IMG/VR virus record: IMGVR_UViG_2711768053_000014 | Location: 1-36,325 of that record | From: a virus | Lineage: Duplodnaviria; Heunggongvirae; Uroviricota; Caudoviricetes | Direction: 5' to 3' (one strand) | DNA: 36,325 bases | Part shown: one piece after another, positions 1 through 36,325 of the stretch | How positions within the stretch are numbered: position 1 is the first letter of the stretch | Layout: each line of letters starts with the position of its first letter | Made by a program: the position numbers and the translations under genes | The notes under the pieces: model-generated | Database searches by the model: none | What the model was told of the DNA's origin: nothing | Seen by the model: the letters and a program-made list of their open reading frames with translations, nothing else

Positions 1-707
1 ACTCTGAATAGCTTGGTGTTTAGGCGCTTTTTTGCGCGCTTATTCAGGAATCTGATGTAGCGATACTGATTAAATTTGTGTACCACGGCCCGCTCCTTAT
101 TAGCCCGTAAATACTCGCCTCGTTGTCCTCCGCGCTTAATCGCGTTCATCGTTATCTCGTGATACCACTCGCCGTCCAGTTCGTAGAACTTGCTTTCGTG
201 GCTGCCTATAAAATCAAAATTCGACGCCTGATATACCACGCCAGCACGTCCGCAGCGTTCGTCTGCAAAGGACTGAACCCACTCCACTGACGGGTACAGT
301 AACCTGATGGTTTTCAGCGCGTAGCTGATGGCCCGTGATTCAGAGTTGCGGGGCATGTCGTCGTGTAGCCACATGCGGTTCAGTTCCATATAGCCCCGGT
401 TATCCGTTTCAAGCACGACCCGACGCCCTGAGTTGGGGTTAAGGGCATATCCCCACTGAAGAACGCCAACCAGATCACGTCCGCTGAATACGCCCAGATG
501 CAGGTAGGAGTTATTCACAAAACGGCGGGAATAGTGCTTTGTCTGAATGATTGTGCGGGCCAGCCAGCAGGATATGGTTTCAACGCGCAGCTCCTTTGAA
601 CCATAGCCGACAATCCGGTCTTCATACTCAATAACGCAGGGTTTTGTCAGAATGCGTGATTTCTTCTCTTTTCCCACAATACAGCTCCGTGGGATGCTCT
701 TTGGCAT
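1..707 (-). CDS. mom: DNA modification protein Mom (partial, C-terminus beyond window start)
   Basis: Open frame with no stop from the ATG at 707 to the window edge (not in ORF track because no stop in window); translation ...[51 protein letters not shown]... reads as Mu Mom; overlaps the 3-prime end of com in another frame as in Mu. Exact start uncertain (ATG at 707 or a downstream alternative start). Confidence 0.8.
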
Positions 708-813
708 TCGATATGACAATGTAACGTTTACAGCGAGGGCATTTAATTTCTATATGCTTAAAACCTCCTTTAAACAGTAATTTATTGCAGTTTTTACAGC
801 GAACAGAGTCCAT
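628..813 (-). CDS. com: Com, zinc-finger translational activator of mom
   Basis: ORF track 628..840; CxxC...CxxC motif ([10 protein letters not shown]...IKCPRCKRY) and close resemblance to Mu Com; the second in-frame ATG (813) has an AGGGGGA Shine-Dalgarno and gives 61 aa, close to the ~62 aa I recall for Mu Com; sits directly upstream of and overlapping mom. Confidence 0.8.
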
Positions 814-840
814 GATTCCCCCTGTGTAATAATCAGACAT

Positions 841-936
841 GAGCGCCCGGAGGGCTGGGGGTATTTAATCACAACCGATGCAAACCGACGATCGATATGA
901 TGCTATCGATCGTCATAAACTATACAAACTGATTAT
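841..936 (-). promoter_or_regulatory. Candidate mom-operon promoter/regulatory region with Dam-site inverted repeat
   Basis: Intergenic between the chaperone stop (937) and com; perfect 11-bp inverted repeat GACGATCGATA-(6 nt)-TATCGATCGTC at ~887..914 holding two GATC sites. Mu's mom promoter is regulated through upstream GATC methylation (established knowledge); assignment here is by position and motif only. Confidence 0.5.
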
Positions 937-1512
937 TTAATCACCGACAGTTAACGCTCTCACCTCGTCCAGTATGGACAGCCGGGAAAGCTGCTCCTTC
1001 ATTTCACGCTGGCGCTGATAAATCCCGTCATTGCGATCGAGCTGCGCCTGCGCCATTGCTACCGCCAGTTCTTCCAGTTCCGACATTGACAGTTTCACCT
1101 GTTGATTATTGGCGTCACCCCACGCAAGGGCGGTTCTTGCCGTATCGGATTTCGCCGCCATTACTACCGGATAAAGACGGGCCAGTGAGTCGGGGCCAGC
1201 ATTCCAGGGGCGGCCGTTCCATTCGAACGTGAACGGCTGCGCCTCCTGTTCTGTGCGCCACGCCTCGATTTCCATCTTTTTGGCATCTTTTGCCGCTGCG
1301 ATAAGTTCAGGCGTGACTGTAAACGGGGCGATTTCACCCCATTTGCCGCTCTGTAACTCTTCCCAGATGCGCTGGCCTGTCATTGCGGTATCATCCTGCA
1401 TGGCGGTATACGGGACGAATTCCGTTTCACCTTCAAATAACACCTCGCAGTCAACCGCACCATTTTCGAGATAATGGGCATTTCTGATGCCTTTTATCGC
1501 TCTGATTTTCAT
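937..1512 (-). CDS. Putative tail fibre assembly/chaperone protein (by position downstream of fibre gene)
   Basis: 191-aa ORF immediately downstream of the 1035-aa fibre gene; no recognisable similarity to lambda Tfa from memory, so the call rests on synteny. Confidence 0.4.
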   Translation of the reverse strand: MKIRAIKGIRNAHYLENGAVDCEVLFEGETEFVPYTAMQDDTAMTGQRIWEELQSGKWGEIAPFTVTPELIAAAKDAKKMEIEAWRTEQEAQPFTFEWNGRPWNAGPDSLARLYPVVMAAKSDTARTALAWGDANNQQVKLSMSELEELAVAMAQAQLDRNDGIYQRQREMKEQLSRLSILDEVRALTVGD

Positions 1513-1526
1513 GTCTTATTTCCCCG

Positions 1527-4500
1527 TTACTCGATACGCACAAAAAGACCAATATAGCCACGTTTTGTATCGTGATTACTGCGTGACCCCGAAAGCGCCA
1601 TATAACGACCGGGAAAGTTGTATGCACTGGCACCACCAATTGCCACTTGCGGTGTGGATACGTATGTCCCTGTATCGCTAACTGAAGCACTCATAGCCAG
1701 AGGGCCAAGACGGGAACCCGGCACAATATCACCGAGTCCCAGAGACACATCAGCACCAAAACTTTCCCCCTGATATGCCGCCATAACCGGCACACCAACT
1801 GCCGGATATTTGTAATATGAGCCTGAGCCTGCTGTCCGGGAGAGTAAGAACGCCAGCGAATCGCCGTCGTAAATGACAGGGCTTACTGTTGCATTCCAGT
1901 TGTTTCCACTCCAGCGGTAAGTCAGGCGATGAATGCTGTGTTCGCCTTCGTAATACTGGTTAAAACACAGCAACGTTTTGAATTTACGCGTTGTGTCCGA
2001 TTCATCGTTATCAAAGGGCGACCACATCACATCAATGATGCCGTTAAATTTCGTGGTGCCAGCCAGCAGCGTGGAAGAGTCCGCAATACTGACCGCATAA
2101 CGCCCCGGGGTGGCCTCTTTCAGCCATTCAGCAAAATCAGCCTGTCCGGTAAATGTCAGGGCGTCGGTGCTGGCAAATGCCTGACCGAATCCGTACATGC
2201 CGGACAGTGCCAGTCTGCCCGGCGTGCGGTCGCGGATATCGCTCTGGGGTTCCATCGTAGCAGCCGCTTTCAGTTCAAGCTCCGTGCGCATGGCTTCAGG
2301 TGTGTCCAGTGCCAGTAATGCGCGGGCTTTTTCTGACAACTGCGCCAGTAAAATCCTGCCATCTGCACTGAAATAAGGCAGTGTATTTTCTTCCGGTGTT
2401 ATCTGGCTGACAGCCGTTAACACGTCATTAAGCGGCTGTTTACCTGCCAGTGCATTAGTGACGGTTGTCGCAAAGTTCGGGTCATTGCCCAGTGCCGATG
2501 CCAGCTCGTTCAGTGTGTCCAGGGCTTCCGGTGATGAGCCAACCAGCGCGGCAAGCAGTTTGCGGACAAACTCCGCATTGGCTATTTCATTACCTGCTGC
2601 ATCATCCGGTGGTGTTGGCGTGGACGGCGTTCCGGTCAGTGCCGGGCTGTTCAGTGGCGCGCGGGTTTCAATCAGTGCCCGGAGTGAAGCCTCGTTGACT
2701 TTCAGGTTTTCCCAGCCAACCAGATAACCATCTCCGGTAGTCCAGTAGCGATTGTAATAAATATGGCCGTTAATACCGTAAAAAATAATGATTTTGGCCA
2801 CATATGCCGGATTGGGATTGGGTTGAGATTCCGGCCAGATAATTTCAACGGTACCCTTGAACAGCACGCCCTGTATTACCGCATTTGTATCTGCATAAAC
2901 GGCATAGCGTCCGGGTTTTGCCGTTTTTACCCAGCGGAGAAAATCGGCCTCTGTTTTAAACTCGGTCCTGTCGCCGCTGGAAAATACTTTCCCGAATCCA
3001 AACATGCCGGGAATCGCCAGTCGACCTTCGGTGCGGTCGTAAATATTCTCCTGTGCATCCTTCTGTGCTGCATTGCCAAGTTGTAGCGTCAGATTCGTCC
3101 AGGTGACCGGGGCGGAGATATTATCGCCACGAACGGTCATGAGAATCCGTCCGTCTTTTCCAAAAAACAGAACCAGCTTTGTTGCTGTCTGGCTTGTTTT
3201 GTCGCCCCAGCCATTATCCAGCCAGATAATTTCTGTTATTCCGGTCGTCTCTTCCGTTTGTGTGGAAAAGGTGTAATACCGTCCCGGGTGCAGGTTGTGC
3301 GCAGTTCTGGCTACAGTCGCCATATCGCTGGCAATAATTGAACGCGCTCCGGCGTCCGTCATTCCGTAACCAAATGCACCAGGCAGCGCAACACGGCCTT
3401 CCGAGCTGTCGTAAAGGTCTGTCTGAATGTCCCTTACCGCTGCGCTTTTCAGCTCAAGCTCATTGCGCATGGTTTCCACTGTGGCCTGTGCCAGCAGTGA
3501 CCGGGCTTTTTCTGACAGTGGAGACAGTGAAGCATTTCCGTCCTGATTAAAGCACAGAAGATTATCTGCCCGTTCTTCCAGATTACTGATTGCGGTTAAC
3601 ACGTCACTGAGTGGTTGTTTACCCGCCAGCGCGTTAATGACCGTCGTCGAAAAGTTCGGATCATTGCCCAGCGCAGCTGCCAGCTCGTTCAGTGTGTCCA
3701 GGGTTTCCGGTGACGAGTCAACCAGTGCGGCGAGCAGTTTGCGGACAAATGCCGCGTTCGCTGTTTCCAGACCGGCAGCATCGTCCGGTGGAGTTGGTGT
3801 GGTGGGCGTACCTGTGAACGCCGGACTGTCCAGCGGCGCTTTTGTTTTCGTCTCGTCCATGACGGTTTTAACAGCCTTTGGTGTGGCTGCCAGTTCTTCG
3901 CTGTCGTTGTCTGTATCACTACAGAGTTGCACCAGGCCTTTTTCTGTTGTGGATGCATTGCTTCCCTTCAGGTCATCAACTATCCGTTGCGCCTCGTCCC
4001 TGTGCTGTTTCGCGTTCTGTTCGCTTTTTGCTGCCGCTTCGGCGCTGGCTTTTGCCTCGCCGGTCAGCGTTGCGGCATCAGCAAGTTTATCGACCGCTTT
4101 CTGGACTATCTTATCGGCATCTTTGACCGCCTGTTCTGCCCGGGCGGCATTCTGGTTTGTTTCAGAGGCCAGCTCTTCAGCTTTCTGCACATTACCCGCA
4201 ATTTCTTCTGCATCCTGCCGTATTTCCCCTGCGAGGGTTTCTGTATCCTGGCGGGCCTGTTCAGCAGCGTCCGCGTGCTCTCCGGCTTTTTCTGCGCTTT
4301 GCTGCGCCTGTTGCGCCAGTTCCTCGAATTTCTTCAGGGCTTCCGGGCGCAGGTCAATATCGGTTGCGCCCAGAAAATCATTCAGCGAACCATCCGCTGA
4401 ATCTTCATAAACGCGGATGACACCGATTTCTGAAAGGCGCTGTGTGCTTTGTGTCAGGCGAACGCTGTACACACCCGGCAGAACGGGGAAGTCATATTCC

Positions 4501-4634
4501 CCGTTCTGTGTGGTGACATGGCTGAAAACACTTTTCAGAATCCCTGCACGGTTGTGCAGGGAGGTCAGTGTAATGGTTGCGCCGCCCAGCGGTTCTCCCG
4601 TGGGCGTTTTAATCACACCTTTAAGCTGCGGCAT
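1527..4634 (-). CDS. Side-tail-fibre-like protein (lambda Stf family), 1035 aa, with internal duplication
   Basis: N-terminus (...IRVYEDSADGSLNDFL...) and the collar block (KGLVQLCSDTDNDSEELAATPKAVKTVMDETKTKAPLDSPAFTGTP...LDTLNELAAALGNDPNFSTTVINALAGKQP) resemble lambda Stf as I recall it; the collar block occurs twice in the protein (about aa 255-345 and 630-715). Confidence 0.8.
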   Translation of the reverse strand: MPQLKGVIKTPTGEPLGGATITLTSLHNRAGILKSVFSHVTTQNGEYDFPVLPGVYSVRLTQSTQRLSEIGVIRVYEDSADGSLNDFLGATDIDLRPEALKKFEELAQQAQQSAEKAGEHADAAEQARQDTETLAGEIRQDAEEIAGNVQKAEELASETNQNAARAEQAVKDADKIVQKAVDKLADAATLTGEAKASAEAAAKSEQNAKQHRDEAQRIVDDLKGSNASTTEKGLVQLCSDTDNDSEELAATPKAVKTVMDETKTKAPLDSPAFTGTPTTPTPPDDAAGLETANAAFVRKLLAALVDSSPETLDTLNELAAALGNDPNFSTTVINALAGKQPLSDVLTAISNLEERADNLLCFNQDGNASLSPLSEKARSLLAQATVETMRNELELKSAAVRDIQTDLYDSSEGRVALPGAFGYGMTDAGARSIIASDMATVARTAHNLHPGRYYTFSTQTEETTGITEIIWLDNGWGDKTSQTATKLVLFFGKDGRILMTVRGDNISAPVTWTNLTLQLGNAAQKDAQENIYDRTEGRLAIPGMFGFGKVFSSGDRTEFKTEADFLRWVKTAKPGRYAVYADTNAVIQGVLFKGTVEIIWPESQPNPNPAYVAKIIIFYGINGHIYYNRYWTTGDGYLVGWENLKVNEASLRALIETRAPLNSPALTGTPSTPTPPDDAAGNEIANAEFVRKLLAALVGSSPEALDTLNELASALGNDPNFATTVTNALAGKQPLNDVLTAVSQITPEENTLPYFSADGRILLAQLSEKARALLALDTPEAMRTELELKAAATMEPQSDIRDRTPGRLALSGMYGFGQAFASTDALTFTGQADFAEWLKEATPGRYAVSIADSSTLLAGTTKFNGIIDVMWSPFDNDESDTTRKFKTLLCFNQYYEGEHSIHRLTYRWSGNNWNATVSPVIYDGDSLAFLLSRTAGSGSYYKYPAVGVPVMAAYQGESFGADVSLGLGDIVPGSRLGPLAMSASVSDTGTYVSTPQVAIGGASAYNFPGRYMALSGSRSNHDTKRGYIGLFVRIE
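2400..2680. repeat. Intragenic direct repeat copy A (~270 bp) within the Stf-like gene
   Basis: About 85-90% identical by eye to 3585..3860; both encode the APL(D/N)SPA(F/L)TGTP...NELA(A/S)ALGNDPNF...ALAGKQP segment; the paired plus-strand artefact ORFs 2458..2727 and 3637..4410 start with near-identical peptides. Confidence 0.7.
3585..3860. repeat. Intragenic direct repeat copy B (~270 bp) within the Stf-like gene
   Basis: See copy A (2400..2680). Confidence 0.7.
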
Positions 4635-5187
4635 CGGGACGCTCCGGCCAGTTGATGGAGTAAAAGGAGGCTTCGTCAGTAACGGTGCTTAAATCCAGTG
4701 CCTTTACCGCTTTGATATATGCCATCCACTGCGTAAGACGGGCTTTATCATCGTCGCTGATGGTGCCCAGCTCCAGCTCGGTTTTCCAGTCGGAGGTGAT
4801 GTCCTTCGCTTCATTCAGCATGCTCTGGCGTTTTTTTTCTGCCAGTCGCGAGTAATCAACAGGAACCGGCAGCACTTCGCCGTCTTTGTAATACCAGCAG
4901 GCTTCAATGCCAAAACCTTCCGGCAGTTCATCCACTTCCACAATGGTGAAGCCAGCCGGATAAAGACGGGACACGTCTTCCGCCATTGAATAAATCACGC
5001 CGCTTTCAGGGTGAATACACAATTTGTATTTCTTCGTGAATTTATCCAGTGATTCATAAAAATCCTGTCCGTCTTCACTGCGGAAATACTGAATATCCTT
5101 ACCATAAGGCATATTTTCCGGGTAATAACGCGTGACGTTTCTGAGTTCCATTATTTTCTCCTTAATTAACCTGATACGGTGCGCCAT
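4621..5187 (-). CDS. Tail fibre assembly protein (Tfa / Mu U-like)
   Basis: 188-aa ORF directly after a fibre gene, with a Tfa-like C-terminal region (...DKARLTQWMAYIKAVKALDLSTV...WPERP); true start may be the internal Met at ~5151 just after the upstream stop. Confidence 0.7.
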   Translation of the reverse strand: MAHRIRLIKEKIMELRNVTRYYPENMPYGKDIQYFRSEDGQDFYESLDKFTKKYKLCIHPESGVIYSMAEDVSRLYPAGFTIVEVDELPEGFGIEACWYYKDGEVLPVPVDYSRLAEKKRQSMLNEAKDITSDWKTELELGTISDDDKARLTQWMAYIKAVKALDLSTVTDEASFYSINWPERPDAAA

Positions 5188-5975
5188 GAACCATTGATAT
5201 AAATCTGCGCGGATTTGTAATACACACCACCGATGTTATCCGCCGAACTTCTCCCCGTATCCTGGACATAAATTCCTGACAACTGACAGCCGGAAGGCGC
5301 GCGAAACGTCCAGGTGATTTCGTTGCCACCGGGATTGTGAAACACCTCATTGGTGTACTGAAAATTACGCACAGCGCCGGAATCTGTGGTGTTGATGGTG
5401 ATATCGCTGGTGCCATCAAACAGCACATTGTTAATCCTGCGGGCCGTCTGAAGCCGGGTTGCCGTTCCGGCGTTGCCACTGATGTTGCTGATGGTGATAT
5501 CCGAAGACAGGGCCATGCCGTTGACCCTGCGGGTATTCGGTACAGCACTATTAGCTTTATTTACCGTGTCACGTAATAAAAGCGCGTCGATAATTTCACC
5601 GGCTGTGTTTTTCCCGAGAATACCGCGCACAAAAGCACTGAGCGGCGTTAATGCCATTGTGTCTTCGCCGGTAAAGTACGGGAATGTATTATTCTGACCG
5701 GTTAATCCGGCAATAGCACTGGCTGAACCACTGTTCGTAATAAACAGTTTTTTCAGCGCCGTCATAATCTGGTTGGTGGTATTTTTATCCGGTTTGATAT
5801 TTGCCTGCCGGAGAATTTCCAGCAGTTCAGACTGAATAATATTAAACCAGTCCGGCCCCGGATAAGTGGGCGGAATACCATTCCCGCCTTCGGTGAAATA
5901 AAGCGTTGTTTTGCTTAATTCAGCCGCGACAGGTGGCATTACCGGCACACCCGTCGGATTATCCACATGAAACAT
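5166..5975 (-). CDS. Tail fibre protein (short, Mu S-like position)
   Basis: 269-aa ORF between the baseplate genes and a Tfa-type chaperone; Ser/Thr/Gly/Asn-rich fibre-like composition (...DITISNISGNAGTATRLQTARRINNVLFDGTSDITINTTDSG...). Confidence 0.6.
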   Translation of the reverse strand: MFHVDNPTGVPVMPPVAAELSKTTLYFTEGGNGIPPTYPGPDWFNIIQSELLEILRQANIKPDKNTTNQIMTALKKLFITNSGSASAIAGLTGQNNTFPYFTGEDTMALTPLSAFVRGILGKNTAGEIIDALLLRDTVNKANSAVPNTRRVNGMALSSDITISNISGNAGTATRLQTARRINNVLFDGTSDITINTTDSGAVRNFQYTNEVFHNPGGNEITWTFRAPSGCQLSGIYVQDTGRSSADNIGGVYYKSAQIYINGSWRTVSG

Positions 5976-5978
5976 AAA

Positions 5979-6563
5979 CTATTCTCCGGTGTAATAATAT
6001 TCATATTCCGTGCCCGCCAGTCGGTAATGCTTCAGCAGGCATTCCAGCTCGCGGGTGCGTTCGCTGATTAATGGCGTCATGACGTCATCAATACAGGTAA
6101 ACCGTCCGGCATCTTTGTCCGGGACTTCCACTTTCAGCAGCCAGCGATACCGCGCCGGATGCAGCGGGTACATGCAGTCACGCAGGCAGTGGTGCGGCAG
6201 AACGGCCGTCACCTTAATGGTGAAGCCCAGCGCCGCCGCAGCGGCTTCAATCTGCCAGGTTGCCAGCCCACCCTTGCGGCGGTATTTCTCCACCACGGCC
6301 CGGCGGCGGGCTTCCGTTGTGGTGGCGGCAATTCCGCATTCCGGCAGCGCCAGATATTGCTCCCACTCCGGCAGCAGCTGGAGCGTGGTTTCCGGTCGCA
6401 TCTCCACATGCAGGCGCGAGGCGTCGTATTCAACGCGGGTTAAACGCTCTGCAAGCGCCCTTAAAAAACGGTTTAAATCTGCATCGTTATCACGCGGCCA
6501 TGCCTTACCCCGTGGCATGACCTGTTGCAGTGCGGTCAGCCATTCCGTCACGCTGTGAGCCAT
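5979..6563 (-). CDS. Tail/baseplate protein (Mu gp48-like)
   Basis: 194-aa ORF in a tightly packed minus-strand operon between the baseplate J-like gene and the fibre gene; Mu gp48-like by position. Confidence 0.6.
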   Translation of the reverse strand: MAHSVTEWLTALQQVMPRGKAWPRDNDADLNRFLRALAERLTRVEYDASRLHVEMRPETTLQLLPEWEQYLALPECGIAATTTEARRRAVVEKYRRKGGLATWQIEAAAAALGFTIKVTAVLPHHCLRDCMYPLHPARYRWLLKVEVPDKDAGRFTCIDDVMTPLISERTRELECLLKHYRLAGTEYEYYYTGE

Positions 6564-7624
6564 GTCACCTCCCCGATGGTGATAAGCTCATCCACATCAC
6601 TGGTGGTGTCTTCCCCGATGTTGAGGAAGTAATCCGTGATACCGGACGTCATACCGATGGCCGTGCGCAGCGAGGACACCGGCAGCATCTGACCGGGGGC
6701 CAGCGTTTTCTGTAATGCGGTCAGGTTTGCCCGGACGGCGTTCCTGTTCGCCTGGCTGTCCGGTGTCAGACGGATGGACAGATCGACTTTCTTCAGCCTG
6801 ACCTGTACCGGCCAGACCTCGATGCCGCCCGGTTTGCCCACCATCACGCCCGTGGCCGGGTGTTTGTGACAGAACAGATACTGCTCCATTGTCTTCAGGT
6901 CGTCCCGTGTGGGGATAATGTCTTCACGGTCATCATAAAGCCATGCCAGCCCGATCGTGCCGGGGCCGTGCCACGCATCCCACGCCCACGCGCGGCTGAC
7001 GCCCGGCACTTCACGCGCCCAGATGACGTAATCATGTAGTGCACCGCCCACCGGGGGATTGCGGCGCACATACAGCAGACGGTCCAGCAGCTCTGCGATG
7101 GATTCGATGTCTGCGCCACCGGTGATGCCACTTTCAGTCACCGCGCCGGTGCTGCCCGTTCCGGGTAGCGGGGACAACAGAGTGAGCACGGCACCGGCAG
7201 CAAGATTGCCCGCCACACCGGCTTCTTCAGCCTGCACGATGACGGTGACCTCGCCGTCCTGTACCTCGCCGGATGTGAGTACCTGATACACCTGATTCGT
7301 GTCGGACTGCATCCGGGTTTCTGCCGGAATGGGGGACTGACTGGTGAAGGTCACCGGCCCGCTGGCAAAGGTGGCCTGCTTGCGGATAACCCCTTCATAC
7401 GTTGCTGTTTTGATAATGGTTTCATCATCAGACATGGTGGACGGGATTATCTGGTCCTTAATCCAGCTCTGATGGTCGTATAAATCCCGGACCTGACTGC
7501 TGAATGACACGTTCAGCGCCTGCTCAATACTGACAGGCGGCAGCTTTTGCAGGCCGAGTTCATACGCAATATCTTTTTCGCCGTCGGCAATCAGTTTGCC
7601 CAGCGTGGGGATTTCATACGGCAT
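6548..7624 (-). CDS. Baseplate J-like protein (Mu gp47-like)
   Basis: ORF track 6548..7657; size, position and operon context fit a baseplate J-family protein; start trimmed to the internal Met at 7624, which reduces overlap with the upstream gene. Confidence 0.7.
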   Translation of the reverse strand: MPYEIPTLGKLIADGEKDIAYELGLQKLPPVSIEQALNVSFSSQVRDLYDHQSWIKDQIIPSTMSDDETIIKTATYEGVIRKQATFASGPVTFTSQSPIPAETRMQSDTNQVYQVLTSGEVQDGEVTVIVQAEEAGVAGNLAAGAVLTLLSPLPGTGSTGAVTESGITGGADIESIAELLDRLLYVRRNPPVGGALHDYVIWAREVPGVSRAWAWDAWHGPGTIGLAWLYDDREDIIPTRDDLKTMEQYLFCHKHPATGVMVGKPGGIEVWPVQVRLKKVDLSIRLTPDSQANRNAVRANLTALQKTLAPGQMLPVSSLRTAIGMTSGITDYFLNIGEDTTSDVDELITIGEVTWLTA

Positions 7625-8066
7625 TAATGGTGGCCTCCCATCGGCGGGTGATTTCAATTGTGAGCGTGGTTTTGTCCGGGCGGGTTAACACCACCTGAAA
7701 GGCAATACGGTCAGGGACGATGATGCTGGCCGTGACGGTGGCGTTACGGGCGTAACCGGCCCGCAGCAGCGGTTGCATGGACAGCCGCGCGTAATCTTCC
7801 ACACGCAGGCGGACATCTTCCGTCAGCTTTTCACGCTCAAGCAGCCACAGGCGGGAACCCCACGAAAAATCGCTGTACGTGTCGCCCGGCCAGCCGCGCG
7901 GGTCGCCAGAGCCGTCAGGAATGACATCATCGTCATCAGCACGGGCATCGGTGAAAAGGCAGATAAGAACCTGAGTGACCAGCCCCTCATCCAGTGAGAG
8001 GCCGTTATGGGTGACGGTGATGTCACCCCGTGAGAGCATGTTATTCCAGCGGATTCCTGTCGTCAT
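7614..8066 (-). CDS. Baseplate protein (Mu gp46-like)
   Basis: 150-aa ORF with overlapping stop/start coupling to its neighbours inside the baseplate cluster. Confidence 0.65.
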   Translation of the reverse strand: MTTGIRWNNMLSRGDITVTHNGLSLDEGLVTQVLICLFTDARADDDDVIPDGSGDPRGWPGDTYSDFSWGSRLWLLEREKLTEDVRLRVEDYARLSMQPLLRAGYARNATVTASIIVPDRIAFQVVLTRPDKTTLTIEITRRWEATINAV

Positions 8067-8599
8067 ACGGGCGGTGATGTATTCTCATTGTCGCCGTCCT
8101 TATGAATGTGTTCGATGAATGATTTACCGTTGATTCTGACATCTTCAGTAAATTCACAGGGACCGACGAATTTCATTTGTTTACCGATAATATTCAGCAA
8201 TTCGTCGGCGGTGAGATTTACCGTTTTCCCTGAAAAGTTTAATTGTTCTCCTGTGATTTCAATAATTCCGCCTTTCCTTAACGTGATATGTGATTTGCCG
8301 TCCTGGTGATACAGCCGGACGTCGCCGGTGGACAAGCCTTTAGGGCGACATCGCTTATCCTCCACCGCGATGGCAACCAGCCCGTCACGCCGTCCGCCCA
8401 CGGCCAGCACGATGGCTTCTGAACCTTCCGGCGGAACGGAAGTAAACCCGTAATTCTGGAAGCGCTCCACATCGTCATCAGTGGCATCTGCCAGCGTCTG
8501 GATTTGCAGGTTCTGTCGCTCCAGACTGTCAGACACCATGCGGACAATGGCACGGTCAACCATCAGCCGCAGACGGCGGGCAATGGCGTTTAATCCCAT
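8063..8599 (-). CDS. Baseplate assembly/spike protein V-like (Mu gp45-like)
   Basis: 178-aa ORF, position and size fit a gpV-type baseplate spike. Confidence 0.65.
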   Translation of the reverse strand: MGLNAIARRLRLMVDRAIVRMVSDSLERQNLQIQTLADATDDDVERFQNYGFTSVPPEGSEAIVLAVGGRRDGLVAIAVEDKRCRPKGLSTGDVRLYHQDGKSHITLRKGGIIEITGEQLNFSGKTVNLTADELLNIIGKQMKFVGPCEFTEDVRINGKSFIEHIHKDGDNENTSPPV

Positions 8600-9660
8600 G
8601 TGGCCACCGCCTTTGTTTTCTTCGTCTTCGCTTTCATTTCCGGCATATCCAGTGATTCAGGTGGAACCAGCGCCAGAACCGTCATCCGCCCCTGTGCGCC
8701 ATCCGTCCAGGTCACCCCGGATATCAGCCAGGTGGTTTTCAGGTTCTGAATACTGTCATCAATATCAACAAGGCGGTTGGTCTGCCACAGCGGGCCGCTG
8801 TCGCCCTGTTCGCGCCAGCCTGCCACCGTGATTTCCGTCGTGCGGGCCTCTCCCAGCATCCGGGCCTTGTACCATTCCCCGCGAATGCTGGCCCCGCCCA
8901 CGGTCAGGCTGTCTTCATTAACCAGAATGCGCGGGCGGTAACGGTTAATTTCCGGGTCTTCGACGATGTACTGGCGACCGCCCACCATCGAGGCAGGCTG
9001 GCTGTCCCACAGTTTGCCACCGGCACTGGTGGTGCCTTTGATGATGTACTGGCTGTTACGCTCCCGCCAGCTGAAGCGCCCACGGGCAGCGAGGATATTT
9101 TTCCCCAGCACCAGTGACACACCCGCGCGAACGGAAGAGGCGCGGGTGATAATCAGGTTACCCGCCCCGTCAGACGTCAGCAGAACGCCGCGCTGTTTTG
9201 CCAGCCGGTCGAGCAGTTCAAACCCCGTTTCACCCTGTTCCAGAACGACGGACGCAAACGCCTCCCCGGTCGGGGTTTCCGTGATGACGGTTATCCCGAA
9301 CGGGCGGCAGACATCAGCCGCCACCTGTTCAAGCCGCACGCCTTTCCATTTCCCGGACGAATGCACCACAGAGCAGTCCACCAGGTCACCGGTTTTGTCG
9401 CGCCCCATGACACGAATCTCCACGTTATCTGCGTCATAGCTGGGAATAAAATCATCGATATACCCCGTCAGCACGGTATCCGCGCCCAGCCTGACTGTGC
9501 AGGGTTGCCCCTCACGAATCACGCGCGGTGCCGCCGCTGACCAGCGGGTTGTCACACTGAGTTCAAATTCACCGGCAATCGCCTTCAGGGAACGACTGAC
9601 GGACATTTCCGTCCAGCCTTCCCACAATTTGCCGTCAACGGTAAGAATCACGGATCCCAT
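8590..9660 (-). CDS. Tail/baseplate hub protein P (Mu gp44-like)
   Basis: 356-aa ORF immediately downstream of the N-like gene (ATGA-type overlap); Mu gene P-like by synteny and size. Confidence 0.7.
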   Translation of the reverse strand: MGSVILTVDGKLWEGWTEMSVSRSLKAIAGEFELSVTTRWSAAAPRVIREGQPCTVRLGADTVLTGYIDDFIPSYDADNVEIRVMGRDKTGDLVDCSVVHSSGKWKGVRLEQVAADVCRPFGITVITETPTGEAFASVVLEQGETGFELLDRLAKQRGVLLTSDGAGNLIITRASSVRAGVSLVLGKNILAARGRFSWRERNSQYIIKGTTSAGGKLWDSQPASMVGGRQYIVEDPEINRYRPRILVNEDSLTVGGASIRGEWYKARMLGEARTTEITVAGWREQGDSGPLWQTNRLVDIDDSIQNLKTTWLISGVTWTDGAQGRMTVLALVPPESLDMPEMKAKTKKTKAVATWD

Positions 9661-10934
9661 CAGTCGGTAATCTCCACAGGTTGCGTTGGCAGTATGAATG
9701 ACGGATGGCGCAGGCGGTTACGCTGCACGATTTCATCCCGTCGGCTGGTGTCACCATGCTCGCGCCATGCCAGCAATGCGGCAGATGTGGTTGTGGTCAG
9801 CGTCACCTGCCGGGTTTCCGGCAGACGGGCGGCACGCTCGCGGGCATCCGTAATCACGGCCAGCCGTAAATCGCGCAGCGTTCGCCACAATGCCCGCTGG
9901 TTATTTTCCACCGCCGCCACCGCCTGTTCATGCAGTTCAGCCGCCAGCGTATCACCGGCAGATAATGCCGCATCACTGGTATCGAACGTCATCGAGGTCA
10001 CGGCATTTGCCTGTCCCAGCAGGGTTTCCAGCACAACCACCTGGCGGAAGTCGTCAATGTTCTTCTGCAGGCTGTCAGATACCGGCTGATAATCCGGTGA
10101 CAGCCCGATAGCAAAGCCTATTTCACCGTCTGCCACGCTGCCGGGCTTCACGGTGATATCTTCCGGCAGTGCGCCGGTGGCAACCTGTCGGGCACGTTCT
10201 CCGGCCCACTGGTTGCGTAATGTCGTGTAAACCGCCAGTGCTTCGGGTGGTTCCGTCACCAGATCAACCACGCCGTCGATGAACGAGGACAGCTCACTGA
10301 CCAGACGCCCCGGTGTGGCAATGATGGTTCCGGCCATCTCCTTAAAATGGTTCAGCCTGTCCATCCACTGATTCAGTGCTGCCGGTAACGTGGGCAGATT
10401 AGCCACAAGGTTCTCCATATCAGCCAGAAAGCTGTCGGCCATCTCACCCAGCCCGTCGAGTGCGCCGAACCAGTCGCCATCGTCAATGGCGGCTTTCACC
10501 GCATCAATGCCCGTCAGCACTTCCTGCTGCGTGTTATCCGCCGCAGACGGGAACAGGCGCTCGCCTGCCTCAAACACTTCAAAAGTGACATACGCAATGC
10601 CGTCTTCCTCCGTGCTGAGGCGATGGGTGACCTTGCCAACCTGTACGGTCTGTATCCCGAACCACGGGTGGATAAGCTCGCCGGGGCCGGGGGTATTGAG
10701 CGCGTCTAAAAGGGCGTTTAAATCATCCCGGAAGTTTTTACCTGGCAGCTTTGCGTTAATCTGCTGTTGCCCCGGAACAGCACCGTTATCATCCGTCCAG
10801 GCGGTTTCGCGCCGGGGATACGCGCGGGGAATCGCTCTGCGGCCACCGGTGCCTTCCGTATCCACCAGAAAGAAGGGAACACCACGAAACGAGGCGTCGC
10901 GCAGCCCGTTCCATTTACCTTTGCCTGTTGTCAT
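9660..10934 (-). CDS. DNA circularisation protein N-like (Mu gp43-like)
   Basis: 424-aa ORF directly after the tape-measure gene; Mu N-like by synteny. Confidence 0.65.
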   Translation of the reverse strand: MTTGKGKWNGLRDASFRGVPFFLVDTEGTGGRRAIPRAYPRRETAWTDDNGAVPGQQQINAKLPGKNFRDDLNALLDALNTPGPGELIHPWFGIQTVQVGKVTHRLSTEEDGIAYVTFEVFEAGERLFPSAADNTQQEVLTGIDAVKAAIDDGDWFGALDGLGEMADSFLADMENLVANLPTLPAALNQWMDRLNHFKEMAGTIIATPGRLVSELSSFIDGVVDLVTEPPEALAVYTTLRNQWAGERARQVATGALPEDITVKPGSVADGEIGFAIGLSPDYQPVSDSLQKNIDDFRQVVVLETLLGQANAVTSMTFDTSDAALSAGDTLAAELHEQAVAAVENNQRALWRTLRDLRLAVITDARERAARLPETRQVTLTTTTSAALLAWREHGDTSRRDEIVQRNRLRHPSFILPTQPVEITD

Positions 10935-12793
10935 TACCCTTGCTCCACGCTGGTGACGCCAGCCTGCGCACTGAGTCTGACGCCGGGTTGATCCACTCTG
11001 ACACTTTTCACGCGGGCGTCACCTTCCACCACCACACGGATTTCCCCCTGCAATTGCTGCGGAAGGAAAGGATAAGTCTGTGTGCCCTGCATACCTGCCC
11101 ACGGTCGCGGGTCGGCAATGTTTTTGTCACCCAGCGAGTTGAACCAGTCCGTTACCTTACGCCAGACGGACTCGAGCGCTTTCTGGTTGTTCTGGCTTTG
11201 TTGAGCGAACTCGCGCTCCCACGGGGCAGCATTGGGGTCACCGGCAACGGATTTTGTAAGGCTGTCAATCTCGCCCGGCAGGGCGTATTGCTTTTCCAGA
11301 TGCTCTTTTGCTGCTATTGCCGCCAGCGCGGGACCGAGGATTTTCCCTACAAAACGTCCCCAGCCGTTACGTGAACCGCGAGAACTATCTGGTAGATCCG
11401 GAATATCCGGGATATCCGGGATATCCGGCAGACCTCCAGAATCGCCACTCGAACCAAGACTACCCATATTAACCACATAAACCGGCATCACACCGGAGCC
11501 GAAAACATCTGTAATGCCACTGGGTATCCCTTTGCCTTTCCCTTTGGGATTCATGATGTCGTGGATGGTTTTACCGAACTGGTACGTTTTTCTGATGGCG
11601 ATAATGCCGCCCAGCGCGATCGCCATATACTTACCGACCTGTAACCAGGTCTGGACGGTATCCTGGTCAACGCTGTTGATGGCATCAGCCAGTTCCTGAA
11701 CGGGTTTTGCCAGTTCCCTTTCAGCAAAACGTTGCCATTCGTTATTCAGTGATTGTATTGCAGCATTAAAACCTTCGGCATTGGTCTGTGCGGCCTTTTG
11801 CGTGGAACCCAGCTCAATCGTGCCGTAAATCATTTTCTCCAGCAGTTCCCGGTTTTCAGGGTTAAGCAGCGCCTTAACCCCCTGCATCCCGGTCTGATCA
11901 AACACATCCTGAAGTTTCAGCGGGTCGTATTTGGCCCGTTTAAGGATTTCCATCATCAGTTCATAGGGCTTTTTGATGTCTTTTGTGCCTTTGACAAAAA
12001 CATCAACGCCGTTTTTTTTCAGGAACTCGATGTTCTTTTTGTCCGACAGGGAGGCATACATGGCCTGAATACTGGTCACCGTCTCATCAATGCTGCCTTT
12101 GTTTTTGGCGAACACCTGAGCAAATGCCCCCATCTGGGCAATGGCTTCCGGTCCCTGATCCTGAATGATGGAAAACAGTTTCGGAGCTGCGCGGGCAACA
12201 TCGGCAACGCTGACAGACCCCACTGCGAACTGCGAATACAGTCTGTCCATCATGTTACTGACCGCATCCGCGCCCCGGACGTTTTTTTCCCAGAACTGCG
12301 CCATCAGCCCGGCTGCAACCTGTCCGTCAACACCGAACGCCTGCATAAACAGCCCCATGTTGCGCAGGTTGTCCACCACATACTGATAATCACCGGTTTT
12401 TCCCAGCAGGGCATCTGCCCCTTCACCGAGTGCCGAGGCATCAACGCGGATATCCTTCTGATTGGAAACGTCCCGGATCGCGTTCTTCAGCGTATTGACC
12501 TGCTCTGCGTTTAATTTGGCATTGGTTCCCATGCGCCGCATCTGGGCATCAAAATCCGCAACGCCTTTTACTGTCACGCTGCCCCCAAGCCCGGCAATCA
12601 TCGCCGTGTAGCGGTTACCCAGCGTATCAAGGCCGCGTCCTGCGGCCTCCGTTGTGGCTTTGACAAGGCGCATGGCCTTCTGGTGGTTCCGGGCGAATTG
12701 CGACATGTTTGCGCCGTACTGCCGGGCTTTGGCGGTCAGGTTCCCGGCCAGGTTGATCATGATTTCCGTGCTGAGACGGTTACCTGTTGCCAT
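10934..12793 (-). CDS. Tail tape measure protein
   Basis: 619-aa ORF downstream of tube and chaperone genes; Ala/Gly/Gln-rich helical composition with a glycine-rich central segment and a (DIP)n repeat (GGLPDIPDIPDIPDLPDS). Confidence 0.8.
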   Translation of the reverse strand: MATGNRLSTEIMINLAGNLTAKARQYGANMSQFARNHQKAMRLVKATTEAAGRGLDTLGNRYTAMIAGLGGSVTVKGVADFDAQMRRMGTNAKLNAEQVNTLKNAIRDVSNQKDIRVDASALGEGADALLGKTGDYQYVVDNLRNMGLFMQAFGVDGQVAAGLMAQFWEKNVRGADAVSNMMDRLYSQFAVGSVSVADVARAAPKLFSIIQDQGPEAIAQMGAFAQVFAKNKGSIDETVTSIQAMYASLSDKKNIEFLKKNGVDVFVKGTKDIKKPYELMMEILKRAKYDPLKLQDVFDQTGMQGVKALLNPENRELLEKMIYGTIELGSTQKAAQTNAEGFNAAIQSLNNEWQRFAERELAKPVQELADAINSVDQDTVQTWLQVGKYMAIALGGIIAIRKTYQFGKTIHDIMNPKGKGKGIPSGITDVFGSGVMPVYVVNMGSLGSSGDSGGLPDIPDIPDIPDLPDSSRGSRNGWGRFVGKILGPALAAIAAKEHLEKQYALPGEIDSLTKSVAGDPNAAPWEREFAQQSQNNQKALESVWRKVTDWFNSLGDKNIADPRPWAGMQGTQTYPFLPQQLQGEIRVVVEGDARVKSVRVDQPGVRLSAQAGVTSVEQG

Positions 12794-12879
12794 GTTGTTT
12801 CTCCAGTTGCTTTATCAGGCGGAACAGCTGCCGCAGGGGCAGCTGTTCCAGGTACTGAATGCTGAATCGCTGGGACAGG

Positions 12880-13275
12880 TTAACCAGCAGGTTCATCAGT
12901 GCCGCCGCCAGCGGCATCAGTTCGCCCCCGCGTTGCCACCTCCTCAAGCATTTCATCCAGCGCAGCGGCTTTCGTGCTGATAAGCTCAAGGTCTGCCGGG
13001 TGGAGCATTCGCAGCTGTTTCATGTCCAGCGGGCCGGGAATGTTGCCGATGGCCGCAACCTGACGGCGCATCATCTCCAGCCCCATCAGCACTTCAGAAC
13101 AGTAGGCCACCGCCTTTCCATTCCCGCCCATGACGACGCGTTCTGCGGCCAGTTGTGCATCAATCACATCGCTGGCGGTCAGTTCGCGTAGCTTCACGGT
13201 TTTATGCAGGGTTTCATCTGCCGTGCCTTTGCCGGTCAGAAGCCCGTGTTTCAGTTCAAATTCCATTTCAGCCAT
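12880..13275 (-). CDS. Tail assembly chaperone (Mu gp41-like), possible frameshift extension into the 12780..12989 frame
   Basis: 131-aa ORF between the tube and tape-measure genes; an overlapping ORF in another frame (12780..12989) bridges to the tape-measure start, the usual layout of the conserved tail-chaperone programmed frameshift. Confidence 0.6.
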   Translation of the reverse strand: MAEMEFELKHGLLTGKGTADETLHKTVKLRELTASDVIDAQLAAERVVMGGNGKAVAYCSEVLMGLEMMRRQVAAIGNIPGPLDMKQLRMLHPADLELISTKAAALDEMLEEVATRGRTDAAGGGTDEPAG

Positions 13276-13276
13276 G

Positions 13277-13633
13277 TCACACCTTCACGCATTTTTCACC
13301 GATAAAGTTGGCACTGATGGTGCCGGAATCCTCGTCCAGCTCTGCCGGGTTATCCGTGGCGGAACCCGTCATCATGTAGTTCAGGCCGTTGTCGCCGTAG
13401 AACATCACCGTGACATCTTCCCAGCTGCTGATTTCAATCACGTCCATATCCGCTGCCGCTGCAATGGTCACCTTGATGGACGGCGAGGCCATCTTGCTGG
13501 AGATACCCCAGACCTTGCCGCCGCCCATATGCTGGGTGCGGCTGAAGCCGCCCGGGTTCAGCGTGGATTTCCCCTCGGTTTTAATTTCGCGGCCATTCAC
13601 GCGAATGGTCGCCATGCCAAGAATTTTTGCCAT
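13277..13633 (-). CDS. Tail tube protein (Mu M-like)
   Basis: 118-aa ORF immediately downstream of the sheath gene; standard sheath-tube order for contractile tails. Confidence 0.7.
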   Translation of the reverse strand: MAKILGMATIRVNGREIKTEGKSTLNPGGFSRTQHMGGGKVWGISSKMASPSIKVTIAAAADMDVIEISSWEDVTVMFYGDNGLNYMMTGSATDNPAELDEDSGTISANFIGEKCVKV

Positions 13634-13642
13634 GCGGCCCCC

Positions 13643-15118
13643 TTAAAGTTTGAACTGAATCAGGCCTGCCAGCACACGCAGCTGGTTCACCAGATTCGGG
13701 TGGCAGATAAAGTTCAGGCGGTTTTTATCACTGCTGTCGCGTGTCACCTGAAGCGTGTCCCTGTAATCGCTGAAGTTCTCCACAAGGCCCGCCGGGAGGA
13801 GTTCGGTCTGGCAGATATCCAGCAGCTCTGCGGTGCACAGCTTCGGCGTCATCACCGGCTGCCCCGCATCCAGCGAGTCCAGCACGTCATCGTCCGCCAG
13901 CTTGTGGCGCGGATAACGGTTCGAAAAACGGTTTTTGATGATGTAACGGATACGGCCCAGCGTGGCGGGTGACTGCACATCCAGGTACGACACATCCGCA
14001 TCACCGTACTGGTTAACCCGGTACATGGTGATTTCACGCTCAATGCAGACGTTATCCCCGGCGTCCACCATGTGTGTGGCAATGCCGTCATGCAGCAGCA
14101 GGTTACGTTCCGGCATATCCCAGCGAACATTACGCGCAGGCGGCAGAATGCCGGTCAGGACCAGCGTCTGAAGCGGACGCGCCGGGTCAATGGCAAGGTG
14201 ATACGCTGCCGTTGCGCCGTATGACGCGGCCCACATCCACGCCGGGTGCGGTGACAGGTTGGTGCCGATACAGCTAATCAGCCAGTCATTGCGGGTTTCA
14301 CCAAACGTGCCGGTTTCCCCGTGCGTGCCACGAAACGCCGTCCACAGCTGCGCCTCCATCATTTTGAGCGGCCCCCAGCGGTTCAGCAGTTCATCACGCA
14401 GGGTGTTCAGGCTTTGCGTGTCGGTGAACGGGGCGATGATATCGGTGAACCACTCCGGGCCGATGGCCGCAACGGCATCCGCCATTTCCGGTGTCCCGGT
14501 GCCGCCGGTAAACGTGGTGGCGGTCACCCTCACACCTGCCGGGAAGGCTTCACCGGTGTAGTAGTTCAGGCGAACGTCGGCACCGTTGCCGGTGACGCCG
14601 TGCCAGTTCACGGTCAGCTCCACGGTATCCGTGGCATCATCCTTCACCGAAGCGATCACTTGCGTGGCAGGCTTTTTCGTCACCGCATCAGCGATGGCTG
14701 TCGCAATGTTTTCCTTCGTAGCCCCGGCGCTCACGCTCACCTGAACGGAGACACCGTTAATCAGCAGGGCCACCGTTCCGGCTTCAGACGCTGTCCCCAG
14801 CACGGTCAGCGTGGCTTTTGCGGCAGCGCCAACAGGTGCGGCAACCGGCATTGCCCAGGTTTCTGTGTACGTGTTGGCACGACGCAGCATTTTGAGCATT
14901 TCAGCCAGCATAGACCCTTTGCCATAAAGCTGGTCTGCCTGGCTGTCACTGGTGATGCGGGTCAATGACAGGGCGTCTGCGCTGCCGGACGATACCGCAT
15001 GGCCCATGACCAGAATTTTTCGGCTTTGCGCGGATGCACCATCCAGCGCCTGTGAATTGTCGATATCGATCCAGACAAGCGGGACACGAATATCATCAGG
15101 AATTGAACCCAGCGACAT
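13643..15118 (-). CDS. Tail sheath protein (Mu L-like)
   Basis: ORF track 13643..15187; ~490 aa from the internal Met at 15118, which follows the upstream stop (15123) and has a strong RBS (AGAGGAAG); sheath-like size and position. Confidence 0.8.
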   Translation of the reverse strand: MSLGSIPDDIRVPLVWIDIDNSQALDGASAQSRKILVMGHAVSSGSADALSLTRITSDSQADQLYGKGSMLAEMLKMLRRANTYTETWAMPVAAPVGAAAKATLTVLGTASEAGTVALLINGVSVQVSVSAGATKENIATAIADAVTKKPATQVIASVKDDATDTVELTVNWHGVTGNGADVRLNYYTGEAFPAGVRVTATTFTGGTGTPEMADAVAAIGPEWFTDIIAPFTDTQSLNTLRDELLNRWGPLKMMEAQLWTAFRGTHGETGTFGETRNDWLISCIGTNLSPHPAWMWAASYGATAAYHLAIDPARPLQTLVLTGILPPARNVRWDMPERNLLLHDGIATHMVDAGDNVCIEREITMYRVNQYGDADVSYLDVQSPATLGRIRYIIKNRFSNRYPRHKLADDDVLDSLDAGQPVMTPKLCTAELLDICQTELLPAGLVENFSDYRDTLQVTRDSSDKNRLNFICHPNLVNQLRVLAGLIQFKL

Positions 15119-15122
15119 AGAT

Positions 15123-15341
15123 TTACTTCCTCTTTCGTTTCTGGTTTTTGGTTTCAGGACGGGATGTTTCTGCCGGAACATCAGCAATCACCACATCCCC
15201 CTCGGCTTCACGACGTCGCCAGTACGCCCCGACGTCGAGACGTTCCCCTTCCGGGGATAAATGCGCGCCATCCGGTTTACGGACACGGAGGTTTTCCCGC
15301 GCTGGCTTAATCAGTTTCTGTTCCATCGTCACCCCGTACAT
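15123..15341 (-). CDS. Small hypothetical protein upstream of sheath gene
   Basis: 72-aa ORF packed between the gp38-like and sheath genes; basic C-terminus; no recognisable motif. Confidence 0.35.
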   Translation of the reverse strand: MYGVTMEQKLIKPARENLRVRKPDGAHLSPEGERLDVGAYWRRREAEGDVVIADVPAETSRPETKNQKRKRK

Positions 15342-15918
15342 GGATCACGTCGTTAATTTCAGTGTGTTCACCGCTACGCAGCGTTGCCCCGAGGCGCAGG
15401 AAGTCCGGGAGCGCGGCGAGATCAATCTCTTCATCCAGCTGAAATTCCTGCTCCCACGTCACCGCCCACATGGTGACGCCCAGCCCGTCGAGGCTGGCGG
15501 AGTAAATGTTGTCTGCCCGCACATCAGCAGCCATGCGTTCAGCCCCCATGCCCCCGGTAGAATCCGACGACAACAGGCGTTTGATCACCTTCCCGGCCAG
15601 CACTTCACAGCGCACGTCGCGGGAATACCCCCACGAATCCGTCGCCATGATGTAAGCCACCCAGGTGACCAGACCGGACAGCCCGCCGCGCGGGTTAATA
15701 TCCCGGACGCGCAGGGCAGCTACCCGGATACAGCCGGTGCGACCGGACAGATAGCGTTTCACTTCATCGGGGCTGTTGAACTGGCCGATGTGACGCTCCA
15801 CCACGTCGGCCCGGTCAGGGGTTTTCCCCTGAAGCGCTGTTTTCAGCCAGGCCACAATGCGCTCTGCGGCCGCAACGGTGCTCCCCGGTGTGCGCAGTTC
15901 AGGGCGTTGTTCTGTCAT
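15307..15918 (-). CDS. Neck/tail completion protein (Mu gp38-like)
   Basis: 203-aa ORF in the head-tail joining cluster between the head and sheath genes. Confidence 0.55.
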   Translation of the reverse strand: MTEQRPELRTPGSTVAAAERIVAWLKTALQGKTPDRADVVERHIGQFNSPDEVKRYLSGRTGCIRVAALRVRDINPRGGLSGLVTWVAYIMATDSWGYSRDVRCEVLAGKVIKRLLSSDSTGGMGAERMAADVRADNIYSASLDGLGVTMWAVTWEQEFQLDEEIDLAALPDFLRLGATLRSGEHTEINDVIHVRGDDGTETD

Positions 15919-16460
15919 GGCAGAACCTCCTTCCAGAAATGACTGATAACCTGTTGCAGCTCCTGCTGATTGGCAGAAGACAGCCCCAGAAATTCACGTT
16001 GCGGAATGTTCATCATGCGGTTATGTGCGCCGACGGTCTGCCAGACCGGATATTTCAGCGCCCGCCCGAAACACTGCGAGATAAGCCGTTTGTGGGCGCT
16101 GACCGGCACACTGCCGGAAAAGCCGTCATTCATGATGCGGGCATAATCCAGCGGTGAACCGATACGCACCACGCGGTTTTCCACGATGTACTGGATACTC
16201 TCCAGCAGATGGCCTTCACCACGCAGCAGGCTCTGGTTGCCGTGGCGGGTCTTTTTGTACCCGTCAGACCAGTCCGGCCAGCGTTCGCCACCCGGACTGG
16301 TTTTCTCATCGATGATGCGGCGGCGGGTCTGTGATTCCACCACCGCACCGATGCTTTCCAGCAGCTCTGCCTGCAATGAACCATCTGCCAGCTTTTCAAC
16401 GGCGCGGCGGATATCCTCCAGACGCTGGTCACCGCTGACCTGTACAGAAATCCCCATCAC
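15915..16460 (-). CDS. Virion morphogenesis protein (Mu gp37/G family-like)
   Basis: 181-aa ORF, ATGA-type coupling to neighbours, in the head-tail joining cluster. Confidence 0.55.
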   Translation of the reverse strand: MMGISVQVSGDQRLEDIRRAVEKLADGSLQAELLESIGAVVESQTRRRIIDEKTSPGGERWPDWSDGYKKTRHGNQSLLRGEGHLLESIQYIVENRVVRIGSPLDYARIMNDGFSGSVPVSAHKRLISQCFGRALKYPVWQTVGAHNRMMNIPQREFLGLSSANQQELQQVISHFWKEVLP

Positions 16461-16894
16461 AGCACCCCTTTCAGGTTGTTACGGGTGAACAGCCGGGCAT
16501 TGGCACCCACCACAATGATTTTCCCGTGGTCGGTTTCTGCCGGGGTGGCATACGTCGGCAGGCCCAGATCACGGGTGCCGTTCGCCATCTCACGCAGGGT
16601 TTTAATGGCGTCGTCGTAGCGTTTCTGGATCAGCTCCGTGATTTGATTGTCACGCTCTGACAACCAGTAAAACGCCAGCGATACCGCCACGCGTTGCAGC
16701 GGGCGCGGGATTTCCGTCACTCCCAGCGGCAGCTGGTAGCGGCGGGACAGAAACGAATCAATTTCCGCTTCGGCATCACTGATGGCCTGACGGATTTTGT
16801 CTTCATCCAGTTCGTTGGTTTCCCGGTTAATCGCCATGTTCCAGACAAGATTGCCGTCCGCGCGTAACAGGTCTTCCTGCGTGATATACCCCAT
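16457..16894 (-). CDS. Head-tail joining protein (Mu gp36-like)
   Basis: 145-aa ORF in the head-tail joining cluster. Confidence 0.55.
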   Translation of the reverse strand: MGYITQEDLLRADGNLVWNMAINRETNELDEDKIRQAISDAEAEIDSFLSRRYQLPLGVTEIPRPLQRVAVSLAFYWLSERDNQITELIQKRYDDAIKTLREMANGTRDLGLPTYATPAETDHGKIIVVGANARLFTRNNLKGVL

Positions 16895-17205
16895 CAGCCT
16901 TTCTCCGTTTCCCGGACAATCAGATTCGGCTCTGCCATCAGGCGGGTGGCAACCGCAGCGGTCACCGCCACATCCTCACCGGCATGTGACCAGAAACGGC
17001 CACAGCGCCAGAACCCGTTTTCAGACACGGCCCGGACGTTAAGCCGGACAGGGGCGTCACCCTGTACAGTAACCGGGTCTTCAGCCGGACGTGGTTCATT
17101 CGCCTGACCGTCAGCCACAATAACGTCTGCCAGCGGTGCCGGGTTTTCCTGTTCAGCGCTGTTCTTTGCGGCTTTCGCGCCTTTGGTTCCTGCTTTTTCA
17201 CTCAT
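16894..17205 (-). CDS. Hypothetical head-associated protein (Mu gp35 position)
   Basis: 103-aa ORF directly downstream of the major head gene, preceded by an 18-bp palindrome. Confidence 0.45.
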   Translation of the reverse strand: MSEKAGTKGAKAAKNSAEQENPAPLADVIVADGQANEPRPAEDPVTVQGDAPVRLNVRAVSENGFWRCGRFWSHAGEDVAVTAAVATRLMAEPNLIVRETEKG

Positions 17206-17286
17206 GACTCTGCCTTTTAAAAGGCAGTTAAAAGGGCATTCACAGCGCCTTTTAACTGCGGGTTACAACAGATTACGGATGACGGG

Positions 17287-18192
17287 TTATGCCGGGGTGG
17301 TGATGTACGGGCTGTCCACGATGTCCACATCCTTGTACCAGATGTTGGAATCGCCGCCGTTAACCAGCATGGCGTCAATAATGAGCTTCGCGTCCGCACG
17401 GTTTTTCGCCCCCACCACAAGGGTGGTCGGGCGGATGCCCAGCGGCTCACCGTTGGTGCCCTTCATGCCCCGCAGCAACTCATTGGCTTTTTTGTAGTTC
17501 TCCACCGTCAGTGCTGCACGGGAACCGACGGCGGTCTGCCAGAAGCCGAAGCCCGCATTACAGCGACCGTCCACGCCGTACAGGAACTCGTGGTTCTTGA
17601 AGGTGTGCTCGCTGTTCAGATCGTCCAGGGCTTCAAATTTAAAGGCGCGTCGCGTCTGCCAGATGATGGGTTTCAGCACCTGCGACTCATCAATCAGAAA
17701 CCACGGTTCGCCCTGGTCCGTTCCTGGTGTACCGACAACGTTGCTGTAGGTGCCGTCGCCCAGCGGGTGGTCTTCATCAAAGAAGTTCTGGCCGTCAAAG
17801 CACAGGGTGTTAAACCCGGCACACAACAGGGCGTAACACAGCTTGTCCGGGAACACAGCAGTCATACGGCCATAGCGTTCGGCGGTAATGCTGTACTGAC
17901 CAATCTGGTCATCTTCAATGTGTTCGCGTTTAACGCGGATCGAACTTTCCCAGAGTTTGTTGGTGATGGTGTAACCATAACCGTCCAGCGTTGCCAGCTG
18001 ACGCTCGCCAACCCATTCTTTGATGTCCGGTAAATCTTTCATCCAGCCGTAGGTGTTGGAGGCGGACGAACTCGGCACCTCAGAAGCAATACGATTCCAC
18101 TGCGGTTCGACACCACTCAGTCCACGGGTAAAGGCGGCGCTCAGGCAGGTGGTCAGTGCATGAAGGATTTCAGAACTGATAGTCTGTGACAT
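17287..18192 (-). CDS. T: Major head (capsid) subunit T
   Basis: 301-aa ORF following the protease/scaffold gene I; size and position match Mu major head protein T. Confidence 0.8.
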   Translation of the reverse strand: MSQTISSEILHALTTCLSAAFTRGLSGVEPQWNRIASEVPSSSASNTYGWMKDLPDIKEWVGERQLATLDGYGYTITNKLWESSIRVKREHIEDDQIGQYSITAERYGRMTAVFPDKLCYALLCAGFNTLCFDGQNFFDEDHPLGDGTYSNVVGTPGTDQGEPWFLIDESQVLKPIIWQTRRAFKFEALDDLNSEHTFKNHEFLYGVDGRCNAGFGFWQTAVGSRAALTVENYKKANELLRGMKGTNGEPLGIRPTTLVVGAKNRADAKLIIDAMLVNGGDSNIWYKDVDIVDSPYITTPA

Positions 18193-18199
18193 GTGTTAC

Positions 18200-19156
18200 T
18201 TACTCCTGTTTCGGTTTAGCGGCGAGGAACTCTTCCCCGGTAATACCCATGCTGCGACACATCGCCAGTTCGGCATCGGTCAGTGTCTGCGCGGGTTTAT
18301 CCTTGCCCTGGCTGGGCTTGTCGTTGTTCACCAGCGGCTGTGCACCTTTTGTGTACTCCGCAAACTGTTTGCGACCTTCTTCCGTGCGGCAGGTGGCAAG
18401 GAACATGTCACGGTTTGCCGGGGCCACTTTTCCGGCTTCGATGGCCGCATCCACAAGCGCTTCTGCTTCCTTCTCTTCCAGTTGCTGAAGGCGTTGTTCT
18501 GCGATTTGGGCACGGTTCAGTGCCAGATTGTGGGTTTCCACCGGCACAAACTTCGTCAGGTCAGGTGTCTGTGCGCGGTTCATCGCCACCTGCTCGCTCT
18601 CCTGAAGTTGTTTAATGGCCGCCACGGTATCGTCCACCGTGGCAGATTCAGCCAGCCCAAGCAGGCCGGTGATTTGCACAGGTACTGTCATCGGGTTTTT
18701 CTCCGTATTCAGTGCAGGAAAATCCAGGTTAGGTTTGTTGGTCAGCCCGACGCTGGACAGGCGCGTCACCACACCCTCCGCGTCATGGAAAAACGCCGGG
18801 CTGTAATAGCGGTAGCGGCGCTCACTCAGCACCCACCGGGCGGACGCGTTCCAGACAACACGGCCTTCAATGGTGCCGCCATCCGTCACCCGCAGTTCTT
18901 CCACCCAGCCATACGCCGGAGCATCTTCACCACGCGGGCCTTTAATTTCGGTGGCATGTTCAATGTCCACCGGAATTTTGATGTCGGACGAGCGGGCAAC
19001 CACCTCATGCGGATTGCGGTTAATCCACGTCCGGCCATCACGCCCGGTGAACTCACCCGCAGGAACTAGTTCAAGCCATTCCGGCAGTTGAGCGGGTGTC
19101 AGCTCAGTGATGGGTTCTGGCAGGGAAAAACACAGCGCCAGCAGTTCCGGTTGCAT
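18200..19156 (-). CDS. I: Head maturation protease/scaffold protein I
   Basis: 318-aa ORF with a coiled-coil Ala/Glu/Gln-rich C-terminal half (scaffold-like), directly upstream of the major head gene, as Mu I/Z. Confidence 0.75.
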   Translation of the reverse strand: MQPELLALCFSLPEPITELTPAQLPEWLELVPAGEFTGRDGRTWINRNPHEVVARSSDIKIPVDIEHATEIKGPRGEDAPAYGWVEELRVTDGGTIEGRVVWNASARWVLSERRYRYYSPAFFHDAEGVVTRLSSVGLTNKPNLDFPALNTEKNPMTVPVQITGLLGLAESATVDDTVAAIKQLQESEQVAMNRAQTPDLTKFVPVETHNLALNRAQIAEQRLQQLEEKEAEALVDAAIEAGKVAPANRDMFLATCRTEEGRKQFAEYTKGAQPLVNNDKPSQGKDKPAQTLTDAELAMCRSMGITGEEFLAAKPKQE

Positions 19157-19202
19157 GTCAGTCTCCGTCGTTTGGGGTTACCGACGGTCAGTATGCGGAA
19201 GG

Positions 19203-19232
19203 CAGAAAAAAAGCCGGATTTACCGGCTTCAC
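19203..19232 (-). terminator. Rho-independent terminator-like hairpin (minus strand) between F and I
   Basis: Plus strand AAAAAAAGCCGGATTTACCGGCTTCA; on the minus-strand transcript this is a GC stem (AAGCCGG/CCGGCUU) with loop UAAAU followed by U7. Coordinates ±2. Confidence 0.6.
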
Positions 19233-19369
19233 TGAAAACGGGAAGAATACCCCTTCAAAACCCCTTCAAAAACGCCACAGCGCCTTCAAAAAAGTCAGAA
19301 TGCACATTCACGCCATCAGAATAAAAAACGCGTTTCTGATGCGTTTCAGGGGGATTTGCGGCGGGAGGG

Positions 19370-20191
19370 TTACTCACTGTCAAAACGGGCCTGTTTTGTC
19401 GCCAGCTGGCGCGCCAGCGCCTGCTCACGGTTTATGCCGGGATTGTAGTTCCAGCCCGGATCAATCCCTTCCGGCACATCTTCCTCTTCGCCCGTGCGTT
19501 TGTTCACCCAGCGGACAGTTCTGATTTCCGGCGCTTCGGTATGAATGGTGCCCTGTGCCGCCAGTTGCGCATACTCACCACGGCTGACCTGACGAATGGT
19601 GCATTTGCAGCCCCAGCCGTTAGGGGCAAAATGTGTCTGCCAGAACGGGTGATCTACCGGCAGACACAGACGCGCCCATTTCACATGCTCCGCCCGGTGC
19701 TCGCGGGATGGCCCCAGCTCGTAAATCAGATACGGCATGGCCCGCTTTGTCCGTTGAATGCGTTCCCACTGGCCCGCCGCGCGGGCAGTGCGCATGTTGG
19801 TGTCAAAAATCGTGCGGAGGCGGCGGTCGCTGCCCAGTTGCACGGTGCGGGTTTCACCCGTCAGCGGATCATCCATCTCCTGTATGCCCCACCATCCGCG
19901 TTTTATCAGCAGTGGTTGCAGCGCCTCCCGGAACTCACTGAACGTCTGCCCGCTTTGCAGGGCGTCTTCCACAAGGGCTTTCACATCCGACAACAAATCC
20001 AGTTGCAGCATTTTTGCCACGGTGAAGCTGTTCCGGTGTTCTTCCCGCCACACATCCCGGTAATCAAAACCGGGGCGCAGCTTCTTCGCCTTCAGCCACG
20101 CCAGCGCCTCTTTCGGGATGAGGGTTTCACGCATGACCGGTATCTCCCAGCGCACGGGCCTTAAAGCACACCTCCGCCAGTTGCAGGGCAA
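19370..20191 (-). CDS. F: Head morphogenesis protein F (Mu F-like)
   Basis: 273-aa ORF immediately downstream of the portal gene; an alternative start at the internal Met (~20134) would reduce overlap with the portal gene. Confidence 0.7.
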   Translation of the reverse strand: MPCNWRRCALRPVRWEIPVMRETLIPKEALAWLKAKKLRPGFDYRDVWREEHRNSFTVAKMLQLDLLSDVKALVEDALQSGQTFSEFREALQPLLIKRGWWGIQEMDDPLTGETRTVQLGSDRRLRTIFDTNMRTARAAGQWERIQRTKRAMPYLIYELGPSREHRAEHVKWARLCLPVDHPFWQTHFAPNGWGCKCTIRQVSRGEYAQLAAQGTIHTEAPEIRTVRWVNKRTGEEEDVPEGIDPGWNYNPGINREQALARQLATKQARFDSE

Positions 20192-21698
20192 AGTCGTCCG
20201 CGTTCAGCGTTTCCTGAAGCTCTGGCAGGCGTTTCAGAAAGTCATCAAAACTGTCGCATTCCTGCGCCAGTGTCAGCACCGGGTTCGTGAACGCCTCGCC
20301 GGTTTTCTGCCAGTCACGCAGGGCATCATCCACCATCTGTGCCAGTTCATCGGGGTGTTCCCGGTTCAGGGCGACGCGCTCGCGGTTCATCGCCACATCA
20401 CCTGACATTCCGGCAGACACCGGATGCAGAACATCAGCCCCGTCGTCCGGTTCAGCCAGGCCGAACCGGTCCCGCAGCTCCGATTCCTGAACCCGCATCC
20501 CCCGGTCAATCAGCGGCACCAGAGCATCTGTCAGCGCCTTCAGATCTTCCGCTTCACTGATACGCAGAACAACACGGGGGTAGTGTTCCTGTGGCCCGTA
20601 GTTGGCCTCGATGTAGGGCCGCACCAGATATTCATTCAGCGTGTTAGCCAGCTGCCGCGCGTCCCAGCGCACAATGTCCATGCGCACCTGATTGTGCACG
20701 TCCGCCTGTGAACGCGAACTGCCGTTATCCGTGGTCATGGTCTGCCCCAGCACAGCCTTACTGATTTGCGCATCACACCATTCCGCCATTTCACGGAACA
20801 GTGCGCCGCCGTTATTCCGGCTGGCGGTTTCCTGCATCTCCAGTTGCATGGACTGCGGAATGGCACACCCGGCATCCGAGGCAATGGACGCAATCGCATC
20901 AATCAGCACGCGGATTTGCTCCTCCGTGGCGTTGGGGCCGTATTTCCCCACCGTGACCGGAATGCCGAATTTTTCCGCAAATGCCCACCAGTCGCGCACG
21001 GTAAAGGATTTCAGCATGTACATCACCGCCACCAGACGGGCCAGACCGTTACGCAGCGGCAGACCGGATTTCAGGCGCGGCTGGTGAACAATGAATTTTC
21101 CCGGTGTCAGCGGTACGCCATCCACCGGTTCATCGTCAGTCAGCAGGCGGAACTGGCGCAGCGTGGGTTTTTCGGCTTTCAGAAAACGGGGATCAACCCA
21201 CTCATAATCACGGGGCACCCAGTGGTTGTTGCGGGTGTTCCACAAAATTTCACAGACCGCCACGCCTTTTCCCAGCCCGTCGAGCAGATCAAACATCAGC
21301 TCAGGGATTTGCGGTGCCTCCATCAGTGCACGGATGGCGTCCGCCAGTTGCACGTCAGCATCGTCATCACTGGCGGCCACCACCACCGGTTCGATACCCG
21401 CCACCGTCAGCTTGCGGGTGCGCAGTACCGAGGCGTAATGCAAATCGCGTTCTTCCATCTCTTCAGCAAGGATAAAAAAATCACGCGTGATGCCGTCAGT
21501 AGCATTGCGCAGAATGCCTGCCAGCCTGCCGGGGTTCAGCCCGGAGGCGACGCTGATACCCGGCGAGGCCGAACGCACACCGGCATGACGCGGGCGGGCC
21601 TGTACTTCGTTGAGCGCCTCTTTTTTCAGCGTGTCTTCCTCACCGGTTGCCGGGTTCAGCAGACGGCGAACGGCCCCGGCCAGTTGTTTCAGGTTCAC
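20127..21698 (-). CDS. H: Portal protein (Mu H / gp29-like)
   Basis: 523-aa ORF directly downstream of the large terminase with a 4-nt overlap; size and order match a Mu-type portal. Confidence 0.8.
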   Translation of the reverse strand: MNLKQLAGAVRRLLNPATGEEDTLKKEALNEVQARPRHAGVRSASPGISVASGLNPGRLAGILRNATDGITRDFFILAEEMEERDLHYASVLRTRKLTVAGIEPVVVAASDDDADVQLADAIRALMEAPQIPELMFDLLDGLGKGVAVCEILWNTRNNHWVPRDYEWVDPRFLKAEKPTLRQFRLLTDDEPVDGVPLTPGKFIVHQPRLKSGLPLRNGLARLVAVMYMLKSFTVRDWWAFAEKFGIPVTVGKYGPNATEEQIRVLIDAIASIASDAGCAIPQSMQLEMQETASRNNGGALFREMAEWCDAQISKAVLGQTMTTDNGSSRSQADVHNQVRMDIVRWDARQLANTLNEYLVRPYIEANYGPQEHYPRVVLRISEAEDLKALTDALVPLIDRGMRVQESELRDRFGLAEPDDGADVLHPVSAGMSGDVAMNRERVALNREHPDELAQMVDDALRDWQKTGEAFTNPVLTLAQECDSFDDFLKRLPELQETLNADDFALQLAEVCFKARALGDTGHA

Positions 21699-23230
21699 AG
21701 TAAACCTCCCTCATTTTTCAGGCCGCGCGTCAGCTTCATCTGGCGGCGCGCGTTGCGTTCTTCCGGTTTCGCCGGGCGGTTCAGACGGTGCAGTTCGTAA
21801 CGGTGGCAGTCATCTTTACTGGCAAGGAAGCCCAGGAAAATGGCCACAGCGGCGTCGCCGTGACGTTTGTGACCGTCGCTGCCTTTGGTTCGTGAATCAT
21901 CAATGCCGGGAACGCCACGCAGTAACTGAATGGCCCCGAGGTCATTGATCACGTCTTCATGCTTCGGAAGGATCAACTCATCATCTTCAAACGCCGCACG
22001 GAAACGGGGCATGTTTTCGCGGTAGAACGCCACGGACAGCATCACCTGTTCCACTTCATCGCCGTACCGCTCTGCCGCCTGTTCTGCCAGATACTGACCA
22101 TTCCCCCGCGCATCCATTTTGATACCGTCACGACGGGGCAGACGATCGCAAAGCCAGAAAAGCACCTGCTCCTGCTGTTTAAACGGCACATTGGCAAGCT
22201 CAACCAGGAACGGCACCTCGCGGGTGGTGTCATCGTTCACCGTCACAGGGGCCAGTACGGTCAGGTCACCCGAACGCGCAAAGTCTTCTCCCAGACAGTG
22301 GCGCAGGTTCTTCGGGAGTTTTTCCAGCTCAGGGCGCACCACCGTTTCCAGCCATTCACGGATATCTGCCCGGCGCTGGCTTTCCGTCAGTGCGTTAAAT
22401 TCCGGTGTGCCGGTAAAGCGCAACACTTTTCCGGTGCCGCGGGCCGCACGTTCACGCAGTGAGCGGGGGATATACGTGCCGCCGCCGTTTTTCGGGACGC
22501 AGTAATATTCCTCCAGTGCGTCTTCGCGGGTGGCGGTATTTCGCAGCAGGCCTTCTTTCCATTCCGCCTCGGCTTCCGGTGACCACACCATGCCGCGCAC
22601 CTGACAGATACGTCGGTACAGCCCGTCATTGCAGGCGTCGTCCAGCGTGATGGTGTGAATGCTGTAATCTTTTTTGCCAGCCCGGCTTTCCTGAATCAGC
22701 TGGTTAAACAGGTTGTCCACGCCGTCATGGGTGGAGATAAGGCGAATTTTGCCGCCCCATGTTTTCAGCGGCAGCACAGCCTTCAGCAGTTCGTCCAGTT
22801 TTTCATGGAACGCGGCTTCGTCGATGGTGACATTCCCCTGCATCCCGCGAATGTTGCTCGGGTTGCTGGACAGTGCCTTGACCTTAAAGCCGCTGGCGAA
22901 ATACACGACGAACGTCAGAATGTCCTTGTCTTCGTCGGTGATCACTTCCTCGCAGATTTCTTCCGCTGCCGCATTAAACGCTTTCGCCCACATTGCCACG
23001 GCGTCGATAAATTCGCGGGCCATCTCCTTATTCGAACCGATATAAAAGTGATCGCGTCCGCCGTCTTCCTTCTTCAGTGATGCCGTCAGTGCTGCATCTG
23101 CCGCTTCAGCCCAGGTTAAACCGGTACGGCGGGATTTCTCGGCGATTTTCAGGTCGGCATCATCCGCCACCCAGCGTTTCTGATACGGCAGCAGAACATC
23201 GTATTCACTGAATGTGTTCATCTGTGTCAT
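21695..23230 (-). CDS. Terminase large subunit (Mu gp28-like)
   Basis: 511-aa ORF upstream of the portal gene, coupled to the upstream gp27-like ORF by an ATGA overlap; acidic motifs consistent with terminase nuclease/ATPase. Confidence 0.8.
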   Translation of the reverse strand: MTQMNTFSEYDVLLPYQKRWVADDADLKIAEKSRRTGLTWAEAADAALTASLKKEDGGRDHFYIGSNKEMAREFIDAVAMWAKAFNAAAEEICEEVITDEDKDILTFVVYFASGFKVKALSSNPSNIRGMQGNVTIDEAAFHEKLDELLKAVLPLKTWGGKIRLISTHDGVDNLFNQLIQESRAGKKDYSIHTITLDDACNDGLYRRICQVRGMVWSPEAEAEWKEGLLRNTATREDALEEYYCVPKNGGGTYIPRSLRERAARGTGKVLRFTGTPEFNALTESQRRADIREWLETVVRPELEKLPKNLRHCLGEDFARSGDLTVLAPVTVNDDTTREVPFLVELANVPFKQQEQVLFWLCDRLPRRDGIKMDARGNGQYLAEQAAERYGDEVEQVMLSVAFYRENMPRFRAAFEDDELILPKHEDVINDLGAIQLLRGVPGIDDSRTKGSDGHKRHGDAAVAIFLGFLASKDDCHRYELHRLNRPAKPEERNARRQMKLTRGLKNEGGLL

Positions 23231-23829
23231 GCGCTAATCCCCAGAATTTCACGTTTGATGGTGTCAGCCGCACCACCTGACAGACCGCCCGTTCTGACCA
23301 GTTCTTCGGTTTTCTCTGCCATCTCCTGCGCAAACGCATCGCGGATCGCTTTCTCGCGTTTATGGCTGGTCATGGCTGCCGCTTCCAGACGCTGGGCAAC
23401 CAGCGCCAGTTGGCCCAGCGCCTTCGGTGCAACAGGTTTGTCGTCTTCTGCCATCGACATGGACGTTTCAAAGGCCAGCGTTTTTACAAACTCCATCAGC
23501 AGCTTGCCGACGTCTGACGTCGGCGCGGACCCCAGCTTTGCCGCCCAGACTTCGGCCATTTCGCGGGAGGCGCGGATTTTTGCCCCGACTTTTTCCATGC
23601 GGATGGCGTAGCGGTTTAAGCCCGTCCGGCTTAACTGCATCTCTTCCGGCAGGTTGTGTTCATCAATCAGGGCATTGATGGCTTCGCGGATTTCTTCCTG
23701 CGTGTGCCGCTTTTCCCGCAGCATCTGATGCAACTGCTCCCGGATGCTGTCCGGGAGTAAATCCACTTTGGAAAGACGGCCACGGGTGGGGCGTTGTTCA
23801 TTTTCCATGAGTGCCCTCCTGTTGCTCAC
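23227..23829 (-). CDS. Putative terminase small subunit / DNA-binding protein (Mu gp27-like)
   Basis: 200-aa ORF immediately upstream of and overlapping the large terminase start. Confidence 0.55.
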   Translation of the reverse strand: MSNRRALMENEQRPTRGRLSKVDLLPDSIREQLHQMLREKRHTQEEIREAINALIDEHNLPEEMQLSRTGLNRYAIRMEKVGAKIRASREMAEVWAAKLGSAPTSDVGKLLMEFVKTLAFETSMSMAEDDKPVAPKALGQLALVAQRLEAAAMTSHKREKAIRDAFAQEMAEKTEELVRTGGLSGGAADTIKREILGISA

Positions 23830-23945
23830 TACGCTGTAAACTTTCGTATGCAGATTTCAGCGCGCCACTCTGGATTTCACGCCATGTCAGGTTGTGCGCC
23901 AGACGGCGAAGTTCATCACGGGACGCTTTACTTATCGGATTCTTT

Positions 23946-24245
23946 TTACGGTTCACGACGGCCCCCGTCTTCAGTTCCCGGTGTTTTCAGACCGGCGTAT
24001 ATTTCTTCGCGAACGGAGCGGATATCCTTACCCAGCAGCTTCCACAGCCGCGCACATGCCGGTGATGAACGCAGGGCACGTTTCATGGGGGTATCCGGTG
24101 CATCCGGGTTCCAGGGCTTTCCGGTCTGTTGTTCGTATGCACGGACAATGGCGTTTTGCTCAATATCTGCCAGCACAAGACAGTACGCCAGTTGCCGCAC
24201 GACGGCCCGTTCTCCGCGACTTAACGGCTTCAGTTTTCGGGCCAT
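23946..24245 (-). CDS. Hypothetical protein
   Basis: 99-aa ORF on the gene strand between the lysis and terminase regions; no recognisable motif. Confidence 0.35.
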   Translation of the reverse strand: MARKLKPLSRGERAVVRQLAYCLVLADIEQNAIVRAYEQQTGKPWNPDAPDTPMKRALRSSPACARLWKLLGKDIRSVREEIYAGLKTPGTEDGGRREP

Positions 24246-24247
24246 GC

Positions 24248-24541
24248 TCAGTCCCTCGCACGGGGTTTTTTAACGCCCGGAACGCTGGACAGGCCGTTTG
24301 CCACATCCTCACCGCTGCCGGTGATTTCAGCCACGTAACAGCCGCCCACATCAGACAGACGAACCAGCCCCTGCTCGCGCAGCCATGCAAGCTGGGTGCG
24401 CACCACATCACGGGATACCTTATGACCGTAGGCCTGAAGGCAGGTCTGCAACACGGATTCATTCGCGCTGTCGCCACAGTCCAGCAGGGAACGCAGCAAC
24501 ACAAGACGACGGTCTTCAGTGAGGATCTCTTTCATCGCCAT
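24248..24541 (-). CDS. Hypothetical protein, possible winged-helix fold
   Basis: 97-aa ORF on the gene strand; a competing overlapping ORF (24160..24504) looks spurious. Confidence 0.4.
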   Translation of the reverse strand: MAMKEILTEDRRLVLLRSLLDCGDSANESVLQTCLQAYGHKVSRDVVRTQLAWLREQGLVRLSDVGGCYVAEITGSGEDVANGLSSVPGVKKPRARD

Positions 24542-24846
24542 TATTTTTTTTCCTTTAACTCGTTCTCTAATAACAAATCGCTGATGCGGGATACCTGGCG
24601 GATGGATGGCCCCAGTTCTTTGATTTCTCCCCGCAGGTTGCTGATATCCAGTTGCAGGCGGTGGAACTCATCACGGTCGGGTAAATGGTGTACCTGGCTT
24701 TCCATCACCGACACGCGGGAACGGAGTGAATCAAACTCTTCACGTTTGACGTAGGTTTTCGCCAGAATCAGCTGAAGCAGGTTTATTCCTGTCATCAGCA
24801 ATGCCCACAGAATGGGCCAGTTGGCTCTGATCATTTCCCAGGACAC
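24541..24846 (-). CDS. Membrane-anchored coiled-coil protein, possible i-spanin (Rz-like)
   Basis: N-terminal hydrophobic segment (WPILWALLMTGINLLQLIL) followed by a charged coiled-coil region; lies in the lysis region. Confidence 0.4.
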   Translation of the reverse strand: MSWEMIRANWPILWALLMTGINLLQLILAKTYVKREEFDSLRSRVSVMESQVHHLPDRDEFHRLQLDISNLRGEIKELGPSIRQVSRISDLLLENELKEKK

Positions 24847-25058
24847 GTTTTCCTCCTGCGTTCCCGCATCTGCTGACAGTCAATACAGGTCACCACATCC
24901 GGCAGCGCCGCAAGGCGCTGTGCCGGAATAACGTTCCCGCAGTCATTGCAGAAGCCCCAGCTGTGGGGCGTTTCTTTTGTCCGTGTCTGCCAGGCTTTAA
25001 CGACGCTCTGACGCTCGTTCAGAACCACTTCACTGATGCGATCGATTTCGTCGGTCAT
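24831..25058 (-). CDS. TraR/DksA-family C4 zinc-finger protein
   Basis: 75-aa ORF with CNDCG...(17 aa)...CIDC, the typical spacing of phage TraR-like proteins. Confidence 0.65.
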   Translation of the reverse strand: MTDEIDRISEVVLNERQSVVKAWQTRTKETPHSWGFCNDCGNVIPAQRLAALPDVVTCIDCQQMRERRRKTCPGK

Positions 25059-25813
25059 TTCGGCCCCGCAGACATTTTGTGACGGCTTGATTTGCTGTAA
25101 CGGGCAAAGCCGTCAAGGGTTCTTACACCGAGATAGCCCAGCGCCGGGGTAAGCAACATCAGCGTGATATCCCAGTCCGGTGATGGCATATGCAGCGTGA
25201 TACTTCTGGCACCGGCAATGGCTCCGGCAATCTGGCCGCAGGAGAGCAACAGCACATAGGCCAGACTGCTGTAACAGGAAAGGCGGGCCAGCAGCGGGCG
25301 TGTCTGGCGCACATAGCTGTCCGTGGCGTTGTCACCATTGCGGATGGTTTCCTGCTGTTCGTGGTGTGCGGCCTGCTGGTCAGCCAGCACCAGCTTCTGC
25401 CGTTCCACCTCCAGCTGTTGCAGCTGAACTTTCAGGGTTTCCAGTTGCACCAGTTGCTCCGGTGACAGCATCACCAGTTTTTGTTCCAGAATGCGTTGCT
25501 GTTCAGCAACGGGAAGGCTTTCCCGGACGCTTTCCACCATACCGGCCACCGAGTCAGCGGCGGCAGATGTACTGCCACCAAACCAGCGCCCGACGGAACG
25601 AATCAGCCCCGGCCCGGCTTTCAGCAGAACAGAGGCGATGCCTGAAAGGGTTAACGGATCCACGGGAAACCTCCATACAGATAACGCTGAAGACAGAGCA
25701 GACCGCCGCAACTGCCACCACACAGCCAGAACACCGGATGCACCGGTGACATCATCATCAGCGTGCTGAAGACGCAGCAGAAATACCCCAGCGCCCAGAC
25801 CACCCATGACCAC
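25055..25813 (-). CDS. Membrane protein, possible holin/lysis-associated (start uncertain)
   Basis: ORF track 25055..25813; the N-terminal part overlaps the upstream membrane ORF, so the real start is probably internal (~25663 alt start or Met at ~25540); coiled-coil middle and two C-terminal hydrophobic segments. Confidence 0.4.
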   Translation of the reverse strand: MVMGGLGAGVFLLRLQHADDDVTGASGVLAVWWQLRRSALSSALSVWRFPVDPLTLSGIASVLLKAGPGLIRSVGRWFGGSTSAAADSVAGMVESVRESLPVAEQQRILEQKLVMLSPEQLVQLETLKVQLQQLEVERQKLVLADQQAAHHEQQETIRNGDNATDSYVRQTRPLLARLSCYSSLAYVLLLSCGQIAGAIAGARSITLHMPSPDWDITLMLLTPALGYLGVRTLDGFARYSKSSRHKMSAGPK

Positions 25814-26076
25814 ACGATGATGTGGCGACCAAAAGCCCGGTAACGGACCTCAGGCAGCAGGCGAAATGGCACATTCCCGAGGCTTGCGCTGTATGAAAAC
25901 AACACCACCCCGGCAAAGGACAACAACATCAATACGAACGATCGCCAGCCACATAACATGCTGATGATGAATATGCAGAGTGTCAGTCCGGCCAGCGGCC
26001 ATGGCGTTCTCATCAGTCGGGAACAAATCAGCCAGTCACACAGTTTTAAAATTTTGTTCATTACCTTTTTCCACAT
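25651..26076 (-). CDS. Multi-pass membrane protein, possible holin
   Basis: ORF track 25651..26247; from the internal Mets (26076/26061) it encodes ~135-140 aa with about four hydrophobic helices; downstream of the endolysin. Confidence 0.45.
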   Translation of the reverse strand: MWKKVMNKILKLCDWLICSRLMRTPWPLAGLTLCIFIISMLCGWRSFVLMLLSFAGVVLFSYSASLGNVPFRLLPEVRYRAFGRHIIVWSWVVWALGYFCCVFSTLMMMSPVHPVFWLCGGSCGGLLCLQRYLYGGFPWIR

Positions 26077-26287
26077 TGAATTTTTCCCTGTACTTCTGGC
26101 ACTGCCAGAAAATGTCCCGTGTATCCACGGAGTTCCAGCCACGCATGTAGTAGCTGGCGTGTGTGCCGTCATGGCCGGTATAGTCCAGCGGTTTCGGGGG
26201 CGGGCCTCCGGCCATGCGGTGCAGAACCTCCTGACGCAGGCGGTCACGCCGCCCGGCTTTCAGTGAGGCATCCCAGCCTTTGCCCAT
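26036..26287 (-). CDS. Small hypothetical protein downstream of endolysin
   Basis: 83-aa ORF starting 2 nt after the endolysin stop; no recognisable motif. Confidence 0.3.
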   Translation of the reverse strand: MGKGWDASLKAGRRDRLRQEVLHRMAGGPPPKPLDYTGHDGTHASYYMRGWNSVDTRDIFWQCQKYREKFNVEKGNEQNFKTV

Positions 26288-26288
26288 A

Positions 26289-26885
26289 TCACCCCCGCGT
26301 GGCGGACATGATGCCCAGAGGGGTATCGATGATTTCCAGACAGGCGTCGGTCAGTTTTTCCATGCGGTTAAACCAGCCGTTCAGGTATTTACCCTGGGCG
26401 GGTTTTGACTTGATGATGTCGGCATAAAAGCGGGAACGACGGACAATGCAGCGGGCCAGCAACCAGTCCGGGGTGGACAGACTCACGGCCTTACGGGTAC
26501 GCGGGCCGATGATGCCGTCAGCATCCACATCAGCGGCTTCCTGCAAAATTCTGATGGCTTTTTTAACGCCATGCTGAACCGCTGCATCGAAAACAAACAT
26601 CGCCACGCCATCAGGCCACTGGTCACATCCGGCAGGCAGCCAGTAATCGCGCCAGTAAATCTGCGCGACCTGTTCGCGGGTTAAATCTTTGATGCGGGTA
26701 TCCGGTTTGCCGTCACCGTTGACATCGGTTTTGCCGTCAATCACACCGTCGCGGCGGTCAGAAATGCCGTATTTGGTTTCGCCGCCACGGTCAGTGGGGT
26801 CATTGACATAGACGCCTTCGATATCAGGACGCAGAATGAAATTCAGCGCATGTTCAAAGGCCGGGGAGAATTTTTGATTTTCCAT
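26289..26885 (-). CDS. Endolysin, GH108-type muramidase with PG-binding domain
   Basis: N-terminal motif ...PDIEGVYVNDPTDRGGETKYGIS... resembles the GH108 EGGY...PGGxT.YGI signature and the C-terminal ...DADGIIGPRTRKAV... resembles a peptidoglycan-binding domain (from memory); no signal peptide or SAR segment. Confidence 0.75.
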   Translation of the reverse strand: MENQKFSPAFEHALNFILRPDIEGVYVNDPTDRGGETKYGISDRRDGVIDGKTDVNGDGKPDTRIKDLTREQVAQIYWRDYWLPAGCDQWPDGVAMFVFDAAVQHGVKKAIRILQEAADVDADGIIGPRTRKAVSLSTPDWLLARCIVRRSRFYADIIKSKPAQGKYLNGWFNRMEKLTDACLEIIDTPLGIMSATRG

Positions 26886-26940
26886 AAAAGCACCTGTGAA
26901 GCAGATTTAAACGTGGTCTGCTTCATGGTGCCGGAGGCAT

Positions 26941-26968
26941 AAAAAAAGCCGGATTTACCGGCTTCATT
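26941..26968 (-). terminator. Rho-independent terminator-like hairpin (minus strand) after the mor operon
   Basis: Plus strand AAAAAAAGCCGGATTTACCGGCTTCA, identical to the element at ~19205..19230; on the minus strand a stem-loop followed by U7, about 20 nt past the stop of the 26987..27484 ORF. Confidence 0.6.
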
Positions 26969-26986
26969 GAATATCAGGTTATTGAC

Positions 26987-27484
26987 TCAGTTAACTTTAC
27001 GGGCAGAACATGTAGTCTTCATTACTGAACGTTCAATTTTTATCTTCCAGCCATTTACTGTTTTTTCGACAGGATCATCTTCAGCTTGCTTTAAATTTTC
27101 AACTTGCATGAAATTCAGTGGGGCTGGGGTATCATCGTCCCATGATGTCGGACGAACATAATCAGGGACAACAAAAGGCTCAAAAACAGTTTCACATAAA
27201 GCAGACGTCATTTGAGCAAACTCGTCGCTATCGGGGCGAACCGGTCCTGTAACATACTGCATTTTTATGTTGATTTCGTTATCTCGCACAGACGCCTTTA
27301 AATCCTGATATACACCTAAGTTAAATCCTTTAAACTCAGCAATGGCAGCGTCACCTTTACCGTACCAGTCGGTATAGTCAACGGATGTTTTTTTCTGAAA
27401 AACATCTTTGACTTTTTGCTGGAATGTATCCGCCGCTTGTACAGTAGTAACAGTTAGTAGAAGAATAAGGGGAAGATATTTCAT
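26987..27484 (-). CDS. Secreted (signal-peptide) protein of unknown function in the position of Mu late activator C
   Basis: 165-aa ORF; N-terminus MKYLPLILLLTVTTVQA|AD is a classical Sec signal peptide with an AxA site; start overlaps the mor stop (translational coupling); followed by a terminator hairpin; no similarity to the Mor/C family. Confidence 0.6.
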   Translation of the reverse strand: MKYLPLILLLTVTTVQAADTFQQKVKDVFQKKTSVDYTDWYGKGDAAIAEFKGFNLGVYQDLKASVRDNEINIKMQYVTGPVRPDSDEFAQMTSALCETVFEPFVVPDYVRPTSWDDDTPAPLNFMQVENLKQAEDDPVEKTVNGWKIKIERSVMKTTCSARKVN

Positions 27485-27882
27485 TGTTCGTCCTTAAATA
27501 GTTGCATTTGATATTTTCCACGCTCCAGTCGGCGCATTCTTTTGATGGCCTGATATACCGTTTTGTATGTCACTTTGTAACGCTGCACCAGCTCCGCTAC
27601 GTTTTTCCCATCAAAATCACGCCAGATGCGCATGTCTCTGATAAGATTTTCCAGTATTTTCCCTTTCGGAACATATACCTGAATCCCACCGATATGATTG
27701 CAAATCGCCACTACCAGCTCAAGAGAGTGGGCAGGGTTAACTCCAAGCCTTATCAGCTCCTGTCGCAACAGAGCATTCAGCTCAGCCAGTAAAGATGGAA
27801 ATCCCGATTTTTCCTGAATATCATCAAAATATTCAAGGATACTGTCGTCCTGATAATCACCAAATAAATCCTGCTCTTTCAT
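27481..27882 (-). CDS. mor: Mor/C-family transcriptional activator (middle operon regulator-like)
   Basis: 133-aa ORF; ...DLFGDYQDD...FPSLLAELNALLRQELIRLGVNPAHSLELVVAICNHIGGIQVYVP...VTYKTVYQAIKRMRR resembles Mu Mor as I recall it; located right after gemA as in Mu. Confidence 0.8.
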   Translation of the reverse strand: MKEQDLFGDYQDDSILEYFDDIQEKSGFPSLLAELNALLRQELIRLGVNPAHSLELVVAICNHIGGIQVYVPKGKILENLIRDMRIWRDFDGKNVAELVQRYKVTYKTVYQAIKRMRRLERGKYQMQLFKDEQ

Positions 27883-28430
27883 AGAACTATTCTCCCACTG
27901 TTTCTGGCGCGGGCATACGCACTGGTCAGTGCATCATATCCGCGCAGGTCCCGCCCGGTTTCGCTCACAGGTAAAGGTACGCCATGTCGGGCAAAGGCTT
28001 CCCGGATGCAGCGCATATGCCACTGTTTGAGCGTTTCGAGCACAACCTGCAACGATTCCCCGTGACACCAGGCCAGCGTGGAAACACCCTGACCGCCATT
28101 ACGTCTGGCTGTCAGGCGCTCAACGTATTTGTCCAGCGCGGCGTCGCTGATATCGGAGACGAAACCATCAAGGAACATCTGCTGCCAGATTTTGTAAATC
28201 TTCTCGCGTGGTGTGACATGCCCCTTAAAGCGACGGCGGGGATGTTTTTTCTGCTTTTTAAAACCGCGCTCTTTCATGGCATCGAGCACTTGTTCCAGTT
28301 GTGCAACGGACAGCTCGCGGCAACTGGTTTTGCCCGTGCACTGCACCAGAAAAGCACGGTAAGTGTCATCGTCGAGTTGCAACTCCCGACGGGCAACATG
28401 AATTAATTTAATCAGGGATGTGCGGCTCAT
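27879..28430 (-). CDS. gemA: GemA-like early regulatory protein (Mu gp16 family)
   Basis: 183-aa ORF immediately upstream of mor, the position and size of Mu GemA. Confidence 0.65.
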   Translation of the reverse strand: MSRTSLIKLIHVARRELQLDDDTYRAFLVQCTGKTSCRELSVAQLEQVLDAMKERGFKKQKKHPRRRFKGHVTPREKIYKIWQQMFLDGFVSDISDAALDKYVERLTARRNGGQGVSTLAWCHGESLQVVLETLKQWHMRCIREAFARHGVPLPVSETGRDLRGYDALTSAYARARNSGRIVL

Positions 28431-28743
28431 TATGTCCCCCGGATTTAAAAATTAACTCAGTGTTGAATAACTCCTTACTCATTCGCTGTAACACATCAAG
28501 GGCGGCAACTGCCGCCACTTTATCCTGACCGGCAATGATTTTTCGTAATTCCTCTATAATCCAGGCAGGGCTTAATGATTCAGCAATCATCGTGCGCTTC
28601 TCTGAAATTAAATTTTCTCTGGCCTGCTCATAGTGTTGGTATACGACATTATCCAGAAAATCATTTACCTTTTGTTCTGACATGCCACTGGAAATTAAGG
28701 TTGCAGCCATTAAATCAGAATCAGTAATCATCTGTATTTTCAT
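28408..28743 (-). CDS. Hypothetical early protein
   Basis: 111-aa ORF in the semi-essential early region between gam and gemA. Confidence 0.4.
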   Translation of the reverse strand: MKIQMITDSDLMAATLISSGMSEQKVNDFLDNVVYQHYEQARENLISEKRTMIAESLSPAWIIEELRKIIAGQDKVAAVAALDVLQRMSKELFNTELIFKSGGHNEPHIPD

Positions 28744-29116
28744 CTCTTAATACCTTTTCAGGATTCAGGAAAACTGCGCCGGTAACCTCCAGCAGATTCA
28801 CCAGAGCATGGGTCGCAATTGCTGCGGCCAGGCAATCACCGTTGTAGCAGACATTGTCGATAACGCTTTTTATTATTCTTATCAGCGATGGCAGTGTGGT
28901 GTTTTCCAGAATTTCCAGCCTGAACTGCTTCAGCCAGTATTCATATTCAGCTTCATCAAATGGAAGCTCACCCATCAGTTCTGTCAGAGTTGTATCGGCC
29001 TGCTCCGGTGTATATCCACTGACAACCAGTTGCGCCCGCATTTCAGCCCGATATTTAGGGTCGTCATAAATATGCTTACTCATTTCGTAATACCTCTTCG
29101 CAATAAAAGATTTCAC
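28721..29116 (-). CDS. Hypothetical early protein
   Basis: 131-aa ORF (alternative start codon per track) in the early region. Confidence 0.4.
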   Translation of the reverse strand: MKSFIAKRYYEMSKHIYDDPKYRAEMRAQLVVSGYTPEQADTTLTELMGELPFDEAEYEYWLKQFRLEILENTTLPSLIRIIKSVIDNVCYNGDCLAAAIATHALVNLLEVTGAVFLNPEKVLRDENTDDY

Positions 29117-29258
29117 TGGGATAACGTTTTTGTATGCGCTCCATCACCTGCATACATGCCTGCTCTGTGGGCCAGATTTTTTCCGTTACCGGAATGGCAT
29201 CGCAGGCATCATTCCCACAAGTGCCAACCAGCAGGACAAAGCCAGTTGACTTAATCAT
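29076..29258 (-). CDS. Small Cys-rich hypothetical early protein
   Basis: ORF track 29076..29354; the internal Met at 29258 follows the upstream stop and gives ~60 aa with several Cys (possible metal-binding). Confidence 0.35.
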   Translation of the reverse strand: MIKSTGFVLLVGTCGNDACDAIPVTEKIWPTEQACMQVMERIQKRYPSEIFYCEEVLRNE

Positions 29259-29790
29259 GCTCGCTGACATCCTGTGTTGCCGCCGGAACCGCTGAATAAT
29301 CAAGAATGAGATAGCGCAGGACGTGGGCGGTGATATTCCAGCCACTGGAGCCACAAATAAAACGTCCCAGTCGGATATCGATATATGCCATCACAAAACG
29401 GGGCATTCCCTGTTTGCACATCTCGTCATCCACTTCAGCAACGATGTAAACCGACTCGCAGGTCAGTACGCCTGTCGCAAATTCTTTTGCCAGTGCCGGA
29501 ATGGCATTGCCTTCCAGCCAGGGCAAAGAGCGGCGGAACGTGCACCATTGAGCATCATCAACAGCGGGGTGCTCCGTTGCGTTTCGTCTTACTGGCGGCG
29601 TCGGACGAGGGCGCGGAACGTCATAAAATCCGTTGCATTCAGTGAGAACTCCGGCATCAACCGCATCACGCAGGAAATACACCATTGACGAGGGAGGCAT
29701 CTTCATTTTTTCAGCCAGAACGCCACAGGTCAGACGTCCGTAAGCCCGTAATAATGTACTGACACCGTTCAGAACTTTTGCATCAACCAT
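29251..29790 (-). CDS. Hypothetical early protein with possible N-terminal winged-helix domain
   Basis: 179-aa ORF immediately downstream of gam in the early operon. Confidence 0.45.
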   Translation of the reverse strand: MVDAKVLNGVSTLLRAYGRLTCGVLAEKMKMPPSSMVYFLRDAVDAGVLTECNGFYDVPRPRPTPPVRRNATEHPAVDDAQWCTFRRSLPWLEGNAIPALAKEFATGVLTCESVYIVAEVDDEMCKQGMPRFVMAYIDIRLGRFICGSSGWNITAHVLRYLILDYSAVPAATQDVSEHD

Positions 29791-29888
29791 TTTTTATTCC
29801 TCAGTAATCTGTTTCAGGCGCGAGCAATCCCCTGACGCATCGCGCCATAATTAGAAGAAAGTGAACTAATTAAATATTAATGGTGGTA

Positions 29889-30413
29889 TTAAATACCGGC
29901 TTCCTGTTCAAACGGAATAATAGAAAAATCTTCAATGCCTGATTTAACTGTAATTCCGGCGACACCTGCGACTGCTTTCGGTTCCAGTAAAATCGCTTCC
30001 TTGTTGATTTCCTGTTTCGTGCGAATAAAGCGTTGCAGGCCAAGACGCTCCAGCGTTTCCATCACCGCATCCACACCGCGAATACTTACCGATGGTGGGC
30101 GCTGACGCCATGACACATCGCCGGTTACCAGGTTTGCCGTCTTCACCTTGCCACCGTTCGTCAGTTCGTCACGGTTCGCTTCACACCATCCCTGAACACC
30201 TTTTGAAAGGGTTTCAATACTGGTTTTAAGCGGCGCAATCTGTGAGGCGTATTTCTCCGTAATCTCAGCGATAGCGTCATTCATTTCCGTTTCAAGCCGT
30301 GCCGCTTCGCGTTGCAGGTCACCAATCCGGCGGATATCACATACCACGGCATCGCGGGATTGCGGAACATAAGCCGCTGCGGCACTCTTGATTCGTTTTG
30401 CTGGTTTAGCCAT
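29889..30413 (-). CDS. gam: Host-nuclease inhibitor protein Gam (Ku-like DNA end-binding)
   Basis: 174-aa ORF MAKPAKRIKSAAAAYVPQSRDAV...GDVSWRQRPPSVSIRG...IIPFEQEAGI, near-identical to Mu Gam as I recall it; same length. Confidence 0.9.
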   Translation of the reverse strand: MAKPAKRIKSAAAAYVPQSRDAVVCDIRRIGDLQREAARLETEMNDAIAEITEKYASQIAPLKTSIETLSKGVQGWCEANRDELTNGGKVKTANLVTGDVSWRQRPPSVSIRGVDAVMETLERLGLQRFIRTKQEINKEAILLEPKAVAGVAGITVKSGIEDFSIIPFEQEAGI

Positions 30414-30433
30414 ATAAATAAAGCTCCTGTTAA

Positions 30434-30724
30434 TTAATATTCGCTGTATACAATGCTGGATACAGCACGATTGCTTAATTCCATCTTTTGGGCTATCACA
30501 TGAATATCCAGCCCTTCTTTATAAAGTTCACGACACAAATATTTGTCGTGCTCACTGATTCGATATGCACACAACGATATTCCGTGCCTTCTGGCATGTG
30601 CCCGTAGGGCGGTTGTGGCAACGTTCAGTTTTTTCGCCATTTCCTCGACGGTCATTTTCCCGACACTGGCTTCGATAAATTCCCGGTCTTCGCGTGACCA
30701 TCTTTTGCGAGGGATTATCATCAT
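30434..30724 (-). CDS. Putative HTH DNA-binding early protein
   Basis: ORF track 30434..30799; internal Met at 30724 has a perfect RBS (GGAAGGAGG); two helix-turn-helix-like segments. Confidence 0.45.
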   Translation of the reverse strand: MMIIPRKRWSREDREFIEASVGKMTVEEMAKKLNVATTALRAHARRHGISLCAYRISEHDKYLCRELYKEGLDIHVIAQKMELSNRAVSSIVYSEY

Positions 30725-30740
30725 GCCTCCTTCCCTGAAA

Positions 30741-31010
30741 TTAATGTTTGGCTGCATCCGGGTTATACCGGAATAACTCGCCTTCGGCTTCCAGCCCAAG
30801 TTCTCTGGTTGACTTCAACAACTCCTGGGTTGCTTTTTCAATAATTTCAGGAGCCATGCTCTTGATAATGCCTGCCATCACGTCATGCGGTCCGGTTTGC
30901 TCCTTAGGAGACTGTTCTTCCAGTTGCACACTCACTCCTACAAAGAAACCTCCTTTTTTCTGAAACTCAACATCTTCCATGCGGTTAAATTCAAAGATTA
31001 CTTTTGCCAT
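30741..31010 (-). CDS. Hypothetical early protein
   Basis: ORF track 30741..31064; likely start at the internal Met at 31010 with a GAGGAA RBS; 89 aa. Confidence 0.4.
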   Translation of the reverse strand: MAKVIFEFNRMEDVEFQKKGGFFVGVSVQLEEQSPKEQTGPHDVMAGIIKSMAPEIIEKATQELLKSTRELGLEAEGELFRYNPDAAKH

Positions 31011-31042
31011 TTTGTTATTCCTCACAAATAAATAAGCCGTTA

Positions 31043-31270
31043 TTAACGCCAGATAATCTGGCAACCATTAAGGCGGGCCGTCCATACGGAACGGGCAACC
31101 CCTGATTTATGCTCCATAATCCTGACAGCGTTTCTGACCAGCTCCGGTGGCGGGCAGGTAATTTCAAGCACCGGGCGGGCCACGCCCAGCCAGGATTCGT
31201 TGACGTGGCTGCCGCGCTCCTGTAACCAGCTCTTTACTTCCGTTGCCATTTTGATATTCCGTGACATCAT
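31043..31270 (-). CDS. kil: Kil-like small early protein
   Basis: ORF track 31043..31315; Met at 31270 follows the B stop with an AAGGAGA RBS, giving 75 aa, the size and position (immediately after B) of Mu kil; symbol assigned by synteny only. Confidence 0.45.
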
Positions 31271-31283
31271 GATTTCGCTCTCC

Positions 31284-32222
31284 TTACGTGCGCAGCAGGG
31301 TTGAAATATCAACATCCAGGTCTAATTCACGGAAAGCCTGACGCAGATAATCTTCATTAACACGTTCACCTTTGCCGTGGGCGGTCATGGCAGCAAGGCG
31401 CAGCGAGTGGTTCAGGATGCGAAGCGCACCTGGTTTTTGCGCAATCTGCTGTAATAATTCCCGTTCGTTTTCGCCGGTAATTTGCCAGGCATCCGCAATG
31501 GCTTTTACATCATCAATTTTGGTTTTATTGATTGCCGTCCGTTTTGCAATACGGGAAAACAGGCGGGCAAACTCAACCGTTCTGTTACCACCGGTCATGT
31601 TTGAATAAACACGGTGATTCCCCATCAGAACAAGACCAATACGGGCGGATTCCTGTAACAGGCGGAGTTCTTCCAGAACCTCAGCGCCAAGATGATCAGC
31701 TTCATCGATAATGACCAGCCCCTGCGTACCTTCAAGACGGCGTCTCAAAGCGCGGGAGAGTGGCCCCTTACGGCGCGGTGCGTCATTCATTCCCAGTTCA
31801 TAAGCCAGTTCAGTCAGGCATTCCAGAACACTGGCACAGGATGGGGTAATGGTGATCATCCAGACATTGTTATTGGTACGACGAAATTCGCGGGCCGCTT
31901 CAGTTTTTCCCACACCTGGATTACCGCAGATAACAGAAATACTTTCAGTCAGGCTGGCAAAACGCATACTCGTCCAGATTTGGCGTGCTGTTCTGGTTTC
32001 CACAAAACGCGGGGGTTCTGGCAGCTCTGCGGCGCGGTGATAGTTCTCCAGCCAGCGTTCCAGCGTCTGCGCGACACGGTCATTGTCGCCGTTGTACTTG
32101 TTATTCACGAATGCGCTTAACGTTCCTGCGGCCACGCCGGACTCGCGGGCAATTTGTGCATAAGTTGTTTTTTCACTTTCTACAAGCGTGCGCAGTCCTG
32201 CGCGAATATCGGAAATATTCAT
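31284..32222 (-). CDS. B: Transposition protein B (ATP-dependent target DNA activator)
   Basis: 312-aa [28 protein letters not shown]... with a Walker A motif ([12 protein letters not shown]); near-identical to MuB as I recall it; directly downstream of A. Confidence 0.9.
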
Positions 32223-32260
32223 CTGAATAACCTCGTAATTAAATTTTGTTTAAACGTTAA

Positions 32261-34249
32261 TTAAATGGCTCTTTTACGTCTGTTCTGTTCCAGAATATCC
32301 AGCGAATGATTCAGATATTCATCACGATCAGTTTCATATTCATCATCGGGTTCCTGGTATTTCACCTGCACCGTGTTACCGGAAGGCCGGAAAATACCAA
32401 CAACCCTTGATTCTGGTGCTGCTGGTTCGGCTATCTGCGGCAGCAGTTCAGCAACTTCCAGCGCGTCCATTTGTTTCTGCGCCTTAATGGCTGCTTTAGT
32501 TGCAGATTTCAGTTGTTTCTGGCGGCGGCGATATTCACGGCCTGCCGCAGCATCATTAAACGCAACAGGTGCCAGACATTCCGCTTCACAGATAAACCGA
32601 CCGTCCAGGGTGTAGCAATAAACCGTGCTGTGTAACTGCTGTGGATCAAACCTGACCACAACTTTTTTCACGCCGGCATTCATTAACGCCATGTTGTAAT
32701 AAACGTTTTTTGCGCCTTTAAGGGAGCCGCCAACTTTAAGCGTAAACTCGCCTTTGCGTGAAACGTTCACCGCCTCGGCAGGCAGCAACAGCATCCGTTT
32801 TTGCTCTTCGGTTGGCTTACGCACAATCGTTCTGGCGTATTCACGTTCGAAAACATCATCAAACGAAAGTTTGCCCCCGCACATTTCTGTTTCTCGGCCT
32901 GTTCTGGCATTGAACATCGCCACACCTTCGGCAAGGGTTTTCAGAAACAGCTCTGCATCAACAGCACGGTCGCCATAGTTATCAGGTTTTGCCTGCGGAT
33001 TTGGCCCCGTATATGCGCCAGCCAGTGCCGGATGCTTATCAACGTATTCCTCAAGCCCACCAACACCGAAAGCACGTTCAACAGGTTTTGCCTGGCCCCA
33101 GCCTTTACCGGCAACAACGCTTGTCCAGTGCATTTTCGCCCCCATCAGTAAAAACAGTCCTTTTGGATCGTCCTCTTTTACCTTAAAGCGGTAGCGATTG
33201 GGCGCGCCTCCCGTCAGCCATTTATTCGCTGCGCCACGGGTGTTATCAATGGTGATGTGAAAATCCTCCGGGATACCGTAGCGAGTCACAACATCCATGA
33301 ACGAGAGGCGAATTGAATCAATGTTCTCGCTCACATCGCAGCGCCAGCCCAGAATTTTTCGGGTTTTCACATCCTGCCAGAACCATGTTTTCGGGCGGAT
33401 CACATCACCGTTAAACCAGCGTACAAAGACGTTATGCAGATAACCGTCGCCGTTGATCCACTGCATGGCGTCCAGGTGTTCCACAGTTCGCTGCTGTGCC
33501 GGTATCAGATGCATCAGTGCATGTTCACCTTCACGACAGGCAACAACCATTGCCTCGTCCAGTTGCTGAATCCGGCGAAAGGCGGTGGCACGGGAGGGAA
33601 TACTCCAGCCATGCTCGCGGGCTGCCAGTTCCAGACGCTCATAACATTTGCGGAAGGCGGGTTTTTCCGGTCGCAGATAATCTGCAATCAGAAACTGCCA
33701 GGCATCCTCGTCAAATTCACTTTTGTGAACATTGCGACGGGATGCACCACGTCCATCAACAAGCGCAGCCGCCCAGTCAGGCTTCGCAAACTTCTGTACC
33801 TGGTAATACTTGTCCCGCAAAGTGGATGCGCTGACCTGGTAATGTCCTGCAACGGTCGCAAAAGCCGTTTTCGTTGAAATCCCCTGGTTCAGCATTTCGT
33901 CTGCAGCCTGAACCGCAGGCAACCATTTTTCAGCAAGTCTGCGCTGAGAATCGCTGGCTTTATCCCATTTGCTCCACAGCACCTCACGATCATAATCATG
34001 GGCTTCCAGCGTGGGGCGGGCGATTTCAAAACGCCCCTGGCTTGTTTCAATTCCCCCTTGTTGGATCAAAAACTCAGCTCGGGCAGAGTTAGGAAGAGAA
34101 GATATATGGTATTCATAAGCAACCCCTTTAATTCCTTCTCTTCTTCTCTTGAGCCATCCTTCTCTCTGTGCCCTTTTGTGAATCCCCATTAATGAACCAG
34201 GTAAACCAGATAAACCCGCACACTCAATTGCTGATATCCACTCTCTCAT
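32261..34249 (-). CDS. A: DDE transposase A (MuA)
   Basis: 662-aa ORF; N-terminal DNA-binding domain similar to the repressor N-terminus, with the central and C-terminal regions reading as Mu A from memory; follows ner. Confidence 0.95.
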
Positions 34250-34460
34250 TGTGATCCCTTAGATATCTACTAGGCCAAATTTCTTCAGGTTTCATGTTTA
34301 AGGCATCAGCAATGATACGTTCACCTTTGGGCCATGGCCTGACTAATGCATTTGCGAGTGTCCCGGTTGAATAACCCGAACGTCTGGACAGTTTTGCCAG
34401 AGGGATTCCTGTTTTTTTGAGGGCCGCAATCACGTCAGCCCGATGCCAATCGTTACTCAT
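34224..34460 (-). CDS. ner: Ner-like DNA-binding protein (negative regulator of early transcription)
   Basis: 78-aa ORF ...[12 protein letters not shown]...TLANAL...WPKGE.IIA.AL...[10 protein letters not shown] resembles Mu Ner; first gene of the early operon, upstream of A. Confidence 0.85.
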
Positions 34461-34640
34461 CTTTCACACATCAACCATATTGCGTATGATAAAGGGTTAT
34501 CAAAACAGATAATCTGTCTTGATTATCTGTTTTATACATTGTCACATAAACCAAATAAACTCAACCAGTTTATATGAGTTGATGTGATTTATTTTGTAAC
34601 ACTTTGATTTATATACATATAATTTTGGTAAACTTAGTTT
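34461..34640. promoter_or_regulatory. Divergent early/repressor promoter-operator region (candidate Pe/Pc, operators, transposition enhancer)
   Basis: AT-rich 180-bp gap between divergent ner and c; palindrome AAACAGATAATC-(6 nt)-GATTATCTGTTT at ~34503..34532; about 0.95 kb from the left end, where Mu has its operator/enhancer. Confidence 0.55.
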
Positions 34641-35150
34641 ATGAAAAGTTCAAGAGAGATAAACCAGTGGATGACGCCCAAGCAAATTACTGAACTGGAC
34701 GGAATGCCAGGAACAATACAAGGCGTGCACAAACGAGCGAAGAAAGAAGGATGGCCTAAGCGTTCGCAAGAAGGGCGTCGTGGGCCTGGGGTTGAGTATC
34801 TCCCGGTAATACCAGCTATGCAGGGAACGTCTATCGAAGAAATGAATGCTGATACATTGAAGATGTTCTCCATATTAATCAATAAATTAGGAGAAAATGA
34901 AGTCCGGGAAATAGAGCTGAATATGGCTAAATACGGGCTTTCCGGGTTAATGCATGAACGCCCCCCTATATCTGCTGATACCCTATTGGCAACGTTGGGC
35001 ATTGATCGCCAAACGCTACAAACAGCTTTGGTGCTACATACATTACCCTCAGAAGCTCGCAAAGAGATTTTGTCAAGCTATGGCGTTCATGAACAGGAAG
35101 GTCTTGTAGTTCCTTCACAGGATCCACAAGATGTAAAAAAAGCCGTATAA
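34641..35150 (+). CDS. c: Mu-type repressor c
   Basis: 169-aa ORF; N-terminus (...GMPGTIQGVHKRAKKEGWPKR...) parallels the transposase N-terminal DNA-binding domain and the C-terminus (EILSSYGVHEQEGLVVPSQDPQDVKKAV) closely matches the Mu repressor as I recall it; divergent from ner at the left end. Confidence 0.85.
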   Translation: MKSSREINQWMTPKQITELDGMPGTIQGVHKRAKKEGWPKRSQEGRRGPGVEYLPVIPAMQGTSIEEMNADTLKMFSILINKLGENEVREIELNMAKYGLSGLMHERPPISADTLLATLGIDRQTLQTALVLHTLPSEARKEILSSYGVHEQEGLVVPSQDPQDVKKAV

Positions 35151-35299
35151 CAACCAGGAACCTAGCTAAAACACATAATTCCCCTCAAATGGCCCGGATG
35201 GTAAGATACCGAAATGGCAAAAGGTGTTTTTGATATATATCATTTGCCAAAAGCCTGGTTGTTATCGGGTTTGAAGCATTTTTGAAGCTGCAATTGAAA

Positions 35300-35490
35300 T
35301 GATGTGTGAATTAATCGCTTTTCGTATCTTTAATGAAACAAAAGCCATTTCTACCAATCTTTCGCGTTTCAAGGCTTAACGGCTAAAATCTGCTCTACAG
35401 GCTTGCAAGCCCCATCAAATCTAATCCCGTCAAATCCCGAATAATCCAATGTCCTCCCGGTTTTTTTCGTACTTCTTGTGAATCAATACA
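35300..35490 (-). repeat. Mu left-end terminal region with transposase binding sites (L1 and L2/L3-like)
   Basis: Minus-strand terminus TGTATTGATTCACAAGAAGTACGAAAA (L1) at ~35464..35490; internal sites TGTTTCATTAAAGATACGAAAAG (~35321..35345) and TGAAACGCGAAAG (~35363..35377) fit the MuA site pattern TTTCA...CGAAA; host DNA starts at ~35491 (gcagg...). Confidence 0.85.
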
Positions 35491-35578
35491 GCAGGCATTC
35501 GTTGATGGGATTAAAGAAACGCCTTAAATAAGAAGCAGTGATATACTCCCACCAGACTCCCCGGCAGGAAAAAGACAA

Positions 35579-36325
35579 ATGGAACAAGCGCATACCCAGC
35601 TGATTGCCCAACTGAACGAGCGTATTTTAGCGGCGGATAACACGCCGCTTTATATTAAGTTTGCCGAAACGGTAAAAAATGCCGTGCGCAGCGGGGTGCT
35701 GGAGCATGGCAATATTTTGCCCGGTGAGCGTGATTTAAGTCAGTTAACCGGCGTTTCGCGCATTACGGTGCGCAAGGCGATGCAGGCGCTGGAAGAAGAG
35801 GGTGTGGTGACGCGTTCGCGCGGTTACGGCACGCAGATCAACAACATCTTCGAATACTCGTTGAAAGAAGCGCGAGGTTTTTCTCAGCAGGTGGTATTGC
35901 GCGGGAAAAAGCCCGATACGCTATGGGTTAACAAGCGTGTCGTGAAATGTCCCGAAGAAGTCGCGCAGCAGCTGGCGGTCGAAGCAGGAAGTGATGTCTT
36001 TTTGCTTAAGCGTATTCGCTATGTCGATGAAGAAGCGGTATCGATTGAGGAATCGTGGGTTCCGGCGCATTTAATTCATGATGTTGATGCCATCGGGATT
36101 TCACTTTATGACTATTTCCGCAGCCAGCACATTTACCCACAACGTACGCGTTCCCGCGTTAGCGCCCGGATGCCGGATGCCGAGTTTCAGTCACATATTC
36201 AGTTAGATAGCAAAATACCGGTGCTGGTGATCAAGCAAGTGGCGCTTGACCAACAGCAACGGCCTATTGAGTACAGCATTAGCCACTGTCGCAGCGATCT
36301 ATACGTTTTTGTGTGCGAGGAGTAG
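35579..36325 (+). CDS. yegW: GntR/HutC-family transcriptional regulator (host gene), yegW-like
   Basis: 248-aa ORF with an N-terminal GntR-type HTH (...ERDLSQLTGVSRITVRKAMQALEEEGVV...) and a C-terminal effector-binding domain; outside the prophage end; symbol from memory of E. coli YegW (248 aa), not verified. Confidence 0.6.
   Translation: MEQAHTQLIAQLNERILAADNTPLYIKFAETVKNAVRSGVLEHGNILPGERDLSQLTGVSRITVRKAMQALEEEGVVTRSRGYGTQINNIFEYSLKEARGFSQQVVLRGKKPDTLWVNKRVVKCPEEVAQQLAVEAGSDVFLLKRIRYVDEEAVSIEESWVPAHLIHDVDAIGISLYDYFRSQHIYPQRTRSRVSARMPDAEFQSHIQLDSKIPVLVIKQVALDQQQRPIEYSISHCRSDLYVFVCEE

Follow-up and report, generated by a model that had tools for sequence, protein, structure and literature searches.

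The com-mom anti-restriction operon of a Mu-like Escherichia coli prophage and its predicted layers of control

The stretch of DNA analysed here, 36,325 nucleotides in length and referred to as the window, begins with what is by its sequence the com-mom anti-restriction operon, located at the right end of a Mu-like prophage of E. coli. Expression of the operon is very likely governed by three layers: a translational layer composed of the Com protein and a translation-inhibition structure (TIS) in the mRNA, a transcriptional layer composed of OxyR and Dam, and a layer of activation. The genes and their function are textbook material, and it is nothing unusual to meet them in a Mu-like prophage of E. 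coli; sister prophages already carry the RefSeq annotations 'protein mom' and 'Com family'.

In Mu, Mor switches on C, and C switches on the late genes and mom. On a tentative reading, the prophage in the window may represent a lineage without C that has kept the Dam/OxyR palindrome and Com and has exchanged the promoter core (TGRTTAAATAYCCCC followed by GCCC-N3-GGGC), mom being turned on through a non-canonical Mor site or without an activator. If this is true, the exchanged promoter core constitutes a natural rewiring of one layer in a classic three-layer circuit.

The com and mom genes and their prophage

The window covers almost the entire prophage, in which A, B, gam, gemA, mor and the lysis, head and tail genes are followed by com-mom. 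A Mu-type left end (attL) is found at 35490, positions 35466-35490 reading TGTATTGATTCACAAGAAGTACGAA on the minus strand with two mismatches to Mu. The adjoining flank (35491-36325) matches the yegW (GntR/UTRA regulator) region of E. coli at 100% identity, which identifies E. coli as the host and places the insertion beside yegW. A complete sister prophage is inserted in flhA of E. coli ETEC1732. As in Mu, the operon sits at the right end next to attR, and it shares its gene order and the com/mom overlap with Mu, D108 and SfMu. The upstream neighbour is different. In place of the gin gene of Mu, a DUF4376 tail-fibre protein/chaperone gene (937..1512, minus strand) lies directly upstream of com, with a terminator-free gap in between, and neither a gin invertase nor a G segment was found in the window. 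Within 937-5187, a Caudo_TAP chaperone gene (4621..5187) and the DUF4376 gene flank the gene of a 1035-aa tail fibre that has a 'prophage tail fibre N-terminal' domain. In relatives, three or more different fibre sets precede the same com-mom cassette.

Mom, an enzyme with the GNAT fold, takes glycine from Gly-tRNA(Gly) and attaches it to the N6 position of adenine in duplex DNA, the product being carbamoylmethyl-adenine. The protein encoded in the window is predicted to modify phage DNA late in infection, which would blunt host restriction. It matches Pfam family PF25680 (E=3.3e-74; 249 bits against a cut-off of 27.1) and PHROG 1384 (E=7e-80), and it is 97% identical to Mu Mom over 225 residues. 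The residues H58, Y59, R111, S124, D149 and R151, described as essential or important for Mom catalysis (PMC13219725), all fall inside segments that are identical to Mu Mom. They are given in the 241-aa numbering, with an offset of +10 deduced from the description of the delta-10 construct (PMC13219725). Expression of mom is toxic (PMC3378877).

The com gene (628..813, minus strand) encodes a protein of 61 aa with a CxxC...CxxC zinc ribbon that contains CPRCKR. All four zinc-binding cysteines are present (C6, C9, C26 and C29). The protein scores 30.5 bits against Pfam PF10122 (Zn_ribbon_Com; cut-off 22.9) and E=4e-43 against PHROG 13819 (gpCom), and 73% of its residues are identical to those of Mu Com. 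The ATG at 813 is the aligned counterpart of the Mu com start and has a Shine-Dalgarno sequence, GGGGG (818..822, minus strand), that is kept in window-type relatives. A longer open reading frame starting at ATG 840 was rejected, since this ATG is not conserved and is missing from several relatives. At the nucleotide level, positions 1..803 are about 89% identical to com-mom of Mu, D108, SfMu and Mu-like Yersinia phages. A preliminary description of this DNA, made from the letters alone, had claimed that both genes are present and that com (628..813) overlaps mom in another frame as in Mu. The first claim is borne out by the Pfam and PHROG profiles and by the identity to Mu seen in the alignment that the description had proposed as a check, and the frames of the overlap are confirmed.

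The start of mom, which the same description placed at about 707, is a matter of two codons in one frame. The frame is indeed open from the ATG at 707..705 down to base 1, a run of 235 stop-free codons; this is the first in-frame ATG of mom and corresponds to residue 1 of the 241-aa numbering (PMC13219725). The Com model, however, has the mom GUG in the stem of the TIS (PMC6483171) and implies a start at 677..675, from which the coding sequence (1..677, minus strand) is open for 225 of 231 codons as far as the window edge. The annotated GUG start of Mu (GenBank AF083977) likewise comes ten codons after the counterpart of ATG 707. The 241-aa 'full-length' Mom is the form used in recent biochemistry, and the delta-10 form is fully active (PMC13219725). 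The module had also been called complete, which does not hold to the letter; mom is cut by the window start, as the description itself conceded. Judged from Mu and close relatives, 19 nt of mom lie outside the window (one nucleotide, five codons and the stop), and the residues affected are the last six, (V/I)QPYPK. In a sister prophage, a Mu-type right end (the Mu right end being ...CGTGCGCCGCTTCA) is reached about 115 bp after the mom stop.

Predicted translational control of mom by Com

A Com/TIS translation layer is strongly supported for the window by the predicted structure of the mRNA and its conservation. The mom Shine-Dalgarno sequence GGAG (688..685) and the GUG (677..675) would be locked in a hairpin with the sequence CCCACGG-AGCUGUA-UUGUGGG (673..693, minus strand), which represents the TIS. 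Com would bind the adjacent hairpin AUGC-CAAAGA-GCAU (694..707, minus strand) by way of the CC-N3-GAG motif in its 6-nt loop region, thereby freeing the mom start. Both hairpins are part of the minimum free energy (MFE) fold of the window RNA, which is exactly the two-hairpin model of Com site and TIS. The CC-AAA-GAG of the Com hairpin fits the CC(N)2-3GAG motif on which the published Com/TIS model is built (PMC6483171). A GUG inside the TIS and a Com hairpin with CC-N3-GAG are also found in Mu, D108 and SfMu. Among ten lineages the hairpin stems are invariant and the loops vary, with CC(N)2-3GAG kept throughout; a single A-to-G change occurs in the Com hairpin, at which a G.U pair is still possible. 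Since the stems are invariant, no RNA covariation signal was obtained for the two hairpins from the ten lineages, and the region is also coding.

The GATC palindrome and a probable Dam/OxyR layer

Upstream of com lies a 28-bp palindrome (887..914) in which two perfect 11-bp arms, GACGATCGATA (887-897) and TATCGATCGTC (904-914), enclose a 6-bp spacer (898-903). The arms are 100% complementary and each carries a GATC (890-893 and 908-911) within CGATCG, the recognition sequence of PvuI, in full agreement with the preliminary description, which had reported a perfect 11-bp repeat with two GATC sites here. Perfect inverted repeats of at least 11 nt with short spacers occur three times in 36 kb, all of them intergenic. 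The chance of finding one in the 123-bp spacer upstream of com is estimated at about 0.001, with the qualification that part of the symmetry is automatic owing to the self-complementary CGATCG in each arm. The Poisson probability of two GATC sites in a given 123-bp stretch is about 0.017. In the window as a whole, GATC is under-represented about 2.2-fold (58 sites against some 129 expected from dinucleotide-preserving shuffles). The repeat was also considered as an intrinsic terminator and rejected, as no U-tract follows it.

Alignment with the Mu promoter, also suggested in the preliminary description, identifies the two sites as homologues of Mu GATC1 and GATC2. TATAG, ACGATCGA and ATCGATCG match column for column, so that in both phages TATAG is followed by two GATC sites within CGATCG at the same spacing of 18 bp. 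In Mu Pmom the PvuI sites are 18 bp apart, an 18-bp PvuI fragment has been documented, and OxyR/Dam control is documented over the aligned GATC region (PMC3378877). There are differences as well. The third GATC of Mu, 13 bp after GATC2, reads CATC in the window (877..880, minus strand), by which the Dam target is lost. The same GATC-to-CATC change has been used experimentally for P22 gtr, where it abolishes methylation and leaves the OxyR consensus untouched (PMC2909390). The palindrome of the window, with its perfect 11 bp, is longer than that of Mu (about 7 bp), and 11 nt fewer than in Mu lie between the downstream box and the com ATG.

E. coli possesses both Dam and OxyR. The palindrome, together with the ATAG half-site that extends to 923, would correspond to the part of Mu Pmom to which OxyR binds. 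With both GATCs in the unmethylated or hemimethylated state OxyR would bind and repress, and after full Dam methylation it would be kept off. A candidate 37-bp OxyR site can be placed at 887..923 (minus strand) in the register ATAG-N7-CGAT-N7-ATCA-N7-CGTC, which is the best register in the window type and in cassettes L034, L050 and L009 alike. Its upstream half-site, ATAGTTTATGACGAT at 923..909, agrees with 8 of 10 consensus positions. Over the whole consensus (ATAGnTnnnAnCTAT, twice), the best score in the window is 12/20. The consensus is uninformative here, because 17% of shuffles reach this value and the proven site of Mu itself scores 13/20; the argument for OxyR and Dam therefore rests on homology. 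By homology with Mu, retention of a Dam/OxyR transcription layer with two methylatable sites instead of three is supported.

Regions upstream of mom were compared for 41 IMG/VR loci, three genome loci, Mu and four further E. coli prophages; a scan of genome contigs with Mom yielded three loci only. The two-GATC, C-less type of promoter is represented by 21 loci, counting the window. Across divergent cassettes the most conserved feature is a pair of GATC sites 18 or 13 bp apart. The 18-bp pair is shared by Mu, the window type, L009, L010, L050 and L051; most lineages have the third site at 13 bp, which the window type and L010 lack. Variation among the 18 distinct window-type sequences falls on the spacer and on positions nearby, the arms of the palindrome being invariant save for one outer base. 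L005, L007 and L034 still have the palindrome, moved inwards. The com-mom cassette is found behind three unrelated sets of tail-fibre genes, and in each case similarity begins just upstream of TGTATAG; thus the control region travels with com-mom. The spacing of sites differs among the more distant cassettes: L010, from a Scandinavium MAG, has two GATC sites 18 bp apart, L049 has a 13-bp pair with one further site upstream, and L009 and L051 combine the 18- and 13-bp spacings.

An arrangement of this kind is known from other promoters. In agn43 of E. coli and in the gtr operons of Salmonella and P22, GATC sites lie inside LysR-type ATAG-N7-CTAT half-sites, and methylation and OxyR binding are mutually exclusive (PMC2909390). 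These systems phase-vary a host or lysogenic-conversion gene, whereas here the target is a toxic phage gene of the lytic phase with two further layers of control. The GATC pairs of gtr are 13 bp apart, unlike the 18 bp seen here, and mom is not known to phase-vary (PMC2909390).

The palindrome might be recognized by a protein other than OxyR, either phage-encoded or another dimeric regulator of the host, with the GATCs being incidental to the CGATCG cores. The centre of the dyad (900/901) does not coincide with that of the best OxyR register, the match to the OxyR consensus falls short of significance, and the repeat is longer than in Mu and perfect. However, the aligned sites of Mu lie inside the documented OxyR/Dam region (PMC3378877 and references 12 and 13 therein), and GATC, although avoided genome-wide, is kept here in every lineage, which makes this explanation very unlikely. 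The natural variants show that the mom control region cannot do without the ATAG half-site and its two CGATCG sequences at 18-bp spacing, nor without the Com hairpin and the TIS, and that the promoter core, C site and third GATC of Mu can be replaced.

The promoter core and the source of activation

The only Mor/C-family gene of the prophage (27481..27882, minus strand) is 64% identical to Mu Mor and 30% to Mu C and is a Mor orthologue. A tblastn search of the whole window with Mu C returned this gene only, and hence no C. The complete ETEC1732 relative likewise gave no C by tblastn; it has one Mor gene in the same layout. Each of 16 IMG/VR loci has one Mor/C gene within the 3.5 kb fetched on either side of mor. 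A Mu-type Pmom and C are found together in seven of seven contigs long enough to check, and a window-type Pmom goes with a window-type Mor and undetected C in five of five contigs as well as in the window and ETEC1732. As this association comes from two lineages only, it is to be taken as a pattern and not as statistics. Between mor and the endolysin promoter there is a 165-aa open reading frame (26987-27484, minus strand) that has a signal-peptide-like N-terminus and matched nothing in Pfam or PHROG.

Two identical Mor-type sites were located on the minus strand, one serving as a site/promoter before the endolysin gene (AAGCCGGTAAATCCGGCTTTTT, 26943..26964) and the other before the head protease gene (19208..19229). 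They are nearly identical to the GCCGG-TAAAT-CCGGC dyad with T7 of Mu Pm and stand, as a difference from Mu Pm, directly at the late operons, before the lysis and head genes. Their position suggests that the late genes are run directly from Mor in a two-tier cascade (early, Mor, late) as opposed to the three tiers of Mu. Both sites also resemble terminator hairpins. The natural variants also show that a phage can retain a toxic late gene when its late cascade is short of one activator tier. The region upstream of com-mom has no such site: the best match to a canonical Mor site near com has 3 mismatches in 10, a level reached at several hundred places in the window. Another near-Mor site at 5697-5711 was dismissed; it has no T-tract, lies inside a tail gene and is probably a coding coincidence.

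The sequence between the palindrome and com differs from that of Mu. Neither the Mu C-binding dyad TTATGCCCCAATAA, nor the T6 tract, nor the TAAGAT -10 element is conserved in the alignment of the window with Mu. A C site (TTAT-N6-ATAA or a CATAACCCC box) 28 nt before the -10 was not found either, the window reading GTTGTGATTAAATACCCCC; only ATACCCCC in the window resembles a C box. The position of the Mu C-binding site is taken by a conserved box, TGTGATTAAATACCCCC (857..873, minus strand), which is not a dyad and whose TGRTTAAATA is the same in all 18 distinct window-type sequences. Next to it is a small conserved dyad, GCCC-TCC-GGGC (845..855, minus strand), that may act as a site in the DNA or, in the leader RNA, as a hairpin, followed by about 12 variable nucleotides and then TTATTACACAGGGGGAATC-ATG. 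At a Mu-like distance from the box there is a weak -10 candidate, GATTAT (829..834, minus strand), which is tentatively placed; most relatives have GGTTAT here, and in L028 the element is disrupted. The interval from the box to this candidate is 30 nt, as compared with 28 nt in all four C-dependent promoters of Mu. A scan of 814-936 detected no sigma-70-like promoter. This would be expected for a weak activator-dependent promoter and is equally compatible with read-through from upstream.

A CRP half-site (TGTGA) within the box was considered and rejected, as GTG is changed to ATG in L028, L047 and L048. A 13/14 match to the box, AATACCCCCgGCCC, occurs at about 10684-10697 (minus strand) inside an N-like gene, where it encodes LNTPGPG; the homologous motif of Mu N uses different codons. 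This copy could be a coincidence or an internal promoter like Mu PP, and it was set aside as evidence for the box because the motif it encodes is conserved. In L010, L049, L051 and L009 the GATC sites are followed by a CCATAACCC-type box, like that of the C-dependent late promoters of Mu.

The notion of Mu-style control put forward in the preliminary description therefore fares differently for each layer: it is upheld for Dam/OxyR by homology and for Com by sequence, and it does not extend to the activator, as there is no C and the promoter core differs. With C absent and its site replaced, transcription of com-mom would come from one of three sources, namely a Mor-type activator acting on a non-canonical box, a promoter free of any phage activator, or read-through from the tail-fibre genes. 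Favoured among these is a dedicated promoter, served by a Mor-type protein or another factor, to which some read-through may add.

In its strict form, the read-through explanation holds that com-mom is promoterless and forms the distal end of the late tail-fibre transcript, with the upstream elements acting as an OxyR roadblock or as an RNA hairpin for processing or stability. Transcription could indeed arrive from upstream, given that there is no minus-strand terminator in 937-813 and none that is convincing as far back as the Mor-type promoter at 19229, and that a co-directional tail-fibre gene precedes com in all three upstream contexts. The negative promoter scan and the ability of the repeat to fold as an 11-bp RNA hairpin are in line with it. 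This hairpin has no U-tract, however, and the repeat of Mu comprises only about 7 bp, yet the GATCs are kept, which points to a role at the level of DNA and not of RNA. Moreover, the box at 857-873 occupies the position of the Mu activator site, and an ATAACCC-type box in other lineages suggests a promoter. A wholly promoterless operon is thus fairly unlikely.

Alternatively, the core could be a promoter that needs no activator, for example with TGRTTAAAT as an extended -10-like element and a start near 856, gated only by OxyR/Dam and Com. All 18 distinct window-type sequences keep TG-N-TTAAAT unchanged between variable flanks, the phage has no C, and the GCCC-N3-GGGC dyad would become a hairpin at the very 5′ end of the mRNA; the palindrome would fall at about -58 to -31. 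Against this, TTAAAT does not have an A at position 2, where it is critical for a -10 hexamer, and the promoter scan was negative. With mom being toxic (PMC3378877), a constitutive promoter in a prophage would also hang wholly on OxyR and on the absence of Com. This possibility is distinctly unlikely, and a dedicated promoter with an activating factor is preferred to it. The C-less variants provide a simple test system for the share of mom silencing that is due to OxyR/Dam alone.

Two further inverted repeats of the prophage deserve mention. A perfect 13-bp repeat, AAAACAGATAATC / GATTATCTGTTTT with a 6-bp spacer (34502-34533), lies between the repressor gene and the ner/A side and, placed as it is in the early control region, is probably an operator. 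A perfect 12-bp repeat, GGAACAGCTGCC / GGCAGCTGTTCC (12821-12849), is located in an 86-bp gap upstream of a tape-measure-like gene.

Follow-up and report, generated by a model that had tools for sequence, protein, structure and literature searches.

Two co-oriented tail fibre-chaperone pairs and no detectable DNA switch in a Mu-type transposable prophage of Escherichia coli

Phage Mu and its relatives D108 and SfMu carry their fibre genes on an invertible G segment (S-U-U'-S'-gin), located right after gp48 and before com-mom. At the same position, a Mu-type transposable prophage of E. coli contains four fibre-module genes on a single strand, which raises the question of whether two fibre types are made at once and, if so, where on the particle the second would be held. 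The window, i.e. the whole stretch of DNA that was analysed, comprises 36,325 nucleotides (IMG/VR record IMGVR_UViG_2711768053_000014). According to PHROG scans its remaining large ORFs form a gene set collinear with that of Mu, and com/mom and the early region are 88–90% identical in DNA to Mu. A gene for a Mu gp48-like baseplate wedge protein (BW3, YmfQ family; 5979..6563, minus strand; PF10076 Phage_Mu_Gp48, 111 bits) is followed by F1, T1, F2 and T2, all intact and on the minus strand, and then by com/mom. The initial annotation had read this series as a short S-like fibre, a Tfa/U-like chaperone, a 1035-aa fibre and a second chaperone ahead of com, and both ORF layout and family searches agree. 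Only 3 nt separate the gp48 stop from the F1 start, T1 and F2 share 14 nt, and F2 and T2 are spaced by 14 nt. Each fibre-module gene has its own start codon and Shine-Dalgarno sequence, and no internal promoter or terminator signals above chance were found within the four-gene operon. The region most plausibly forms the distal part of the prophage's late tail operon. Its fibre module is compositionally foreign, with a GC content of 46–56% versus 59% in the baseplate genes.

F1 (5166-5975, minus strand) encodes a short S-type tail fibre of 269 aa. [quoted passage not shown] The match to phrog_1833 (tail fibre; E 2e-106) reaches the end of the profile, and the tip motif APSG...INGSWR is common to F1 and Mu S. 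Based on these similarities, F1 is predicted to consist of an S-type baseplate anchor (~aa 1–100), a short shaft and a Tfa-dependent tip. The T1 ORF (4621-5187, minus strand) spans 188 aa; since AAGGAG is found upstream of an ATG at 5151 and T1 is annotated with 176 aa in relatives, the true start is likely at 5151, giving a gene of 176 aa (4621..5151). T1 belongs to PF02413 (Caudo_TAP, 73.5 bits), is 24–30% identical to Mu U/U' over its full length and matches PDB 5yvq_B (E 2e-15), which points to a tail fibre assembly protein (Tfa) of the Mu U/U' type.

F2 (1527-4634, minus strand) encodes a long fibre of 1035 aa with matches to PF08400 phage_tail_N (91.4 bits) and PF03406 Phage_fiber_2 (56 bits). 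Its N-terminal collar/anchor domain (StfN, aa 1–130; 4245..4634, minus strand) was characterized with phmmer, AF2 and Foldseek. By phmmer it matches the XM1 collar spike 7kjk (E 1e-11) and Ur-lambda StfN 9e7m (E 1e-9). When the AF2 model (pLDDT 84) was used in Foldseek, the significant PDB matches were four fibre anchors only, namely 7kjk, 9e7m (TMt 0.85), the A-1(L) neck fibre 8keg, a weak match at TM 0.55, and the Bxb1 tail-tip fibre 9d93, in whose model the sequence-matched chain is named tail collar fibre gp4. Judged by the motif YEDSxxGxLNDFL, the F2 anchor is nearer the lambda tail-tip version than the XM1 neck version. Behind the anchor, the proximal part is built of Stf/P2-H-type fibre repeats. 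The description of F2 as lambda-Stf-like thus holds for the proximal part to about residue 775, where identity to lambda Stf is ~50% and comes in pieces, but not for the tip and its chaperone, which fall into the DUF4376 class. The last 235 aa share 28% identity with the C-terminal end of phiP27 L56, the two distal tips are homologous, and that of F2 is predicted to depend on a DUF4376 protein rather than on a Tfa. Over its full length F2 is 65% identical to Rac-SA53 tail3. It also contains a duplicated internal module (second copy 2265..2660, minus strand; partner 3443-3839, 1179 nt away), with direct, in-frame repeats spaced 393 codons apart (254 nt with 82% identity, 75 nt with 81%), both copies of which encode PL(D/N)SPA(F/L)TGTP...NELA(A/S)ALGNDPNF.

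T2 (937-1512, minus strand; 191 aa) matches PF14301 (DUF4376) with 59.3 bits (cut-off 25) as well as phrog_1141 (E 1e-86), and shares ~85% nucleotide identity with phiP27 L57. DUF4376 proteins V22 gp27 and A5 gp9 were identified as fibre chaperones by experiment (PMC7289586, PMC10579305); by its sequence T2 is a DUF4376 tail fibre chaperone, a member of the class known to fold or cap such tips. The module thus holds two complete fibre/chaperone pairs, each with a separate N-terminal anchor domain. Beyond T2 lies the intergenic mom regulatory region (841..936, minus strand), defined by alignment with Mu. A GATC-containing palindrome (887-914) begins there ~22 nt past the T2 stop, and the elements ACGATCGA...ATCGATCG are conserved relative to the Mu gin 3' end and com upstream region. 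Next are com (628..813, ORF to 840, minus strand; PF10122; phrog_13819, E 7e-43), ~90% identical in nucleotides to Mu/D108/SfMu, and mom (1..707, minus strand, coordinates mapped from L001; PF25680, 249 bits), whose 3' end is cut by the window edge.

No trace of a Mu-like switch was detected. A tblastn search with Mu Gin against the whole window yielded a best E value of 1.1, and MuA and MuB were the sole recombination proteins among the PHROG-scanned large ORFs. There were no inverted repeats above chance in positions 1-8000 (longest inverted pair 26 nt at 73%), blastn of positions 1-9000 against their own reverse complement returned three short local palindromes only, and the plus strand holds no copies of the four proteins. 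When up to 3 mismatches were allowed, the full gix sequence gave 0 matches; the gix core AAACCNNGGTTT gave a single 1-mismatch match in the head gene, which is chance level. In Mu, the same core pattern recovered exactly the two annotated G-segment boundaries, and Mu and SfMu as positive controls scored positive in the same switch tests. The claims that a recombinase ORF and inverted fibre modules are absent were thereby confirmed. The idea of a cryptic switch, i.e. inversion by a host Din-family invertase such as Pin, or F2 length switching via its internal direct repeats, appears highly improbable: recombination between the in-frame repeats could delete or duplicate a 393-aa module, but 81–82% identity makes a poor substrate for frequent homologous recombination, and for inversion the fibre region offers neither a gix-like core nor a full site, nor inverted coding modules that could be brought into frame.

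Unlike Mu, the prophage thus lacks gin, gix sites, inverted Sv'/U' and a shared constant part, and F2 combines an unrelated anchor of its own with a chaperone that is not a Tfa. The proposal that the two pairs "replace" the switch of Mu, which implies descent from a G segment, is not supported, as F2 is not the equivalent of S': its anchor is of the Stf collar type, no Sc part is shared, and the module is foreign in composition. A partly decayed version of the Mu solution is seen in the E. coli O157 Sakai prophage Sp18, likewise Mu-like and transposable with a com/mom-like right end, which keeps a DNA invertase, an inverted Tfa and a fibre remnant. The four-gene layout itself is already known from sequenced phages and from about 1% of E. 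coli genomes. The Stx2e phage phiP27 (L54–L57; NC_003356) and Rac-SA53 (tail1–tail4) carry the same four genes on one strand after Mu-type baseplate genes, in the order S-position fibre, Tfa, StfN-containing fibre and DUF4376-type protein. Neither is a Mu-type transposable phage (attR in phiP27, attB site in Rac-SA53), their StfN is only 42–44% identical to that of the prophage, L54 is barely related to F1, and their StfN fibres measure 490 aa (L56) and 1061 aa (tail3) compared with 1035 aa for F2.

Compared with ETEC1732, a 94%-identical relative, F2 shows a dN/dS of 0.215 over 1035 codons, with 266 substitutions and 0 stop codons, and T2 a value of 0.21, each from this single pair. F2 and T2 are under purifying selection and both pairs look functional. 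The comparison with other prophages suggested at the outset revealed a fixed layout: gene order and strand are identical in 5 sampled E. coli prophages, and the StfN motif is present in all 19 of the IMG/VR relatives with enough downstream sequence. The lineage occurs in 46–57 of 5426 complete E. coli genomes. StfN is 88–96% conserved within it, distal F2 parts vary, and the StfN-to-com distance falls into at least 8 size classes between 1865 and 3719 nt, the pattern expected of a fixed anchor with an exchangeable tip. We consider it decidedly unlikely that F2/T2 is passenger DNA recombined in from a lambdoid or phiP27-like prophage and left unassembled, with F1/T1 alone functioning. The distinct composition of the module relative to the baseplate genes and the mosaicism of F2 with stf genes of Rac-SA53, SerU and lambdoid phages would fit such an origin, as would the decayed or truncated F2 or T2 genes in XJ34, strain 54214 and L023, which indicate that F2 may be non-essential, or may just be the gene that a decaying prophage loses first. 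The selection values and the presence of StfN in every informative relative speak against it, and lineage-specific conservation of StfN, set against 42–44% identity outside, argues for adaptation to this chassis.

Complete pairs, the lack of a switch, tight co-orientation, purifying selection and a conserved layout make simultaneous production of two fibre types the best reading of the sequence, as initially suggested; that two functional fibre sets are made together, on different anchors and without switching, seems to us rather probable. In Mu each baseplate carries six fibres, whose gp49 (Mu S) N-termini dock on a gp48 loop (PMC11915804). By analogy, six F1 trimers would sit on the six gp48 docking loops of a simple baseplate, the gp48-like wedge protein being the presumed platform, and F1 would link receptor binding to contraction. 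T1 would fold the F1 tip and may remain bound. F2 would be unable to use the gp48 site and would be held elsewhere by a ring of collar domains. It is most likely an accessory fibre away from the fibre docking site of the baseplate, because its anchor is the ring-forming domain that fixes lambda side fibres to the tail tip and that holds neck fibres in the two solved myoviruses known to have it. Ur-lambda Stf resembles F2 in its collar domain (PF08400; TM 0.85 to 9e7m) and in the coiled coil and Phage_fiber_2 repeats that come after it, but its StfN forms a 12-mer collar clasping the gpV/gpM junction (PMC12617516) of a non-contractile tail, whereas the tail of the prophage is contractile, and its tip needs a Caudo_TAP Tfa rather than a DUF4376 protein. 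The neck (adaptor/terminator region) would be the most probable site of the F2 ring, because both solved contractile-tailed phages with the fold have it there and because here the sheath covers the tube ring that the domain grips in lambda. This placement is tentative and draws on two myovirus precedents only, the XM1 collar spike gp40 (PMC10457771) and the A-1(L) neck fibre gp82N (PMC10966104), whose anchors are homologous or structurally similar to that of F2; XM1 has been called a simple contractile injection machine, and the distal fibre parts of both are unrelated to F2. The F2 gene lies beside the baseplate and fibre genes and overlaps T1, which also fits a baseplate-proximal site.

Both fibres could alternatively be present with F2 at or near the baseplate, its collar domains ringing the baseplate-proximal tail or binding F1/T1 or gp47/gp48 to form a branched or double fibre crown. 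We regard this as doubtful. F2 does directly follow the baseplate fibre pair, its anchor motif is closest to the lambda tail-tip version, and two baseplate fibre types are found on simple Mu-like baseplates in Shigella phage Sf14 (PMC11821841), phiTE (PMC11972413) and A-1(L). Yet no solved two-fibre baseplate uses an StfN-type domain, and the fibres of Sf14, a virulent phage, lack both chaperones and an StfN anchor. Moreover, each of the four structural matches clasps a ring of the neck or tube type, in Mu the tube/initiator ring lies beneath sheath and wedges, and a ~2.5-fold variation in F2 length among relatives is hard to fit to a geometrically constrained trigger fibre.

The initial annotation went further and proposed a fixed dual host range, with two alternative, independently sufficient receptor binders on every particle substituting for G(+)/G(-) phase variation. 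This is overstated, being one possibility only, and in our view an unlikely one. Two complete receptor-binding-protein/chaperone pairs with no switch are compatible with it, and a sister lineage, in which two different fibres in direct orientation both carry an S-type anchor, resembles a constitutive version of the Sc+Sv/Sc+Sv' choice of Mu. In the lineage of the window, however, F2 does not share the baseplate anchor and would probably be unable to trigger the baseplate alone. Among its homologues the one studied most closely is lambda Stf, which plays an accessory role and accelerates adsorption to the very host on which the primary binder J acts (PMC12617516). With both fibre sets on the particle, F2 would rather serve, like lambda Stf, as a long accessory fibre that captures cells first and reversibly, its distal part being freely exchanged among relatives. 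Given the analogy to lambda Stf and an anchor fold that matches myovirus neck fibres, cooperative adsorption would be at least as likely as a fixed dual host range.

The stretch holds a Mu-type transposable prophage, nearly complete and in reversed orientation. According to PHROG and Pfam scans its gene order is collinear with that of Mu, running from the repressor, MuA and MuB through the lysis, terminase, portal, protease and major head genes to those for neck, sheath, tube, tape measure, N, P and gp45 to gp48, and ending with the fibre region, com and mom. The transposition genes (phrog_310, E 2e-199; phrog_296, E 4e-115) are accompanied by a repressor gene and by a Mu-type end, the Mu attL sequence with two mismatches at 35464–35490, which marks the prophage boundary. 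At the other end, mom (1–707) is interrupted by the start of the window. Since a sheath protein (phrog_165, E 1e-193) and a Mu-type baseplate are encoded, the tail is contractile. The host flank beyond attL (35579–36325) contains a gene for a GntR/UTRA-family regulator that extends past the end of the window.

The prophage is a mosaic. Its early region (about 27–32 kb) and com/mom share 88–90% DNA identity with Mu, D108 and SfMu; at that level no similarity to these phages was detectable for the structural genes, and the phage collection has nothing close to the head and tail genes, Klebsiella phage Kp4866-3 (72%) coming nearest. GC content is 55–61% in the structural genes, 43–53% in the early region and 47–54% in the first 6 kb, which comprise mom, com and the fibre module. 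The module itself ranges from 46 to 56%, with an abrupt onset at the junction between the gp48-like baseplate gene (5979–6563) and the first fibre gene. The neck genes (gp36-like, Phage_tail_S-like and gp37-like) correspond to Mu's set with the G-like gene relocated. Unlike in Mu, the Phage_tail_S (Mu G-like) gene (15915–16460), within the neck region at 15307–17205, is located between the gp36-like (16457–16894) and gp37-like (15307–15918) genes, and no G-like gene was found upstream of the protease gene. The gp30 (F)-like ORF at 19370–20191 has a TTG start and encodes just 273 amino acids, compared with 439 in Mu.

The fibre region (937–5975) is filled by four ORFs of 269, 188, 1035 and 191 codons, all on the minus strand; the initial annotation likewise placed them on one strand. 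They encode a short fibre (F1, 5166–5975), its putative chaperone (T1, 4621–5187), a long fibre (F2, 1527–4634) and a second putative chaperone (T2, 937–1512). The genes are tightly packed: F1 starts 3 nt after the gp48 stop codon, T1 shares 14 nt with F2, a gap of 14 nt precedes T2, and 96 nt separate the end of T2 from the com ORF (com, 628–813, with the ORF reaching 840). Each of the four has a Shine-Dalgarno sequence and a start codon of its own. Translation of T1 probably begins at an internal ATG at 5151, which is preceded by a strong AAGGAG and yields the 176-residue protein annotated in relatives; with this start instead of 5187 the apparent 22-nt overlap with F1 disappears. A promoter and terminator scan of 600–6700 gave signals at or below shuffle expectation. 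The regulatory region upstream of mom (841–936) is conserved with Mu and contains GATC-bearing dyad elements and a palindrome (887–914). These elements begin about 22 nt after the T2 stop codon, whereas in Mu they overlap the 3' end of gin, and two GATC sites are present compared with three in Mu.

The Mu G segment is the textbook case of host-range switching by DNA inversion. The proposal that gin and the G segment are missing here was borne out by several searches. A tblastn search of the window with Mu Gin revealed no serine DNA invertase of the Gin/Cin/Pin/Hin type (best E 1.1), and all ORFs of at least 100 codons in 1–8000 could be assigned to families other than invertases. The back-translated invertase motif GY(V/I)RVST matched only Mu and SfMu among 42 loci. 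A full gix site was not found with up to three mismatches allowed, nor did the gix core AAACCNNGGTTT match anywhere in 1–8000, which includes the fibre region; as a positive control, the same core matched Mu twice, exactly at the annotated G-segment boundaries. No inverted repeats above chance were present in 1–8000, the best pair being 26 nt at 73%. The comparison of the fibre region with its own reverse complement, which the initial annotation had proposed, returned only three local palindromes (blastn, 1–9000), and tblastn detected no plus-strand copies of F1, T1, F2 or T2. An inverted variable fibre part with its chaperone, sharing a constant N-terminal part as in Mu, is thus absent, the four genes lying on one strand. 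The strongest local hairpin in 1–9000 (E 0.004) is a 19-nt inverted repeat at 4472–4515 (84% complementary, 6-nt loop) within the coding region for the F2 anchor domain; no function is suggested for it.

F1 and T1 had been described as an S-like fibre with a Tfa/U-like chaperone, and both assignments hold. Over residues 1–100, F1 shares 44% identity with the N-terminus of Mu S (PDB 5yvq/9ki1, E 7e-20, phmmer). In Mu, each baseplate bears six S trimers, which dock through this part on a loop of the wedge protein gp48 (PMC11915804). F1 is predicted to carry the same S-type gp48-docking domain, and a gp48 homologue is encoded directly upstream. T1 belongs to the Caudo_TAP family (PF02413, 73.5 bits; 5yvq_B, E 2e-15) and is 24–30% identical to Mu U and U'. 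Its gene lies directly downstream of F1, whose tip is of the Tfa-dependent type: the C-terminal motif APSG...INGSWRxV resembles the tips of Mu S/S' and phiP27 L54. The possibility that F1 is a truncated remnant of S was rejected because both the match to the end of the phrog_1833 profile and the end-to-end alignment of its last 58 residues with the C-terminus of the phiTE short tail fibre reach the very C-terminus, and because F1 has 259–269 residues in relatives. As judged from its sequence, F1 is a complete short S-type fibre.

F2 consists, in this order, of a PF08400 domain (91.4 bits, cut-off 26.6), an alanine-rich coiled coil and a Phage_fiber_2 repeat. Its description as a lambda-Stf-like fibre is correct for the proximal part, as similarity to lambda Stf extends to near residue 775, but not for the distal part, in which the final 235 residues resemble the C-terminus of phiP27 L56 (28% identity). 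Thus, F2 shares with lambda Stf the PF08400 fold of the N-terminal collar/anchor domain (StfN, residues 1–130) but neither the Tfa (Caudo_TAP) chaperone nor the gp37-like tip. The predicted second chaperone, T2, proved to be a DUF4376 protein (PF14301, 59.3 bits, residues 73–177) rather than a Tfa, which likewise limits the likeness of F2 to lambda Stf to its proximal part. Two members of this family, V22 gp27 and A5 gp9, were shown experimentally to be fibre chaperones or transient caps (PMC7289586, PMC10579305). Given its C-terminal DUF4376 domain and the position of its gene directly downstream of a fibre gene, T2 is predicted to act as a chaperone. F2 further contains an in-frame internal duplication (2265–2660 and 3443–3839, about 82% identical) made up of a 254-nt block at 82% and a 75-nt block at 81% identity, with a spacing of 1179 nt (393 codons). 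The duplicated part repeats a collar-like motif, and the protein reads as three similar knob-like segments. Unequal recombination at the duplication could change the length of the fibre by one module.

The one pair from which dN/dS was derived consists of the window and L001, the prophage of E. coli ETEC1732, which is 94% identical. It yielded 153 synonymous and 113 non-synonymous differences in F2, no stop codons and a dN/dS of 0.215. The corresponding values are 0.21 for T2, 0.31 for T1, 0.50 for F1 and 0.08 or lower for gp46 to gp48. F2 and T2 are therefore under purifying selection, at least in this pair.

The lineage occurs in 46–57 of 5426 complete E. coli genomes (about 1%) with 94–96% identity; most of these are animal or STEC/ETEC isolates. 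The site of insertion is not constant, flhA being interrupted in one relative and mdtO in another. Gene order and strand are the same in five sampled E. coli prophages. F2 has 1037 residues in ETEC1732 and 535 in UMNF18, and is pseudogenised in XJ34. In STEC719 (L006, 2435–5161) the second fibre is split into a 301-residue protein consisting of StfN only, a 100-codon ORF, a 456-residue GDSL/SGNH hydrolase and a 50-codon ORF, an arrangement in which the long fibre seems to be substituted by an adaptor and an enzyme (esterase) that binds the receptor. In strain 54214 (L009, 2587–6365) and locus L023, the gp48 homologue is lengthened to 324 residues, an additional 352-residue protein of no known family precedes F1, only the anchor remains of F2, and T2 is missing. 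E. coli STEC388 (NZ_CP041425) shows five separate matches to the prophage structural region, with an IS66 insertion in one fibre module; these may represent several copies or fragments arising from transposition.

A census of multiple loci by degenerate DNA motifs, not BLAST, located the StfN motif on the same strand in all 19 lineage loci with enough downstream sequence, from 31 IMG/VR loci found with gp48. By motif positions in the IMG/VR loci, the distance from StfN to com falls into at least eight size classes between 1865 and 3719 nt; it is just 495 nt in the decayed locus L023 and in strain 54214. StfN itself is 88–96% conserved inside the lineage and 42–44% identical to the phiP27/Rac-SA53 version. 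This combination of a conserved StfN with an F2 of variable length is the pattern expected of a chassis-specific anchor bearing an exchangeable distal part. A search of genome contigs with gp48 retrieved only two Raoultella loci, both at contig ends and too few to count frequencies from, and a protein homologue search with StfN only short partial proteins of 66–202 residues, a sign that assemblies break at this point.

The four-gene module is not new to public phage genomes, and in E. coli its annotation is routine. In phiP27 (NC_003356) the genes for L54 (fibre), L55 (Tfa), L56 (StfN fibre) and L57 directly follow Mu-type baseplate genes, and tail1 to tail4 of Rac-SA53 have the same order, with tail3 being 65% identical to F2 over its full length. 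By contrast, Mu and SfMu have the arrangement S-U-U'-S'-gin, and the Mu-like prophage Sp18 of O157 Sakai retains an invertase and a decayed inverted part. Literature searches found no functional study of phiP27 tail fibres or of gin-less Mu-like E. coli prophages; the "P27" of PMC12502783 is an unrelated podovirus and not phiP27. A gin-less Mu-like sister lineage (L031, L035 and L039; L039, 9585–14505), whose gp48 is 59–63% identical, likewise encodes two different fibres in direct orientation, of 251 (Collar domain) and 737–790 residues, with a 294-residue Tfa between them. Unlike F1 and F2, both share the S-type N-terminal anchor, each being 51% identical to F1 residues 1–77, and they would compete for the same gp48 docking sites.

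Where F2 attaches can be approached through its anchor. By phmmer, StfN matches the XM1 collar spike (7kjk, E 1e-11) and the Ur-lambda StfN (9e7m, E 1e-9). A Foldseek search of the PDB with an AF2 model of StfN (pLDDT 84) gave only four significant matches, all of them fibre anchors: 9e7m (E 2e-6, TMt 0.85, rmsd 2.2), 7kjk (E 1e-6, TM 0.67), the A-1(L) neck fibre 8keg (E 5e-4, TM 0.55) and the Bxb1 tail-tip fibre 9d93. F2 thus has an Ig/transthyretin-like N-terminal domain homologous to the neck-binding domain of XM1 gp40 and A-1(L) gp82. XM1, a myovirus, has six trimers bound to its neck (PMC10457771), and in the myovirus A-1(L) gp82N attaches the neck fibres there (PMC10966104), so that in both solved contractile-tailed phages this fold holds neck fibres.

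The main alternative to attachment at the neck is a site close to the baseplate. In lambda, a collar of 12 copies at the gpV/gpM junction carries the four side fibres, which speed up adsorption through OmpC (PMC12617516). That tail is non-contractile, unlike the one encoded here, and in Mu the equivalent ring of the tube lies beneath sheath and wedges (PMC11915804). Were all six gp48 loops taken by F1, as they are by S in Mu, F2 would need a different site. A search among the window's neck genes for an extra neck protein that might mark a docking site found none, and this gene set favours neither location. Weighing these points, we consider F2 most likely to be a neck-mounted accessory fibre. 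How a lambda-type collar domain is anchored on a contractile tail is a modest but real structural question.

The best-supported reading of the region is that two fibre types are present at once without phase variation. This part of the initial annotation stands; its "fixed dual host range" and the notion of the two pairs "replacing" the G segment are not established. It is tempting to go further, and we do so tentatively, regarding the following as possible though less likely than not: the lambda-type collar domain may be a portable anchor used on contractile and non-contractile tails alike, which in the window phage and phiP27-like phages would mount long, freely exchangeable neck fibres. The particle would then combine conserved short baseplate fibres with hypervariable neck fibres. 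This would be an alternative to the phase-variable tropism of Mu that works constitutively and is undescribed for Mu-like phages.

The contribution of this analysis is one of interpretation and not the discovery of a new kind of system. Judging by its genes, the lineage shows that close relatives of Mu manage without the G-segment switch, with two fibre/chaperone pairs that are probably co-expressed and use different anchors. Should F2 indeed be mounted at the neck, side fibres of the lambda type would be accessories that can be exchanged between tail morphotypes, which would be relevant to predicting host range from prophage sequences and to engineered fibre swaps.

Follow-up and report, generated by a model that had tools for sequence, protein, structure and literature searches.

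Fibre gene and genomic setting

The window, meaning the whole stretch of 36,325 nucleotides that was analysed, contains a complete Mu-like prophage in which MuA, MuB, the Mu portal, the sheath, baseplate J, gp48 and Com are present; Mom is truncated by the start of the window. An Stf-like tail-fibre gene occupies positions 1527..4634 on the minus strand. It is uninterrupted over 1035 codons in the ORF list of the window, and a protein 100% identical to its 1035-residue product, an E. coli prophage tail fibre, is recorded independently at NCBI. According to the ORF list, Pfam and our module profiles, the protein consists of an N-terminal anchor (N), a coil, a Phage_fiber_2 repeat, a first collar (C1), two knob domains (D1 and D2), a second collar (C2), a third knob domain (D3) and a tip (T). 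The protein is presumed to form a trimer.

The anchor (aa 1-130; 4245..4634, minus strand) shows a phage_tail_N / prophage tail fibre N-terminal domain (PF08400) at aa 4-129 with an E value of 6.4e-26, and in a PDB sequence search it matched a "collar spike protein" (7kjk) and a "tail fiber protein" (9e7m). Pfam reports this domain only once, ahead of both collars, in agreement with the single anchor that the original prediction had proposed. Behind it come a coiled-coil-like shaft rich in Ala, Glu and Gln (aa 131-227) and a single Phage_fiber_2 repeat (aa 228-262), which together span 3849..4244 on the minus strand; the Pfam match of the repeat (PF03406) covers aa 228-267 with an E value of 2.6e-15, and the Mu gpS structures 5yvq and 8ju3 match aa 215-270. 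Furthermore, "tail collar fibers gp4" (PDB 9d93) matches aa 260-357, in the C1 region. PDB matches did not extend beyond the anchor, the stretch with the Phage_fiber_2 repeat and a portion of the collar, with none for D or T, while no Pfam family was found over residues 396-1035 and no NCBIfam family for any part of the protein.

Upstream of the fibre lies a 269-aa short-fibre gene, whose first 81 residues match the N-terminus of Mu gpS, directly followed by a Caudo_TAP chaperone gene (4621-5187). Directly downstream of the fibre, at 937..1512 on the minus strand, is a gene encoding a DUF4376 protein (PF14301, E value 5.8e-16), and a DUF4376 homologue is found immediately downstream of every examined fibre of the C/D/T family (loci L001-L008). 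DUF4376 proteins have been described as fibre chaperones in Alteromonas phages (PMC10579305), and the one encoded in the window prophage presumably acts as chaperone of the fibre tip.

Repeated collar and paralogous knob domains

A repeat search of the window found the two collars as the only direct repeat family, with copies of 254 nt at 2407-2660 and 3586-3839 that are 82% identical. Their start-to-start spacing of 1179 nt equals exactly 393 codons, which keeps both copies in the same reading frame. Self-comparison of the gene by blastn extended the match to 397 aligned nt with 76% identity (E value 8e-79), between gene nt 796-1188 and 1975-2367, which correspond to window positions 3447-3839 and 2268-2660; the repeat is therefore somewhat longer than had been noted before. 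As blastp of the whole protein against itself returned the identity hit only, the protein was split into segments, and aa 263-496 aligned with aa 656-889 at 54% identity (E value 1e-74). Both alignments confirm the claim that the collar block occurs twice in one ORF, at a similarity far above chance. The collar proper has 133 residues, with C1 at aa 263-395 (3450..3848) and C2 at aa 656-788 (2271..2669), both on the minus strand and both supported by the repeat search, blastn and blastp; the two are about 71-72% identical. The 85-90% DNA identity estimated by eye holds for the core, which reaches 88-90% in 60-nt windows at alignment positions 210-270, and is too high for the repeat overall. 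The longest perfect identity, a run of 26 nt, is located at 3678-3703 with its partner at 2499-2524 (minus strand) and encodes part of the motif TLDTLNELA. According to tblastn, the collar (APLxSPxxTGTP...LNELAxALGNDPNF...ALAGKQP) is the block common to lambda Stf, P2 gpH and Mu gpS; it is also present in Gifsy fibres, and residues 1-63 of lambda orf-314 match our home-made collar profile (7e-17). Many unrelated phage fibres carry the collar module in conserved form.

C1 is followed by the knob domains D1 (aa 396-525; 3060..3449) and D2 (aa 526-655; 2670..3059), and C2 by D3 (aa 789-925; 1860..2270), detected by blastp and the module profile, and by the tip T (aa 926-1035; 1530..1859), detected by the T profile and ending in GLFVRIE; all of them are encoded on the minus strand. 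D1, D2 and D3 are three paralogous domains of about 130 aa, with pairwise blastp E values of 1e-15 to 1e-23: D2 and D3 share 47% identity over 81 aa (E value 1e-22), and D1 and D2 share 30% (E value 6e-15). The proposal that each collar is followed by a different distal domain did not hold, since the three knobs are paralogues and the first module contains two of them. D1 is also 70% identical to the first D domain of gp78 from the virulent phage Av-05.

An AF2 monomer model of D3-T, built from an alignment of 25 rows, reached a mean pLDDT of 78.8. Foldseek comparison of the model with BFVD returned mainly sequence homologues. Weak structural neighbours of the model are phage receptor-binding proteins; no function could be read from the predicted D3-T fold.

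Distribution, variability and age of the modules

The D profile was searched against 1.84 billion representative proteins and retrieved only 97, of which 83 were scanned with home-made N, C, D and T profiles. The commonest architectures among these 83 representatives were N-D-T and D-T (15 each), N-C-D-T (nine), D-C (seven) and C-D-T (six); the others included D-D-T, D-C-D-T, N-D-C-D-T, C-D-D-T, N-D-D-T, N-C-D-C-D-T, N-D-C-D-C-D and N-C-D-D-C-D-T. Collars were absent from 44 of the proteins, single in 34 and double in five. T directly followed a D in 60 of 61 cases, and the window fibre likewise ends in a T that comes straight after a D. D-C units were also found inside long fibres that have no T, as in Av-05 gp78 and Goslar gp90. 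In E. coli STEC1575, an intact ORF of 750 codons shows N-C1-D1-D2 joined directly to a different tip, which gives it a C-D-D-T ending; given such fibres, the first module of the window protein resembles the distal half of a real fibre.

Full-length relatives (117) were sorted into allele groups at a threshold of 85% identity. C1 and D1 were monomorphic or nearly invariant, whereas N showed five groups, D2 six, C2 seven, D3 two and T nine, and the alleles of N, D2, C2, D3 and T occurred in 54 combinations. T is the most variable distal module, with a mean pairwise identity of 72.5%; the value for N is lower still (66.9%), since two unrelated anchor types exist. D2 is fairly variable, with a mean identity of 79% and a minimum of 49%.

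These data bear on whether both collar-led modules, C1-D1-D2 and C2-D3-T, are working receptor-binding modules, so that one fibre would recognise two surface structures. D1-D2 can be adjacent to a tip, as fibres ending in C-D1-D2-T or N-D-D-T exist; the six allele groups of D2 and its low minimum identity would fit a binding role, and the weak structural neighbours of the D3-T model point in the same direction. Nevertheless, we consider a bivalent fibre unlikely. T, with which all complete fibres of the family terminate, is missing from the first module, and this module therefore falls short of a full second receptor-binding half; among the 117 relatives C1 and D1 hardly vary, unlike a typical host-range determinant; and the D-C units within the T-less fibres Av-05 gp78 and Goslar gp90 fit a shaft role. 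Of the two receptor-binding-type modules that had been proposed, two collar-led modules are indeed present, but only the second ends in a tip. T is presumed to be the receptor-binding end, while D1-D2 would mainly lengthen or decorate the shaft.

In the full-length protein search, the N-C-D-D-C-D-T layout was present in all of the best 120 clusters (90% identity; E. coli, E. marmotae and Salmonella enterica), a set saturated with near-identical relatives, so that the diversity of architectures comes from the representative profile search only. Within-gene identity between C1 and C2 across these clusters ranged from 60 to 81%, with a median of 71%. The two-collar layout was also found in another Mu-like prophage, ETEC1732, and, behind a different anchor, in phage Rac-SA53 and in an E. 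coli W prophage adjacent to uspF/ompN. Among complete E. coli genomes, the D1-D2 cassette was present in 53 and D3-T in 65 of 5426, so this is a minority type in them. As to whether long Stf homologues universally share the internal repeat, they do within this subfamily and do not at large: lambda Stf has one collar, and no collar was detectable in K-12 StfR with our home-made profile.

The C1 and C2 sequences of the window differ with a dS of 0.79 and a dN of 0.20, while orthologous collars, compared between the window gene and those of ETEC1732 or E. coli W, show a dS of 0.11-0.26. In addition, C1 is nearer to the single collars of other fibres (88.7% identity with SerU-LTIIb and 88.2% with pPE4) than to C2 (about 72%). 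Because of both results, C1 and C2 look like two alleles, old and distinct, of a module that is widely shared, and not like a fresh copy made within the gene. A recent event confined to the window prophage, either a tandem duplication within the gene or an illegitimate fusion, would be suggested by direct repeats that are in frame and spaced by an exact multiple of three, but it is extremely improbable: besides the dS values and the affinities of C1, the layout is shared by 120 of 120 best clusters, which represent three species, and recurs in Rac-SA53 together with another anchor, and homologue identities of 80-97% exclude copies of one very recent mobile prophage. The recent chimerism that had been suspected is contradicted by the same dS values and by the sharing of the layout throughout this subfamily. 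The suggestion that a second fibre 3' half was recombined in frame is sound in outline, since two collar alleles have been joined and C-D-D-T fibres do exist, but the event was not recent and the first module is tipless.

It is also very improbable that an error of sequencing or assembly is involved, or that the gene is a decaying pseudogene from which no second half is produced. PGAP flags the STEC1575 relative as a pseudogene, yet this is the intact 750-codon ORF with its own tip described above; the window ORF is itself uninterrupted and its product was recorded independently, and each of the modules compared has a dN clearly below its dS. Furthermore, an assembly error would hardly account for copies that differ by about 20%, or for a two-collar layout that recurs in complete genomes and also in the genome of a phage.

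Recombination at the collars and comparison with known fibres

A natural pair of fibres differs by one collar-bounded unit. The fibre gp69 of pPE4 (deposited as an Actinobacillus phage) has 667 aa and the architecture N-C-D-T, and equals the Rac-SA53 fibre tail3 (1061 aa) minus one unit of 1182 nt. Positions 1-1310 of the pPE4 gene align with 1-1301 of Rac-SA53 (89.7% identity), and positions 826-2004 with 2008-3186 (95%). At the sites that separate the two Rac-SA53 collars, pPE4 reads A...A and then B...B, with a single switch near nt 950-985, in the most conserved part of the collar; the pattern is compatible with deletion and insertion alike. This clean single crossover inside the collar bears out the prediction that the repeats are recombination substrates. 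The 26-nt identity of the window sits at the place homologous to this crossover. As this is the maximum run of identical bases shared by the two window copies, RecA-driven deletion in the window prophage should be rare. The only collar of a 749-aa homologue from E. coli 06-00048 resembles C1 at its 5' end and C2 at its 3' end; with a gene about 15-20% diverged from that of the window, this apparently hybrid collar is only suggestive.

Considering the repeat, the homologies among the modules, how the architectures are distributed, how old the copies are and the crossover seen in the natural pair, it is probable that the protein is a modular fibre built like beads on a string, in which the collars are recombination joints and whose two-collar form is long established and widely distributed. 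The order from the N-terminus would be anchor, coiled-coil shaft, C1, D1, D2, C2, D3 and the variable tip, with the tip presumably folded by the downstream DUF4376 chaperone. The collar would serve both as a conserved structural joint and as a recombination joint at the DNA level: its core is so conserved in DNA that it would provide a portable joint for homologous recombination. Crossovers at collars would insert, delete or swap whole in-frame cassettes, such as the C-D1-D2 unit of 393-394 codons, and other crossovers would exchange anchors and tips; the two-collar form of the window would then be an established and widespread product of cassette insertion.

A bolder version, in which C-D1-D2 is a self-contained, horizontally mobile mid-fibre cassette that adds a second specificity or alters the reach of the fibre, and whose gain or loss in phage populations, through recombination between collars, gives a reversible switch of host range, seems to us quite doubtful. 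This version cites the 70% identity between D1 and the domain of virulent phage Av-05.

The modular fibre favoured here was compared with known systems. Lambda Stf, which works with Tfa, shares the phage_tail_N anchor and a collar block that is about 50% identical, but its single collar is accompanied by neither D nor T, and its matches cover only N and the collars. C-terminal homology to lambda Stf / T4 gp37 with a downstream Tfa was looked for in the window fibre and not found, the lambda matches ending at query residue 775. The chaperones differ as well, lambda having a Caudo_TAP-type Tfa and the window fibre a DUF4376 gene downstream, and lambda is a siphovirus whereas the window element is a Mu-like myovirus. 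The Rac-SA53 tail3 (KU052037) and the E. coli W prophage fibre are closer: both show N-C-D-D-C-D-T with a DUF4376 gene downstream, and share with the window protein 93-95% identity in C1 and 87-92% in D1. The anchor allele that they carry is another one (35-37% identity) and fits a lambdoid tail, and the distal module of Rac-SA53 is diverged from that of the window, with 79% identity in C2, 48% in D3 and 33% in T.

With the S/U genes and invertible G segment of Mu, the locus shares the fibre position between the baseplate genes and com/mom. The window ORF list shows no ORF of at least 60 aa between the DUF4376 gene and com, which leaves no room there for a gin-type invertase, and the repeat search of the window found no inverted repeats of the G type. 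In contrast with the site-specific inversion of Mu, diversity in the window would come from two co-directional fibre/chaperone pairs and homologous recombination.

Horizontal exchange and the rearrangement of motifs in fibres are old observations (Haggard-Ljungquist 1992; Sandmeier 1994, as cited in PMC3945230), and experiments have quantified the relaxed homologous recombination of lambda stf with the defective Rac and Qin prophages (PMC3945230). The RBPseg atlas describes fibre sub-domains as "permutable, insertable, or replaceable" (PMC12143355), and mobile pseudo-domains have been proposed to ease the exchange of N-terminal parts (PMC12143355; RBPseg class TC12, mobile domain D42). The window fibre agrees with these mosaic and modular fibres in that motifs are reused across unrelated phages, domains are repeated, inserted or replaced, and anchors are exchanged. 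No description of the C/D/T grammar or of the 1179-1182-nt cassette polymorphism was found in the modular-fibre literature compared; a search for literature on Rac-SA53 and PDB 9D93 yielded nothing useful, and the Nature 2024 paper on lambda-Stf engineering gave no details on junction sites.

The window fibre is a further, well-resolved example of the known mosaicism of phage fibres and no new kind of system, and its value is practical rather than conceptual. It provides a grammar of anchor, collar, knob and tip with DUF4376 for a fibre family that is unannotated past residue ~270 in Pfam and NCBIfam, and corrects database labels within the family, namely "shikimate transporter" and one false pseudogene call. 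Finally, the natural phage pair identifies the collar core as a working in-frame junction at which a cassette of 393-394 codons is added or removed, a junction that is useful for picking fusion points in fibre engineering.

Fibre and chaperone genes at the prophage end

The region occupied in Mu by the S and U genes with the invertible G segment shows, in this Mu-like prophage, two fibre/chaperone pairs transcribed in the same direction (window 937-5975, minus strand). The first pair consists of a fibre of 269 aa, whose N-terminus is of the Mu gpS type, and a Caudo_TAP chaperone, while the second consists of the Stf-type fibre (1527-4634, minus strand) and its presumed tip chaperone, a DUF4376 protein (937-1512, minus strand). 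The Stf-type gene starts within the upstream Caudo_TAP gene, whose last 14 nt it shares (4621-4634); this arrangement suggests that both fibre sets are translationally coupled. No ORF of at least 60 aa was found among the window ORFs between the DUF4376 gene and com, therefore there is no room there for a gin-type invertase, and the search of window positions 1-8000 revealed no inverted repeats of the G type. The Mom-like ORF (1-707, minus strand) overlaps com and continues past the window start, so the window opens within the last gene of the prophage.

Antisense frames and database labels

Two long antisense ORFs are found inside the Stf-type gene (2458-2727 and 3637-4410, plus strand), with near-identical starting peptides: MTVVAKFGSLPSA... 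and MTVVEKFGSLPSA..., respectively. This pair is a mere mirror of the collar repeat, the two in-frame copies carried by the fibre gene. Lambda has a comparable annotated frame, orf206b, antisense inside stf, and codon composition has probably produced all of these ORFs as by-products that do not encode proteins.

The related fibre of E. coli STEC1575 (NZ_CP116044; locus L003, 3001-5252) is labelled by PGAP as a pseudogene with a "missing C-terminus". This label is contradicted by the sequence, which has 750 open codons and its own T-type tip at the end (...GLFVRFA); furthermore, a DUF4376 gene (L003, 5253-5819) starts one base after it. The STEC1575 protein looks like an intact N-C-D1-D2-T fibre. 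Many database copies of the Stf-type fibre family, among them the protein hits P0004, P0010, P0011 and many more and the E. coli records H25, H68 and H69, carry the name "shikimate transporter", which is obviously a misannotation that has been propagated.

Fibre modules in other phages

The fibre module of "Actinobacillus phage vB_Apl-pPE4" (PP818812, locus L006) shows 90-95% DNA identity to that of E. coli phage Rac-SA53 and has the same gene order as the E. coli W prophage. This resemblance is surprising, as the stated host of pPE4 belongs to the Pasteurellaceae; either the module was transferred very recently or the host was assigned wrongly, which are two possible explanations.

A D1-D2-collar unit, two knob domains followed by a collar, is also present in gp78 of Av-05, a virulent phage of the Vequintavirinae (locus L008, 4209-5846). 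The first domain of this unit shows 70% protein identity to D1 of the prophage, which provides evidence for an exchange of modules between temperate and virulent phages.

Follow-up and report, generated by a model that had tools for sequence, protein, structure and literature searches.

Gene context and fold of the repeated element

The window, by which we mean the whole 36,325-nt stretch of DNA analyzed here, belongs to a Mu-like prophage and contains two copies of a short repeated element, each lying between genes that are, like every gene of the region, on the minus strand. A window search located the core, AAAAAAAGCCGGATTTACCGGCTTCA on the plus strand, exactly at 19206-19231 and at 26941-26966. 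Pfam and PHROG searches gave the gene order gemA, mor, orf165, element, GH108 endolysin around the lys-side copy and portal, F, element, protease I, major head protein T around the I-side copy, in agreement with an earlier sequence-only reading of this DNA, which had placed one copy between F and I and the other between a mor-coupled open reading frame and the endolysin. The two identical copies described in that reading were also found, whereas its length of 27 nt and its first coordinate needed correction, the exact core being 26 nt long and the coordinate off by one. The features concerned are as follows.

27481-27882, minus strand: mor (Pfam Mor, 6.6e-30)
26987-27484, minus strand: orf165, the gene between mor and the lys-side element
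26941-26966, minus strand: lys-side core copy (hairpin 26945-26965, T-run 26941-26947), putative terminator of the early operon
26289-26885, minus strand: GH108 endolysin (lys), the first gene after the lys-side element
19370-20191, minus strand: F, the gene before the I-side element
19206-19231, minus strand: I-side core copy (hairpin 19210-19230, T-run 19206-19212), putative terminator of the lys-to-F operon
18200-19156, minus strand: I protease, the first gene after the I-side element

Similarity between the copies, as delimited with a repeat finder, extends beyond the core to about 43-48 nt (19189-19236 versus 26924-26971), with 81-91% identity. No further copy of the core with up to three mismatches was found elsewhere in the window, where shuffles expect 0, and the element recurs in related phages. 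A candidate third copy at 35118-35148 was rejected as a chance match, being part of the 3' end of the c-repressor-like open reading frame and forming no hairpin. Rfam families had no match anywhere in the window.

Read on the gene strand, the core is TGAAGCCGGTAAATCCGGCTTTTTTT, and both copies fold into the stem-loop GAAGCCGG-UAAAU-CCGGCUUU followed by U's. The stem has eight pairs (five of them G-C), the loop has 5 nt, the T-run is T7 and the hairpin alone reaches -12.1 kcal/mol; folding and a terminator scan, which picks up both copies, thus bear out the GC stem and U7 that had been noticed from the letters. Each copy has the anatomy of an intrinsic terminator, that is, a GC-rich stem-loop with a U-run directly after it, on the transcribed strand and after a stop codon. 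Because the plus strand has no T-run after the stem, this terminator shape is one-way, in the direction of the genes. The lys-side element begins 20 nt past the stop codon of orf165 and the I-side element 138 nt past that of F, and the T-run ends 55 nt before the ATG of lys and 49 nt before that of I, as expected from the roughly 45-55 nt proposed previously.

Several neighbouring features were also observed. The F-I intergenic region (19232-19369, minus strand) carries three direct repeats TTTT(T)GAAGG(C/G)G at about 19240-19300 and an inverted repeat CATCAGAA..TTCTGATG; this stretch is conserved upstream of I in relatives and aligns with the Mu G-I intergenic region carrying the annotated gyrase cut site (strong gyrase site), and it may be the gyrase-site equivalent, near the middle of the prophage. 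An inverted repeat at 17215-17268 follows directly after the major head gene T, where a predicted terminator is annotated in Mu; it may act in internal attenuation or in stabilising the RNA as a hairpin. The stretch 34224-35150 has the typical layout of a Mu left end in reverse orientation: a c-repressor-like gene with a Mu DNA-binding domain (34641-35150, plus strand) is divergent from ner (34224-34460, minus strand), and the gap between them contains several promoter-like sites (34463-34623).

Homology with the Mu middle promoter and the Mor activator

The middle promoter Pm of phage Mu (AF083977 9163-9233) reads cagTAAAGCCGGTTAATCCGGCTTTTTTT-acgtcctcaa-TATCCT-g, that is, a core TAAAGCCGGTTAATCCGGCTTTTTTT followed by 10 nt and TATCCT, and it can also be written, from the same record, as cagTAAAGCCGGTTAATCCGGCTTTTTTTacgtcctcaaTATCCTgtgatgA. 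Both window copies align with it in one register, in which dyad, T7, 10-nt spacer, hexamer and trailing G all correspond, and 24 of the 26 core positions are identical (26 of 26 for the loop variant of some relatives). Judged by its sequence, the element is a homologue of Mu Pm, base for base and without any shift of register. To number this register, Mu +1 was set at L078:1725, with which the published -57G and -54A fall on G and A (PMC4390567). The hairpin of Mu Pm then occupies -48..-28, the T-run -30..-24 and TATCCT -13..-8, while the Mor dyad element is located at -51..-36 and the Mor footprint at -56..-36 (PMC4287176). The Mu segment -51..-36 is AGTAAAGCCGGTTAAT, which makes up the hairpin's 5' arm together with its loop. 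In the GenBank record of Mu, a predicted terminator is placed within Pm, at 9179-9200. We take this Mu hairpin to be the early terminator t9.2. Transferred to the window, the register yields the following promoter parts.

26953-26968, minus strand: predicted Mor box of the lys promoter, AATGAAGCCGGTAAAT, aligned with Mu Pm -51..-36 (13 of 16 identical)
26925-26930, minus strand: -10-like hexamer CACCAT (lys), 10 nt past the T-run, equivalent to Mu TATCCT at -13..-8
26917, minus strand: predicted start of lys operon transcription, placed by alignment with Mu Pm +1
19218-19233, minus strand: predicted Mor box of the I promoter, AGTGAAGCCGGTAAAT, aligned with Mu Pm (14 of 16 identical)
19190-19195, minus strand: -10-like hexamer CATACT (I), at equivalent spacing
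19182, minus strand: predicted transcription start of I, by register with Mu Pm +1

The hexamers CACCAT and CATACT thus differ from the TATCCT of Mu Pm. Across 34 modules with diverged flanks, the -10 hexamer is held at a fixed distance, with an information content of 1.81 bits at its second position, 1.62 bits at its sixth and 1.68 bits at the trailing G, compared with 0.3 bits in the flanks. There is no -35, the position reading TCCGGC with one of six consensus matches; a scan reported no consensus sigma-70 promoter at the elements and no other promoter-like site before lys or I. Three details count against a promoter reading: as a -10 hexamer, CACCAT is weak; the Mor dyad published for Mu, with 5-bp repeats round a GC-rich 6-mer, is centred at -43.5, whereas the symmetry axis of the hairpin lies near -38; and the upstream 5-mer of the dyad, AGTAA in Mu, is AGTGA in the I copy and AATGA in the lys copy. 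A search of the window for more Mor boxes, for example before the tail genes, with the 16-nt box and up to three mismatches, returned two weak extra matches within coding sequence, at chance level. A mini-ORF in the spacer (ATG CCT CCG GCA CCA TGA) was considered and set aside, as it is unconserved, relatives having TGG for TGA and no start codon.

The activator that would act at these sites is encoded in the window itself. The mor product shares 64% identity with Mu Mor and 30% with Mu C, and mor is the sole gene of the Mor/C family in the window, where a tblastn search with Mu C for a second member (a C homologue) matched mor alone, at 30% identity. The beta-strand and helix-turn-helix regions, which have been implicated in DNA binding by Mor (PMC2582627), are conserved between the window protein and Mu Mor. 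The window Mor also carries an N-terminal QDLF and a C-terminal QMQLF, which match the beta-clamp-binding motifs proposed for the Mor/C family (PMC12867686).

The lys-side copy and Mu Pm are alike in lying directly after the early operon that encodes Mor. In Mu, however, Pm occurs once per genome and drives a middle operon whose product C activates the late promoters, and this middle operon with C lies between mor and lys; in the window, lys follows directly, there is no C gene, and the element occurs twice, directly before the lysis operon and directly before the head operon. The two elements also resemble the Mu late promoters Plys and PI in genomic position, before lys and before I, and in architecture, with a -10 but no -35 and an activator box at about -40 just past a terminator. 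In Mu PI, the hexamer and G (CAAACTg) are followed by an inverted repeat ACTGCTCA...TGAGCAG that reaches the ribosome site. The Mu late promoters carry a C box, TTAT-N5-6-ATAA (PMC12867686), which on direct reading is present in neither window element. Because there is neither a C gene nor such a box, the element falls outside the class of C-dependent late promoters of Mu. The sequence-only reading, in which the likeness to Mu Pm had gone unrecognised, described the downstream genes as Mu late operons; in Mu these depend on C, and the sites here are of the Mor (Pm) type. With one Mor orthologue and no C, Mor probably drives both late operons directly, and a two-step cascade in which Mor itself activates the late operons is probably the simplest reading.

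Conservation in relatives and leader hairpins

Related loci were first gathered with the exact core as probe (L001-L061). Core invariance in this set is circular, because the exact core was the probe, and 80 loci were therefore collected via Mor homology alone (Mor 62-99% identity); together with Mu, these provide the only unbiased comparison. The element was found at the end of the early operon in every Mor-ascertained locus with enough downstream DNA. In C-less phages this boundary element lies directly 5' of the GH108 lysin, and in Mu-type phages it is Pm; the lys and I element sites are syntenic across all relatives. At the early/late boundary we found six sequence variants, all with an intact hairpin (-9.5 to -12.9 kcal/mol) and T7. 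Before I there are 16 variants, which range from intact, as in the window, to forms in which the 3' arm has become CCACC and the T-run is gone, the most decayed having -1.6 kcal/mol and 2-3 T. All 16 I variants nevertheless keep GAAnnCGGTwAATC and the -10 hexamer (e.g. CACACT), and identity between the lys copy and the I copy within single phages peaks around -47..-34. The core of the predicted Mor box is conserved in every relative.

Since the 5' arm, loop and -10 survive in I copies that have lost the 3' arm and T-run, what the two positions share is the function of a Mor box and promoter. The terminator would then be a second, overlaid function, strict where early transcription must stop and optional between late operons. 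Both window copies are of the complete terminator form.

Some I copies without a U-run (in L071, L091/L092, L108 and L075/L076/L106) keep the complementarity of the arms through changes on both arms, as in AAACCGG/CCGGTTT and GAAAGCGG/CCACTTTC. Such two-sided changes are not predicted by a model with a Mor box only and hint at a constraint at the level of RNA or of symmetry. In a number of Mu-type phages that have C (L110, L111, L118, L122, L125 and L126), the first gene behind Pm is a GH108 lysin homologue that shares 74-75% identity with the endolysin of the window and precedes C and the Mu-type SAR endolysin; these loci look like an intermediate between the C-less arrangement and Mu.

The sequence between each element and its downstream gene can form a further hairpin, over the ribosome site.

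26883-26935, minus strand: lys read-through leader hairpin, 5' strand CCGGCACC-AU-GAAGCAGA, 3' strand UCUGCUUC-ACA-GGUGC
19165-19187, minus strand: I leader hairpin CCGUCG/CGACGG, overlapping the GGAG Shine-Dalgarno of I

In the lys leader, the 5' strand covers the promoter spacer, the -10 and the discriminator, and the 3' strand covers the Shine-Dalgarno. The leader hairpins were scored by per-sequence folding against shuffles. The read-through lys leader of the window reaches -22.8 kcal/mol (z -3.58), and none of 200 shuffles folds as well; taken from the predicted start, the leader reaches only -5.7 kcal/mol (z -0.38). The I leader of the window folds weakly (z -0.66, not significant). Its fold is stronger in relatives, and its hairpin is conserved chiefly as sequence, with one covarying pair.

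Every lineage has an inverted repeat directly past the -10 hexamer, of different sequence in each, the 3' strand of which reaches the Shine-Dalgarno or the AUG. Averaged over 15 non-redundant lys lineages, the leader z is -4.1, and over nine I lineages it is -3.3. The number of pairs spanning the inferred start is 7-20 overall, with 12-20 in the lys lineages and 7-14 in those of I. Of the 17 nucleotides of the ribosome-binding site and AUG, 7-14 are paired with the segment before the start, compared with 2.0-5.7 in shuffles. MAFFT and RNAalifold gave no consensus for column-wise covariation in the lys leader, because the lineages pair in different registers.

As the predicted start lies inside or at the end of the 5' strand in the Mu +1 register, the hairpin would form only in RNA arriving from upstream. 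A precedent exists in phage T4, where, for genes e and soc and for I-TevI, a stable hairpin over the ribosome-binding site occurs only in upstream-started transcripts, the late promoter lies inside the hairpin and late transcripts are open (PMC2988022). The window differs from the T4 cases in that the 5' strand is the activator-dependent promoter's own spacer and -10, right after a terminator. We tentatively propose, while regarding the case as somewhat short of evenly balanced, that a boundary device of three layers (terminator, Mor restart and a hairpin occluding the ribosome-binding site) is conserved across enterobacterial Mu-like phages, including at Mu PI. If this were true, leaked RNA would be translationally silent and only Mor-initiated RNA would make endolysin or head protease, and the rebuilding of the hairpin in each lineage with new sequences and registers would point to strong selection on gating.

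A proposed boundary module and its alternatives

The explanation that we favour, and consider quite likely, is that the element is a boundary module in which an intrinsic terminator is overlaid on a Mor-dependent promoter of the Pm type, supplemented by gating of the leader. From the sequence and its folds, from Mu Pm homology and from the patterns of conservation we infer Mor binding, transcription starts, termination in vivo and translational gating, which would operate as follows. At the RNA level, the hairpin and its U's would stop transcription arriving from the early operon, which ends with orf165, or from the lys-to-F operon. At the DNA level, the 5' arm and loop of the same hairpin would be the Mor binding box, equivalent to Mu Pm -51..-36, and Mor binding is predicted to need GAAGCCGGTAAATCC and not the 3' arm or T-run. 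With the T-run as spacer, the -10 a further 10 bp on and no -35, this would make a Mor-dependent sigma-70 promoter of the Pm type, at which transcription would restart about 24 nt past the T-run, at about 26917 for lys and about 19182 for I. Mor would in this way switch on the late operons directly, in two steps versus the three of Mu. The promoter spacer, -10 and discriminator would also encode the 5' strand of the leader hairpin over the ribosome-binding site, and because that hairpin is expected only in read-through RNA, leaked transcripts would be poorly translated and Mor-initiated ones open.

The strongest competitor, which we nonetheless regard as unlikely, is a pure Mor-dependent promoter used twice, without useful termination, in which the hairpin shape is incidental, the T-run acts as a spacer or bending element and the dyad is explained by the binding of a dimeric or tetrameric activator to a symmetric site. 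This would fit the report that Mu bases just downstream of the Mor dyad are critical for activation (PMC2582627), the binding of Mor/C proteins as symmetric oligomers over about 26 bp (bioRxiv 10.1101/2025.05.02.651988) and the symmetry-preserving double changes in some I copies. However, many relatives have I promoters without the 3' arm and T-run, so that a promoter on which the same Mor acts can do without them. Both nevertheless stay unchanged at every early/late boundary, as would be expected if termination were under selection there. The elements also have the standard make-up of a terminator, closely following a stop codon and oriented with transcription, and the homologous Mu hairpin is annotated as a predicted terminator.

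A duplicated intrinsic terminator and nothing more, with the downstream operons served by read-through or other promoters and the identity of the copies due to recent duplication or gene conversion, appears improbable to us. The terminator anatomy is clean, the identity over 26 nt and the 81-91% over 43-48 nt are as for a recent copy, and an unrelated genome has a single exact 26-mer that looks like an ordinary terminator (L001, described below). A terminator, however, does not need an invariant loop and 5' arm, and these are kept even in copies without a hairpin or U-run; nor does it account for a -10 hexamer held at fixed spacing, for the homology of the whole unit with an experimentally defined Mor-dependent promoter, Mu Pm, or for the lack of any other promoter-like site before lys or I. 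The sequence-only reading had left the choice between a duplicated terminator and a combined module of terminator and promoter or activator site; Mu Pm homology, -10 spacing and the relatives support the module, and its terminator part is retained as the overlaid function, given the sequence features and the invariance of hairpin and T7 at the early/late boundary.

We also examined the distribution of the element in genome collections. The exact 26-mer occurs in four genomes in a scan of one genome each of 185,579 species: Raoultella and Kluyvera (two matches each, on one contig), Pluralibacter and one metagenome-assembled genome. The downstream flanks and first open reading frames of these matches fit the lys or I context, except for the metagenome match. 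In a viral collection, 55 stretches contain the 26-mer, typically two per contig. The prophage is present in 59 of 5,426 complete Escherichia coli genomes (~1%), at 90-97% identity, and a 34-nt probe against the same 5,426 genomes gave matches of at least 95% in 52 records only; the inspected E. coli matches (H46 and the 59 carrier genomes) are this Mu-like prophage. A weaker match of 88% in 731 E. coli records is one unrelated map-glnD intergenic terminator per genome. In the metagenome-assembled genome, assigned to Ignavibacteriaceae, the exact 26-mer (L001 929-954) is flanked by an HDOD-domain gene and queA. Its surroundings are those of an ordinary terminator, without phage genes and without a -10 hexamer at the spacing seen in Pm, and it is probably a case of convergence among short GC-stem terminators in a 596-Gb database. 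That a dispersed REP/MITE-like repeat of host or mobile origin happened to insert at two intergenic sites, as a short, palindromic element in two identical copies might suggest, is hardly credible: neither the species scan, with its four genomes, nor the E. coli genomes, with 52 records at 95% or above, revealed many scattered copies independent of the prophage, the sites are syntenic in relatives, and the common host-derived repeat envisaged earlier as an alternative was thus not found.

Regarding the boundary module, a literature search of limited extent found no description of such a scheme for C-less Mu-like prophages. What is new is that a second copy stands before I, that late operons would be served by a promoter of the Pm type and that natural variation separates the Mor box from the terminator; the translational gate is possibly new as well. 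The module provides a transcription map for a Mu-like prophage, with one early operon, two Mor-dependent late operons and predicted start and stop points, which covers the prophage in about 1% of complete E. coli genomes and its relatives in Raoultella, Kluyvera and Pluralibacter. The variation among copies acts as a mutational scan, in which GAAnnCGGTwAATC (Mu -48..-35) is the unchangeable part and can be compared with the new structures of Mor with RNA polymerase. The module would also mean that a promoter of the Pm type can serve as a late promoter, and that the Mor-to-C-to-late cascade of Mu is therefore one step longer than that of these relatives.

Follow-up and report, generated by a model that had tools for sequence, protein, structure and literature searches.

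The 213-bp spacer between the F and I genes of the Mu-like prophage analysed here is probably a composite element, judging from its sequence, with a homologue of phage Mu's strong gyrase site (SGS) and, adjacent to and downstream of it, an activator-dependent promoter for gene I. Both elements are new instances of two known kinds of element, and not a new kind. The three short direct repeats in the spacer are best explained as the putative right, DNA-wrapping arm of an SGS homologous to that of Mu.

The window, that is, the whole 36,325-bp stretch of DNA analysed, represents a Mu-like E. coli prophage in inverted orientation, its genes being carried by the minus strand. The genes to which we refer below are:

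32261-34249, minus strand: transposase A gene
26289-26885, minus strand: endolysin gene
19370-20191, minus strand: F gene (Phage_Mu_F)
18200-19156, minus strand: I gene, encoding a protease/scaffold protein (Mu-like_Pro), with its ATG at 19156

The phage carries Mu-type A/B transposition genes and Mu-like ends, and the further genes identified in the window are B, GemA, the large terminase, the portal and the major head protein T. The left end of the prophage (attL) is located at window position 35490 and reads TGTATTGATTCACAAGAAGTACGAAAAAAACCGGGAGG..., with its first 340 nt sharing 81% identity with Mu. Window position 1 falls within a mom-like ORF, and in a complete relative mom is followed ~115 bp further on by a disrupted host gene; together these observations place the right end of the prophage ~135 bp past window position 1 and give an element length of ~35.6 kb. 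One IMG/VR relative consists of a 35,653-bp contig with the I gene at the corresponding position along it. Of 5,426 complete E. coli genomes, 49 carry a member of the prophage family (95-98% identity), while a phage database search yielded no close relative of the window phage, the matches being to the F-coding sequence only. The G gene has been relocated in this phage and is absent from the F-I position, where the spacer abuts the F stop codon.

The spacer (19157-19369) extends between the F stop codon and the I ATG, and the ORF coordinates bear out the original prediction that this 213-bp interval is non-coding; the position ~16 kb from the left end given there likewise agrees with the ~16.2 kb that separate the interval from attL (35490). 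The prediction had also drawn attention to three direct repeats, and a count over the window returns exactly three copies of CCTTCAAAA, all within the F-I spacer, compared to 0.45 expected by chance (0/100 dinucleotide shuffles reach three). When one mismatch is allowed, the whole window contains 16 matches, as against 9.3 expected, with no clear enrichment elsewhere. The start-to-start spacing of the exact copies is 11 and 20 bp, and on the minus (coding) strand CCTTCAAAA reads TTTTGAAGG. The repeats and the elements that flank them are listed here, with the A/T tract centres given relative to the dyad of the gyrase site predicted below:

19252-19260, plus strand: copy of CCTTCAAAA
19263-19271, plus strand: copy of CCTTCAAAA
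19283-19291, plus strand: copy of CCTTCAAAA
19283..19293, minus strand: repeat 1, TTTTTTGAAGG (the third plus-strand copy of CCTTCAAAA), A/T tract centre at ~+17
19263..19272, minus strand: repeat 2, TTTTTGAAGG, A/T tract centre at ~+37.5
19252..19260, minus strand: repeat 3, TTTTGAAGG, A/T tract centre at ~+49
19243..19249, minus strand: fourth phased A/T-rich element, TATTCTT, centre at ~+60, matching the gyrase-motif AT maxima at +60.5/+61
19311..19344, minus strand: imperfect hairpin with an 8-bp inverted repeat, CATCAGAA..TTCTGATG, belonging to the left arm of the predicted gyrase site

On the coding strand the repeats are followed in order by TATTCTT, CCCGTTTTC and a GC hairpin with a T7 run, with the I start codon 50 nt later. 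The placement of the repeats upstream of a hairpin thus holds as had been predicted, the hairpin (19230..19210) being downstream of them in the direction of transcription. The hairpin of the left arm (19311..19344; RNA fold: -10.7 kcal/mol; z: -1.97) includes the sequence CATCAGAAACGCGT, which matches the 3′ end of Mu G at 14 of 15 positions (1/1000 shuffles as good) and is possibly a relic of the 3′ end of that gene.

The gyrase cut of Mu is annotated at 17879/17880 in its GenBank record, within the G-I spacer. [quoted passage not shown] The original prediction had proposed alignment to the Mu SGS as a check, to be answered negatively by a lack of similarity to any characterised gyrase site; such similarity is found, as local alignment of the F-I spacer with the Mu G-I spacer selects the right arm with a significant score (29; shuffles: 17.3 +/- 2.3; 0/1000 reach it). 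The repeat block is colinear with Mu's SGS right arm, down to a skipped rung at +28, and the cleavage core and left arm of the window site show no recognisable conservation with Mu. According to published work, the right arm of the SGS is essential, carries the T-segment and works via phased anisotropic bending. The predicted site in the window is located ~16.2 kb into the ~35.6-kb element (45%), flanked by F and I and ~1.6 kb away from the exact genome centre.

A 130-bp gyrase motif, the arms of which show a 10.75-bp periodicity, was described by Sutormin et al. (2019), and the authors' position weight matrix (PWM) puts the SGS top in Mu. We used an approximation of this PWM, rebuilt in symmetrised form (PPM) from 416 published Topo-Seq sites in W3110 1-200 kb and supplemented by a ridge fit to the published scores; the coordinate convention was confirmed by the G (71-81%) and C (66-79%) frequencies at the expected positions. 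Scores of the rebuilt PWM correlate with the authors' scores at held-out sites (r: 0.78-0.84). As a calibration, the Mu SGS ranks 7 of 36,588 positions in Mu with both matrices, with a predicted overhang at 17876-17879 that fits the annotated 17879/17880 if the latter denotes the bottom-strand nick. The corresponding predictions for the window are:

19243..19372, minus strand: predicted 130-bp gyrase-bound segment (motif -63..+66; PWM), reaching from the stop codon of F to where the repeat block ends
19306..19309, minus strand: predicted 4-nt staggered cleavage overhang, CTGATGGCGT/GAAT/GTGCATTC (PWM optimum)

Among 36,196 positions in the window this site ranks 6 with the PPM (z: 3.4) and 1 with the ridge fit (z: 4.5), and it scores better than the Mu site with the Topo-Seq-derived matrix. 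The predicted cut is 12 nt upstream of the first T-run, compared to 11 nt in Mu. Most of the PWM score is contributed by the right arm, with the left arm and centre positive too, and scrambling of the 51-nt block lowers the PPM score from 8.2 to 3.6 +/- 1.0 and the ridge score from 11.8 to 6.2 +/- 1.1, a cost of 4.6-5.6 bits (0/500 scrambles reach the native score). The same site ranks 1-10 in every close relative, while the equivalent site, identified with the same PWM, ranks 1-3 in the TUM9757-type locus and 1 in L025, both of which are described below. The spacing of the A/T tracts follows a common ladder in the two phages, with centres relative to the dyad as follows:

Mu site: +17.5, +38.5, +50.5, +73
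Window site: +17, +37.5, +49, +60, +71

Across six elements, A/T tracts are found at ~+17, +38, +50, +61 and +72, though the tract sequences differ. The published gyrase consensus has A/T positions at +19, +29.5, +38.5, +49.5 and +61 and the rebuilt PPM has AT maxima at +18.5, +28.5, +39.5, +50.5 and +60.5, with which the window tracts are in phase. GGGG blocks separate the A/T tracts of the window right arm, the phasing power of which ranks 11-73 among ~36,270 sequence windows.

The sensitivity and specificity of the rebuilt PWM are limited, given that the Mu SGS reaches only rank 7 and that the Sakai Sp18 site goes unflagged (rank 54-88 of 5001), though it is reported to work. Furthermore, the PWM rewards any ~11-bp phased A/T-G/C repeat, an unrelated tandem array (L019) ranking 2 in its locus with the PPM, and the fixed 18-nt distance between block and predicted cut is partly circular, since the phase of the arm drives the PWM optimum. 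Simpler scores were discarded: equal-weight matching against the strong/weak pattern in the 133-bp consensus published for gyrase favours coding DNA rich in G+C and misses the Mu SGS, and Pearson correlation to the 133-bp consensus pattern is non-discriminating, with the Mu centre (17877) only at rank 26 and the window peak at 19240. The PWM also gives good scores to unrelated 11-bp tandem arrays, which bears on a reading in which the repeats are functionless, being slippage or duplication debris from the loss of G, and the motif score is a by-product of 11-bp periodicity. The possible G relic in the spacer and the transfer of G to another site in the window phage would suit such an origin. 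We consider it highly improbable, however, as three lineages have kept the block, each at the position equivalent to that of the SGS, and as it is colinear with the experimentally essential right arm of Mu, skipped +28 rung included, and is accompanied by a left arm and centre that score positive independently of the repeats.

The reading of the repeats as part of a gyrase site is extended by their occurrence in other elements. A blastn search of E. coli showed that a true Mu-type prophage of strains TUM9757 and PEC422, with gene lengths identical to those of Mu, carries the 43-46-nt block in its G-I spacer (95-98% identity). The left half of the TUM9757-type spacer keeps the Mu cleavage-site sequence ATAAAATCA; this spacer is a natural intermediate between the window-type spacer and that of Mu, and through it the right arm of the window is linked to Mu. 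A scan of viral contigs recovered the block from close relatives of this phage, from the Mu-type prophage and from a third element, L025, with three other matches being unrelated tandem arrays. In L025 the block precedes an I-like gene of only 32% identity, with different upstream genes and without a Mor box after the block. The Sakai Sp18 prophage and L047, a relative at 57% identity, have other tract sequences on the same ladder, and the window-type block itself is absent from Sakai. A scan of species-representative genomes for the exact block gave no match, and a scan of the same genomes with the I protein gave only distant MAG matches, which lack the ladder.

Among the close relatives, 10 of the 51 block positions vary and the block shows no clear excess of conservation over its surroundings, and its near-identity across lineages exceeds what a purely shape-read signal would need. 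Such near-identity, at 90-98% in three lineages whose neighbouring genes share ~30% protein identity, together with the presence of three near-identical direct repeats on one helix face, would also be in keeping with an iteron-like array bound sequence-specifically by a protein of phage or host origin, for instance a nucleoid-associated protein or one that regulates packaging or the expression of head genes, with gyrase uninvolved. This seems decidedly unlikely to us. Mu, Sp18 and L047 keep the tract ladder with other sequences (TTTTAAA, TTTAAAAT), and preservation of the ladder while tract sequences change argues for indirect readout and not for base-specific binding. Furthermore, no candidate binding protein is evident, and recombination that exchanges a small module between Mu-like prophages resident together can account for the near-identity.

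The gyrase site that the original prediction had placed in this spacer is thus favoured by the right-arm homology to Mu, the sharing of the block with TUM9757, the phase of the motif and the top score in the window. Oram & Pato (2004) reportedly found several Mu-like prophage sites, among them that of S. Typhi CT18, to be cleaved by gyrase yet not to support Mu replication, and as such a gyrase site is not guaranteed to function as an SGS. According to a historical review from 2023 (PMC10052514), the only sites to have sustained replication of Mu are its own SGS and that of Sakai Sp18.

The second part of the composite is a predicted promoter immediately downstream of the block, the components of which, along with its second copy and its likely activator gene, are:

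19218..19233, minus strand: Mor-type activator dyad, AGTGA-AGCCGG-TAAAT, predicted -51..-36 of P_I
19206..19230, minus strand: terminator-like GC hairpin, GAAGCCGG-TAAAT-CCGGCTTT, with a T7 run, overlapping the Mor dyad
19190..19195, minus strand: predicted -10 hexamer of P_I, CATACT, placed relative to the dyad as TATCCT is in Mu Pm; no -35
19157..19182, minus strand: predicted 5′ UTR of the I transcript, with +1 near 19182 by transfer of the Mu Pm +1
26941..26968, minus strand: second copy of the Mor-box/hairpin promoter (25-mer at 26941-26965), in a 101-bp gap preceding the endolysin gene, without a repeat block
27481..27882, minus strand: gene for a Mor homologue, the only Mor/C-family activator in the window (Pfam Mor: 6.6e-30)

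The Pm promoter of Mu has been defined by the Howe laboratory as a 16-bp dyad at -51 to -36, in which a G/C-rich hexamer separates two 5-bp arms, combined with a -10 hexamer and no -35; positions tested include -57G and -54A. Setting the Mu +1 at 9224 reproduces -57G/-54A and gives the dyad AGTAA-AGCCGG-TTAAT and the -10 TATCCT. The window dyad is identical to this at 14 of 16 positions, with a gap-free alignment from the dyad through the -10, and the promoter boxes of both window copies align gap-free to ACAGTAAAGCCGGTTAATCCGGCTTTTTTTACGTCCTCAATATCCTG, just downstream of Mu mor. A 25-mer, GAAGCCGGTAAATCCGGCTTTTTTT, has exactly two copies in the window, one preceding I and the other preceding the endolysin gene (0 expected by chance). 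In the endolysin copy of the promoter the dyad is AATGA-AGCCGG-TAAAT and the -10 is CACCAT. None of the 30 positions of 19204-19233 varies across 19 relatives, compared to ~20-35% of positions in the neighbouring segments. A scan of 18900-19600 yielded no sigma-70 -35/-10 pair, as is expected of an activator-dependent promoter, and a Shine-Dalgarno sequence, GGAG, is present at 19166-19163 in the predicted 5′ UTR. Further matches to the Mor box in the window, with three mismatches, are situated in coding DNA and are unconvincing, with a possible exception near 8227.

The hairpin that overlaps the dyad has an 8-bp stem with five G-C pairs, a 5-nt loop and the T7 run (RNA fold: -12.6 kcal/mol; z: -2.9), and is the only terminator-like hairpin called. 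In L047 the dyad is kept (CAGTAAAAGCGGTTAAT) while the perfect stem and T-run are missing, which makes activator binding look like the conserved function. The hairpin described in the original prediction as a terminator is therefore real, T-run included, but on this evidence it is primarily a putative Mor-type activator box, homologous to Mu Pm and not to the C-dependent P_I, that probably terminates the upstream transcript as well. Centring of the Mor site on the hairpin loop was considered and rejected, as the published G/C-rich hexamer spacer and positions -57G and -54A place the dyad on the left stem.

The Mor homologue shares 64% identity with Mu Mor and 30% with Mu C, and is assigned to the PHROG 'late transcriptional activator'. 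No C gene was found in the window phage, its only Mor/C-family protein being the one that is 30% identical to C; orf165, which occupies the position of C, was examined as a cryptic C homologue and is unrelated to C in sequence. A Pm-type box has thus, in effect, apparently replaced the C box of Mu P_I. The I-operon promoter that had been predicted in the spacer is accordingly retained as a candidate of the Pm type, but not as one of the C-dependent P_I type.

Their position immediately upstream of the Mor box raises the question of whether the repeats are instead the upstream part of the I promoter, with phased T-tracts at ~-70 to -111 boosting P_I in the form of curved DNA, a distal UP-like element for the alpha-CTD of RNA polymerase or extra activator sites. 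Mu Pm makes use of a proximal UP subsite, rich in A/T, that immediately precedes the Mor site, and the block stands upstream of an I-like gene in every lineage in which it was found. We nevertheless regard this as quite unlikely. The endolysin copy of the promoter is without repeats, which assigns the repeats to the gyrase site and not to the promoter, and Mu Pm is insensitive to mutations upstream of -57. Furthermore, the distance between block and promoter varies, the block adjoining the Mor box in the window, being far from a C-type P_I in TUM9757 and having no box in L025, and the colinear homology is to Mu's experimentally functional SGS right arm.

Block and hairpin together could also be read as a small RNA of ~90 nt that ends at an intrinsic terminator. 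The segment is closed by a genuine terminator-like hairpin, and its only Rfam match is a weak, full-length one to sroD (19205-19293, minus strand; 20.7 bits; E: 0.17). This score is far under the gathering threshold of 50 bits and the match was rejected as evidence of an sRNA; no promoter-like site was found upstream, and the two parts occur separately, the block without hairpin in TUM9757 and L025 and the hairpin without block upstream of the endolysin gene. An sRNA here is extremely improbable.

For the composite of gyrase site and promoter, we suggest the following mechanism. The gyrase-site homologue would span the coding (minus) strand from the F stop codon to ~19243, where host DNA gyrase would bind a segment of ~130 bp and cleave it with a 4-nt stagger at ~19306-19309. 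[quoted passage not shown] By analogy with Mu, this near-central site would drive processive supercoiling and thereby assist the two prophage ends in synapsing for replicative transposition. Downstream, the Mor-type dyad (19233-19218) would act in place of a -35, with CATACT as the -10 and the I operon starting near 19182. The single Mor homologue would activate both P_I and the identical box upstream of the endolysin gene, and the GC hairpin and T-run over the box would also end the upstream transcript.

A more speculative extension, which we deem unlikely, is that the TTTTGAAGG block constitutes a portable 'gyrase-wrapping module' exchanged among at least three transposable phage lineages, with gyrase and promoter occupancy coupling transposition to head-gene transcription. 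The right arm ends ~10 bp from the Mor box, so that wrapped gyrase and RNA polymerase/Mor would share adjoining or overlapping DNA. If true, this would amount to a direct switch, or a coupling, between replicative transposition with gyrase bound and head-gene transcription, in which the promoter would be either occupied or stimulated through negative supercoiling of the local DNA.

The debate over which properties render a gyrase site "strong" continues to turn on the phasing and deformability of the right arm. The window family would contribute a natural variant whose ladder (TTTTGAAGG) is more regular and GC-clamped and whose cleavage core is different, while the TUM9757-type prophage, in which a window-type arm is joined to the Mu cleavage core, would represent a natural domain swap. 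The arm-swap series of Mu, TUM9757-type, window-type and L025 sites could help to dissect gyrase-site strength, its members being ready-made substrates to test which features confer processive supercoiling. Furthermore, in this Mu relative the lysis and head genes appear to be under the direct control of Mor-type boxes, with no C protein, and its cascade would then be a simpler one of two tiers, as compared to three in Mu.

The predicted promoter can be compared with two promoters of Mu. With Pm it shares a nearly identical CAGT(A/G)AAGCCGGT(T/A)AATCCGGCTTTTTTT, the 16-bp dyad with a G/C-rich hexamer spacer, the -10 at equal distance and the lack of a -35, with the dyad arms differing at 2/16 positions. 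The window boxes, however, precede the structural and lysis operons (I and endolysin), whereas Mu Pm precedes the middle operon encoding C. With Mu P_I it shares the genomic position, the downstream gene and a homologous -10 and initial transcribed region (CCGCATACTGAC in the window, CCGCAAACTGAC in Mu), but a C-binding region (CATAACCCC...) is found in Mu where the window, which encodes no C, has a Mor-type box.

The Sakai Sp18 site of E. coli O157:H7 resembles the predicted gyrase site in being central, intergenic and upstream of an I homologue in a Mu-like E. coli prophage, and in the phased A/T tracts of its right arm (ATTTTCTAA, TATTTAA and CTTTAAAAT). The spacer sequence is unlike that of the window, however, and the G gene is kept in Sp18. 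From the Mu SGS the predicted site differs in its repeat unit (TTTTGAAGG, compared to TTTTAAA(C) in Mu), its core (GAAT/GTGC, compared to AATC/AGCC), its contact with the F stop codon as a consequence of the absence of G, the distance from the right arm to the activator box (~10 bp, compared to ~45 bp or more) and its genome position (45%, compared to 49%). Both sites are nevertheless directly upstream of gene I near the genome centre of phages with Mu-type A/B genes, both have T-run units at ~21 and 12 bp followed by CCCGTTTT in their right arms, with A/T tracts at ~+17, +38 and +50 from the cleavage dyad, and both score highly with the gyrase-motif PWM.

The central repeat block of the F-I spacer, which is read as the right arm in a strong gyrase site (SGS), is also found in other elements. 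In the Mu-type prophage of Escherichia coli TUM9757 and PEC422 (L006/L007, 5968-6168), the gene lengths of which are exactly those of Mu, the Mu cleavage-site half (ATAAAATCA) is joined to a right arm of the window type, which points to recombination of two phage lineages inside the SGS. The block also occurs in a compact Mu-like element (IMGVR_UViG_2547132272_000021; 900-6900), which carries, in order, a gp27-like gene, a gene for a 285-aa Mor-domain protein, orf143, the repeat block, and I-like, T-like and minor-tail/tape-measure-like genes. Between mor and I in this interval there is neither a terminase, a portal nor an F gene, and the element could be a reduced prophage or satellite-like. 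A Mu-style ladder of three TTTTAAAC copies, spaced at ~22 and 11 bp, is present in IMGVR_UViG_3300036825_000156 (2340-2500), whose I protein is 57% identical to that of the window. This element has the Mor dyad and lacks the GC hairpin and T-run, making it a useful outgroup for distinguishing activator binding from termination.

Unrelated arrays of four to five head-to-tail TTTTGAAGG copies, with 1-2 nt spacers, were observed in three AT-rich viral IMG/VR contigs (L017, L019 and L024), one of them labelled GVMAG. The gyrase-motif score, derived from an approximate matrix rebuilt from published Topo-Seq cleavage sites, is also high for the L019 array.

Three further features of the window all lie on the minus strand:
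15915-16460, minus strand: G-like virion morphogenesis gene (Phage_tail_S), downstream of gp36 and not between F and I
26941-26986, minus strand: second Mor-box/hairpin/T7 element, identical to the F-I copy, upstream of the endolysin gene (26289-26885)
26987-27484, minus strand: 165-aa ORF overlapping the mor stop codon, where Mu has C

Within the F-I spacer, CATCAGAAACGCGT (19328-19341, minus strand) matches the 3′ end of Mu G at 14/15 positions, a level reached by 1/1000 shuffles, and may be the remnant of a G gene that has been lost. The 165-aa ORF has no Pfam or PHROG matches and is not similar to C; the phage seems to be devoid of any C-type late activator. The second Mor-box element, with CACCAT as its -10-like sequence, presumably serves simultaneously as lysis-operon promoter and early-operon terminator. 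A weak Mor-box-like sequence, TTTTCAGGGAAAACGGTAAATC (~8185-8231, minus strand), lies within a baseplate gene (8063-8599), with TGAATATTAT downstream at the distance seen in the Mu middle promoter Pm. By analogy with Mu P_P, this may represent a third Mor-type promoter, for the tail genes.

A GATC cluster (CGATCGATAGCATCATATCGATCG) is located in the spacer upstream of com (spacer 841-936, minus strand; com 628-840), resembling the Dam/OxyR-controlled region of Mu Pmom, although the phage has no gene for a C protein that could act as its activator. At the left end, two CTTCAAA copies 11 bp apart (GCTTCAAAAATGCTTCAAACCC; minus strand, 35270-35287, or 204-221 when the prophage is numbered from attL) are oriented opposite to the central repeats, and Mu retains this pair at the same positions (CTTCAAAAAACGTTCAAAACC).

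Follow-up and report, generated by a model that had tools for sequence, protein, structure and literature searches.

Phage Mu has no holin; its muramidase gp22 is a SAR enzyme, classed as a 'true lysozyme' by its E-X8-D-X5-T catalytic motif, and it works in a SAR-endolysin/releasin system with the Rz/Rz1-type spanins gp23/gp23.1 (PMC9239132). The locus described here raises the question of how a Mu-like element lyses its host when its endolysin carries no such anchor. It lies in a viral DNA stretch of 36,325 nt, analyzed over its full length and referred to below as the window. A first-pass annotation had described a lysis cassette that differs from that of Mu, with a GH108-type endolysin, several small membrane ORFs and a zinc finger, and had suggested that the whole was a swapped-in module.

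A proposed late operon and its endolysin

The element is a complete Mu-like (transposable) E. coli prophage, and the cassette is probably its late lysis operon. PGAP annotates Mor, gp16/GemA, transposase, Gam, gp27, Com and Mom in an E. coli prophage that is 97% identical to this one and sits in flhA. The ORFs named in the first-pass annotation all exist, on the minus strand and tightly overlapping (Table 1). Neighboring cassette genes overlap by 1–26 nt, which fits one operon; a single late operon is proposed because of these overlaps, a strong Shine-Dalgarno sequence and a terminator upstream of the endolysin.

Table 1. Features of the lysis cassette and its flanks (window coordinates)
Feature	Position	Strand	Basis or remark
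Secreted protein, 165 aa, cleavable-type signal peptide	26987..27484	-	N-terminal hydrophobic segment; between Mor and endolysin
Intrinsic-terminator-like hairpin and T run	26945..26965	-	GAAGCCGG-taaa-TCCGGCTTT then TTTTATGCC
Perfect 8-bp inverted repeat	26898..26924		GAAGCAGA-N11-TCTGCTTC
Soluble (cytoplasmic) endolysin, 198 aa	26289..26885	-	GH108 N-acetylmuramidase domain and PG_binding_3 domain
Soluble protein, 83 aa, Mu gp18 (E18) homologue	26036..26287	-	69% identity
4-TM inner-membrane protein, 136 aa	25651..26061	-	Four hydrophobic segments; Mu gp19 position
TeaA/GTA_holin_3TM-like protein, 202 aa	25055..25663	-	Profile, fold and context links
TraR/DksA-family C4 zinc finger, 75 aa	24831..25058	-	PF01258; Mu gp24 position
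DUF2730 protein, 101 aa (Mu gp25 'releasin' family)	24541..24846	-	PF10805; PMC9239132
Winged-helix protein, 97 aa, Mu gp26 homologue (VpaChn25_0724 family)	24248..24541	-	61% identity

The terminator-like hairpin lies directly 3' of the secreted-protein gene and probably ends the upstream (middle) transcript ahead of the late operon. Between the hairpin and the endolysin start codon sits the inverted repeat, a pattern matched once in the window and in none of 100 shuffles, which is a candidate operator or 5'-UTR hairpin for the late lysis operon. The secreted-protein gene is AT-rich and variable (23% identity to its E300082 counterpart), and searches of Pfam, phrog and NCBIfam-type profiles gave no family for its product. 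In every related Mu-like phage examined, the slot from Mor to the endolysin holds a gene for a secreted protein or lipoprotein; the 165-aa protein is listed as a positional neighbor of the cassette rather than as a lysis gene.

The endolysin matched Glyco_hydro_108 (1e-23, 84 bits; cutoff 21), PG_binding_3 (3e-17), the endolysin family phrog_315 (1.7e-54) and, under the equivalog cutoff, the holin-associated muramidase NF040573 (1.5e-20). It also matched PDB 2ikb/NMB1012 (5.7e-20), with a conserved EG(G)Y-motif glutamate. Inspection of the N-terminal 45 residues found no signal peptide or SAR segment: the N terminus is charged, and its longest uncharged run is 7 residues, whereas Mu gp22 has one of 17. 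The reading frame is closed by a TAA 7 codons 5' of the ATG, with no start codon in between; a hidden N-terminal extension is therefore impossible. The first-pass description of a GH108-type enzyme with a peptidoglycan-binding C terminus and no signal or SAR segment thus stands, the cryptic signal sequence that would have contradicted it is absent, and its contrast with the signal-anchored endolysin of Mu is correct (PMC9239132). With no export signal, the muramidase must accumulate in the cytoplasm.

A holin candidate among the membrane proteins

The coiled-coil membrane protein noted in the first pass, 202 aa long, is the best holin candidate of the cassette, as judged from profile and structure comparisons. 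Its gene has a GTG start behind GGAGG in an ORF that is open back to 25813. The protein begins with a Gly/Ala-rich helix of weak hydrophobicity that bears an FGG hinge, continues in a long helical region predicted to be cytoplasmic and ends in a C-terminal TM hairpin; an invariant TIRxGD...YVRxTRP motif is present. It scored 19.2 bits against PF11351 (GTA_holin_3TM), under the gathering cutoff of 24.8. A profile search defined a family of about 190 clusters; among 96 sampled members, 42 reached E<=0.01 against PF11351 and 14 scored near the gathering cutoff, and no other Pfam family was matched at the E<=0.01 level. One relative matched phrog_3427 'holin' at 1e-4. The AF2 model (pLDDT 90.7) had as its top BFVD match 'Holin of 3TMs, for gene-transfer release' (E 1.7e-7). 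In hhalign, the family aligned collinearly over 141 columns with ICP1 ORF137, which we take to be TeaA (81% probability, E 1.2e-5). ORF137 had no match to PF11351 by hmmscan, so the link to a tested holin consists of profile-profile and fold evidence of moderate strength.

Genomic context points the same way. Homologues of the 202-aa protein follow endolysins of at least five catalytic types (GH108, Peptidase_M15_4, CwlK-type LD-endopeptidase, an amidase-like enzyme and DUF5675), either immediately or with one or two small genes in between, and the family almost always has an endolysin beside it or close by, the exception being one sampled contig without any. Nothing but Mor, GH108, a 202-aa homologue and DUF2730 is present on one metagenomic Mu-like contig, where the last two are therefore the only membrane proteins.

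Between the endolysin and the holin candidate are two further genes. The 83-aa gene immediately after the endolysin was overlooked in the first-pass annotation but is called by PGAP in related E. coli prophages. Its product matches Mu gp18 (E 6e-37) and phrog_2121, with relatives in Muvirus, Shewanella and Pseudoalteromonas, and in the Mu-like phages of Vibrio and Shewanella the family likewise comes immediately 3' of the endolysin. The next ORF encodes the approximately 4-TM protein of the first pass, in which four hydrophobic segments were indeed found. The start used is PGAP-type; the ORF is open back to 26247, with an alternative ATG at 26076. The protein matches phrog_12596, and tblastn gave no phage relatives. 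It shares a CGWR turn with Mu gp19, but the BLAST alignment covers only 22 aa (E 0.011), and homology is at most putative; the gene holds the gp19 position, after the gp18 homologue. The protein is hypervariable, with 40% identity to the E300082 copy compared with 95–99% for its neighbors, and is a candidate antiholin or lysis/exclusion modulator.

Downstream, the zinc finger reported in the first pass was borne out by PF01258 (1.7e-10) and TIGR02419 (62 bits, above the 59.7 cutoff). On sequence inspection only, it has the CxxC-x17-CxxC spacing of Mu gp24, and it is probably an RNA-polymerase-binding regulator rather than a lysis effector. The N-terminally anchored coiled-coil protein also exists, but its tentative reading as an i-spanin is not supported: it belongs to the DUF2730/gp25 releasin family (PF10805, 1.3e-30; 26% identity to Mu gp25, E 3e-10), and with its N-terminal TMD, positive charge after the TMD and coiled coil it is predicted to be N-out/C-in, so that the coiled coil would lie on the cytoplasmic rather than the periplasmic side. 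An alignment puts it with the DUF2730 type seen in Vibrio, Shewanella and Klebsiella. The winged-helix gene (Mu gp26, E 2.6e-41; NF050184, 122 bits, cutoff 65) forms the downstream backbone boundary of the cassette.

Proposed route to lysis and its alternatives

We lean toward the view that the cassette works as a canonical holin-endolysin system, unlike the holin-less SAR-endolysin/releasin system of Mu. The 202-aa protein would insert N-out/C-in, with a weak TMD1 (KD 1.33, Lys inside), a helical domain on the cytoplasmic side and, at the C terminus, a TM hairpin whose TM3 is short; this orientation follows from the positive-inside rule (C-tail +5, pre-TM2 +2). It would build up in the inner membrane and trigger to form holes through which the muramidase could reach the murein. 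The Mu-backbone accessories (the gp18 homologue, the 4-TM protein as candidate antiholin, the TraR-type finger and DUF2730 as a membrane-tethered coiled-coil protein) probably tune timing or expression rather than execute lysis.

The outer membrane is a separate matter. The first-pass annotation considered the holin and spanin identities not obvious from the sequence, and we agree. The embedded o-spanin lipobox ORF it proposed to look for was not there: a search of the entire window, embedded ORFs included, found no lipoprotein spanin, phrog_214 (Rz-like) matched Mu gp23 but no window protein, and no outer-membrane lysis component was recognizable in the window. With no spanin encoded, the lysis pathway is incomplete at the outer membrane; disruption there may depend on an unrecognized factor or on shear or osmotic rupture.

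The roles could be reversed relative to the ICP1 TeaA/ArrA pair, with the 4-TM protein, alone or with DUF2730, as the real holin and the 202-aa protein as an antiholin or timing regulator. We consider this unlikely. The 4-TM gene does lie within the late lysis operon, holins and antiholins are usually neighbors, and some 202-aa relatives coexist with a separately annotated holin (Donnerlittchen 'holin protein III'; Phage_holin_3_3 on a metagenomic contig), so that the family could be accessory or regulatory rather than hole-forming. Yet the 4-TM gene is absent from the Vibrio/Shewanella and minimal metagenomic cassettes, all of which have a signal-less GH108 enzyme and a 202-aa homologue, and its divergence among otherwise 95–99% identical prophages is easier to reconcile with a specificity or modulator protein than with an essential effector. 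Mu gp19 (4 TM) and gp20 were proposed as a holin/antiholin pair by Samanta et al., as cited in PMC9239132, but they showed no holin behavior and are dispensable for lysis (PMC9239132), and homology between the 4-TM protein and gp19 is itself putative.

There is a very small chance, the lowest we assign, that the 202-aa protein replaces the spanins and acts on the outer membrane while another protein makes the inner-membrane lesion. Its gene lies between the endolysin side and gp24/gp25, exactly where Mu has gp23/gp23.1, the Donnerlittchen order of holin, endolysin, homologue puts it in the slot usual for spanins, and the window holds no spanin elsewhere. However, in the predicted topology the long helical domain is cytoplasmic and the periplasmic loop has only ~11 residues, with which the protein cannot span the periplasm; it also has no lipobox, no phrog_214 match and an affinity to holin families. 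Decay of the cassette, which would leave the gene assignments without functional consequence, is likewise very improbable. Prophage decay is frequent, and two tail or baseplate genes of the 97%-identical ETEC1732 prophage are marked frameshifted by PGAP, but the cassette ORFs are all intact in the window, their starts are translationally coupled, their products are conserved (92–100% aa identity with ETEC1732, 29–76% with an isolated Klebsiella phage genome), and plaque-forming Vibrio phages have the same arrangement.

Relationship to Mu and other phages

Compared with Mu gp18–gp27 (Chamblee et al. 2022, PMC9239132), the canonical holin-endolysin arrangement favored here is set in a Mu backbone with Mu gene order. 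The TraR and DUF2730 genes and the gene that follows are collinear with gp24, gp25 and gp26, gp26 and gp27 are 61% and 47% identical, and the 4-TM gene follows the gp18 homologue as gp19 does in Mu. A wholesale swapped-in lysis module is therefore rejected: counterparts of gp18, gp24, gp25 and gp26, and a gene in the gp19 position, stand in Mu order. What holds of the first-pass claim is the type and position of the endolysin, the 202-aa gene and the losses. The signal-less GH108 enzyme is upstream of the gp18 homologue, the TeaA/GTA-holin-like gene stands where Mu has Rz/Rz1, and spanins, gp20 and C are missing, leaving one Mor/C-family activator. These are the only differences from Mu.

Against lambda-type class I holin-endolysin-spanin cassettes, the likeness consists of a soluble endolysin that would depend on a membrane protein with three predicted TMDs (N-out/C-in) and of clustered, translationally coupled genes in a late operon. 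There is no sequence kinship, the holin candidate has roughly double the length, with a ~100-residue cytoplasmic helical domain, and the element lacks Rz/Rz1 or a u-spanin. Closer comparators are the GTA_holin_3TM (PF11351) systems, in which the same architecture recurs (a hydrophobic N-terminal helix that has an FGG hinge, then a helical region and two TM segments at the C terminus), as does proximity to a GH108-type 'holin-associated muramidase' (the NF040573 match). One is the RcGTA holin rcc00556 with endolysin rcc00555; experimental holin activity of rcc00556 has reportedly been published. The other is TeaA/ArrA of Vibrio phage ICP1, where TeaA was shown experimentally to have holin activity (Hays & Seed 2020, PMC7182436). 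The ICP1 neighbors, a multi-TM protein (antiholin ArrA) and an N-TM coiled-coil protein, parallel the 4-TM and DUF2730 genes, but the 4-TM protein showed no detectable similarity to ICP1 ORF138, nor DUF2730 to ORF139, and the TIRxGD...YVRxTRP motif is not evident in ORF137.

The cassette was also found in Klebsiella, in 53 E. coli genomes and in Mu-like phages of Vibrio and Shewanella (Vibrio phage 1.028.O with eight more phages, vB-Vv-ZX4290, Shewanella vB_SspM_MuM16-2). The Vibrio and Shewanella phages share the order Mor, secreted protein, endolysin, gp18-like gene, ~200-aa TM/coiled-coil protein, TraR, DUF2730, winged-helix gene, TerS; ZX4290 has its endolysin exchanged for a DUF5675 protein. 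Their 202-aa homologues are 40–42% identical by tblastn (40–46% in a MAFFT alignment), and their DUF2730 proteins belong to the type seen here. In the enterobacterial version (E. coli, Klebsiella Kp4866-3), the extra 4-TM gene stands between the gp18-like and 202-aa genes, and there are additional small ORFs ahead of TerS. Pairs of GH108/PG_binding_3 and DUF2730 proteins are already listed for 1.028.O and the eight others in Table S1 of Chamblee et al. 2022 (PMC9239132). The layout, already catalogued in marine Vibrio phages, is thus an ordinary kind of cassette, and it is standard for a whole branch of Mu-like phages rather than peculiar to this element.

Lysis region of a Mu-like E. coli prophage

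The 36.3-kb window is an essentially complete transposable prophage of the Mu type. It reads on the minus strand and has the hallmarks of transposable phages: a transposase, GemA, Mor, and a DUF935 portal-type protein. A 4.7-kb query around the lysis cassette matched 53 of 5,426 complete E. coli genomes (~1%), and the best match was strain ETEC1732 (97% identical), in which the prophage interrupts flhA. PGAP annotation of the ETEC1732 copy lists, in order, a repressor-side HTH gene, transposase, AAA ATPase (B), Gam, gp16/GemA, and Mor, then the cassette region, followed by the DUF3486 small terminase (gp27), large terminase, DUF935, head, tail, and baseplate genes and Com/Mom. Two genes of this copy (L002) were marked as frameshifted by PGAP: a tail-assembly gene (25078-25472), which probably carries the usual programmed tail-chaperone frameshift, and a baseplate-assembly gene (28644-29715), where the frameshift may be a sign of decay. 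No near-identical isolated phage genome was found by megablast against a phage collection; the relatives described here came from protein searches and the E. coli genomes.

The gene order is mor, a secreted 165-aa protein, a terminator, the GH108 endolysin, a gp18-like gene, a 4-TM gene, a 202-aa gene, TraR, DUF2730, a gp26-like gene, two small ORFs, and gp27 (see table). In Mu, the order is mor, gp18, gp19, gp20, C, lys (a SAR endolysin), gp23/23.1 (spanins), gp24, gp25, gp26, and gp27. Unlike Mu, the element lacks C, gp20, and the spanins, its endolysin belongs to a different family and is located upstream of gp18, and the Mu spanin slot is filled by the 202-aa membrane protein. From TraR onward the genes are collinear with Mu gp24-gp27, with identities of 26% between DUF2730 and gp25 (E 3e-10), 61% between the next gene and gp26, and 47% for gp27. 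The TraR finger (TIGR02419, 62.0 bits vs 59.7; PF01258, 41.1 bits vs 24.9) has four cysteines arranged as CxxC-x17-CxxC (CNDC...CIDC), the spacing found in Mu gp24, without significant alignment to that protein. The observations of the first-pass annotation stood, and every ORF that it named is present; a gp18 homologue had been overlooked. Its interpretation survives in part: the gp18 homologue and the gp24-gp27 collinearity indicate that the greater part of the region belongs to the Mu backbone and did not arrive as a swapped-in lysis module. The contrast with the signal-anchored endolysin of Mu is upheld.

Features of the cassette region and its flanks, in transcription order
Feature	Position	Strand	Remarks
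165-aa secreted protein gene	26987-27484	-	AT-rich; between Mor and endolysin
Terminator	26945-26965		precedes late operon
Perfect inverted repeat GAAGCAGA-N11-TCTGCTTC	26898-26924		8-bp arms; directly upstream of endolysin ribosome-binding site
GH108 endolysin	26289-26885	-	198 aa
gp18 homologue	26036-26287	-	83 aa; directly after endolysin
Two in-frame ATGs of 4-TM gene	26061-26076	-	five codons apart (MWKKVM...)
4-TM protein	25651-26061	-	Mu gp19 position
Alternate-frame ORF	25758-25916		38/52 aa
202-aa protein	25055-25663	-	GTG start six bases after GGAGG
Internal in-frame GTG of 202-aa gene	25312	-	lipobox match
TraR zinc finger	24831-25058	-
DUF2730 protein	24541-24846	-	101 aa
gp26 homologue	24248-24541	-
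Two small ORFs (99 aa, 52 aa)	23798-24245	-	between gp26 and gp27 homologues; insertion relative to Mu

The inverted repeat occurs once in the window and in 0 of 100 shuffles, and it may be an operator for a Mor/C-type activator or a 5'-UTR hairpin. The 165-aa protein between Mor and the endolysin carries a signal peptide, and its gene is followed by the terminator. A secreted-protein or lipoprotein gene occupies this slot in all of the related Mu-like phages examined (L003-L005); the counterpart in the E. coli E300082 prophage is 23% identical, and that of Vibrio 1.028.O has a similar C terminus (NGW...C...N). No family was found for the 165-aa protein, and a ZorB/MotB match in PADLOC (E 0.0023) was taken as noise. 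The 99-aa ORF upstream of gp27 is kept in E. coli and has a 34% identical Klebsiella copy, the 52-aa ORF is annotated in some genomes only, and neither gave a match in Pfam, NCBIfam, or PADLOC.

The cassette order is shared with plaque-forming Vibrio phages (1.028.O and relatives, ZX4290), Shewanella MuM16-2, and Klebsiella Kp4866-3; enterobacterial versions are set apart by the inserted 4-TM gene. Nine Vibrio Mu-like phages in which DUF2730 accompanies a GH108/PG_binding_3 endolysin already appear in Table S1 of Chamblee et al. (PMC9239132), and the paper on Shewanella MuM16-2 is silent on the lysis genes of that phage (PMC8541194). The cassette is a new E. coli member of a Mu-like lysis layout that had been catalogued before.

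The endolysin and a candidate holin

The endolysin matched Glyco_hydro_108 (PF05838; 84.1 bits vs a cutoff of 21.2, 1e-23) over residues 22-106 and PG_binding_3 (PF09374; 63 bits vs 24.6, 3e-17) over residues 110-175, as well as phrog_315, "endolysin." The EG(G)Y...DxGGETxxGI motif is intact, with iEGvYvNDPtDrGGETkyGIs in the window protein aligned to hEGGYaNhPkDpGGETnwGIt in NMB1012 (2ikb). We take the conserved glutamate of this motif to be the catalytic residue of the GH108 family, and the enzyme is a predicted muramidase. The GH108 domain begins at approximately residue 10-22, and no weakly hydrophobic, charge-free segment of about 20 residues, as expected of a SAR domain, precedes it; within the first 45 residues, no uncharged stretch exceeds 7 residues, compared with 17 in Mu gp22. 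An in-frame TAA lies seven codons 5' of the ATG with no start codon between. The short uncharged run and the upstream stop exclude a cryptic signal or SAR segment at the sequence level, which bears out the first-pass description of a GH108 and PG-binding endolysin that lacks a signal or SAR segment.

Relative to NMB1012, the endolysin carries a 12-residue Asp/Gly-rich insertion, DGKTDVNGDGKPD, at residues ~48-60 that resembles a calcium-binding loop. It is also found in Klebsiella Kp4866-3 and is missing from the Vibrio and Shewanella homologues.

The 202-aa protein scored 19.2 bits against PF11351 (GTA_holin_3TM; E 0.0018), below the gathering threshold of 24.8, and was therefore kept out of this family at the Pfam level. 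Two large protein searches by word index yielded nothing beyond close enterobacterial and Vibrio sequences that were named "hypothetical protein" and had no Pfam labels; the breadth of the family came from an exhaustive representative search, in which the profile recovered 190 clusters at 50% identity, mostly of 170-200 aa. Among 96 sampled relatives, 42 matched PF11351 at E<=0.01 and 14 did so at about the gathering score (best 4.7e-10); no other Pfam family was matched at that level. Comparison of the family with Vibrio phage ICP1 ORF137 by hhalign gave 81% probability (E 1.2e-5) over 141 collinear columns. ORF137 is taken to be TeaA, the ICP1 protein for which holin activity (collapse of the PMF, lethal triggering by energy poisons, and release of the endolysin) has been demonstrated (PMC7182436). 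An AlphaFold (AF2) model built from the family alignment had a pLDDT of 90.7, and its best match in BFVD was "Holin of 3TMs, for gene-transfer release" (E 1.7e-7, 31% identity). RcGTA rcc00556 is reportedly a holin. A PDB sequence search with the family profile found nothing significant.

All three hydrophobic segments of the 202-aa protein are helical in the model; as putative membrane spans, TM2 is clear (KD 1.74), TM3 is short (15 residues, KD 1.75), and TMD1, which contains Lys15, is weak (KD 1.33). The charge-based topology prediction is N-out, with a cytoplasmic helical domain of ~100 residues, a periplasmic loop of ~11 residues, and a +5 cytoplasmic tail. An invariant TIRxGD...YVRxTRP motif lies just ahead of the C-terminal TM hairpin in the family alignment. 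Two genes separate the 202-aa gene from the endolysin in the window, and its relatives directly follow an endolysin or come one or two small genes after it. At least five endolysin types are found beside them: GH108, Peptidase_M15_4, CwlK-type LD-endopeptidase, amidase-like, and DUF5675. One metagenomic Mu-like contig contains only Mor, GH108, the 202-aa homologue, and DUF2730. From the profile comparisons, context, and predicted structure, we conclude that the 202-aa protein is distantly related to the GTA/TeaA holins and is the strongest candidate for the holin of the cassette.

A regulatory or accessory role of the 202-aa protein is also possible, given that ICP1 ORF137 itself misses PF11351 by hmmscan, that another annotated holin co-occurs with a family member in two phages, and that TMD1 is weak and TM3 short. 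The authors of the ICP1 holin study relied on remote-homology tools (PMC7182436).

The E300082 orthologue (L020 2196-2804; 95% identical) was named "twin-arginine translocase TatA/TatE family subunit" by PGAP, and TatA-like traits can be seen in its N-terminal helix, FGG hinge, and amphipathic helix. The label was not adopted for the window protein, which gave no match in NCBIfam.

Neighboring membrane proteins and the search for spanins

The gp18 homologue is 69% identical to Mu gp18/E18 over 72 aa (E 6e-37), and members of this family also directly follow the endolysin in Vibrio and Shewanella Mu-like phages, where the gp18-like and 202-aa-type genes overlap by 16-19 nt. The window protein and Mu gp18 both matched positions 3-85 of phrog_2121 (284 positions), and the 202-aa family matched positions 89-273. 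A single profile spanning both implies that some phages encode the gp18 and holin-like parts as one fused or read-through protein, hinting at a connection in function.

The 4-TM protein resembles Mu gp19 in its layout, in the CGWR turn that links TM1 to TM2, and in coming next after gp18. The two align over 22 aa only (ISxxCGWR; E 0.011) and belong to separate PHROGs (12596 vs 4975); we therefore treat the 4-TM protein as a positional analogue of gp19 and do not claim homology. A tblastn search against phages gave no match for it, and neither the 4-TM nor the gp18-like protein has a match in Pfam, NCBIfam, or PADLOC. The 4-TM gene is hypervariable, with 40% amino acid identity to its E300082 counterpart (L020 2792-3202) compared with 95-99% for the endolysin, the 202-aa protein, and DUF2730 around it. 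The pattern suggests that the gene was replaced as a cassette or is under diversifying selection, which would be expected if it encodes a specificity, antiholin, or exclusion protein. Use of the first of its two in-frame ATGs would add two N-terminal lysines, an arrangement that is reminiscent of lambda S107/S105 and is not conserved in the Klebsiella copy.

Mu lyses its host without a holin, and the DUF2730 "releasin" frees its SAR endolysin (Chamblee et al., 2022; PMC9239132); Mu gp25 is the founder of the DUF2730 family (PMC9239132). In the window, PF10805 (DUF2730) covers residues 4-98 of the 101-residue protein (105.9 bits vs 24.9, 1.3e-30). It is encoded by the fifth gene after the endolysin, within the limit of five genes downstream of the endolysin that was set for DUF2730 in transposable phages (PMC9239132). 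A TMD at residues 11-29 (KD 1.84) is followed by a flank, KTYVKRE..., with a net charge of +2, and the predicted topology is N-out/C-in with a cytoplasmic coiled coil. Because the partner endolysin has no SAR domain for it to act on, the protein is a DUF2730 member but not a releasin in the Mu sense. The first-pass annotation had considered it a possible i-spanin; we rejected this on its full-length family membership and the predicted cytoplasmic position of the coil. It is also the only coiled-coil protein of the cassette with an N-terminal TMD, and no protein combining such a TMD with a periplasmic coiled coil was found. The Rz-like phrog_214 matched Mu gp23 and no protein in the window.

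The embedded lipobox ORF that the first-pass annotation had called for was sought with relaxed and stricter scans of all ATG/GTG/TTG ORFs of >=22 aa, first at 23200-27600 and then on both strands of the entire window. These returned no credible outer-membrane lipoprotein, and hence no credible o-spanin or u-spanin. Two candidates were rejected: the alternate-frame ORF at 25758-25916, with a poor lipobox (TSSC) and a mature part of only 17 residues, and the internal in-frame GTG of the 202-aa gene, the only minus-strand lipobox match, whose cysteine is not conserved in Klebsiella.

The ICP1 lysis-control locus (L019 16725-18097) contains three architectures also seen in the cassette: the TeaA-like ORF137 (182 aa), the multi-TM ORF138, and ORF139, a 114-aa coiled-coil protein with an N-terminal TMD that is DUF2730-like in layout only. 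None of these three ICP1 proteins matched PF11351 or DUF2730 in Pfam scans, so the parallel is architectural, except for the hhalign link to ORF137.

A proposed holin-endolysin mechanism

We favor, with some reservation, a holin-endolysin mechanism. The late operon would begin after the terminator and inverted repeat, and the GH108 enzyme, having no export signal, would build up in the cytoplasm. The 202-aa protein, judged by its family and gene context, would build up in the inner membrane, trigger, and form lesions that free the enzyme. By analogy with ICP1 ArrA and Mu gp25, the 4-TM protein and DUF2730 may modulate timing. The TraR and gp26-like winged-helix proteins are presumably regulators or packaging-side genes, as their families would suggest. 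With no spanin found in the window, the outer-membrane step would not be accounted for by any gene of the cassette.

Three other readings are less likely. The 4-TM protein could itself be the holin, which we consider unlikely; it occupies the gp19 position, but its similarity to gp19 is marginal. That the 202-aa protein substitutes for a spanin is suggested by its place in the Mu spanin slot, but this reading is highly improbable, with a periplasmic loop of so few residues and a helical domain predicted to be cytoplasmic. Decay of the cassette, in which the region would no longer be a working lysis module, is very unlikely.

In this branch of Mu-like phages, DUF2730 might act on the weak, Gly/Ala-rich, SAR-like TMD1 of a TeaA/GTA-type holin and not on the endolysin. 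Releasin would then be a general factor that drives weak N-terminal TMDs out of the membrane or into a new arrangement, and the holin-less system of Mu would be derived, with the activity moved to the endolysin. This proposal is speculative and we rate it as unlikely. If it were true, E. coli would be lysed with no spanin at all, implying an unrecognized outer-membrane disruptor among the conserved small proteins, and both the gp18 homologue and the hypervariable 4-TM protein would serve to regulate timing or exclusion for the holin specifically.

The tractable host and well-studied reference phage make this element suited to two questions, namely what DUF2730 contributes when the endolysin has no SAR domain, and by what means a coliphage that lacks spanins gets through the outer membrane; beyond these, the analysis refines, in a routine way, the annotation of a prophage found in ~1% of complete E. 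coli genomes. The role of DUF2730 beside non-SAR endolysins was flagged as unexplained by Chamblee et al. (PMC9239132), and the prophage offers a naturally occurring case of this class in E. coli.

Follow-up and report, generated by a model that had tools for sequence, protein, structure and literature searches.

Late transcription in the Mu-like E. coli prophage described here is probably organised as a two-step lytic cascade, in which a single activator of the Mor type would act directly on the late operons, so that C would not be needed, and in which the gene that follows mor would be an accessory cassette for an exported protein. The window, that is, the whole stretch of 36,325 nucleotides that was analysed, covers nearly the whole prophage, from host flanking DNA beyond the repressor end to com/mom at positions 1-840. 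The locus seems anomalous at first, with C missing and a gene for a secreted protein where it would be expected, but the anomaly vanishes on comparison with related prophages and with Mu-like phages outside the Mu group.

Organisation of the locus

The layout described in the original prediction (gemA, mor, a coupled 165-aa ORF, a hairpin and an endolysin gene) is present in full on the minus strand. The gemA homologue (27879..28430; Pfam GemA, 9.1e-33) ends in a stop codon that overlaps the mor start codon (ATGA), and mor (27481..27882; Pfam Mor, 6.6e-30; PHROG 532 'late transcriptional activator', 1.5e-40) is followed by the gene of the predicted exported protein (26987..27484), an ORF of an orphan family and the last cistron of the early operon. 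The ATG of this ORF overlaps the mor stop codon (caATGAaa), with AAGGA six bases upstream. Beyond the hairpin come the GH108 endolysin gene (26289..26885; Pfam Glyco_hydro_108, 1e-23; PG_binding_3, 3e-17) and a homologue of Mu gp18 (26036..26287; 69% identity, E 5e-38). The Citrobacter orthologue of this gp18 homologue carries the recorded domain PF26867 (Phage_Mu_gp18).

A single activator of the Mor type

Judging from its sequence, the activator encoded in the window is of the Mor type and not of the C type, being 64% identical to Mu Mor (BLASTP, 3e-61) and 30% identical to Mu C (7e-18). With 103.7 bits on PF08765, against a curated cut-off of 24.9, its membership of the family is clear, and it shows the family trait of an acidic N-terminal half and a basic C-terminal half with a helix-turn-helix. 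The protein has 133 aa, of which 127 residues align with Mu Mor, and sub-hits to helix-turn-helix (HTH) families fall at residues 91-118. In the alignments, a stretch near the C-terminus is almost identical between the two proteins (TYKTVYQAIKRMRR in the window and TFNTVYKAIRRMRR in Mu).

Neither the profile searches of small ORFs nor those of longer segments revealed a second member of the family. A Mor/C HMM run against the 994 six-frame stop-to-stop segments of at least 20 aa returned mor alone, while both Mor and C were recovered in the Mu control; among the window segments of 60-330 aa, Pfam Mor matched one in 247, which is mor itself. Likewise, the right end of an E. coli prophage that is 95-97% identical contains no C. 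The earlier claim of one Mor/C regulator in the prophage is therefore borne out, and so is the expectation that followed from it, since with a single Mor/C regulator late control must differ from the Mor-to-C-to-late cascade of Mu. The ORF of an early HTH protein (30434-30799), with a weak match to PHROG 836 'late transcriptional activator' (E 0.0015), was considered as a hidden second activator and rejected, as it matches neither Pfam Mor nor the Mor/C HMM.

A Pm-type element before the endolysin gene

By alignment, the hairpin region before the endolysin gene is a homologue of Pm/t9.2 of Mu, in which a Mor operator and a terminator are combined. The Mu element has been defined experimentally as the Mor operator, a 16-bp dyad located from -51 to -36 and made up of 5-bp inverted repeats around a G/C-rich hexamer (PMC4390567, PMC4287176); its register was derived here from the base identities -57G and -54A reported in these later papers (PMC4390567, PMC4287176). 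The sequence AATGA-AGCCGG-TAAAT (26953..26968, minus strand) aligns with Mu Pm from -51 to -36 (AGTAA-AGCCGG-TTAAT) and represents the putative Mor operator of a lysis-operon promoter. It overlaps the hairpin at 26941..26965 (minus strand), with the structure GAAGCCGG-TAAAT-CCGGCTTT followed by T7, which is flagged by the terminator scan and probably terminates the early operon; a 61-nt stretch with this hairpin in it has a minimum free energy of -16.1 kcal/mol (z = -2.3). The same superposition is found in the Mu annotation, where the terminator (9179-9200) lies inside the Pm feature (9163-9233). Conservation with Mu Pm continues in the alignment past the hairpin, over about 45 bp, and takes in the spacing to the -10 region: the hexamer CACCAT (26925..26930, minus strand), a candidate -10 element, stands 10 nt past T7, at the same spacing as TATCCT in Mu Pm. 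The original prediction had seen little room for a promoter in the 55 nt that separate T7 from the endolysin ATG, a difficulty that disappears with an operator homologue in the hairpin region itself and a -10-like hexamer just past the T-tract.

Exactly two perfect copies of AGCCGG-N5-CCGGCT (zero mismatches) occur in 36 kb, one before the endolysin gene and the other before the gene for protease I, which are the positions of P_lys and P_I in Mu. The second copy (19206..19233, minus strand; AGTGA-AGCCGG-TAAAT-CCGGC-T7) is located 50 nt upstream of the gene encoding the head protease, a homologue of Mu gene I (18200..19156, minus strand; Pfam Mu-like_Pro, 1.5e-43). The two boxes score 30.5 and 30.0 out of 31 with the position weight matrix (PWM), and no score above 16.5 is reached elsewhere. 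Their half-sites are A[A/G]TGA and TAAAT, as opposed to AGTAA and TTAAT in Mu. In both copies the 16-bp dyad is accompanied by a T-rich spacer and by a -10-like hexamer at the Pm spacing, 10 nt past T7, with no -35; the hexamers, CACCAT and CATACT (19190..19195, minus strand), are weak matches to a -10 element. A search for further Mor boxes gave a single weak candidate across the tail genes, at 8231(-), and none upstream of com/mom. Because no Mor box precedes com/mom, mom at least needs another explanation; the DNA ahead of com/mom is a homologue of Mu Pmom in which the canonical C box has decayed.

The two copies could be conserved simply as terminators, with the late promoters driven instead by a TraR/DksA-type zinc-finger protein (24831-25058), by the early HTH protein or by read-through. 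Both copies do score as terminators and each comes after the end of the preceding gene, the hexamers proposed as -10 elements are weak, and the early HTH ORF has its weak match to PHROG 836. Nevertheless, this explanation is unlikely in view of the experimental definition of the homologous Mu element as a Mor operator, of the conservation that continues beyond the hairpin with the -10 spacing included, and of the failure of the HTH ORF to match the Mor/C family. Klebsiella phage Kp4866-3, about 70% identical overall, provides a further argument against it. This phage retains the element before its endolysin gene; of the copy ahead of the protease gene, the left arm, the loop and the T-rich spacer (GGGAAAGCGGTTAATCC) remain, while the right arm is gone. 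Since the left arm was kept while the right arm was lost, selection at this copy appears to act on the operator half and not on the hairpin.

The variable slot between mor and the terminator

Comparison with related prophages indicates, at the sequence level, that the slot behind mor is variable and that the 165-aa gene is an optional occupant of it. With respect to the E. coli prophages L002 and L003, which carry a 159-aa gene at this place, nucleotide similarity ends within the signal-peptide codons and resumes 15 nt past the stop codon; these blastn breakpoints, together with the slot survey, delimit a variable cassette at 26973..27464 (minus strand). Among relatives, the slot holds a gene for a 165/167-aa, 159-aa or 170-aa protein, a gene for a 110-aa membrane protein with three segments, or nothing. 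At a Citrobacter locus the gene order is unchanged, and a gene for a 168-aa homologue occupies the slot. The flanks are constant: in a survey that set aside the window itself and Mu, all 22 related loci keep the dyad followed by T-runs between mor and the GH108 endolysin gene, and C is absent at the locus in the surveyed relatives. Presence or absence of the slot gene among otherwise collinear relatives is the behaviour expected of a moron or accessory gene. It lacks, however, the promoter and terminator of its own that are typical of morons, as it is coupled to mor through ATGA and shares its terminator with the early operon. Megablast with the locus against the phage collection gave no match.

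These relatives bear directly on the proposal that a cargo gene took the place of C, so that the prophage would now be defective in late expression or would need a helper. The window contains no C homologue, and the com/mom promoter region, homologous to Mu Pmom, has lost its canonical C box, both of which this proposal would explain. Nonetheless, it is highly improbable. The ORF is not in the position of C, as first thought, but upstream of the Pm-type element as the last early gene, whereas C of Mu lies downstream of that element. In addition, mor is followed directly by the element and the endolysin gene in L017 and E. coli RM13745, in which the slot is empty and C is likewise absent from the locus, so that nothing appears to have been displaced. 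The late genes, moreover, have full-length family matches for all the Mu-type genes tested, the relatives are found at many different places in the chromosomes of different strains, and the phages listed outside the Mu group give one Mor/C match, all of which makes a defect in late expression unlikely. What survives of the idea of an exported cargo that displaced C is thus its first half: the protein looks exported and its gene behaves as cargo, but the displacement finds no support in the empty-slot relatives.

The predicted exported protein

The 165-aa protein is, by prediction from its sequence, an exported and uncharacterised orphan. Its N-terminus (MKYLPLILLLTVTTVQA|AD; codons 1-17, 27434..27484, minus strand) combines, judged by eye, the features of a substrate of Sec and signal peptidase I, namely MK with one basic residue, a 13-residue hydrophobic core (YLPLILLLTVTTV) and VQA before the predicted cut ahead of AD. 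A lipobox cysteine is absent from this N-terminus, and in distant members of the family, too, the N-terminus has a hydrophobic stretch with a small-x-small motif at its end. The AlphaFold2 model (pLDDT 85.6) gives high confidence from residue 18 to residue 165 and is poor over residues 1-17, with pLDDT below 55 at residues 1-20.

As the original prediction had suggested, the protein was submitted to profile and structure searches, which returned no Pfam, PHROG or NCBIfam family and no significant fold match for the model; nor did it match known families of anti-phage defence or exclusion in PADLOC, PHROGs, Pfam, NCBIfam or the fold searches. A PADLOC match to ZorB1 (E 0.0023, 15.5 bits, residues 7-85) was credited to the hydrophobic signal-peptide region and set aside. 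The family is small, with six clusters among 5.8 billion proteins and 17 representatives among 1.84 billion. Searches with the other slot variants in Pfam, PHROGs, NCBIfam and PADLOC yielded nothing usable. The 165-aa and 159-aa proteins align by BLASTP and hhalign over the first ~41 residues only; a W, a G and two cysteines shared in a forced alignment and a similar order of secondary structures towards the C-terminus are suggestive only, and the model of the 159-aa protein is poor (pLDDT 57).

Two other roles can be envisaged for this protein. It could be a lysogenic-conversion factor, produced from its own promoter, that modifies the envelope or excludes other phages in lysogeny. The variation of the accessory slot among relatives, the predicted export signal and a G+C content of about 0.40-0.43, as against 0.55-0.60 for the late genes, are in keeping with such a role, which is nevertheless quite unlikely: no sigma-70-like promoter was found upstream of the gene on the coding strand, ATGA couples it to mor inside a repressed early operon, the G+C content is equally low in mor, and no intergenic gap upstream of gemA matches the semi-early promoter of Mu. 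Alternatively, the protein could control the timing of lysis from the periplasm, for example by regulating or inhibiting either the GH108 endolysin encoded next to it or the turnover of the cell wall. Its gene adjoins that of the endolysin, and a protein that is periplasmic by prediction would be made ahead of it. This role is very unlikely, however, since the endolysin remains constant while the slot is empty or occupied by unrelated membrane proteins, the endolysin gene belongs to a different operon, and the model shows no fold similarity to known lysozyme inhibitors.

Proposed control of the late genes

According to the favoured two-step cascade, the early operon would close with gemA, mor and the coupled 165-aa gene, and its transcript would stop at the hairpin and T7, whose left arm and loop would at the same time form a Mor operator of the Mu Pm type. 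Mor made from the early transcript would bind this operator and recruit the RNA polymerase to a promoter without -35, from which the endolysin gene, the gp18 homologue, the lysis genes and the packaging genes would be expressed. The identical operator and promoter before the protease gene would drive the head genes and, because the genes are tightly packed, probably the tail genes. The 165-aa protein, in turn, would be translated along with mor at an early stage of lytic growth, and would reach the periplasm through Sec and fold there, possibly with a disulfide between its two conserved cysteines. The best guess for its function, based on location, export signals and slot variability, is a role at the envelope in phage-phage or phage-host conflict, such as superinfection exclusion or receptor masking during lytic growth.

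A wider reading is offered tentatively, as a possibility with the balance against it. It holds, on the one hand, that the slot is a diversification hotspot for a hitherto unrecognised, fast-evolving early periplasmic family (the 165-, 159- and 170-aa proteins, with a signal peptide, W-x-GKG and two cysteines) that might protect the lytic cell or its progeny by superinfection exclusion or receptor masking and, on the other hand, that the lineage shows how the three tiers of Mu might have arisen, by insertion of a Mor paralogue (C) behind an ancestral promoter with which Mor directly fired the late genes. The lineage, closely related to Mu and with Pm-type boxes placed directly on the lysis and head operons, offers a simple system for the evolution of the C tier of Mu and the divergence of Mor/C specificity, and the swappable slot genes, envelope-targeted by prediction, are candidates for exclusion or envelope-conflict factors.

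Comparison with known phages

Pm/t9.2 of Mu resembles the element of the window in that AGCCGG-N5-CCGGCT and T7 lie directly past the end of the early operon, with the same distance between the T-tract and the -10 region. The differences concern the half-sites, which diverge by one to two bases, the presence in the window of one extra gene between mor and the element, and the use of the element, which occurs twice in the window, at the head of the lysis/packaging and head operons, whereas that of Mu heads a short middle operon encoding C. In the Mu annotation, C is located in this middle operon, downstream of t9.2/Pm, and the window is devoid of it. Similarly, gp18 is the first gene of the Mor-dependent middle operon in Mu, while its homologue in the window lies just behind the endolysin gene. 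Neither box of the window has the C box, TTAT-N5-6-ATAA, of the Mu C promoters P_lys, P_I, P_P and P_mom.

Outside the Mu group, a single activator is the common pattern. In a tblastn survey of phages with the window Mor as query (E <= 1e-3), only the Mu/D108/SfMu/Yersinia group gave a pair of Mor/C matches in each genome, and the other records listed from the phage collection gave one, among them BcepMu, phiE255, Vibrio phage martha 12B12, E. coli PhiKM and Klebsiella Kp4866-3. The published gene table of KS10 contains a single Mor, between the homologue of gp16 (GemA) and the protease, and mor of Fc02, a published example of a phage with a single mor, has been described as closing the early operon. 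In these single-Mor/C Mu-like phages (BcepMu, phiE255, KS10, B3/Fc02, martha 12B12, PhiKM and Kp4866-3), as in the window, one such gene lies past gemA at the end of the early operon and the late genes follow. Their Mor proteins are 29-39% identical to that of the window, with the exception of Kp4866-3 (68%). With one Mor/C match apiece in phages outside the Mu/D108/SfMu group, the regulation of the prophage can be regarded as ordinary, and the Mor-to-C relay of Mu looks like an added tier peculiar to that group. As both Mor and its putative operator in this lineage are very close to those of Mu, one-tier and two-tier arrangements seem to exist side by side in close relatives.

With regard to the slot gene, the closest parallels are morons and early-expressed, exported exclusion proteins such as Llp of phage T5 and Sp and Imm of phage T4. 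The 165-aa protein is likewise small and envelope-targeted by prediction, and its gene occupies a presence/absence slot between conserved flanks, with a terminator behind it and a G+C content below that of the late genes. It differs from them in the absence of an own promoter, in the coupling to mor, in the lack of a lipobox and in having no sequence or fold match to known exclusion proteins.

A single activator of the Mor type

The layout originally noted, in which mor (27481-27882, minus strand; Pfam Mor, 6.6e-30) is followed by a translationally coupled 165-aa ORF, a hairpin and the endolysin gene, stands on the ORF calls, the Pfam matches and the terminator signal in the window. The preceding gene is gemA (27879-28430, minus strand; Pfam GemA, 9.1e-33). 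An HMM of three proteins (the Mor of the window and the Mor and C of Mu) was run unfiltered on all six-frame stop-to-stop segments of at least 20 aa: 994 from the window, those from the right end of an E. coli prophage with 95-97% identity, and those of Mu as a control. It matched the window mor and both Mu genes, everything else having E > 1. The Pfam Mor model, applied at E <= 0.1 to the 247 window segments that are 60-330 aa long, matched one of them. Neither search found a second Mor/C homologue in the window, which confirms the claim that the prophage has only one such regulator. The activator is 64% identical to Mu Mor versus 30% to Mu C, and in the same alignments its C-terminal stretch TYKTVYQAIKRMRR is a near-exact match to TFNTVYKAIRRMRR of Mu Mor; by sequence, it appears Mor-like rather than C-like.

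Mor/MuC proteins have been reported to carry beta-clamp-binding motifs at both termini (Qx[D/E][L/M]F and QPDLF; PMC12867686), and the termini of two of the proteins seem to resemble them: the window Mor starts with MKEQDLF and ends with YQMQLFKDEQ, and that of L017, a relative with nothing between mor and the hairpin, ends with YQPDLF and a 17-residue tail. Mu Mor ends with QPSLL. Elsewhere, an early-region HTH protein (30434-30799, minus strand) matches PHROG 323 ('transcriptional regulator, D5-like', 5.8e-28) and, weakly, PHROG 836 ('late transcriptional activator', E 0.0015); neither Pfam nor the Mor/C HMM recognizes it as a Mor/C protein.

Putative Mor operators before the lysis and head genes

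The hairpin (GAAGCCGG-TAAAT-CCGGCTTT and seven T; 26941-26965, minus strand) is followed, 55 nt beyond the T-tract, by the gene for a GH108 endolysin (26289-26885, minus strand). In the annotated Mu genome, gemA and mor are followed by a terminator (9179-9200) that lies within the Pm feature (9163-9233, "middle promoter, activated by Mor"), then by gp18, gp19, gp20 and C, a terminator with P_lys, and the endolysin gene. The sequence directly 3' of mor in Mu, AGTAAAGCCGGTTAATCCGGCTTTTTTTACGTCCTC, aligns with that directly 3' of the 165-aa ORF, AATGAAGCCGGTAAATCCGGCTTTTTTTATGCCTCC. The Mor operator of Pm spans -51 to -36 and is a 16-bp dyad, centred at -43.5, in which 5-bp inverted repeats flank a G/C-rich hexamer (PMC4390567, PMC4287176). 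In the register derived here from the reported bases -57G and -54A, the Mu operator is AGTAA-AGCCGG-TTAAT, the left arm and loop of the hairpin, which places the Mu -10 at TATCCT, 10 nt past the T-tract. Its counterparts in the window are AATGA-AGCCGG-TAAAT, T7, a 10-nt gap and the -10-like CACCAT. The window hairpin region is thus the homologue of the Mu Mor operator and a putative activator site, where we infer Mor binding and promoter activity from sequence and comparison. The 55 nt would then be core promoter and leader, and the argument that they leave little room for a promoter falls away.

Just two sites in the window match the core AGCCGG-N5-CCGGCT without a mismatch, at 26947-26963 and 19212-19228. 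The second hairpin, with T7 and a putative Mor operator (19206-19233, minus strand), sits in the 213 bp that precede the head-protease gene (Pfam Mu-like_Pro, 1.5e-43), 50 nt from it, in the position of the late promoter P_I in Mu. About 45 bp are common to both copies (TTCA-TGAAGCCGGTAAATCCGGCTTTTTTT-TGCCT), and in the second CATACT likewise stands 10 nt past the T-tract. With a weight matrix made from five sites, both window copies among them, these score 30.5 and 30.0 (maximum 31), and the next-best site on either strand of the window scores 16.5. A separate terminator-like palindrome (~19320-19350) lies further upstream in the same intergenic gap. Within a baseplate gene (8063-8599) there is a weak Mor-box-like site (8190-8231, minus strand; 15.5 of 31), AGGGAAAACGGTAAATC at 8231, with TATTAT at the predicted -12 to -7, which may serve as a promoter within the tail operon, as P_P does inside gene N of Mu, or may be a chance match.

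Klebsiella phage Kp4866-3, about 70% identical to the window in DNA and 68% in Mor, has AGCCGGTTAATCCGGCT-T7 upstream of its GH108 endolysin gene and GGGAAAGCGGTTAATCCACTTTCTTCT upstream of its protease gene. The latter keeps the operator half and the T-rich spacer and has lost the right arm, so that no hairpin is possible, which argues that the element is conserved for protein binding and not only for termination.

Directly 3' of the endolysin gene, an ORF (26036-26287, minus strand) is 69% identical to Mu gp18. Whereas gp18 is the first gene of the Mor-dependent middle operon in Mu, its homologue stands right after the endolysin gene, so that the operon behind the box would correspond to a fusion of the Mu middle and lysis operons. 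The next ORF (25651-26076, minus strand) has long hydrophobic stretches; in Mu, gp18 precedes the membrane protein gp19, whose similarity to this ORF is marginal (E 0.011).

At the other end, com (628-840, minus strand; likely true start 813) and mom (minus strand, running off the window's left end; Pfam Mom, 4.6e-74) lie behind a region homologous to Mu Pmom, with the same GATC cluster. The C box is decayed (TTGT-GATTAA-ATAC, versus TTAT-GCCCCA-ATAA in Mu) and 11 bp are missing ahead of the -10. No Mor box was found upstream of com/mom in window region 1-945.

A variable slot behind mor

The stretch between mor and the hairpin was surveyed in 16 IMG/VR loci, which had been retrieved with Mor as the query, and in four loci on E. 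coli chromosomes, Kp4866-3 and a Citrobacter contig. At all 22 loci scanned for the dyad, mor is followed by the same dyad, a T-run and the GH108 endolysin gene; for the Citrobacter contig the comparison covered the gene order, which is the same. C is absent at every surveyed locus. The gene in the slot encodes a member of the 165/167/168-aa family, an exported protein of 159 aa, a protein of 170 aa whose N-terminus carries a hydrophobic segment, or one of 110-111 aa. In L017 and E. coli RM13745 the slot is empty, and the distance from mor to the endolysin gene is 85 bp. The 110-111-aa protein, found in Klebsiella-type relatives (L006, 3381-3713; L021-L024), has three hydrophobic segments, a GTG start overlapping the mor stop and no family match. 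The gemA-mor region is matched in 95 of 5426 complete E. coli genomes, true Mu included; nine of these carry the 165-aa gene, and others the 159-aa form or an empty slot.

Similarity to the carriers of the 159-aa form breaks within the signal-peptide codons (27464/27465) and returns 15 nt past the stop (26972), just before the hairpin. Significant alignment of the two proteins is limited to the first ~41 residues; they have a W, a G and two cysteines in common, and their C-terminal secondary-structure elements follow a similar order, which hints at very distant homology, although the model of the 159-aa protein is poor (pLDDT 57). The 165-aa gene occupies a variable slot upstream of the dyad, not the place of C. 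Of the alternatives originally proposed, the departure from Mu late-control logic and the cargo nature of the ORF survive; the displacement of C is abandoned.

The predicted exported protein

The ATG of the 165-aa ORF (26987-27484, minus strand) overlaps the stop codon of mor in ATGA, and AAGGA stands ahead of it. By eye, all three parts of a signal-peptidase-I signal can be recognized in the N-terminus of the protein, MKYLPLILLLTVTTVQA/AD, which lacks a lipobox. This predicted signal peptide is supported by the AlphaFold2 model, in which residues 18-165 are confident (mean pLDDT 85.6, pTM 0.78) and residues 1-17 disordered, and by distant homologues, which keep a hydrophobic N-terminus ending in small-x-small, and two cysteines. 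The family is very small: 5.8 billion proteins yield six clusters, from E. coli, Citrobacter and metagenomes, and a profile search found 17 representatives among 1.84 billion; its recurring motifs are DWYxKGD...FAE, a long-helix cysteine, WDD, NGWxhxIxR and CSAxK.

A scan upstream found no promoter-like site of the gene's own, and its G+C is low like that of mor (about 0.41); because of this and its coupling to mor, early lytic rather than lysogenic expression would be expected. Export and function are likewise read from sequence and comparison. The location, the export signal and the cassette-like diversity tentatively point to envelope-level conflict, for example the exclusion of superinfecting phage or the masking of a receptor in lytic growth, ahead of the rival roles in lysogenic conversion and in lysis timing.

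Integrity of the prophage

Read on its minus strand, the window is a nearly complete Mu-like prophage, from the repressor/ner/transposase end, adjoined by a host GntR/UTRA regulator gene (35528-36322, plus strand), to com and most of mom (1-840). The 95-97% identical prophage of E. coli SA53-3 is inserted between ynfC and ynfD, and has an IS3 in its tail-fibre region. Close relatives occupy differing chromosomal positions across strains, others lying elsewhere than ynfC/ynfD, which fits transpositional insertion, as expected of an active transposable phage. All Mu-type genes tested are full-length family matches. On these two grounds the prophage does not look defective, contrary to the suggested defect in late expression.

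Comparison with other Mu-like phages

The window Mor was compared by tblastn with 50,697 phage records (E <= 1e-3), at a sensitivity that picks up Mu C at 30% identity. Two Mor/C matches per genome were found only in Mu, D108, SfMu, Yersinia Mu-like phages, Mu_3F6 and PhiR68_1. Kp4866-3, Vibrio phages, Pseudomonas phage Bise, BcepMu, phiE255, Pseudoalteromonas HS6 and E. coli PhiKM have a single match, and at this sensitivity the single-activator arrangement does not appear unusual. The gene table of KS10 has a gp16 (GemA) homologue, next Mor and after it the protease (PMC2628397), and the early operon of the B3-like phage Fc02 ends with mor (PMC9936078).

The best-supported model is a cascade with Mor as the only activator, in which Pm-type promoters would drive the lysis and head operons and the exported-protein gene would be an optional cassette that closes the early operon. 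Mu has a single copy of the dyad, at Pm, whereas the window has two.

Follow-up and report, generated by a model that had tools for sequence, protein, structure and literature searches.

The feature found at the right of the DNA analysed here is almost certainly the left-end (attL) junction of a Mu-like transposable prophage, 35,624 bp in its entirety, which has become integrated by Mu-type transposition inside the 3' end of the E. coli gene yegX. By ‘window’ is meant the whole of the DNA stretch analysed, which is 36,325 nt in length. What is gained are exact coordinates, a target duplication, and a total length for a Mu-like prophage, one with an immunity repressor that is not seen among deposited Mu-group phages. 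The interrupted gene is yegX rather than a promoter, and the value of the observation is mostly that of annotation, the feature as such being an ordinary one.

Prophage ends and target duplication

The boundary between phage and host DNA can be approached from either of its two sides. From the host side, megablast of positions 35391-35700 (310 bp) yields matches in 5,425 of 5,426 complete E. coli genomes, each starting at query base 101, i.e., at window position 35491, and with host-side identity that is 100% to K-12 along with many other strains. Pairwise alignment with K-12 is perfect rightwards from GCAGG, with similarity gone directly to the left of that pentamer. From the phage side, 35151-35490 was reverse complemented, and alignment then starts at nucleotide 1 both of this sequence and of the genomes of Mu (82% identity over the 340-nt end), D108 (86% over 290 nt), and SfMu (93% over the first 172 nt, which is the closest of these left ends), with E of ~1e-84. 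Phage bases 1-13 and 16-55 are invariant, that is, the same in the window as in Mu and D108. Four other independent insertions, involving phages with an identical repressor and each from a different assembly, furthermore share a common sequence up to ...TCAATACA, which is followed by unrelated host DNA.

The start of the host-side match and the phage-side alignment to nt 1 are independent determinations of the boundary, and they agree on 35490/35491. The last prophage base thus is 35490 (...GAATCAATACA), with E. coli DNA starting at 35491 (GCAGG...). With a slash indicating the junction, here and below, the + strand reads ...TTTTTTTCGTACTTCTTGTGAATCAATACA/GCAGGCATTCG, which also may be written as ...CCGGTTTTTTTCGTACTTCTTGTGAATCAATACA/GCAGGCATTCGTTGATGG. 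The sequence-only reading, which had the prophage ending at approximately 35490 with Mu terminal sequence, is correct to the nucleotide as to this left junction, far beyond chance. As queried by megablast, not one of those 5,426 complete genomes spans the junction, and the insertion is absent from K-12 as well as from all 5,425 of the matching genomes. Scanning for exact patterns, whether that of the left junction or that of the predicted right junction (flexible gap of 0-12 nt), similarly returned 0 matches in viral_contigs, genome_contigs, and metagenome_contigs.

Base 1 of the window falls within mom, at the 3' end of that gene, and the last 134 bp of the prophage right end are outside of the window; the right end of ETEC1732, a related prophage, is TGAAGCGGCGCACGAAAAACGCG and is found ~134 bp beyond the position equivalent to the window start. 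The rest of the element is supplied by contig CXXT01000010.1 (GCA_001268445.1; 472,310 bp), which was identified through exact-protein look-up with the DUF4376 protein and with the repressor, and which is the same as the window wherever the two overlap. Locus L011 of this contig, containing the right side of the prophage, shows 0 mismatches to window positions 1-5512, and locus L017, containing the left side, shows 0 mismatches to positions 31641-36325 (4,685 bp). From this contig comes the full prophage length given above. The right junction in the contig reads ...GGAGGAGTT-GCAGG/TGAAGCGGCGCAC or, in the orientation of the window, ...AATGGCACGGTGGAGGAGTT-GCAGG/TGAAGCGGCGCACGAAAAACGCGAAAACG. 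It had been proposed from the window that gcagg might be a candidate 5-bp target duplication, with the same 5 bp to be sought at the right end, and a matching GCAGG indeed is present there, the contig's right end reading GCAGG/TGAAGCGG. As GCAGG is found at both junctions, and as a single copy in K-12, the 5-bp target duplication is real. Mu displays a target preference of N-Y-G/C-R-N, which is a preference rather than a requirement; GCAGG fits this at positions 2 and 4, its central A does not, and as a target it is unremarkable.

Both ends also carry what would be expected for recognition by a Mu-type transposase. Using YMYNWRAARYRCGAAAR, the Mu transposase-site consensus employed in D108 annotation, only 3 matches are seen over the whole 36-kb window, versus 0.41 expected, all of them on the minus strand and corresponding to L1, L2, and L3 (see the table). 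At the right end, within L011, there are 3 additional site matches, R1-R3, with a direct orientation for R1 as well as R2 and with R3, the innermost, inverted as in the attR of Mu, with 0.07 expected by chance. The termini of the element are 5'-TG...CA-3', i.e., ...ATACA/host at 35490 on the left and host/TGAAGCGG on the right.

How well do these ends belong to a single event? Upon rebuilding of the empty site, i.e., with the prophage and one GCAGG copy removed, the resulting sequence aligns colinearly to that of K-12 across 3,230 bp, differing by 55 substitutions and by 0 indels. Flanks that rejoin colinearly with K-12, along with GCAGG on both sides, point to a single, simple Mu-type transposition. 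One might propose instead that the prophage end is that of a rearranged or defective remnant, resulting from deletion or replicative transposition, and with ends that do not flank one simple target. Such a proposal could be entertained from the window alone, where the right end is not visible. Both ends nevertheless are carried by a single contig of 472 kb, with 35,624 bp separating them and with identical GCAGG pentamers alongside, the flanks lack indels relative to K-12, and the genes A and B are full length. Such a remnant therefore is improbable in the extreme, and indeed can be set aside as excluded given GCAGG at both ends and flanks colinear with K-12. An assembly chimera was excluded as well, the contig being identical to the window, with colinear flanks and with GCAGG at both junctions.

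In Mu transposition, transposase that is bound to L1-L3 along with R1-R3 makes its cuts at the CA-3' termini; joining of these to the target is staggered by 5 bp, and the target pentamer is then duplicated by gap repair. The present prophage, as a simple insertion, transposed in this manner into yegX, inside of its 3' end and following codon 262 (of 272), with GCAGG as the pentamer that was duplicated.

Features of the window, with coordinates in window numbering
Feature	Position	Strand	Basis or remarks
Mu-like prophage body	1-35490	-	c/ner/A/B at high-coordinate end through to com/mom at low end; ORFs and Pfam
DUF4376 protein	937-1512	-	followed directly by com and mom
Tail fibre protein, 1,035 aa	1527-4634	-	phage_tail_N, Phage_fiber_2
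Tail fibre assembly protein	4621-5187	-	Caudo_TAP, Pfam assignment from L011 362-892
B, 312 aa, AAA+ target-capture protein	31284-32222	-	Phage-MuB_C
Transposase A, 662 aa	32261-34249	-	HTH_Tnp_Mu_1/2, DDE_2, Mu-transpos_C
ner	34224-34460	-	HTH_35
Repressor gene c, 169 aa	34641-35150	+	ORF, Pfam HTH_Tnp_Mu_1; toward left end, same direction as yegW
Non-coding left end (attL), 340 nt	35151-35490	-	terminal 5'-TG (...CA-3' on + strand, 35489-35490); alignment from nt 1 of Mu, D108, SfMu
Transposase binding site L3 (phage nt 156-172)	35319-35335	-	1 mismatch to YMYNWRAARYRCGAAAR; D108 annotated site at same position
Transposase binding site L2 (phage nt 116-132)	35359-35375	-	1 mismatch to YMYNWRAARYRCGAAAR
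Transposase binding site L1 (phage nt 11-27)	35464-35480	-	0 mismatches to YMYNWRAARYRCGAAAR; D108 annotated site at same position
5-bp target-site duplication GCAGG, left copy	35491-35495		other copy abuts right end, L011 5651-5647, minus strand; K-12 has a single GCAGG
Severed yegX 3' end	35491-35527	+	last base of codon 261, codons 262-272 (QAFVDGIKETP, then stop), TAA 35525-35527
Native yegX-yegW spacer, 51 nt	35528-35578	+	extended -10-like TGATATACT at 35539-35547; purine-rich stretch before ATG
yegW (ggaR), GntR/HutC-family repressor of yegTUV, intact	35579-36325	+	248/248 residues identical to K-12 b2101; Pfam GntR and UTRA

Relationship to Mu, D108, and SfMu

In its organization the prophage is much like Mu (NC_000929 / AF083977). 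The order c, ner, A, B is the same, L1, L2, and L3 are equally spaced from the end, the non-coding end preceding the c stop codon is 340 nt long here versus 338 nt in Mu, a 5-bp target duplication is involved with both, and the right end, TGAAGCGGCGCACGAAAAACGCGAAA, likewise possesses R1-R3. The annotated transposase-binding sites of D108 (NC_013594), at nt 11-27 and 156-172, are located just as they are here.

These similarities do not extend to the immunity region. The c repressor has 40% identity to that of Mu and 30% to that of D108, with a conserved C-terminal tail (...VVPSQDPQDVKKAV) nonetheless retained, and the immunity regions of SfMu (NC_027382) and D108 both differ from that of this prophage. 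By high-identity (megablast) search, as applied to 25 kb of the prophage, only ~18% matches Mu (at ~91% identity) and only ~18-19% matches SfMu or D108 (at ~90-91%), with the matching DNA consisting of the A/B/gam region. A gin invertase or invertible G segment, both of which Mu has, is absent between the tail-fibre genes and com/mom (window 1-5187; L011 1-5531). The genes for the tail fibre, tail fibre assembly, and DUF4376 proteins lead directly to com and mom, making for a host-range module that is unlike that of Mu. Given the differing immunity region, the limited DNA similarity at the megablast level, and the missing G segment, this is not a member of the species Muvirus mu. The description of the junction as a ‘Mu left end’ therefore holds in the sense of the left end of a Mu-type prophage, and not in the sense of phage Mu itself, as indicated by both the 40% repressor identity and the ~18% megablast match.

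Relatives of this prophage are found at other host loci as well. The identical repressor protein is encoded by prophages at at least 5 chromosomal sites, in different assemblies, and phages with an identical repressor or DUF4376 protein adjoin rplI, cysQ, dnaK, pspF, upp, gcvP, and other loci, with identical termini. The presence of an identical repressor at that many sites, across different assemblies, suggests that it represents a distinct, circulating immunity type. As judged from sequence, the sequence-testable hallmarks of a Mu-type prophage end are all present: TG/CA termini, L1-L3 along with R1-R3, a 5-bp duplication, the c-ner-A-B gene order, and many insertion sites.

Two smaller observations pertain to these ends. 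A perfect 11-bp inverted repeat, TAACAACCAGG / CCTGGTTGTTA, is found at 35148-35158 / 35254-35264, bracketing the first ~100 nt past the c stop codon, with both arms residing within blocks for which conservation with Mu and D108 is for the most part retained. In the mRNA for the repressor this repeat may form a 3' structure, though folding of the region overall does not exceed that of shuffled sequence in stability. In addition, a relative in E. coli STEC388 (L002 1387-1470) has a mom/com region that is 97% identical to the one here, yet beyond mom has ...GCGCGCGAAATTATTTGATACCG... in place of the right end TGAAGCGGCGCAC. That divergent end abuts a truncated DUF945 gene, and what is seen in STEC388 may be either a different type of end or a rearranged prophage.

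Interruption of yegX and the DNA upstream of yegW

By K-12 annotation, yegX, which encodes a GH25 glycoside hydrolase, has 37 nt of its coding sequence left at the point where the host match starts, and is separated from yegW by a spacer of 51 bp. The neighbouring genes are those of K-12, i.e., thiM, thiD, and yegX upstream and yegV and yegU downstream (encoding PfkB and ADP_ribosyl_GH domains, respectively, in that order from yegW). Past the junction the host flank matches K-12 with 100% identity, and YegW is identical at 248 of 248 residues. In K-12 coordinates (NC_000913.3, minus strand) the insertion would fall at 2182869/2182870. K-12 does not possess the insertion, whereas here yegX is split within its coding sequence following codon 262 of 272. 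The yegX reading frame of the lysogen continues into the phage right end, giving 306 aa, with the last 10 residues replaced by 44 that are phage encoded. The GH25 Pfam domain of YegX (residues 70-245) remains intact in this predicted fusion. As the target is found inside of the yegX coding sequence, an altered YegX C-terminus is the most certain consequence of the insertion.

For yegW, the ATG (35579) is found 88 bp past the junction (35491). The sequence-only reading had given ~90 bp to the start of a ‘yegW-like’ regulator, and comparison with the uninterrupted locus of K-12 does place the insertion close to such a gene, which is yegW itself. That gene retains 88 bp of native upstream DNA, with 35.6 kb now found between it and yegX along with the yegX promoter. 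The spacer between thiD and yegX has been reported to harbour a constitutive sigma-70 promoter (PMC3946193). GgaR, as YegW now is called, has a single target and represses the accumulation of glycogen. It is present at ~10 molecules per cell, and its binding by ChIP-chip was seen only upstream of yegTUV, i.e., of yegT (PMC10819704).

A promoter and terminator scan of 35151-35578 turned up no canonical two-hexamer sigma-70 promoter and no terminator-like site. An extended -10-like element, TGATATACT, was found in the spacer by eye along with regular-expression search. A core promoter with its start site within the last ~50 bp before the ATG, such as one employing this element, would be retained by the lysogen; with a start just downstream of TGATATACT, the insertion would fall near -64 and the core promoter would be undisturbed. 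The accessible start-site and transcript-boundary literature and supplements yielded no mapped start for yegW, and one start-site table has rows for yegX and for yegT and none for yegW, which on its own is uninformative.

It had been suggested that the insertion is located within the promoter/operator region of yegW, with loss of upstream regulatory DNA perhaps altering that gene's expression. The junction in fact is only 88 bp from the ATG, everything beyond about -64 of any start near 35554 has been displaced, and, with the kept 88 bp having no canonical two-hexamer promoter, the native promoter may lie further upstream. The target, however, is yegX coding sequence, 37 nt from its end, rather than dedicated regulatory DNA, and both the extended -10-like element and the whole of the -35 zone are found downstream of the insertion point. 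Nor does the idea of an operator upstream of yegW find support, as published GgaR sites are only upstream of yegT (ChIP-chip) and no autoregulatory operator is known (PMC10819704). Damage to a yegW promoter/operator region thus is unlikely, though still to be kept in mind.

With the insertion viewed instead as one into yegX, what is certainly lost to yegW is transcription arriving from yegX or from upstream of yegX. A terminator-like site is not predicted to follow the yegX stop codon ahead of yegW, such that a portion of yegW transcription may ordinarily originate with yegX. Such yegX-yegW co-transcription, if it is normal, would be lost upon insertion, there being no terminator predicted within the 51-bp spacer, and yegW expression would then depend on a weak promoter in what is kept of the spacer (TGATATACT).

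Read-through from the phage c gene, with no predicted intrinsic terminator intervening, is a possible further source of yegW transcription. A stronger version of this idea is that transcription of c reads out through the left end, driving or boosting yegW/ggaR in the lysogen, and thereby rewiring a host regulator. The c gene (34641-35150) is oriented like yegW, and no intrinsic terminator-like site is predicted over the 428 nt between them (35151-35578). RNA folding of 35130-35600 is no more stable than that of shuffled sequence (z = -0.6), on which basis a structured RNA element or terminator at those positions was rejected. With neither a predicted intrinsic terminator nor unusual RNA structure following c, read-through would be possible. 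Long untranslated RNA, on the other hand, is a good substrate for Rho-dependent termination, and the 428 nt following c, being untranslated, could allow such termination to block read-through. A search of the literature for read-through out of the Mu left end found nothing specific. The argument for read-out is by inference only, and ~10 molecules per cell are what is normal for GgaR (PMC10819704). Rewiring by way of c thus is decidedly unlikely.

More speculative still is a consequence for the host's metabolism. Being of very low abundance and with a single target, GgaR is a regulator for which loss of upstream transcription could change the metabolic phenotype of a lineage. Such a change would be unsurprising since Mu-type phages can insert almost anywhere. 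It would be possible for the prophage to alter GgaR levels, whether via read-out of a constitutively transcribed c into ggaR or instead via loss of yegX-driven transcription, with changes in yegTUV repression and in glycogen accumulation resulting, but such an outcome is very improbable. If true, then this would be lysogenic conversion through transcriptional read-out or polarity.

As to the limits of the window itself, the sequence begins 134 bp inside of the prophage right end and stops exactly on the yegW stop codon (36325), at either side a short way before sequence that would be informative. In K-12, yegW and the convergent yegV overlap at their 3' ends by 27 nt, and it is within that overlap that the window ends (36299-36325; L001 3309-3335).
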